Virus record (IMG/VR): IMGVR_UViG_3300009455_000007
Length of the DNA: 20,000 nucleotides
Origin: an uncultured virus (IMG/VR IMGVR_UViG_3300009455_000007)
Lineage: Duplodnaviria; Heunggongvirae; Uroviricota; Caudoviricetes
Direction: 5' to 3' (one strand)
The position numbers and the translations under genes were made by a program. The notes beneath the pieces were generated by a model that made no database searches, was not told the DNA's origin, and saw nothing but the letters and a program-made list of their open reading frames with translations. Positions 1 to 20,000 of this stretch are shown piece by piece; the first letter of the stretch is position 1; each line of letters starts with the position of its first letter.

Positions 1-295
1 CCGGGGCCCCGAATGCTGCCTTGAGCCGCTGCCAGAAGCCAGGGTCGTCCGCCAGGAGTTCGCGCAAGCGCTGGAACGTCCCTTCGTCCTTCGCCATGGC
101 TGCAGCGGCCTGGATGATGTACTGCTGTTCGTCGCCCTCGGTGCGGAGTTCATCGATCTTCAGTGTCGGCCGCGGCGCCGGCGTCGTCAGTGCCTGCACG
201 TTGGGCGGCGGCAATGGCTTCGGCTGCATTCCGGTACAGCTGCAGAGAAGCATCAGGAAGGGGGCGATCCAGATAAGCGCGGTAGGACGGTGCAT
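1..295 (-). CDS. o-spanin (Rz1-like outer-membrane lipoprotein), 3' end runs off the window
   Basis: Not in the ORF track; translated by hand from ATG at 295: MHRPTALIWIAPFLMLLCSC-TGMQPKPLPPPNVQALTTPAPRPTLKIDELRTEGDEQQYIIQAAAAMAKDEGTFQRLRELL... It has a signal peptide, a lipobox-like LCSC and a Pro-rich linker, and overlaps the 3' half of the i-spanin in another frame. Confidence 0.85.
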   Translation of the reverse strand, partial: MHRPTALIWIAPFLMLLCSCTGMQPKPLPPPNVQALTTPAPRPTLKIDELRTEGDEQQYIIQAAAAMAKDEGTFQRLRELLADDPGFWQRLKAAFGAP

Positions 296-533
296 TTCGG
301 GCTGCCTCTTGGTTCTTGGTTTGCGCGCGGCTGACACCGGCGTCGATGGCAGCCTGGTCGCGCATGTTGTCGGTGACCAGGCCATCGTACTTCTTGCCCT
401 GGTTCTGCAGGGTGGTCACCTGGCCCTTGACGTTGCGGAACTCCCACCATGCAGCCACGCGGCTGCGTGTGCTCCACCCAATCAGCAGGAGGATCACGGC
501 GAGGATAGTGATGCCCCACAGCTTCGGAGTCAT
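150..533 (-). CDS. i-spanin (Rz-like)
   Basis: C-terminal part of ORF 150..878. The likely start is MTPKLWGITILAVILLLIGW (ATG at 533, overlapping the endolysin stop). A single N-terminal TM is followed by an Ala/Gln-rich helical domain, directly downstream of the endolysin. Confidence 0.8.
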   Translation of the reverse strand: MTPKLWGITILAVILLLIGWSTRSRVAAWWEFRNVKGQVTTLQNQGKKYDGLVTDNMRDQAAIDAGVSRAQTKNQEAARNAPSYRAYLDRPLPDASLQLYRNAAEAIAAAQRAGTDDAGAAADTEDR

Positions 534-1201
534 GCGCGTGCGCGGATCATGATGTAGTCCGCCTCCTGGTTGCGGCGTGCGATCAGGCCCTTGCCTAGCT
601 TGGAGCCGCGCCAGATGCGCTCCATCTTCCGGATCTGGTTGGCCGTGCACGCGTGGTCGCGCGCGGGGAAGCACACGTCGCGGATGTGGCGCATCTCCAA
701 GCGGTCTTTGCCGACCATGTTCCCGCCGCGGTTGTAGACCAGGTCGAGGATCATGTCGATGACCGCCTGGTCCTGGTCCTGCAGCCCGGGGAACGACCGG
801 CGCGCGATGTTGTAGTAGCGGATCAGCGTCGGGTCGCGGAAGACCTGCATGGCCATGGGCAGCGGCGTGATGATCCACGCGCGGCGCTTGGCCAGGTTGC
901 CTGCCGACTGGCCCTTGAACCCAGACATGGCGGCGAGATAACCACGGTGCGGGTGCATGTGCCAGTCGGCCAGGATCCGCTCGACCGAGTTGTGGCCCAG
1001 GTCGTAGCCGATGCCGATCGTGACACCGGACGCGCTGTTGCCCGGCCAGATCGGCATCTGGTACCTGCGGGTGTACAGCTCCGGACCGCCGACCTCCCAG
1101 CGCGCGATGAATTTCTCGCCCGCCGGCGATACGACCGCCCGAGACTGCGCGGACGCGTAGCCGGAGAGGATCAGCAGCAGGAGGACGAAGAGGGCGCGCA
1201 T
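530..1201 (-). CDS. endolysin, lysozyme-fold muramidase (pesticin C-terminal/T4L-like) with an N-terminal signal peptide
   Basis: Motifs WE...SGVTIGIGYDLG, LVYNRG and C-terminal GLIARRNQEA are typical of lysozyme-like phage muramidases. The likely start MRALFVLLLLILSGYASA|Q resembles a Sec signal with an A-S-A cleavage site. Confidence 0.85.
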   Translation of the reverse strand: MRALFVLLLLILSGYASAQSRAVVSPAGEKFIARWEVGGPELYTRRYQMPIWPGNSASGVTIGIGYDLGHNSVERILADWHMHPHRGYLAAMSGFKGQSAGNLAKRRAWIITPLPMAMQVFRDPTLIRYYNIARRSFPGLQDQDQAVIDMILDLVYNRGGNMVGKDRLEMRHIRDVCFPARDHACTANQIRKMERIWRGSKLGKGLIARRNQEADYIMIRARA

Positions 1202-1611
1202 CAGCCGAAGACCACCCGGTACCAGAAGTAGAAGCACAGGGCCCACACGCCGATGTCGACCAGGCGCGTGTACAGCAGCAGCTCCTTCTGCTCGAACGAC
1301 ACCGAGGCCTCGATCATGTACCGGTGGGCCTCCACGATCTCCTCGGGGGCGAACACGTGGTCGTAGGTGCGCTTCGTCAGCCAGGAGCTGAAGCAGATGA
1401 TGATGCCGCCGACCAGGTTGACGATCATGGCGTTGAGCTGGCCCAGGCCGTCGATGCCGCTGGTCGGGTCGAGCTGCGGGAACAGCCAGCGGGTCAGGAA
1501 CACCATGCCGATCGCCGGCGGCAGCCAGAAGATGATCTCCTGGTATGCCTTGAGCAGGGCCTTGATGCGGTCCTTGTGGGCCTTGAGGAAATTGATGATC
1601 GGCTTCTTCAA
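1201..1611 (-). CDS. putative holin (3 predicted TM segments)
   Basis: Likely TTG start at 1611, with AGGAG upstream and a TTGA overlap with the upstream stop. Hydrophobic segments IIFWLPPAIGMVFLTRWLF, AMIVNLVGGIIICFSSWL and LVDIGVWALCFYFWYRVVFG; lies immediately upstream of the endolysin. Confidence 0.55.
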   Translation of the reverse strand: MKKPIINFLKAHKDRIKALLKAYQEIIFWLPPAIGMVFLTRWLFPQLDPTSGIDGLGQLNAMIVNLVGGIIICFSSWLTKRTYDHVFAPEEIVEAHRYMIEASVSFEQKELLLYTRLVDIGVWALCFYFWYRVVFG

Positions 1612-2306
1612 TGTGATTCTCCTACTACGTTGCGGCGGATGACCCCCACCCACTTCACGACTGGGCCGTTGTGCGCTTCGCGCACCGGCGTGGCCGAACA
1701 GATCACGTCGAACTCATGCCCGGCCACGTCGCGCATGCGGTAGTTCAGGACGAACTCGCGCATGTCCTCGATGCAGGACTCCCACTCGCGGCGCACCATG
1801 TCGCGGTCGGCGAAGACGATGGCGTTGATCCAGCCGGTGCCGCCGAGCTCCTTGTCGGAGCGGTTGGTCCATTTCTGGTACGTAGCGTTGGTATAGACGT
1901 GGTTGCCGTTGGCGTCGCACTCGAAGACCCCGAACATGCCCATGCCGTCCCACTGCGCGCGCGTGCTGTTGATGAAGAGGGTCAGGGCGACTTCGGTCCG
2001 CTTGGCGGTGTCCCTGGTGGTGTTGACTGCGTCGCGCAGCGAGCTCCCGCCGTTCGGCCGGACCTCGTGCAGAACCTGGCGCATGGTCTCGTCCATGCTG
2101 TTGAACTTCTGGATCATGGGGATGTAGTCGGGCAGGGCCGACAGGGCAGCGACGCCGCTGAAGAACCTACCGACCGACTTGGCTGCGCTGGTGATCAATG
2201 GCCATCCCCATTTCTTGAACCCAAGAGCCGTAAGTAGCGTGACGATCAAGAGCAGGAGCTCGCCGGCCGCACTCAACTTCGAAAACCATGCGGACATCGA
2301 GTCCAT
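1608..2306 (-). CDS. membrane protein with an NGGSSLRD motif and a C-terminal PAS domain
   Basis: N-terminal TM (LLLLIVTLLTALGF) and EVRPNGGSSLRDAV. The C-terminal ~105 aa follow the PAS/PAC pattern (GVFECDANGNHVYTNATYQKWTNRSDKELGGTGWINAIVFADRDMVRREW...YRMRDVAGHEFDVICSATPVRE..GPVVKWVGVIR). GGAGGG RBS upstream. Confidence 0.8.
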   Translation of the reverse strand: MDSMSAWFSKLSAAGELLLLIVTLLTALGFKKWGWPLITSAAKSVGRFFSGVAALSALPDYIPMIQKFNSMDETMRQVLHEVRPNGGSSLRDAVNTTRDTAKRTEVALTLFINSTRAQWDGMGMFGVFECDANGNHVYTNATYQKWTNRSDKELGGTGWINAIVFADRDMVRREWESCIEDMREFVLNYRMRDVAGHEFDVICSATPVREAHNGPVVKWVGVIRRNVVGESH

Positions 2307-2339
2307 GCTGTATCCCTCCCTTCGCCCCGTACCGGGGCA

Positions 2340-2996
2340 TTACCACGAGAACTGCATACCCCGATATTTGTGCTCGCGTTGTCCTTTCTCACCCTTGGCC
2401 ATGAAGCAGTACTGCTCGAACTCGGCTTTGTACTGCGTTGCCCGGCCGCGGTCGTACGTCTCGGCATCCGGCTTCATGTGCGCCAGGTAGCGCGCCCACT
2501 TGAGGATGGCGATGTGGTGCTGCTCGTCGATCTCCAGGTCCTGCCCCGAGCCTTCGATCTCCTCCAGCGGGAGCCGGTAGACGATCAGGCTGAGGGTGGC
2601 GTCCTCGGTCGGCGTGTTGATCACGCGGACCTGGTTCGGCTCCATGCCAACGACGAGCTTGTTCACGACGCCGGGGGTGTCGGTGAACAGGGGCAAGCCC
2701 TTGCTGTCGTCGAACTCCAGGTCCTCGAAGTTGACGATCTCGATCTTCTTGCCGTCGGCGTTGAACGCCGCGCGCAGCTTCAGTACGAGCGGAGACAGGG
2801 TCGCGAAGCGCTCGCCTGCCACCAGTTCCATGCGGGCGACTTCGCTGGTGGCGTCGGCGAGCCCACCGGTGAGGCGGCAGAACATCTTCTGCGCCTCATC
2901 GATGTACCTGTACAGCTCCGCGTCGCTCCAGAGGTACGTCTGTACCGTGTCCCGGAGGTCGAGGCGGAGCTGATCGAGCAGGTCGCCGCTTTCCAT
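2340..2996 (-). CDS. putative head-tail adaptor / head completion protein
   Basis: N-terminal L..LR.DL.D....YLWSDAEL.RYIDEAQ and C-terminal LEIDEQHH.AIL.WARYLAH..PD.ETYD pattern typical of podophage adaptor proteins; located downstream of the capsid genes. Confidence 0.6.
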   Translation of the reverse strand: MESGDLLDQLRLDLRDTVQTYLWSDAELYRYIDEAQKMFCRLTGGLADATSEVARMELVAGERFATLSPLVLKLRAAFNADGKKIEIVNFEDLEFDDSKGLPLFTDTPGVVNKLVVGMEPNQVRVINTPTEDATLSLIVYRLPLEEIEGSGQDLEIDEQHHIAILKWARYLAHMKPDAETYDRGRATQYKAEFEQYCFMAKGEKGQREHKYRGMQFSW

Positions 2997-3400
2997 CAGC
3001 TGTTCTTTTCGGCCTCGATGCGGTCAGCGCGGCGCTGCCAGGCCTTGGCGACATCCTTGGCCGACACCTTGAAACCGCACTCGCGGCTGACGGCGTCCGC
3101 CTTCGGCGAGCTGGCCGCGGTGAAATCGTCGACGTCGTTGCGCTCGACGATCGCCTCGATTGCGGCGTCGATGCGCGCCTCACGCTCGACCGGATCGATC
3201 GGCTCGTGGTTGCCTTCCTCGGCCGGCGCCGCCAGGCCCTCGCCGTCGACGAACTCGCCGCCGATCGCCAGGATCTCGCCGTAGAGCAGCGGCGGCACGC
3301 TGGTCGGCTCGCCCTTGATGAACCTGATCGAGTGGCCAAGCAGCGACGTATGGATGTAGGTCCGGTTGAGCTTCATCTTGCGGTTGGCCTTCTTCGCCAT
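2996..3400 (-). CDS. hypothetical protein, probably virion/head-associated
   Basis: 134-aa ORF with an AG-rich RBS, codon usage like its neighbours, and a stop overlapping the next start. Confidence 0.6.
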   Translation of the reverse strand: MAKKANRKMKLNRTYIHTSLLGHSIRFIKGEPTSVPPLLYGEILAIGGEFVDGEGLAAPAEEGNHEPIDPVEREARIDAAIEAIVERNDVDDFTAASSPKADAVSRECGFKVSAKDVAKAWQRRADRIEAEKNS

Positions 3401-3420
3401 TTCCTCTCTCCGTGGTTAGA

Positions 3421-3449
3421 GAAAAGGGGGCCTTGGAGGCCCCCTTTTC
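3421..3449 (-). terminator. rho-independent terminator after the capsid/decoration genes
   Basis: GAAAAGGGGGCC-TTGGA-GGCCCCCTTTTC: 12-bp inverted repeat with T runs on both strands. Confidence 0.75.
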
Positions 3450-3478
3450 CGTTGGGTCAACTACTCGTTTCCCCCGGA

Positions 3479-3940
3479 TTAGGCCGGGTTGACTTCCCGG
3501 CCACCGCGCCCGTCCTTCTTGTACAGGACGGTGATGCGGAACTTGCCGGCCGTCGCGTTGGCCGCCGTGGAGGCGATGGTCAGGCGGATCGGCGACCCGT
3601 CGGCGCTGCCCAGTGCCGAGGTCAGCAACAGAGCGTAGCGGGTGTTGTCCGCGGCCTTGAGGTCGGAGGCCGCCAGGTAGATCGCGTCCGAGGCCGCGGT
3701 ACCCAGCTTGACGGTGTACGCAGTCGGGCCGGCGCCCTGGTCTTCGACCACCAGGTGGCCGCCGAGGATCTCGGCGCCCACCGGCAGGTTGATCGCGTCC
3801 AGGATGAGGGCGTCGGTGTACACGGAGCCGAAGGTCTTGCTGGCGCCGGTGACCGAGTCGACCGCGGTGTCGTTGAATTTGAAGATGAATTCCGCGCAGA
3901 GGACGTCCTGCGAGGTGCGAGTTGCGGCGAGCAATGCCAT
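3479..3940 (-). CDS. putative capsid decoration/cement protein
   Basis: 153-aa Ala/Thr/Gly-rich, beta-type protein (AINLPVGAEILGGHLVV...) directly after the MCP and before the terminator. Confidence 0.55.
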   Translation of the reverse strand: MALLAATRTSQDVLCAEFIFKFNDTAVDSVTGASKTFGSVYTDALILDAINLPVGAEILGGHLVVEDQGAGPTAYTVKLGTAASDAIYLAASDLKAADNTRYALLLTSALGSADGSPIRLTIASTAANATAGKFRITVLYKKDGRGGREVNPA

Positions 3941-3952
3941 GATCGTTCTCCC

Positions 3953-5068
3953 TTACTGCGCGCAGTAGATCGACAGCACACCGAAGTCCTGCACGGTGTT
4001 CGCCGAGTAGATGCTGTTGAACCGCGGCTTCAGGAAGCCCAGGATCTTGGCCACGGAGATACCCTGCTGGTTCTCGTAGTCGAAGCCTTCTTCCACCCAC
4101 TCGGGGTTGCCGATGTCCGCCATCGCCAGCGCCTGGGCGCCGCAGAAGAGGACCTGGCAGCCGTCGACGAGGTTGCCGGCGCCCCACTTGCCCACGCCGC
4201 TGGTCGCGCCGGAGGTGTTGTAGACGTTGCGGTACTCGTGGATGTGCAGGCCGTCGACCTTGACGCTCGAGCCCGAGAACAGGGCGTTGTCGCTGCTGCG
4301 TGCCTGGGCGTGGCGCAGGTTCTGCATGTACATGTCGTCCAGCTTCAGCTTGGCCATGGCCTGCGGGGTCATGAAGACGTGGAACGTCTCCTCACCACCC
4401 TCGCCCTTCACGCCGCGCATGTACTGGTCCTTGGCGTACGCCTTGGCCTGCACCAGCATCTTCCACGACGGGGTGTCGTCAGCCTCAACCGAGGAGGTCG
4501 CGCCGTTGACGTCGAAGCGGGAGTTGGTGTTGTCCCAGCGCAGCTTGCGCTGGCTGGTCGGCGCGGTGACGTCGGCGGCGAACTCCAGGTCCGGCAGGCT
4601 CGAGCCGGTACGGGCGACGCCGTTGTTGCGCATGCTGTAGCTGACGCCCGACAGGGTCAGGAAGGCCAGCTGGTCCATGCGCTCGGCCAGCCAGTAGGCC
4701 AGGACGTCGCGGCTGTTGTTGCGGAACTCGACGATCGACTTCTGGTCGGCCATGCGGCCTTCGTGGCGGTTGGCGTGACGCATCTGGTCGATGCGGATCA
4801 CCTGGTCGTAGGCCTTCATCGCCTCCTCGTTGCCTTCGAGGGTGCGATCGCCCACGACGCCGTCACCTTCGAGGTCGGCGAGCAGGGTGATCACGGCTCG
4901 CGCGCCCTTCTCGGACTTCTTGAGCTCGGTGATCTGCTGGACGAGGGAGTTCGGGCCCTTGCCGAGGAACGGCTTCAGGAACGAGTAGTTGCGGGCCTGC
5001 TTCCACAGATCCATCGACCATACGGTCTTCTGTTCGGTGGTGAGCGCGGCAAAATTGGTCAGTGCCAT
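3953..5068 (-). CDS. major capsid protein, N4-gp56/DUF4043-like family
   Basis: MALTNFAALT..QKTVWS.DLWKQARN, L.GDGVVGDRTLEGNEE, IDQ.RHA, LFCGAQALAMADIG and EE.FDY.NQ.GIS motifs; 371 aa; follows the portal and scaffold; GGAGG RBS. Confidence 0.9.
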   Translation of the reverse strand: MALTNFAALTTEQKTVWSMDLWKQARNYSFLKPFLGKGPNSLVQQITELKKSEKGARAVITLLADLEGDGVVGDRTLEGNEEAMKAYDQVIRIDQMRHANRHEGRMADQKSIVEFRNNSRDVLAYWLAERMDQLAFLTLSGVSYSMRNNGVARTGSSLPDLEFAADVTAPTSQRKLRWDNTNSRFDVNGATSSVEADDTPSWKMLVQAKAYAKDQYMRGVKGEGGEETFHVFMTPQAMAKLKLDDMYMQNLRHAQARSSDNALFSGSSVKVDGLHIHEYRNVYNTSGATSGVGKWGAGNLVDGCQVLFCGAQALAMADIGNPEWVEEGFDYENQQGISVAKILGFLKPRFNSIYSANTVQDFGVLSIYCAQ

Positions 5069-5211
5069 GGGAGTGTCGACCTCCGGGTCGAGAAATCTGG
5101 GGAAAGAGTCGGTTCTGGTTGCCGGTCTGTCGCGTCGGCGCGCGGAAGCGACTTTTTAGGAGGTCGTACTCCGCGGCCGCTTTCGTGTGCCGCGAACGAG
5201 TTATGGCTCGA

Positions 5212-5240
5212 ACTCTGCACCCGGCTTTTTCGTTTGTAAA
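5212..5240 (-). promoter_or_regulatory. possible sigma70-like promoter for the MCP
   Basis: Minus strand reads TTTACA-N17-CAGAGT in the ~180-bp non-coding gap upstream of the MCP. The -10 match is weak. Confidence 0.3.
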
Positions 5241-5249
5241 GGGGTAGGG

Positions 5250-5708
5250 CTACTTTTTCGAGGCCTCAGCCCCGAGGTTCGTCGCCGCCATGGAGCTGGC
5301 CGCGAGTTCCTTCGCACGCATGGAAGCCTCGACCTGGCGCTTGTACATCTCGAGCTGCGCCTACTGCGATTGGACCTGGGCGTGGTATTTCGCAGCGAGG
5401 ATGGAAGCGGACGGGGGAGAGGGGACCTCACCGCTGTAGTTCGTCGGCTGAGCCGCGGCGCGGATGCGAGCCGAAACGATGGCGCCGACCTGGCCGGCGA
5501 TCTTCTCGCGCATGATGTCCCACTGCACCTGGTTCGGCGGGGTGTCGTTCAGCACGTCGATCACGCCGTTGAGCCACAGGACGAAGTTCGTCGGGGTCAT
5601 GGACGTGGAATCCATGGGCTCGGGCGCGACGGCGCTTTCCTTGGCAGACATGTCGGCGGTGAACGGGCCGGCGCTGAATGTGGCGCTTGAGAGGGGGGTG
5701 CTGGCCAT
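5250..5708 (-). CDS. hypothetical protein with an internal in-frame TAG at 5361-5363 (115 aa, or 152 aa if read through)
   Basis: ORF 5361..5708 (TPTNFVLWLNGVIDV..PPNQVQWDIMREKI) continues in frame past the TAG as AQLEMYKRQVEASMRAKELAASSMAATNLGAEASKK* with GC3-rich codons. Confidence 0.6.
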
Positions 5709-5752
5709 GGGGCTCGCTCTGAGGGTGGGACAGGAGCCCCGATCTTGCCATG

Positions 5753-5787
5753 AAAAAGGCCCCCTGGAGCTGGCTCCAGGGGGCCTT
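5753..5787 (-). terminator. rho-independent terminator after the scaffold gene
   Basis: AAGGCCCCCTGGAGC-TG-GCTCCAGGGGGCCTT inverted repeat, ending in TTTTT on the minus strand, just after the scaffold stop. Confidence 0.8.
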
Positions 5788-5798
5788 CCGACCAGCGG

Positions 5799-6869
5799 TC
5801 AGGCCAGGACGTCGCCGCGCAGCTTCGCCAGGGTGTCCTCGTCCAGCTTGGCGAACTTCTCCTGGTCCAGCTTCATCACGTCGATGGTGCTGTCGCGGGC
5901 GCCGGCCTTGTCGTTGTCCGCGCCGGCCTTGCTGGTGTCCGGCGGCTGCTGCTTGTCGGCCGCGGCCGCCTTCTCGCGCGCTGCCTTCTCCCGGGCGGCC
6001 CGCAGGGTCTCGGCCGCCGCGTCCTTGCCAGCGTCCTTCTTCGCCGCCGGCGAGCCCATCACGTACCGGACCGACTTCTCCAGCGCCGCCTGACGGGTGA
6101 GGCCGCTGTTCACGAACATGGCCATCATCTCGGCCACCTCGTCCGCCTTGGCGTCGTTGAAGGCTTCCTTGTTGTCCGGGTTCAGCTCCGGGTAGTCGCC
6201 TTCGACCTTGGCCAGGGCGGCCTCGTACTTCAGGGCGTCGATCGTCTGGGCCCGCGTCGCGCTGCTGGAGGCCGCCACCTTCTGGTCGGTGTAGGTCTCG
6301 CGCAGGGTGTCGAGCTCCTTGCGCACCGCCTTGGCCTCGTCCTTCTCGCCGGCGAACACGTGGGCCTCGTACTTGTCCTGCAGCTCGCTGATCTGCGTGC
6401 GCATCTCGGCCAGGACGTCCTTGCGCTGCTGCGCCGGCTCCTTGCCTTTCTCCAGCTCCTGGATCCGGGCCACCAGCTGGGCTTCCCGGGTGCGGGCGGC
6501 CTCGACGATCTTCTCGTGGCGGTCCAGCGGGATGCGGGTGCGCTTCTTGGCGGCGGCCGCGGCCTCCTCGGCCTCGCGCGCTGCCTTCTCCTCGGCGGTC
6601 TCCTCTTCAGCTTCCTCGGCCAGCTCGTCGGCGGTCTTGCCCTCGCCGGCCTTGGCGGCGTCCGCCGCAGCCTTGTCCGCGGCGGCCTTGTCGGCCGCGG
6701 CCTGGTCGGCGGCGATCTTGTCGGCCGCGGCCTGGGCTGCAGCGTCCGCGCCGGTGGGCTGGAAGTCGTCGCCGCGGTCCTCCCCCCCGCCGCCGGCGCC
6801 GATGCTGTAGTCCTCGTGACCGAGGGTGATGGTGAGCGGCTGGCGCTCGAACTTGTGGTTATGGCGCAT
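5799..6869 (-). CDS. putative capsid scaffolding protein
   Basis: Acidic, Ala/Glu/Lys-rich coiled-coil protein between portal and MCP. Contains RIPLDRH, YPELNPD and the C-terminal ...EKFAKLDEDTLAKLRGD, typical of podophage scaffolds. Confidence 0.75.
   Translation of the reverse strand: MRHNHKFERQPLTITLGHEDYSIGAGGGGEDRGDDFQPTGADAAAQAAADKIAADQAAADKAAADKAAADAAKAGEGKTADELAEEAEEETAEEKAAREAEEAAAAAKKRTRIPLDRHEKIVEAARTREAQLVARIQELEKGKEPAQQRKDVLAEMRTQISELQDKYEAHVFAGEKDEAKAVRKELDTLRETYTDQKVAASSSATRAQTIDALKYEAALAKVEGDYPELNPDNKEAFNDAKADEVAEMMAMFVNSGLTRQAALEKSVRYVMGSPAAKKDAGKDAAAETLRAAREKAAREKAAAADKQQPPDTSKAGADNDKAGARDSTIDVMKLDQEKFAKLDEDTLAKLRGDVLA
6655..6745 (-). repeat. degenerate 15-bp in-frame tandem repeat (AAADK) in the scaffold gene
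   Basis: The protein reads QAAADKIAADQAAADKAAADKAAADAAK. Confidence 0.6.
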
Positions 6870-8979
6870 TGCTCTTTGCTCCGTCTGCCGTGGGTTTGTT
6901 GGCCGTGGCGATGGCCACAGCCTGTTGGGTACGTGCCTGTTCCTGCTTGATCTGGATGTCGGCCGCCATCTGCTCCCGCTTCATCTGGATCTCGGCCGCC
7001 ATCTTTTCGCGGGCCATCTGCAGCTCGGCCTCCATCTTCCGCTCTTCGAGGGCGAGCTCGGCCTCCATCTTCCGGATCTCGGCAGCCTGCTGCATCTCGC
7101 TGTCGCCCCCGTTCGCCTCGGCCTGGGCCTTGGCGTGGGCCAGGGCGGCGTCGCCTTCGAGCTTGGACACCTGGGCCATCTTGCCGCGGCGCTCGATCTC
7201 GCGCGCTTCCTGCGCCTCGGGGCTCTCCTGGTCGCCTTCCATGTCCTTGACGATCGCCGCCTTGTCGCGCAGGCGGGAGGCCATGATGATGTGCTTGTCC
7301 GGGATGGCCACGCCGGCGTCGATGCGCAGGCGCACGGCCTGGTCGAACTGGGAGTCCTCGAACGTGTCGCGCTCCGGGCTGGAGGTGACCACGATCTCGT
7401 ACTCGCCCAGCTGCAGGTTGTTGGCGATCTCACCCTCGGGGGTGGGCTCGTTCACCCGCATCTCTTCCTGGGCGTTGGTCAGCTTGTCGGTGGTGATCCG
7501 GATCAGGCGCGGCTCGCTGTAGTGGTCCTGGATCATGCCCAGGGTGCAGCGGGCCAGCAGGAAGTCCGACCGGTTGAGGTTGTCCATGATCTTGGCGAGG
7601 TTGCCGCTGCTGGCCTGCTTGTTCTGGGCGATGGCCTTGGCCGACACGTCTTCGCGCGCGCTGCCCATCTGGTAGTCGGTCACGCCCGAGATGGTCTTGA
7701 TGTGCTCCTCGGCCTTGAAGCTGATCCGGTCCAGGCCCGTGGGGGTCTGGTTCGGCACGATCTTCTCGGCGTCTTCCATGTTGTCGAGCTCGAGCACCAG
7801 GCCGGTCATGGCCCCGCGCTGCTCCAGCTCGGCGATCGACATGTTCTTCGGGCCCGGGCTCTTCACCTTCCAGCCGCTGTTGGCCGTGGTGTTGACCACG
7901 TGCAACTCCTGGCTGGAGACCTTGTTCAGCAGCTCCTGCGGGCCGAGCAGGTTCTCGACCATGCCCAGGGTGCGCCCCCGCCTGAAGATCGGGAAGAACG
8001 GCACCACGGTGAAGCACTTGTAGGGGCTCCAGTCGTCGTGCAGCACCCGGTCGCCGGCGACCACTGTCCAACGCACGCGGCGGACCAGCTTCTTGGTCAC
8101 GGTCTCGTTCGGGTGCTCAGCCAGGTACTGCGCCAGCAGATTTCGGTCCTTCAGCATCTCCATCGGCACCTGGCGCATGTCGCCGGTGGCGATGTCGACA
8201 AAGTGCTCGACCTTGTCCAGCTTGCGCCACTGGCGCTCGATCACGCGGATGTTCCGCAGGGTGCTGGAAGCGACGGTGTCACGCAGGCCGCTGAAGCCGA
8301 TCGAGAAGTTGCTGCCGAACTTGTCCGTGTTGTCGTCGAAGGCGTCGAACCCGTAGGTGTCGCTGGCCGAGGCCACGCTGCGCAGGTGCTCGGCGTCCTC
8401 CTTCGAGTACAGCAGTTCGATCTGGTCGCCGGTCATCCACTTGGTCGTGATGACGTCGGACCAGCCCTCCGGGTCGTAGGTGTCGGCGTCGCTGTCGATC
8501 AGCACGTTGCGCGGGTTGAGCTGGGTGATCCGGACCTCGCCGCGCAGCGCGTCGCTGAAGTCCAGGCGCACGTCGTAGAACCCGCGGCTGGTGATGATCC
8601 CATCAGCGAACACGTCCGAGCGCACCCAGGGCAGCTGGTTGTTGTCCGAGATCTGCATGAAGACCTTGGTCAGCGCGTCAGCGACGGCGCCGGTAGCCCC
8701 CTCGTTGCGCGGCCGGAAGTTGATCTCCGAGCGGTTGTAGATCTGCTCACCCAGCACGTTGGCCATGGTGCTGAGGATCTTGTTGATCGTCAGCGCCGGG
8801 CGGCGGTACGCCTTGAGCAGGGCCAGGTCGGTCGGGTCCCACTGCAGGCCGGCGAAGAAATCCTCGCACTTGGCCGCCTTCTTCATGAAGTCGTAGTGCC
8901 CGTTGTCGCGCAGGTACGTGTACCTGTGCCAGGTGTCCATCACGGTCACCCGGTCTTTCATCGCGTCACGCGCCATCAT
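6859..8979 (-). CDS. portal protein (P22-like podophage type)
   Basis: FFAGLQW...RRPALTINKI, VFADGIITSRGF, PQELLNK..S, ISGVTD...G and LGEYEIVVTSSP motifs, with a long C-terminal coiled coil; 706 aa; between TerL and the scaffold. Confidence 0.9.
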   Translation of the reverse strand: MMARDAMKDRVTVMDTWHRYTYLRDNGHYDFMKKAAKCEDFFAGLQWDPTDLALLKAYRRPALTINKILSTMANVLGEQIYNRSEINFRPRNEGATGAVADALTKVFMQISDNNQLPWVRSDVFADGIITSRGFYDVRLDFSDALRGEVRITQLNPRNVLIDSDADTYDPEGWSDVITTKWMTGDQIELLYSKEDAEHLRSVASASDTYGFDAFDDNTDKFGSNFSIGFSGLRDTVASSTLRNIRVIERQWRKLDKVEHFVDIATGDMRQVPMEMLKDRNLLAQYLAEHPNETVTKKLVRRVRWTVVAGDRVLHDDWSPYKCFTVVPFFPIFRRGRTLGMVENLLGPQELLNKVSSQELHVVNTTANSGWKVKSPGPKNMSIAELEQRGAMTGLVLELDNMEDAEKIVPNQTPTGLDRISFKAEEHIKTISGVTDYQMGSAREDVSAKAIAQNKQASSGNLAKIMDNLNRSDFLLARCTLGMIQDHYSEPRLIRITTDKLTNAQEEMRVNEPTPEGEIANNLQLGEYEIVVTSSPERDTFEDSQFDQAVRLRIDAGVAIPDKHIIMASRLRDKAAIVKDMEGDQESPEAQEAREIERRGKMAQVSKLEGDAALAHAKAQAEANGGDSEMQQAAEIRKMEAELALEERKMEAELQMAREKMAAEIQMKREQMAADIQIKQEQARTQQAVAIATANKPTADGAKSNAP

Positions 8980-9181
8980 CTTGCTCCTCGCGCGGGCGCT
9001 TCCACCCGGCTTCGATCAGGTATGCCGCCTGCCCCCTGGGCACGTCGAGCGTGTCGGAGTCTGAAGCCAGGCCGAGGATCTGCGCCGCGGCGGACTGCAT
9101 GGCTTCGAAGACAGCCTCGCGGGTGTCGACGAGGTCGCCGGCCTCCAGCTGGATCTCCATCCGTACCTTGATCCTGTTCAA
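8966..9181 (-). CDS. hypothetical protein
   Basis: 71-aa ORF overlapping both neighbours, with a GAGGA RBS. Confidence 0.55.
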   Translation of the reverse strand: MNRIKVRMEIQLEAGDLVDTREAVFEAMQSAAAQILGLASDSDTLDVPRGQAAYLIEAGWKRPREEQDDGA

Positions 9182-9396
9182 TGTCCTCGAGCCTCGCCGT
9201 CAGGGTTTTCGTCGGTTACCAGGTCGCACCGGTGCGCTGCTTCGATCCTCGCCAGCCAGTGCGGAAACATGTCGCTCATCAGCCGCAGGGTCTTCTCGAA
9301 CTGGTCCGGGCCGCCGCTGCCGGCCAGGCCGTGCTCGACCCAGCACCCGCAGTTGAGCTGCACCTTCGCCGTGACCTTCGTCCTCATCCCGTCCAT
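9178..9396 (-). CDS. hypothetical protein with a CGC...HRC possible metal site
   Basis: Fills the gap after the TerL stop; start at 9396 or 9387; ATGA overlap with the downstream gene. Confidence 0.5.
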   Translation of the reverse strand: MDGMRTKVTAKVQLNCGCWVEHGLAGSGGPDQFEKTLRLMSDMFPHWLARIEAAHRCDLVTDENPDGEARGH

Positions 9397-9400
9397 CCGC

Positions 9401-11074
9401 TCAGGCGACCATGTGGCTGCCGGTGCCACTCAGGGTACCGAGCTTGTCCCTCCAGGACGCGGTCTTCACCTCGTCCGGGCCCTTGGGCGGCGCCTTCCCC
9501 ATGCACAGGCGGGTAGCCCAGGAGAGGGCATCCACCACGTCGTCGTGCGCTCCCGCGGGGAAGCGTAGCATCTCCTGCTCCGCGGCCGAGCGCCACGGTG
9601 CGTCTTCGAGGAAGTACACCCGTCCCTGCTGCATGCGCCCCTGGAGCGGGCGCGCGCGGGCGAGCTTGTCGGTCAGCGGCTTGAGCGTCTCGTACGCCGG
9701 GTACACATTCCGCTCCGCCATGCGCTTCTTGAGCATAGGTTCGATGGCCTTGAAGATCTGGCCGTCCTCGAAACCGAGCAGGTAATCCGTCTGCGGGATC
9801 TGGCCCCAGCGCTGGTACACGTCGATGATCGCCTCGACGATGCTGAAGCTGTCCCCCTTCAGCTTGTGCACGTCCAGGACGTACAGCGTGTCGGTCGAGT
9901 CCTGCATGATCGTGGCACCGACGGTGAAGTCGTTCGTCTGCTTCTCGCCGATCGCGAAGTCCCACGCCGTGTAGATCCGGCTGTGGCGCATGTCCGGGAA
10001 CGCGCGCGAGTACCGGAAATACCCCTTCTGGAAGTACATGCCCTCGTCGGGCACCGGGTTCTGCTGGTACAGGGCTGACCAGATCCGCGGCGAGAGCGTC
10101 GCCTTGATCCGGCCCAGGGCCTCGGGCGGGTAGCGCTCGTTGTGCAGTGCATCACCGGGGATGCGCAGCAGTTCGAACTCCGCCGGCTCGTACTCCAGGT
10201 CCTGGGCCGCCTGGTCGGCGGTGCCGTGGCCCAGGATCCGGTTTCGCATGGCCGCGCCGGCGATATCCTCGGGCAACAGCTCCGGGTTGCTCGTCCGCAG
10301 GATGTGCCCAGTGTCCCGGTGCCGCCACTCGAACTGCTCGGCCATGGCTGGGTAGCGGATCACCTCGAACTGGTCGGCGTTCGGGTCCCGCTTCGCCGCC
10401 TGCTGCAGCCGTCCGGCCAGGTCGTCGTCGTTCCACCAGGTCTCGATCAGCAGCACGCCGCCGCCGGGCGCCAGGCGGGTGTACGCCGTGGACTGGTACC
10501 AGCCCTCCAGCTTGTCGCGCACGTCCGAGTTGTCCGCCTCCTCCAGGTTCTTGATCGGGTCGTCGATGATCAGGATGTGCGCACCCTTACCCGTGATGCC
10601 GCCCCCGACGCCCGCGGCGGTGAACCCGCCGCCCTTCGTCATCTTCCACGCCTCGGCCGCACCAGTGTCCGGATCCAGCTGGGCTGCGGGAAACAGCTTC
10701 TGGTACTCCGCTTCGCGGGCGATTTCGCGCACCTTGCGCGAGAAGATCATCGGCAGGTCCAGGTTGTACCCGGCATTGATGATCTCGTGGTCCGGGTGCT
10801 GGCCCAGGTGCCAGGCCGGGAACCGGATGCTCGCCAGCTCGCTCTTCCCGTGCCGCGGGGGCACCAGCAGCATAAGCCGCGGGCTCTTGCCCTCGGCCAC
10901 TGCCTGGCTGAAGCGCTCCAGCCGCATGCAGATGTCGTGATGTACCCAGCCGGGCTTGTAGCTCGGGTGGGTGATCCGCGTGAAGTACAGCAGGCGCCGG
11001 CGCGCAAGGATGCGCTTGGCGAGCAGCTGCTCCGCGGCGGACTTAGGACTCTGGGGGGCCGTCGTCTGGGTCAT
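9401..11074 (-). CDS. terL: terminase large subunit
   Basis: Walker A (LLVPPRHGKSELAS), GGGITGKGAHILIIDDPIKN (Walker B), ETWWNDDDLAGRL, WSALYQQNP, and nuclease-domain AWDFA and FPAGAHDDVVDA. Confidence 0.95.
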   Translation of the reverse strand: MTQTTAPQSPKSAAEQLLAKRILARRRLLYFTRITHPSYKPGWVHHDICMRLERFSQAVAEGKSPRLMLLVPPRHGKSELASIRFPAWHLGQHPDHEIINAGYNLDLPMIFSRKVREIAREAEYQKLFPAAQLDPDTGAAEAWKMTKGGGFTAAGVGGGITGKGAHILIIDDPIKNLEEADNSDVRDKLEGWYQSTAYTRLAPGGGVLLIETWWNDDDLAGRLQQAAKRDPNADQFEVIRYPAMAEQFEWRHRDTGHILRTSNPELLPEDIAGAAMRNRILGHGTADQAAQDLEYEPAEFELLRIPGDALHNERYPPEALGRIKATLSPRIWSALYQQNPVPDEGMYFQKGYFRYSRAFPDMRHSRIYTAWDFAIGEKQTNDFTVGATIMQDSTDTLYVLDVHKLKGDSFSIVEAIIDVYQRWGQIPQTDYLLGFEDGQIFKAIEPMLKKRMAERNVYPAYETLKPLTDKLARARPLQGRMQQGRVYFLEDAPWRSAAEQEMLRFPAGAHDDVVDALSWATRLCMGKAPPKGPDEVKTASWRDKLGTLSGTGSHMVA

Positions 11075-11183
11075 CGAATTCCTCCAGCCAGGCGACGAGC
11101 GCGCTCCAGCCTATCCACGCCATGCCCCCGCCGATGAGCGCCACAAGGACGATCCATGCCAGCAGGGTGAGCAGGGTGCTCAC
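11043..11183 (-). CDS. small membrane protein (46 aa)
   Basis: Hand-translated from GTG at 11183 (GTGA overlap with the upstream stop): MSTLLTLLAWIVLVALIGGGMAWIGWSALVAWLEEFDDPDDGPPES. Confidence 0.55.
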   Translation of the reverse strand: MSTLLTLLAWIVLVALIGGGMAWIGWSALVAWLEEFDDPDDGPPES

Positions 11184-11344
11184 TCGTCGTCTTCGGGCCG
11201 GACCGCGGGTTCTTCGGGCAACGGCTCGTCGGCGGGGGCCTCGACGGTCTCGCTGACGGTCGTGCCGGGGTTCTCCTCGGCGTAGGCCTTCGACACCATC
11301 CGGCCGGTGCCGGCGTCACGGTAGATTTTGCGGCGCTTGATCAT
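11180..11344 (-). CDS. small protein with an RDAGTGR..S..YA..NP.TTV.ETV motif (54 aa)
   Basis: Hand-translated: MIKRRKIYRDAGTGRMVSKAYAEENPGTTVSETVEAPADEPLPEEPAVRPEDDE; ATGA overlap with the TerS stop. Confidence 0.7.
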   Translation of the reverse strand: MIKRRKIYRDAGTGRMVSKAYAEENPGTTVSETVEAPADEPLPEEPAVRPEDDE

Positions 11345-11961
11345 TTCGCTTCCTCAGGTTGAACCACGGTGAACTCCCCTTCGAGCGCGTCGGTGTCGCC
11401 TTCGGCCAAACGGAGCAATTCCGTGTCGTCCAGCTGCTGCAGTTTGTGGATGACCACCTGGCCGTTGACCGAAACCTCGAGTTTGTGGCGCGTCGGCTCG
11501 TAAAAACCGCACATTTTGGCCACTTCGCGCCATCCGGCGACCATCACGATCGGATCGGCCTTGATCCGGGCCATGTCGATCGCCTCCAGGAAGCCGTCGA
11601 TGACCTTTTTCTTGGTCATTTGGCTCGCCTGGGCGTATTTCGCCTTCTCGATGGCGATTGCGTGCTGGATTTTTGCGTTCCCGACGATGGAATTGCGCGT
11701 TCCGGGCGAATCACTGTACCCGGCCTGGCGAAGAGCCGCGTTGAAGTTCATTCCGTCGCGCGCGACCGCGTTCACGAAGAGCTGTTGGCGCTCGGTGAGC
11801 ACTGTGTCGAGCCTTTCCTTGCCCAAAGTGGCTGATCCGCCCTTGTTTCCGAGCCGAACGGTCGGCGAAGCCTGCCCGGAGATCGTGTAGCGCGAGGAAC
11901 GGCGCGGCGGACCCGGCTTCCTGGGCTTTTTTGGCTTGGGTGTCGCGGTTTCCCCGGTCAT
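11341..11961 (-). CDS. terS: terminase small subunit
   Basis: HTH-like LTERQQLFV...NFNAALRQAGYS, followed by MTKKKVIDGFLEAI and AGWREVAKMCGFY; upstream of TerL. Confidence 0.85.
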   Translation of the reverse strand: MTGETATPKPKKPRKPGPPRRSSRYTISGQASPTVRLGNKGGSATLGKERLDTVLTERQQLFVNAVARDGMNFNAALRQAGYSDSPGTRNSIVGNAKIQHAIAIEKAKYAQASQMTKKKVIDGFLEAIDMARIKADPIVMVAGWREVAKMCGFYEPTRHKLEVSVNGQVVIHKLQQLDDTELLRLAEGDTDALEGEFTVVQPEEAK

Positions 11962-12028
11962 GGGCGGGCATTCTTGCAGAATTTTTTGATTTTTTCAGAA
12001 AGTGCTTGACACGAAGAGGCCCGGGGGT

Positions 12029-12155
12029 ACTTCGGATCTAGAACTTTTTGTCTAGTTTCCAGGCAAAAACCGCGAAATTTTTGTATTTGCGGGGGCGCGA
12101 GGTCCTACCCCCTCGGCTCTCGAGGCACCCCCGACTTCGGATCTGGTTTCGGATC
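12029..12155. repeat. three TTCGGATC direct repeats in the divergent intergenic region
   Basis: ACTTCGGATCT at 12029-12039 and 12134-12144; TTCGGATC at 12148-12155. Confidence 0.6.
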
Positions 12156-12183
12156 CACGGAGTGCCTCGTGACGTGTGGGTAG

Positions 12184-12207
12184 AGCACGCTCGCAAGCTC
12201 GCGTTTG
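12184..12207 (+). promoter_or_regulatory. 24-bp element, copy 1 (AGCACGCTCGCAAGCTCGCGTTTG)
   Basis: Identical to 13999-14022; ends ~45 bp upstream of the first early gene. Confidence 0.6.
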
Positions 12208-12252
12208 TCCTTCGTTGAGTGAGCATCCCGCTCATCCAAACGGAGTATCGCA

Positions 12253-12471
12253 ATGCGTGAGTCCTCTGCCACCACGAATACCGCCGCCACCCTGTCCCCG
12301 TACGACACCGGCTATAACGCCGCCTTCGAGCCCTTCGCTGTTGCCGGTGCACAGACCTACGTCATCGCACGTGCCAGTGTTGCGCACCTCAAGCGTGGTA
12401 CCTCAGCCACCGCAGGCTTCAGCGTTGGCGCGTTCCACGGCTTCACCGCTGGTTGGAAGTCCGTCAAGTAA
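12253..12471 (+). CDS. hypothetical early protein
   Basis: 72-aa ORF with a GGAG RBS. Confidence 0.6.
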   Translation: MRESSATTNTAATLSPYDTGYNAAFEPFAVAGAQTYVIARASVAHLKRGTSATAGFSVGAFHGFTAGWKSVK

Positions 12472-12521
12472 TGCCCGCACCTCAACCCCGTTGTAGTAAC
12501 TCACCTATCTGGAGATTCGCC

Positions 12522-12869
12522 ATGACCAAGTCCCTCGACAAAATGACCAAGAGCGAACTGCTCGCCCACATCGCGTCGCAAGACGCCACCATCAAGGAAC
12601 AGTCCACGCGCCTCTGCGCCGCAGTGGGCAGCTACCGCGCGCTGCGCGACGAACGCGACACCATCGCCGACAAGCTTGCCGAGCTCGAAACGCGCCGCAA
12701 GTTCGAGAATCAGGCGTTCCGTTCCAAGCTCCGCGGCAAGAACGAGACCAAGCGCAGCAAGCGTGAGGACTGGGCCGCGTTGAGCCGCGAGTACTGCGCC
12801 AAGCACAACGTTTCGACCGTTTCCATGGCCAATCTGCGGGCGTACGCCGCAGCTAAGAACACCGCATGA
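12522..12869 (+). CDS. hypothetical coiled-coil early protein
   Basis: Likely start MTKSLDKMTKSELLAH after GGAG; part of ORF 12453..12869. Confidence 0.7.
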   Translation: MTKSLDKMTKSELLAHIASQDATIKEQSTRLCAAVGSYRALRDERDTIADKLAELETRRKFENQAFRSKLRGKNETKRSKREDWAALSREYCAKHNVSTVSMANLRAYAAAKNTA

Positions 12870-12988
12870 ACAGGCGCCGTTTCGTCCTGATCCTCATCGT
12901 TACAGCCCTACTTTCGGGGCTGTACGCCATCCAACCCGAGGAATGCAGGGGCTTCGGCCCCTCGTTCCCGTCCTACTGCAAGGACTGA
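12866..12988 (+). CDS. 40-aa single-pass membrane peptide with C-x10-C
   Basis: Hand-translated: MNRRRFVLILIVTALLSGLYAIQPEECRGFGPSFPSYCKD. It has an ATGA overlap upstream and ends 2 nt before the next ATG. Confidence 0.6.
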   Translation: MNRRRFVLILIVTALLSGLYAIQPEECRGFGPSFPSYCKD

Positions 12989-12990
12989 CC

Positions 12991-13194
12991 ATGCACAACA
13001 TCCTGCGTATCTTCGCTGGGCTCAGCCTCATCGCCATGATGCTGCTCAGCATCTTCAACACCTTCGGGGTGATGGGCCTCATTGGCTACCTCACCACCTC
13101 GCTCATCCTTATCTTCGACAAGATCACTGGCCGCAACAAAGCCAAGCGCGAAAGCGCTATGACTGACGGCACGTGGTGGAGGGACATCAAATGA
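12991..13194 (+). CDS. small membrane protein
   Basis: MHNILRIFAGLSLIAMMLLSIFNTFGVMGLIGYLTTSLILIF...; AAGGA RBS. Confidence 0.6.
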   Translation: MHNILRIFAGLSLIAMMLLSIFNTFGVMGLIGYLTTSLILIFDKITGRNKAKRESAMTDGTWWRDIK

Positions 13195-13406
13195 GCGGAG
13201 TCATCGACGATAGAGGAGTGCAGTGGGAACACTGCAGCCTCTGCCACAAGTTCGTACGCCTTACCAACCTAGGCTACGTCCCCCCACACATCCACCCACC
13301 TTACGGACAAGATATCTGCATGGAATGCACAAACATGCACCCGCAGATCGAATCCATCATTCCAGCAAAAAGCTGGATCGCTGAACGCGAAGGAGCACCG
13401 GCATGA
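13191..13406 (+). CDS. small zinc-finger-like protein
   Basis: MSGVIDDRGVQWEH-CSLC...CMEC (two CxxC motifs); GGAGGG RBS; ATGA overlap. Confidence 0.65.
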   Translation: MSGVIDDRGVQWEHCSLCHKFVRLTNLGYVPPHIHPPYGQDICMECTNMHPQIESIIPAKSWIAEREGAPA

Positions 13407-13549
13407 AAACCAAGCGCCTGCTGGAAATCATCGTTGTGCAGCTCGCCGCACAACGCCACAACGCCAAGGACCAAATCGAGCTGGCCATCATCGATGACCT
13501 CAAGCGCGAAGTTGAACAGCGCGAACAACAACTGGAAGCAATGACATGA
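13403..13549 (+). CDS. hypothetical 48-aa helical protein
   Basis: Hand-translated: MKTKRLLEIIVVQLAAQRHNAKDQIELAIIDDLKREVEQREQQLEAMT; AAGGAG RBS; ATGA overlaps at both ends. Confidence 0.6.
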   Translation: MKTKRLLEIIVVQLAAQRHNAKDQIELAIIDDLKREVEQREQQLEAMT

Positions 13550-13848
13550 TCATTGAATCCGGCATCATCATCTTCGCCGGCTTGTTGCTCCTCGCAATCA
13601 AGCTCCCACTCCGTACTAACCTCAAGCTGCTAGGGCGACCGCTCGCTGTCGACCTTACGGCATCCGTCGTTGCATACATCCTCCACTACGGCACCTTCAG
13701 CGGCATCATGGCCGCGGCCGTAGCTGGACTGATGACGTCAGGCTTCACTGCCTTTGCGCGCAAGGCAATAGGCCATATCGAACCCAAGACCGGAACGTAT
13801 ATCCCCGGCTGGTTCGACATGACTGCACGCTTGGAGCAAAAGTCATGA
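13546..13848 (+). CDS. membrane protein (2-3 TM)
   Basis: 100-aa hydrophobic ORF (…LH.GTFSGIMAAAVAGL…). Confidence 0.7.
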   Translation: MIIESGIIIFAGLLLLAIKLPLRTNLKLLGRPLAVDLTASVVAYILHYGTFSGIMAAAVAGLMTSGFTAFARKAIGHIEPKTGTYIPGWFDMTARLEQKS

Positions 13849-14000
13849 GCCCTGAAGAACAGTTCATGGAGTTCATAGACGACATGATCGCTACAAGCAA
13901 AAAAGAACGTAAGGCAGTAGCCGAACATCTGCGCGATATCGGCCAAATCGGGTTCTACAAAGAACTCGAATATGCCCCCTTCGATCAAACACTGCACTAG
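13845..14000 (+). CDS. hypothetical 51-aa protein
   Basis: Hand-translated: MSPEEQFMEFIDDMIATSKKERKAVAEHLRDIGQIGFYKELEYAPFDQTLH; GGAG RBS; ATGA overlap. Confidence 0.55.
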   Translation: MSPEEQFMEFIDDMIATSKKERKAVAEHLRDIGQIGFYKELEYAPFDQTLH

Positions 14001-14022
14001 CACGCTCGCAAGCTCGCGTTTG
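13999..14022 (+). promoter_or_regulatory. 24-bp element, copy 2
   Basis: Identical to 12184-12207; ends ~45 bp upstream of the ATG at 14067. Confidence 0.6.
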
Positions 14023-14066
14023 CCCATCTGATTTCGTTCACTCATCCAGTTCTTGGAGAACTCACC

Positions 14067-14291
14067 ATGCGTATCAAGTGCTCGATCAACAACTCTTCGA
14101 TGCAGATCATCAACGATGACGGCACGGTCGCTTTCGACTATGCGGTCAAGGAGATTTCCGTCGAAGGCGACATCAACGCCCTCTTCGCCCTCGGTGAAGA
14201 GATTGGCAAGACGATGGCGCAACAAGCTGCTGCCCAAGGCTTCGACGTGCAAAAGGCGCTCGAAGAAGTGGGCAAGGCAACCAAGCAGTAA
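14067..14291 (+). CDS. hypothetical protein
   Basis: 74-aa ORF with a GGAG RBS. Confidence 0.65.
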   Translation: MRIKCSINNSSMQIINDDGTVAFDYAVKEISVEGDINALFALGEEIGKTMAQQAAAQGFDVQKALEEVGKATKQ

Positions 14292-14429
14292 GCGGTGTGG
14301 CCTGCGACCGTGCTAACCCAAACGCAAGGCTTGGGATCGACGCCCCGTAGGAGCAACAACAAAAGACAAACAGGGCGCCCGCCGGACGATGTGCCCCCGG
14401 CACCACCGTTGTAGGAACAAGGAACTACG

Positions 14430-14618
14430 ATGCCACGCATCGATGACGATACAAGCACGCCGTTGGTCTTCACGTCCAACACGCAGTGGCTTGAAGAGAT
14501 CGACAGCAGAAGAAGCTTATCTCCCGAGGAAATGCTCACCGTCCTCGAGGAGATGCTGGAACAGGGTGAGCTAACCCACGAAGAACTACTCACATACCTG
14601 CAAGACCTCAGGAGTTAA
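14430..14618 (+). CDS. hypothetical acidic protein
   Basis: 62-aa ORF with an AAGGAA RBS; Glu/Leu-rich. Confidence 0.55.
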   Translation: MPRIDDDTSTPLVFTSNTQWLEEIDSRRSLSPEEMLTVLEEMLEQGELTHEELLTYLQDLRS

Positions 14619-14622
14619 TACC

Positions 14623-15549
14623 ATGTCCAAGAACATCACCAAGACGACCGAAGCGGCCACCACCAACCCCATCATCGCCGCCGCTCCGGCTCCCATCCAC
14701 ACCAAGAAGTACGCCAACATCACCGACCTGCTCGAAGAGCTGGATCGGCGCAGTCAGTTGGCAGGGCTGAAGAGCCTTGCCGGCGCGGTGCAGTTCACGA
14801 TGATCAACACCGCGGACTGGATCGTGCGGCAGCAGATGAAGGGTATCGCCAGCGAGTCCCCGACGCTGGACGAGCGCAACATCGCGGACGAATGGACGCG
14901 TGGCCAGGATGCGGTGGATCTGATGTCCGCCGAGTTCGGCAACGAACCGCAGCAGAAGCCCGAGGACAAGCTCAAGCAGTACAGCCACATCTACTACGGC
15001 CTCGTGGACAAGATCCGCACCCTCAACCCCGCTCCGTATGAGCGGCCTCGTTCGCTGATCGACACCCTCGCGGAGTTCACCCCGCGCGGCGTCGGCCTCA
15101 GCGAAGAAGCGATGAAGCTGCTCGAAGCGGCTGAGTCGGAACCGGGCGAGTTCCTCAAGGCTCGCGAGGAGAACAAGGCGCGGAAGGAAGCAGACATGAA
15201 GGAGCGCAAGCCCCAGATCGTCCAGATCCTGAACCTCAACGCGGACTGCATGCCCCTGATCGACACGATCGAGGAACTGCCGAAGCACGTCCAGTTGCGC
15301 CTCGCCACCGCCGCGTGGAAGGGCGTGTACTTCAGCCGGAAGCAGTTGGTGACCTACATCGCCACCTACAACAAGCTGGACGACGTGGCCGCCGTGGTGG
15401 CCATGGCCGAAGACCTGAAGAAGATCGAGGAGTACTGCAACAACTTCGAGCTGGAGCACAGCCAGTTGTTCGACATGCTGGAAGAAGCTGGACTGAAGGT
15501 CTACGGCATCGCCGACGCGAAGGTCGACGTCAAGAAGCCGCGTAGCTAA
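14623..15549 (+). CDS. hypothetical alpha-helical protein (308 aa)
   Basis: Long ORF with strong GC3 bias and an AGGAG RBS, followed by a palindrome/terminator. No family recognised. Confidence 0.8.
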   Translation: MSKNITKTTEAATTNPIIAAAPAPIHTKKYANITDLLEELDRRSQLAGLKSLAGAVQFTMINTADWIVRQQMKGIASESPTLDERNIADEWTRGQDAVDLMSAEFGNEPQQKPEDKLKQYSHIYYGLVDKIRTLNPAPYERPRSLIDTLAEFTPRGVGLSEEAMKLLEAAESEPGEFLKAREENKARKEADMKERKPQIVQILNLNADCMPLIDTIEELPKHVQLRLATAAWKGVYFSRKQLVTYIATYNKLDDVAAVVAMAEDLKKIEEYCNNFELEHSQLFDMLEEAGLKVYGIADAKVDVKKPRS

Positions 15550-15564
15550 GCAGTAGCTACATCG

Positions 15565-15594
15565 CTAGCCCCTCCTAGGAGGGGCTAGTGTTTT
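15565..15594 (+). terminator. perfect 24-bp palindrome followed by TGTTTT, probable terminator
   Basis: CTAGCCCCTCCT|AGGAGGGGCTAG at 15565-15588, then TGTTTT. Confidence 0.65.
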
Positions 15595-15615
15595 CAAGAC
15601 CTGGAACTCACAGGC

Positions 15616-15819
15616 ATGGAATGGAAACACCCTGAAGCGGTCATGCGTTTGCGCATCCAGAACAAGCCTGTGATCTGCTGGAACTGCGGCGAGTTCATAC
15701 CCAGCGAGATTGCTGAGCGCCATTGGTGCAAAAAAAGGAACTCCTGCCCAGCCACCGACAAAGAAAAATCCTGGCAATACATCTGTGAAGAATTCAATGA
15801 CCGCCTGGAAGCACCCTGA
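15616..15819 (+). CDS. small Cys-rich protein, paralog A
   Basis: WKHPEAVMRLRI...CWNC...WC...CP..DK...CEEF. Confidence 0.65.
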   Translation: MEWKHPEAVMRLRIQNKPVICWNCGEFIPSEIAERHWCKKRNSCPATDKEKSWQYICEEFNDRLEAP

Positions 15820-15991
15820 AGCCATCATGCGCCAACGGATCCTGGGCCGGGGGGTCAACTGCCACTGGTGCATGTACCACAGAGATGGCGCGCTTCCGGA
15901 GGATTGGTGCTCTGAGCGAACCCACGACCCATGTCCCGATAAAGACATGAATGAAACGACCTGCGAGGAGTTTTACCCCTGGCAAAACTAG
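15797..15991 (+). CDS. small Cys-rich protein, paralog B
   Basis: From ATG at 15797: MTAWKHPEAIMRQRI...CHWC...WC...CPDK...CEEF. Confidence 0.65.
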   Translation: MTAWKHPEAIMRQRILGRGVNCHWCMYHRDGALPEDWCSERTHDPCPDKDMNETTCEEFYPWQN

Positions 15992-16410
15992 CCACCTAAC
16001 GAAATTACGCTTTTTTGCCCGAATCCTTACCTTTACTACAAATACTTTTTTCTTCTTACTCTCTTTTTTTCTTTTTCCACAACAAACTTCTTCGTTTTTA
16101 AAGTGTAAGGAATGTAAGACTCTTATTCTATATAGCTTTCCGCCTTGCACCCCCCTCTCAAACCTCCCCTGTTTCTCGAAGTCCTCTCATTCCGTGTTTC
16201 CGCCGATTCCGAAAATTCATTCAGCTGAAAGTCAGCTTTGTGATTTATTCGTTATTAACCTTTTTCTAACAACAGCTCATTTCCTAACGAAATCAGCCAC
16301 TCCTAACACTTTGAAAACCCGGTTCTGACGAAATTACGCGCCCTTGCCGACCCCCCTGTCTGCGAAGCACACTGGCCCTCCGCTGCACCACCAACCAGGA
16401 CCCCCGCACC
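15992..16410. other. AT-rich non-coding region, probable replication origin
   Basis: Long T/pyrimidine tracts and repeated CT(A/G)ACGAAAT motifs immediately upstream of the primase-helicase gene. Confidence 0.5.
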
Positions 16411-18744
16411 ATGGATCTGTTCTTCCTTGAGGCTGACCAGCCAATCACCAAGCGCTACAGCCTCAACACCGACGGATCCCTGACCAAGCACCCCTACCCC
16501 TTCGTCTACCAGGTCACCTCCCACCAGGAGGCCTGTCCTGACCTGCAGACCTTCGAGCAGCTGATCCTCAAACACGCCAAGCTGGGCCACACCCTGGTCA
16601 AGGGCGCCCTCACCAGGCCCCTGATCAACGAGTCCCGCGCTGGGACTATCGACCCTGAGGCACCTACCTCCTGGATCTGCCTGGACCTGGACGGCATCGA
16701 CCAGTTCCAGTCAGTCGACCTGTTCCTGGAGGCCATCGGCTGCCACGACGTGGATTACGTGCTCCAGTGGTCATCGAGCATGGGCGTGGAGAACAAGAGC
16801 GGGTTCAGGTGCCATATCTTCATGCTCCTGCGCCGCCCAGCACACCCCCAGATGCTCAAGCACTGGCTCCAGAACCTGAACCTGACTGTCCCCGCCCTCA
16901 AGACCCAGCTCACTCTCACCAAGACCTACAACAGCCTGCGCTGGCCCCTGGACATCACCACCTGCCAGAACGACAAGCTGCTGTACATCGCCCCGCCCAA
17001 GTTCGGCAAGGGGCTGAAGGACCCATACCCGGGCAACAACCGCATCAGCCTGCACATCAAATCGGCACGTAGCCTCGTGCTGCCCCCAATCACCCCGACC
17101 AAGGAGGCCATCCGCGAAGTAACCACAAGAACCGTCAACGATCTGCGTGTGGCGGGTGGGCTCCCCAAGCGCAAAACCACCCGCCACAAGTTCGAAGGCG
17201 CGATCGAGTACATGGCCAACCCCGACTCGGCCGTGATCACCGAAACCAAGACCGAGCGCGGCTTCGTGTACTTCAACCTCAACGGCGGCGACTCGTGGGC
17301 GTACTACCACCCCGAAGACAACGCCAACTTCATCTTCAACTTCAAAGGCGAACCCAACTACCGCACTCAAGACCTGCTGCCCGAGTACTGGGCCAAGGTC
17401 AGTGCCCGCACCACCAACTACCAGGCCGACGCCTCTGGCGACATCTACCTGGCGTTCCGCGACTTCAACTCAGGCCAATACTGGAACGGCATCTACAACG
17501 CCTTCGAAGACGACCTGCGCCTGGCGCCGGCCAAGAGCGAAAGCCAGCTCCGCCACTTCATGAAGCAGCATGACCAGTTCCTGGGCGACTTCATTCCCGA
17601 CTGGGACATGTGCTTCGACCCGCAAGACATGACCGTGGTCGACCCGGTCAACCGCAAACTCAACACCTTCAGGCCGAGCGAGTACTTCAAGCTCACCAAC
17701 CCAGCTCCCGTCGCCGCCCTGCCACCCACCATCTACAAAGTGATGGACCACGCCCTGGGCAACGATGCACCCACGCTCGACCACTTCCTGAACTGGCTGG
17801 CGGTCATCGTCCAAACCCTGGACCGCACCAACACCGCTTGGGTACTGCATGGCACGCAAGGCACGGGCAAAGGCCTGATGTTCCACAACATCCTCGCGCC
17901 GCTGTTCGGACAGTGGAACACCACCGCCAAACGCATGGAAGAACTCGAGAGCGACTTCACCGGCTACCTCAAGGACTGCTTTTTGATGTTCGCCGACGAA
18001 GTCGAAGCAGGCAAAAGCCTGTACCACTCCAAGATCGCTGCACGGCTGAAGAACCTCCTGGTCGAGCCGATGATCAGCATCCGCGAGATGTACCGCCCGC
18101 CGTACATGCACCGCAACCGCATCAACATGATCTTCGCTAGCAACAAAAATGCACCGGTGGAAGTCGACCCCGACGACCGGCGCTTCAACGTGGCACCGCG
18201 GCAGGAAACACCACTGCAGATCACGCTCGAGGAGATCGACAAGATCAACGACGAGCTGCCAGCACTGTATGCCTACCTCAAGAACTACCCGATGGACCTG
18301 ACCCGCGCTCGCACGCCGCTCAACAACAGCGCGCGCAAGCTGCTCATCGACACCAACCAACTGGCTGTAGACGGCGCCATCCAAGCCGTCGTGACCGGCG
18401 ATATTGCCAGCCTGTGGGACTACCTGCCCGCCCAAGTCCCCCTGCTGGGCTCACTGGGCCTGCGGCAGAACGCCTACGACAATTTCCGGCGCGTGCTCCT
18501 GGACCACGTCCAGAACATGCCTGCCAATATGAGCCGCGACGAGCTGCATGCCATCCTGGAATGGTGCGTCGGCGGCATGCCTGCAAGCCCCAACAAATTC
18601 GCTTCCTTCCTCGGCCACCACCGCCTGCAGCTCAAGTCCGTGTGGCGCCACAACCGCACCGTGCGCGGCATCAACGTGGCATGGGTGGCCGACCCAGTCT
18701 GGCACGCCAATGCACTCGCTGAAATCGCAGCAGGTACCGTCTGA
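16411..18744 (+). CDS. primase-helicase (N-terminal AEP/prim-pol-like domain, C-terminal SF3/DUF5906-type helicase)
   Basis: AEP-like motifs ICLDLDG and SSS...RCHIF; Walker A GTQGTGKG, Walker B MFADE, motif C IFASN, and DDRRF. Confidence 0.85.
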   Translation: MDLFFLEADQPITKRYSLNTDGSLTKHPYPFVYQVTSHQEACPDLQTFEQLILKHAKLGHTLVKGALTRPLINESRAGTIDPEAPTSWICLDLDGIDQFQSVDLFLEAIGCHDVDYVLQWSSSMGVENKSGFRCHIFMLLRRPAHPQMLKHWLQNLNLTVPALKTQLTLTKTYNSLRWPLDITTCQNDKLLYIAPPKFGKGLKDPYPGNNRISLHIKSARSLVLPPITPTKEAIREVTTRTVNDLRVAGGLPKRKTTRHKFEGAIEYMANPDSAVITETKTERGFVYFNLNGGDSWAYYHPEDNANFIFNFKGEPNYRTQDLLPEYWAKVSARTTNYQADASGDIYLAFRDFNSGQYWNGIYNAFEDDLRLAPAKSESQLRHFMKQHDQFLGDFIPDWDMCFDPQDMTVVDPVNRKLNTFRPSEYFKLTNPAPVAALPPTIYKVMDHALGNDAPTLDHFLNWLAVIVQTLDRTNTAWVLHGTQGTGKGLMFHNILAPLFGQWNTTAKRMEELESDFTGYLKDCFLMFADEVEAGKSLYHSKIAARLKNLLVEPMISIREMYRPPYMHRNRINMIFASNKNAPVEVDPDDRRFNVAPRQETPLQITLEEIDKINDELPALYAYLKNYPMDLTRARTPLNNSARKLLIDTNQLAVDGAIQAVVTGDIASLWDYLPAQVPLLGSLGLRQNAYDNFRRVLLDHVQNMPANMSRDELHAILEWCVGGMPASPNKFASFLGHHRLQLKSVWRHNRTVRGINVAWVADPVWHANALAEIAAGTV

Positions 18745-19000
18745 CGTCCCCTACGGACAGCTGAGCCCAGAGCAACAAGCACAAGTACGCCTATGGCTTG
18801 CCGTAGGCCTGAAGGTACAGATGCGCAAACCCGACTGGTTTCCAGAAAGCAGCTGGATAAGGTGTAACCATCTGTTTCTCACCGACTTGAATTATCTACC
18901 CAAAGTTTTCTGCTTCAGGCTGGACCCTGAGTGGACAGACATAGATTACGAGTATCCATACGGCTCGTACCGCAATACGTATTACAGGCTCAAGCCATGA
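18710..19000 (+). CDS. array paralog 1, carrying an extra fused C-terminal half-unit
   Basis: ..VPSDVPYGQLSPEQQAQVRLWLAVGLKVQMR...W...FCFRLDP-EWTDIDYEYPYGSYRNTYYRLKP*. The start (ATG 18710) is uncertain. Confidence 0.6.
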   Translation: MHSLKSQQVPSDVPYGQLSPEQQAQVRLWLAVGLKVQMRKPDWFPESSWIRCNHLFLTDLNYLPKVFCFRLDPEWTDIDYEYPYGSYRNTYYRLKP

Positions 19001-19186
19001 AAGTCCGCGACAACGTCGGAGCGCACCATCGTATTGATGTGGATGGATATCGGACTGAAAATCCAGGGCCGAAATTCAAACGGACCGGTTCATTACTGGG
19101 TAACTTTAAGGTCCCAGCACCTGCACTATTTCAAGAACGTGATGAACGAAAAACCATTCAACTGGTGCTTCAGGCTCAAGCCATGA
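18997..19186 (+). pseudogene. array paralog 2, frameshifted after codon 7
   Basis: MKVRDNV, then in the +1 frame ERTIVLMWMDIGLKIQGRNSNGPVHYWVTLRSQHLHYFKNVMNEKPFNWCFRLKP*, which matches the family consensus. Confidence 0.7.
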
Positions 19187-19386
19187 CTGCCTTACGCTCC
19201 GACGTCATGTTCAAGGATATGACGAAAAAAGAAAAAGGCGTCCTTCGCTTGTGGCAAGCCCTCGGCCTAAAAATCGAGTGGCGCTGCAGCGAACCAAAGT
19301 GCGACTGCGATAAAGAGTGGGAAGATTTTTACTATCCGAACAATATTTTCGATTACAAGCACGCAAACTTCAGGCTCAAGCCATGA
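19183..19386 (+). CDS. array paralog 3
   Basis: MTALRSDVMFKDMTKKEKGVLRLWQALGLKIEWR...EW...NFRLKP*. Confidence 0.7.
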   Translation: MTALRSDVMFKDMTKKEKGVLRLWQALGLKIEWRCSEPKCDCDKEWEDFYYPNNIFDYKHANFRLKP

Positions 19387-19592
19387 ACGTGCCTGATGAC
19401 ATCGGCTATCGAGCCATGACGCGCAGCCAAAAAAAGATCGTCCACATGTGGTTCGGGCTTGGGCTCAAGATCGAGATACGCCCCATAGGTTCACACCCTG
19501 CTTACAACTGCTGGCGTTTAGCTTCAGACGGGCTGAAATCAATACACCTACGAGCCCATGAGCTCGATTGGCGAGTGAGGCTCAAGCAATGA
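19383..19592 (+). CDS. array paralog 4
   Basis: MNVPDDIGYRAMTRSQKKIVHMWFGLGLKIEIR...CW...RVRLKQ*. Confidence 0.7.
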   Translation: MNVPDDIGYRAMTRSQKKIVHMWFGLGLKIEIRPIGSHPAYNCWRLASDGLKSIHLRAHELDWRVRLKQ

Positions 19593-19855
19593 ACGTACCA
19601 AAAATTTCAGATAACACCTCCTTCGAAGAGCTACCCGAAGAGCAACAAAACCTTCTTCGTTGGTACGCGCGCTGCGGCTACACCATTCAATGGTTCAGCA
19701 ACGCGAGCGGATGGACGGACGACGACTGCGTTAACTTTAAGCTGTACTCAGAACTCAAATACAGGATCAAACCAGATGCGTTGGAAGAAGCCAAAAACAC
19801 ACGAAACAGCAGTCTTCCGGGAGTTCATCATCATCCCGATGACCTTGGCCGGTGA
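19589..19855 (+). CDS. array paralog 5 (more divergent)
   Basis: MNVPKISDNTSFEELPEEQQNLLRWYARCGYTIQW...GW...KYRIKP, followed by a tail. Confidence 0.6.
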   Translation: MNVPKISDNTSFEELPEEQQNLLRWYARCGYTIQWFSNASGWTDDDCVNFKLYSELKYRIKPDALEEAKNTRNSSLPGVHHHPDDLGR

Positions 19856-20000
19856 CGACGACCCACGCGAAGAAGAAACCCGCGCCTGCGAATTCGTGTA
19901 TTACGAGGCTGAGTACAACGGCAAGAAATGGATTCCGCGGCGCTGGTGGAGCCACGCACGCGCCATGCGCGATAAGATCAAGCAAGACGCCAAGCCACCC
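19776..20000 (+). CDS. hypothetical protein, runs off the window end
   Basis: Hand-translated: MRWKKPKTHETAVFREFIIIPMTLAGDDDPREEETRACEFVYYEAEYNGKKWIPRRWWSHARAMRDKIKQDAKPP..., open to the end of the window. Confidence 0.55.
   Translation, partial: MRWKKPKTHETAVFREFIIIPMTLAGDDDPREEETRACEFVYYEAEYNGKKWIPRRWWSHARAMRDKIKQDAKPP

Follow-up and report, generated by a model that had tools for sequence, protein, structure and literature searches.

A PAS-domain membrane protein of the PNGGSSLRD phage family heads a lysis cassette and is a candidate partner or regulator of the holin step

What does a complete PAS domain do in a membrane protein whose gene opens a phage lysis cassette? The question is raised by a 232-aa protein, hereafter the PAS protein, encoded at positions 1608..2306 on the minus strand of a 20,000-nucleotide stretch of DNA from an uncultured virus (IMG/VR IMGVR_UViG_3300009455_000007), which is referred to as the window. 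The timing of lysis sets the burst size and fitness of a phage. To our knowledge, lysis timing has few regulators (dual-start antiholins, T4 RI/RIII, P1 LydB), each of them lineage-specific, and a classical sensor domain is found in none of them. The PAS gene, which heads a lysis cassette, encodes a membrane protein fused to a sensor-type domain, and such fusions are the dominant long form among the more than 3,000 sequence clusters of its family. The reading favored below, given a probability of about 0.5, is that the PAS protein acts as a partner or regulator of the holin step of lysis.

The gene starts with ATG at 2306, with GGGAGGG 8 nt upstream, and stops with TGA at 1610-1608. Kyte-Doolittle analysis of its product detected a single hydrophobic 19-residue window (residues 11-29, mean 2.0), and an N-terminal TM helix was assigned to residues ~11-32 (2211..2276, minus strand) from hydropathy and the positive-inside rule across the family, with the basic flank FKKWGWP...K..R directly after it. 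A second TM helix at residues ~46-63 was considered and rejected, the hydropathy peak there being just 1.06 over a short stretch. Residues 79-94 (HEVRPNGGSSLRDAV) hold the turn E-x-x-P-N-G-G-S-S-L-R-D by which the family is defined; E81-V94 reads E-V-R-P-N-G-G-S-S-L-R-D-A-V (2025..2066, minus strand) and was placed between two predicted helices by conservation, phrog_9869 and the AlphaFold2 model, in which a helix at 58-81 breaks at the motif and a helix at 90-122 follows. The complete PAS domain, preceded by the long helix, occupies residues ~122-225 (1632..1943, minus strand) according to Pfam, the model and Foldseek, and the ORF ends right after it. The arrangement described in the original prediction, a TM helix followed by the motif and a complete PAS domain with no output domain, was thus borne out by hydropathy, Pfam, the model and the ORF end. 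A search among 354 candidates of 407-2000 aa for longer fused relatives found none, which is weak evidence.

The architecture was retained in 32 homologues with identity down to 24%, in which E81, G86, S89, R91, D92 and V94 were invariant, indicating that the feature is not due to chance. An identical gene lies at the extreme end of the nearest record, which lacks downstream context. No match to the whole protein was found by tblastn in 50,697 deposited phage genomes at E ≤ 1e-3, and cluster look-up of the close homologues yielded no names. The PHROG search returned phrog_9869 (unknown function) as the sole match, over residues 73-100, with no lysis-annotated match and none labeled holin at E ≤ 0.01, which weakens a lysis reading.

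The identity of the C-terminal domain as PAS was supported by both profile and fold. Pfam PAS_3 (PF08447) matched residues 137-223 with E 1.9e-10, scoring 41.3 bits where the gathering score is 25.6, and the match spans positions 2-89 of the 89 in the profile; weaker matches of the same protein were to PAS_9, PAS_4 and PAS. The AlphaFold2 model of residues 125-225 (pLDDT ~80-93) showed five strands (126-131, 135-139, 185-192, 198-209 and 216-225) and four helices, with helices between the strands, and together they formed a five-stranded antiparallel sheet with flanking helices. Foldseek placed PAS/LOV domains on top, the best match being 3lyx (E 1.8e-8, target-normalised TM 0.81) and the next ones NifL PAS and Aer PAS, within a target-normalised TM range of 0.7-0.87. 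The structural check set beforehand, whether the C-terminus models as PAS, therefore came out positive. No cofactor or ligand signature was recognised in the domain, so it may serve for dimerisation alone. LOV-type photochemistry was considered separately and rejected; the flavin-adduct cysteine of LOV domains sits in the motif G-x-N-C-R-F-L-Q (NCRFL), and this flavin-binding cysteine motif is absent from the 232-aa sequence.

On sequence grounds, the PNGGSSLRD motif defines a large, uncharacterised and unnamed phage family (phrog_9869): a profile search with the motif core collected 3,226 clusters at 50% identity (E ≤ 1e-3), and the N, G, G, S, L, R and D of the motif were invariant in 82 diverse sequences. 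The PAS protein belongs to it, having an N-terminal helix and, after this, the invariant N-G-G-[SG]-S-L-R-D turn. The family comprises short forms (~70-150 aa) and PAS-bearing long forms, and the core of membrane helix, elbow and helix also stands alone. A PAS domain was found in 63 of the 68 long representatives scanned, so that it is the dominant long architecture and not a one-off. The 72-aa short form is an abundant protein on ~40-kb phage contigs, where it is represented by environmental sequence alone.

The flank C-terminal to the helix was the richer one in K/R in 96 of 101 family proteins (mean 3.5 versus 0.6). By the positive-inside rule, this places the motif and the PAS domain in the cytoplasm, and the PAS protein is predicted to be oriented N-out/C-in. 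Any signal would therefore be intracellular or membrane-proximal, and the directly environmental signal entertained in the original prediction is not favored by this topology.

The PAS gene is the first cistron of a late lysis cassette in the order PAS protein, 3-helix holin candidate, secreted endolysin and i-/o-spanin candidates. The junctions overlap along the cassette, being in order TTGA, TGATG and ATGA, and the proposed head position in a coupled cassette was confirmed by them. The holin candidate (136 aa; 1201..1611, minus strand; TTG at 1611, alternative GTG at 1653) has three hydrophobic helices; its TTG (1611-1609), preceded by GGAG, overlaps the TGA of the PAS gene. It had no match in PHROG, Pfam or NCBIfam, and its Atlas scores of 0.85-0.86 lie under the useful range. 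The endolysin (223 aa; 530..1201, minus strand) was assigned as a lysozyme/pesticin-type muramidase from Pfam, Atlas and orthologue matches, and begins with a signal- or SAR-like hydrophobic segment, MRALFVLLLLILSGYASA. Its Pfam match to Pesticin (E 0.0095) fell below the cut-off, searches of the PDB by sequence and profile returned nothing meaningful, and a 4-row alignment gave an AlphaFold2 model of low quality (pLDDT 48). A 72%-identical orthologue matched phrog_7910 endolysin (3.6e-6) and Phage_lysozyme (9e-4), and the family was settled by the Atlas look-up, in which Phage_lysozyme/Pesticin clusters were matched with features of 0.92-0.95 and structure TM of 0.78-0.85.

The i-spanin candidate (127 aa; 150..533, minus strand) has an N-terminal TM helix and shares the ATGA overlap with the endolysin stop. 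The o-spanin candidate (2..295, minus strand) starts within the i-spanin gene in another frame and runs off the window; it carries a lipobox-like LLCSC and matched phrog_456 Rz-like spanin (6.9e-4), P2_Rz1 (0.057) and LysC (E 0.066). On the other side, a head-tail adaptor gene (SU10_adaptor; 2340..2996, minus strand) lies upstream of the PAS gene across a 33-nt gap. No sigma-70-like promoter was found within 1-4200, and a hairpin in the 33-nt gap was as stable as shuffled sequences (z 0.10).

Linkage to lysis genes across the family was surveyed in 44 of 80 viral loci, 7 with short and 37 with longer forms. At the 72-aa loci, an endolysin followed within two genes downstream in 7 of 7, with a 2-helix protein between in five. 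Annotated lysis genes were found near 10 of the 37 longer forms, at most two genes upstream or three to four downstream (L003, L004, L005, L009, L016, L023, L049, L055, L056 and L057). The expected synteny with lysis genes is thus real, but partial for the longer forms, and the low proportion among these weakens the lysis reading. At least 11 longer forms lie in other contexts, beside head-closure/virion genes, tail fibres, PhoH/thymidylate synthase, DNA polymerase, terminase, integrase or major capsid/adaptor genes, and the remaining neighbors are mostly unannotated. Pfam searches of 87 neighbor proteins added almost nothing to PHROGs. The endolysins paired with the family belong to unrelated types (lysozyme, CHAP/NlpC-like, GH19-like and amidase), and the family adjoins endolysins in phages of both Gram-negative and Gram-positive hosts.

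A position-specific signal was also observed. ORFs were called crudely, on the same strand, and helices were scored by a hydropathy threshold; on this basis, 10 of 74 representative loci had, as the immediate downstream gene, one for a small protein with at least two helices, compared with 12 of 534 distant genes (Fisher p = 7.7e-5), and small multi-helix genes at other offsets numbered 1-2 of 54-78. The 10 of 74 is an undercount, because the caller missed a conserved 2-helix gene before the endolysin in L049, L055 and L056. Three loci (L003/L082/L092) have the PAS protein at 50% identity and, downstream of it, orthologues of the 3-helix protein (49%), lysin (72%) and i-spanin (40%); judged from these alignments, the cassette travels as a unit.

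These data bear on the possibility that the PAS protein is not a lysis protein at all but an accessory membrane protein in a variable slot, acting for instance in superinfection exclusion or in interference with host PAS signaling by heterodimerisation, which is common among PAS domains. Pseudomonas phage KPP25 is the nearest cultured relative (capsid 64% identical). Its lysis cassette, complete and in the same slot between the adaptor and head-closure genes, does not include the PAS gene, indicating that the PAS protein is dispensable for lysis in the KPP25 lineage. This slot is mosaic in KPP25-like phages, and many family members lie far from recognisable lysis genes, as an accessory role would have it. 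Such a role nevertheless appears unlikely in view of the position-specific enrichment beside holin-like genes, the start/stop overlaps with lysis genes in unrelated lineages, and the recurrence of the family beside endolysins that are not homologous to one another, in hosts whose envelopes differ.

Cultured phages provided further members. Streptomyces phage mu1/6 gp52 (91 aa, HPNSGSSLRD) is encoded after the endolysin, gp50, and the holin, gp51, at a junction that overlaps by 4 bases, Thermobifida phage P1312 encodes a member (P1312_040) that overlaps the amidase gene, and Arthrobacter Laroyevirus gp72 carries the RefSeq label holin. All three are true relatives of the N-terminal module, with one helix, cytoplasmic helices and the turn P-N-x-G-[GS]-S-[LI]-[RK]-D, and like the PAS gene they adjoin or overlap holin/endolysin genes; unlike the window's protein, they are 91-159 aa long and lack a PAS domain, and the actinophage relatives contain an extra DDW-G-E-x-x-R-P-G-V segment that is absent from it. 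The occurrence of NGGSS[LM]RD in small membrane proteins beside lysis genes, given in the original prediction, held for gp52 as well as for the 72-aa forms. No report on the function of the three proteins was found in the literature outside subscription journals. Within the same scope, searches on the mu1/6 lysis genes, and on PAS together with holins, antiholins, lysis cassettes or the timing of lysis, found no description of a protein of this kind.

Could the PAS protein itself be the hole-forming holin, with the downstream 3-helix protein as antiholin or second holin? The short relatives resemble textbook small holins (72 aa, one helix, charged C-terminal tail), actinophage members match phrog_15431 ‘holin’ (E 1e-6 to 1e-14), and the family gene of L009 is followed at once by a SAR-like endolysin, without another small multi-helix gene between them. 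LysF1b, a single-helix N-out/C-in protein, is moreover the one most needed for lysis in F1-cluster mycobacteriophages (bioRxiv 10.64898/2025.12.04.692442). The ‘holin’ labels on the relatives are, however, annotations and not experiments, and in mu1/6 the label is on the neighbor gp51 and not on the family member gp52. A dedicated multi-helix holin-like gene usually adjoins the family gene, and the indirect check for LysF1b homology gave no mycobacteriophage match at E ≤ 1. The PAS protein has the helix and the endolysin-cassette adjacency of a holin, but its length of 232 aa and its folded PAS domain set it apart from known holins, and a hole-forming role is judged quite improbable.

A role as partner or regulator of the holin step is favored on the cassette overlaps, the co-travelling genes, the synteny, the enrichment, the topology, the prevalence of PAS in the long forms, the cultured relatives and the precedent of other single-helix lysis proteins. 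The data show the architecture, the PAS fold, the size of the family, the predicted topology, the gene overlaps and the linkage by position to holin-like and endolysin genes; a contact with the holin, any effect on lysis timing and any sensed signal are inferred. The PAS protein would be a bitopic inner-membrane protein with a short N-terminal tail outside and the remainder in the cytoplasm, where a basic linker leads to the invariant helix-turn-helix ‘elbow’ (P-N-G-G-S-S-L-R-D), and the long helix connects this to the PAS domain. The membrane helix and elbow would associate with the neighboring holin-like protein as a co-holin or as an antiholin, a functional class that has no defining sequence, and the cytoplasmic PAS domain of the long forms would set the dimer or oligomer state of the holin complex, possibly responding to an intracellular ligand or redox state and thereby tuning the time of the membrane lesion. 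The wider proposal, that PNGGSSLRD proteins are widespread unrecognised lysis-timing modules whose PAS half reads a metabolite or redox cofactor and gates the holin via the elbow, is speculative and rather doubtful.

What is new here is the motif-defined family, its short and PAS-bearing forms, the predicted cytoplasmic topology and the enrichment before multi-helix genes. If the PAS protein controls the holin, phages would possess a general means to read the physiology of the host in the final step of infection, and a compact, portable, signal-responsive lysis switch would be available for engineering; if the wider proposal is true, the moment of lysis would depend, in thousands of phage lineages, on the energy or metabolic status of the infected cell. 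Even without sensing, the family would represent a common, so far unannotated component of lysis cassettes in Gram-negative and Gram-positive hosts, and it would give a name to the abundant 72-aa environmental phage protein.

Among known systems, T4 holin T with its antiholins RI/RIII shares the concept of a single-helix lysis protein whose globular domain relays a signal that delays lysis (lysis inhibition). The topology is opposite, the globular domain of T lying outside the membrane (bioRxiv 10.64898/2025.12.04.692442), and Pfam Phage_holin_T (T-type, N-in/C-out) had no match in the PAS protein, which is predicted to be N-out/C-in. Aer PAS (8dik), NifL PAS (2gj3) and short LOV proteins combine, as here, a PAS fold and a flanking helix without enzymatic output, at just 13-24% identity to the window's PAS domain. 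Through VqmA of vibriophage VP882, a small-molecule signal reportedly influences when the host is lysed. VqmA is likewise a phage-encoded PAS-domain protein (PMC8284805), but it is a soluble DNA-binding transcription factor, whereas the window's protein is a membrane protein of a lysis cassette.

The closest parallels are single-helix lysis proteins. Mu gp25 releasin is described in PMC9239132 as a lysis protein with a single N-terminal helix, N-out/C-in, and a cytoplasmic domain, encoded near the endolysin, and its family, DUF2730, has members paired with SAR as well as with cytoplasmic endolysins. Of the releasin features listed there, the PAS protein shows the single N-terminal helix, the topology, by prediction, and proximity to the endolysin, which is the second gene downstream within a limit of five; it differs in that gp25 lacks the PAS domain and the PNGGSSLRD motif and acts in a system that has no holin, while the window does encode a holin candidate. 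That the PAS protein is a releasin-like helper, promoting the release or activation of an anchored or secreted endolysin as gp25 does with SAR endolysins, fits this gross architecture and the hydrophobic segments that start the endolysins of the window, L003, L009 and L049, but is very unlikely given that DUF2730 (PF10805) had no Pfam match in the PAS protein at E ≤ 1, that partner endolysins lack an N-terminal helix in the short forms, L016, L023, L055, L056 and L057, and that the leucine-rich segment of the window's endolysin, with its A-S-A site, resembles, by inspection, a cleavable signal peptide more closely than a SAR domain. LysF1b of F1-cluster mycobacteriophages (124 aa, single-helix N-out/C-in, with a helical cytoplasmic domain) overlaps its 2-helix partner LysF1a, and normal lysis timing requires both (bioRxiv 10.64898/2025.12.04.692442). 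It is likewise a single-helix lysis-cassette protein overlapped with a small multi-helix partner gene, with no PAS domain and in the reversed gene order, the 2-helix gene coming first. Together, gp25 and LysF1b provide a precedent, as single-helix N-out/C-in lysis proteins, for the role proposed here for the PAS protein.

The PAS gene (window 2306 to 1608, minus strand) is a single open reading frame encoding 232 aa, and GGGAGGG precedes its ATG start. A membrane helix, a motif and a complete PAS domain without an output domain had been predicted, and this architecture was borne out by hydropathy, Pfam, AlphaFold2 and Foldseek analyses. A hydrophobic 19-residue window (residues 11-29, mean hydropathy 2.0) is followed by FKKWGWP and further Lys/Arg residues, and the motif string HEVRPNGGSSLRDAV occupies residues 79-94. 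A second membrane helix at residues ~46-63 was rejected, its mild hydropathy peaking at 1.06. Pfam PAS_3 matched residues 137-223 over the whole profile (E 1.9e-10; 41.3 bits, cut-off 25.6), and the protein ends after this domain with no output domain behind it. In the AlphaFold2 model, built on an alignment of 26 homologues, the PAS fold of five strands and four helices was confident (pLDDT 80-93) and a long helix (residues 90-122) lay ahead of it; the N-terminal helices reached pLDDT 55-69 and the motif stayed below 50. The top Foldseek matches of the PAS model were solved PAS/LOV domains, 3lyx first (E 1.8e-8), followed by NifL, Aer and short LOV proteins (identity 13-24%), confirming the fold. 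The conserved PAS residues in the homologue alignment showed no pattern distinguishable from generic PAS_3, and the LOV cysteine motif is absent. A search for longer fused relatives found none, which is weak evidence. The protein begins M-D-S-M (window 2295-2306, minus strand), so that a second in-frame ATG follows three codons after the first, reminiscent of dual-start holin/antiholin genes; the double ATG is probably incidental because the second Met is missing in the close homologues P0002-P0004.

The window comes from a podophage whose relatives include Pseudomonas phages KPP25 and phiR18 (64% identity in the capsid). Its minus strand carries genes for the small and large terminase, portal, a scaffold-like protein, capsid and adaptor, directly followed by the PAS gene and then by four genes with overlapping junctions, all on the same strand. 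The PAS gene meets a holin candidate (1201..1611; 136 aa, three hydrophobic helices, no known family in PHROGs or the Atlas) at TTGA. The next junction, TGATG, leads to an endolysin (530..1201; 223 aa, N-terminal signal- or SAR-like segment), and ATGA to an i-spanin-like gene (150..533; one N-terminal helix), within which an o-spanin-like frame with a lipobox (2..295) starts in a different frame. In the Atlas, the endolysin grouped with Phage_lysozyme/Pesticin muramidases both by features (0.92-0.95) and by structure (TM 0.78-0.85); Pfam Pesticin gave 0.0095, under its cut-off, and a 72%-identical orthologue matched an endolysin PHROG at 3.6e-6. The original prediction that the gene heads the lysis cassette and is translationally coupled to it is correct as a description of the DNA. 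A consensus scan found no promoter-like site ahead of the PAS gene, and a small hairpin within the preceding 33-nt gap is unremarkable; therefore, transcription probably reaches the cassette by readthrough of the late structural genes.

Upstream, a strong GC hairpin (~3418-3450; GGGGGCC, 5-nt loop, GGCCCCC) flanked by A-runs and T-runs on both strands, seen by eye and unlisted by the consensus scan, sits between genes 3479-3940 and 2996-3400 and resembles an intrinsic terminator working in both directions. The 153-aa product of the former gene (3479-3940, minus strand), directly after the major capsid gene, matches phrog_20969 'Rz-like spanin' (3.8e-7) as well as a virion-structural PHROG. By eye it lacks a membrane helix, the KPP25 gene at that position is annotated structural, and the spanin label is probably a misannotation. 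A 777-aa primase-like protein (16411-18744, plus strand; phrog_24712, 1.5e-195; DNA primase PHROGs, 1e-23) is encoded divergently from the structural and lysis genes, and window 12000-16400 holds many ORFs without a family.

The whole cassette is kept at three loci (L003, L082 and L092), with identities of 50% for the PAS protein, 49% for the three-helix protein, 72% for the lysin and 40% for the i-spanin, and is followed there by a head-closure gene. L082, a 12-kb contig in a Propionibacteriaceae MAG with a KPP25-like adaptor, the PAS-holin-lysin-spanin cassette and Hc3 head-closure genes, has spanins typical of Gram-negative hosts although the MAG is actinobacterial, and is probably a mis-binned phage contig. 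The adaptor/Hc3 slot is mosaic in this phage group (L172, that is KPP25, 9772-11530; window 1-2306): in KPP25 it encodes two multi-helix proteins, spanins and a GH19-type endolysin, in the window the PAS protein, an unrelated three-helix protein, a lysozyme-type endolysin and spanins, and L005 and L006 are arranged differently again.

A word-indexed search returned 32 homologues of 188-242 aa, all with PAS, in which E81, G86, S89, R91, D92 and V94 are invariant. A motif scan of viral contigs yielded 504 pattern matches, 175 of them relatives, and the best 80 of these loci comprised PAS-bearing long forms (185-280 aa), a few intermediates and numerous proteins of 72 aa consisting of a helix, KPNGGSSLRD and one charged helix. 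The 72-aa form alone makes up 3,491 clusters at 90% identity, none named and many on contigs of ~40 kb. A motif-core profile from 82 diverse sequences, with N-G-G-x-S-L-R-D invariant, matched 3,226 clusters (50% identity) at E <= 1e-3. Among the best 150 of these, 69 were at least 161 aa long; the PAS scan, which covered 68 of these and 17 mid-size members (116-150 aa) out of the 150, matched the PAS clan in 63 of the long representatives and in none of the mid-size ones. Helix-elbow-PAS is thus the dominant long architecture, and PAS was the only recurrent added domain among scanned representatives. Deposited phage genomes with a member number only ~21, all actinophages (mu1/6, TurkishDelight, P1312, Arthrobacter and Glutamicibacter phages) except two unannotated Caudovirales records, and 185,579 species-representative genomes yielded only 10 family loci. 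Three longer forms (L022, L041 and L044; 269-280 aa, ~195 residues behind the motif) have the motif without proline (K/Q-N-G-G-S-S-L-R-D), and their tblastn match covers the PAS part only. Actinobacterial and actinophage members (L057, L085, L087, L088, L090, L158, L163, L167, L173 3902-4177 and L175 2863-3306) share a second conserved segment, DDW-x-G-E-x-x-R-P-G-V-x-A-R-P-G-V-M-E-R, between membrane helix and PNGG turn; several were located in genomes of Streptomyces, Amycolatopsis and Actinosynnema, presumably as prophages.

The synteny survey took in 44 of the 80 viral loci, excluding near-duplicates as well as L043, L050 and L052, and compared with PHROGs the products of three downstream genes (130 proteins) and two upstream genes (81 proteins). 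Linkage to lysis genes held for the short forms and only in part for the longer ones. An endolysin lay within two genes of the 72-aa form at 7/7 loci, with the two-helix phrog_25359 between them at five, in agreement with the noted occurrence of NGGSS[LM]RD in small membrane proteins beside lysis genes. Among 37 longer forms, ten had a lysis gene nearby: downstream at L003, L004 (three-helix GTA-type holin), L009, L049, L055, L056 and L016 (GH19-like endolysin, ~900 nt away), and upstream at L005 (spanin), L023 (endolysin) and L057 (endolysin and holin). At least 11 others lay among head-closure/virion, tail fibre, nucleotide/DNA metabolism, terminase, integrase or capsid genes, and the remainder had neighbours without annotation. 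In an annotation-free test of 82 representative loci, the immediate downstream gene encoded a small multi-helix protein (50-170 aa, at least two hydrophobic helices) in 10/74 cases, compared with 12/534 among genes beyond three positions (odds ratio 6.8, Fisher p 7.7e-5) and 1-2 of 54-78 for each of the remaining offsets. If biased at all, the enrichment is an underestimate, since the crude ORF caller (same strand only, greedy by length) overlooked a conserved two-helix gene between family gene and endolysin at L049, L055 and L056. This gene (5467-5886, 5376-5753 and 3929-4336, respectively; 125-139 aa, before a CHAP-like endolysin) encodes the segments SFNK...TFTAL and GAGFGLKGYLGA, had no PHROG match and likely represents a holin family. 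At L060 (72-aa form at 4920-5138) and ~25 similar loci, the gene order is fixed: a minor-tail-like 370-aa gene, a 71- or 204-aa gene, the 72-aa gene, phrog_25359, a CHAP/NlpC-like endolysin and a small one-helix gene. Cultured phages also place members beside lysis genes: in mu1/6, endolysin gp50 and holin gp51 precede the member gp52, with an overlap of 4 bases, and in P1312 a member overlaps the amidase gene. The Laroyevirus member is labelled holin, and actinophage members match phrog_15431 'holin'.

Of 130 unique family proteins, 101 show a clear hydrophobic window ahead of the motif, and 96 of these 101 have more Lys/Arg on the C-terminal than on the N-terminal flank (mean 3.5 vs 0.6). 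By the positive-inside rule, the N-terminus is predicted to lie outside, with motif, helix and PAS domain in the cytoplasm. Any signal would therefore have to be sensed within the cell or at the cytoplasmic face of the membrane, unlike what the proposed environment-responsive lysis timing suggested.

The PAS protein may be a holin-step partner or regulator, at a probability of about 0.5. The partner proteins are non-homologous, with differing holin-like proteins and endolysins of at least four types, and both envelope types occur among the hosts; this speaks for a role at the step of the cytoplasmic membrane and not at that of the outer membrane. Three observations were counted against a lysis role: KPP25 has a lysis cassette in the same adaptor/head-closure slot and no family member, linkage to lysis genes is partial, and the PAS protein matches only a PHROG of unknown function (phrog_9869), over 28 residues. 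An accessory membrane protein unrelated to lysis is rather unlikely, and a PAS protein that is the holin itself is quite improbable. A releasin-like helper of a secreted endolysin is very unlikely, for although architecture and topology match Mu gp25, the PAS protein has no DUF2730 match and many partner endolysins of the family are soluble.

For the holin-step partner or regulator, the working part would be the core present in every member, namely a membrane helix, a basic linker, a helix, the P-N-G-G / S-x-x-D turn and a helix. The turn may combine a helix C-cap with a subsequent N-capping box, a putative fixed elbow at which the AlphaFold2 model is unconfident. In long forms, the post-elbow helix runs straight into the PAS domain, like the flanking helices of dimeric PAS sensors, and a PAS-driven change would be transmitted back towards the membrane helix, because no output domain lies downstream. 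The PAS domain, by ligand sensing or mere dimerisation, could plausibly control how a complex with the neighbouring holin-like protein oligomerises. Signal-gated timing of lysis in thousands of phage lineages is doubtful.

The PAS protein can be classed as an accessory membrane protein of the lysis cassette that bears a sensor-type domain, within a large unannotated family. A literature search, thin in its coverage of subscription journals, found no relative with a tested function, and the closest relatives by sequence, mu1/6 gp52 and others, are unstudied. Closest in kind are Mu releasin (PMC9239132) and LysF1b, both single-helix N-out/C-in lysis proteins with a cytoplasmic domain. Signal-dependent lysis inhibition in T4 is closest in concept, and the closest phage PAS protein is the VP882 transcription factor VqmA. 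A PAS domain and a lysis-cassette membrane protein are combined in none of these systems.
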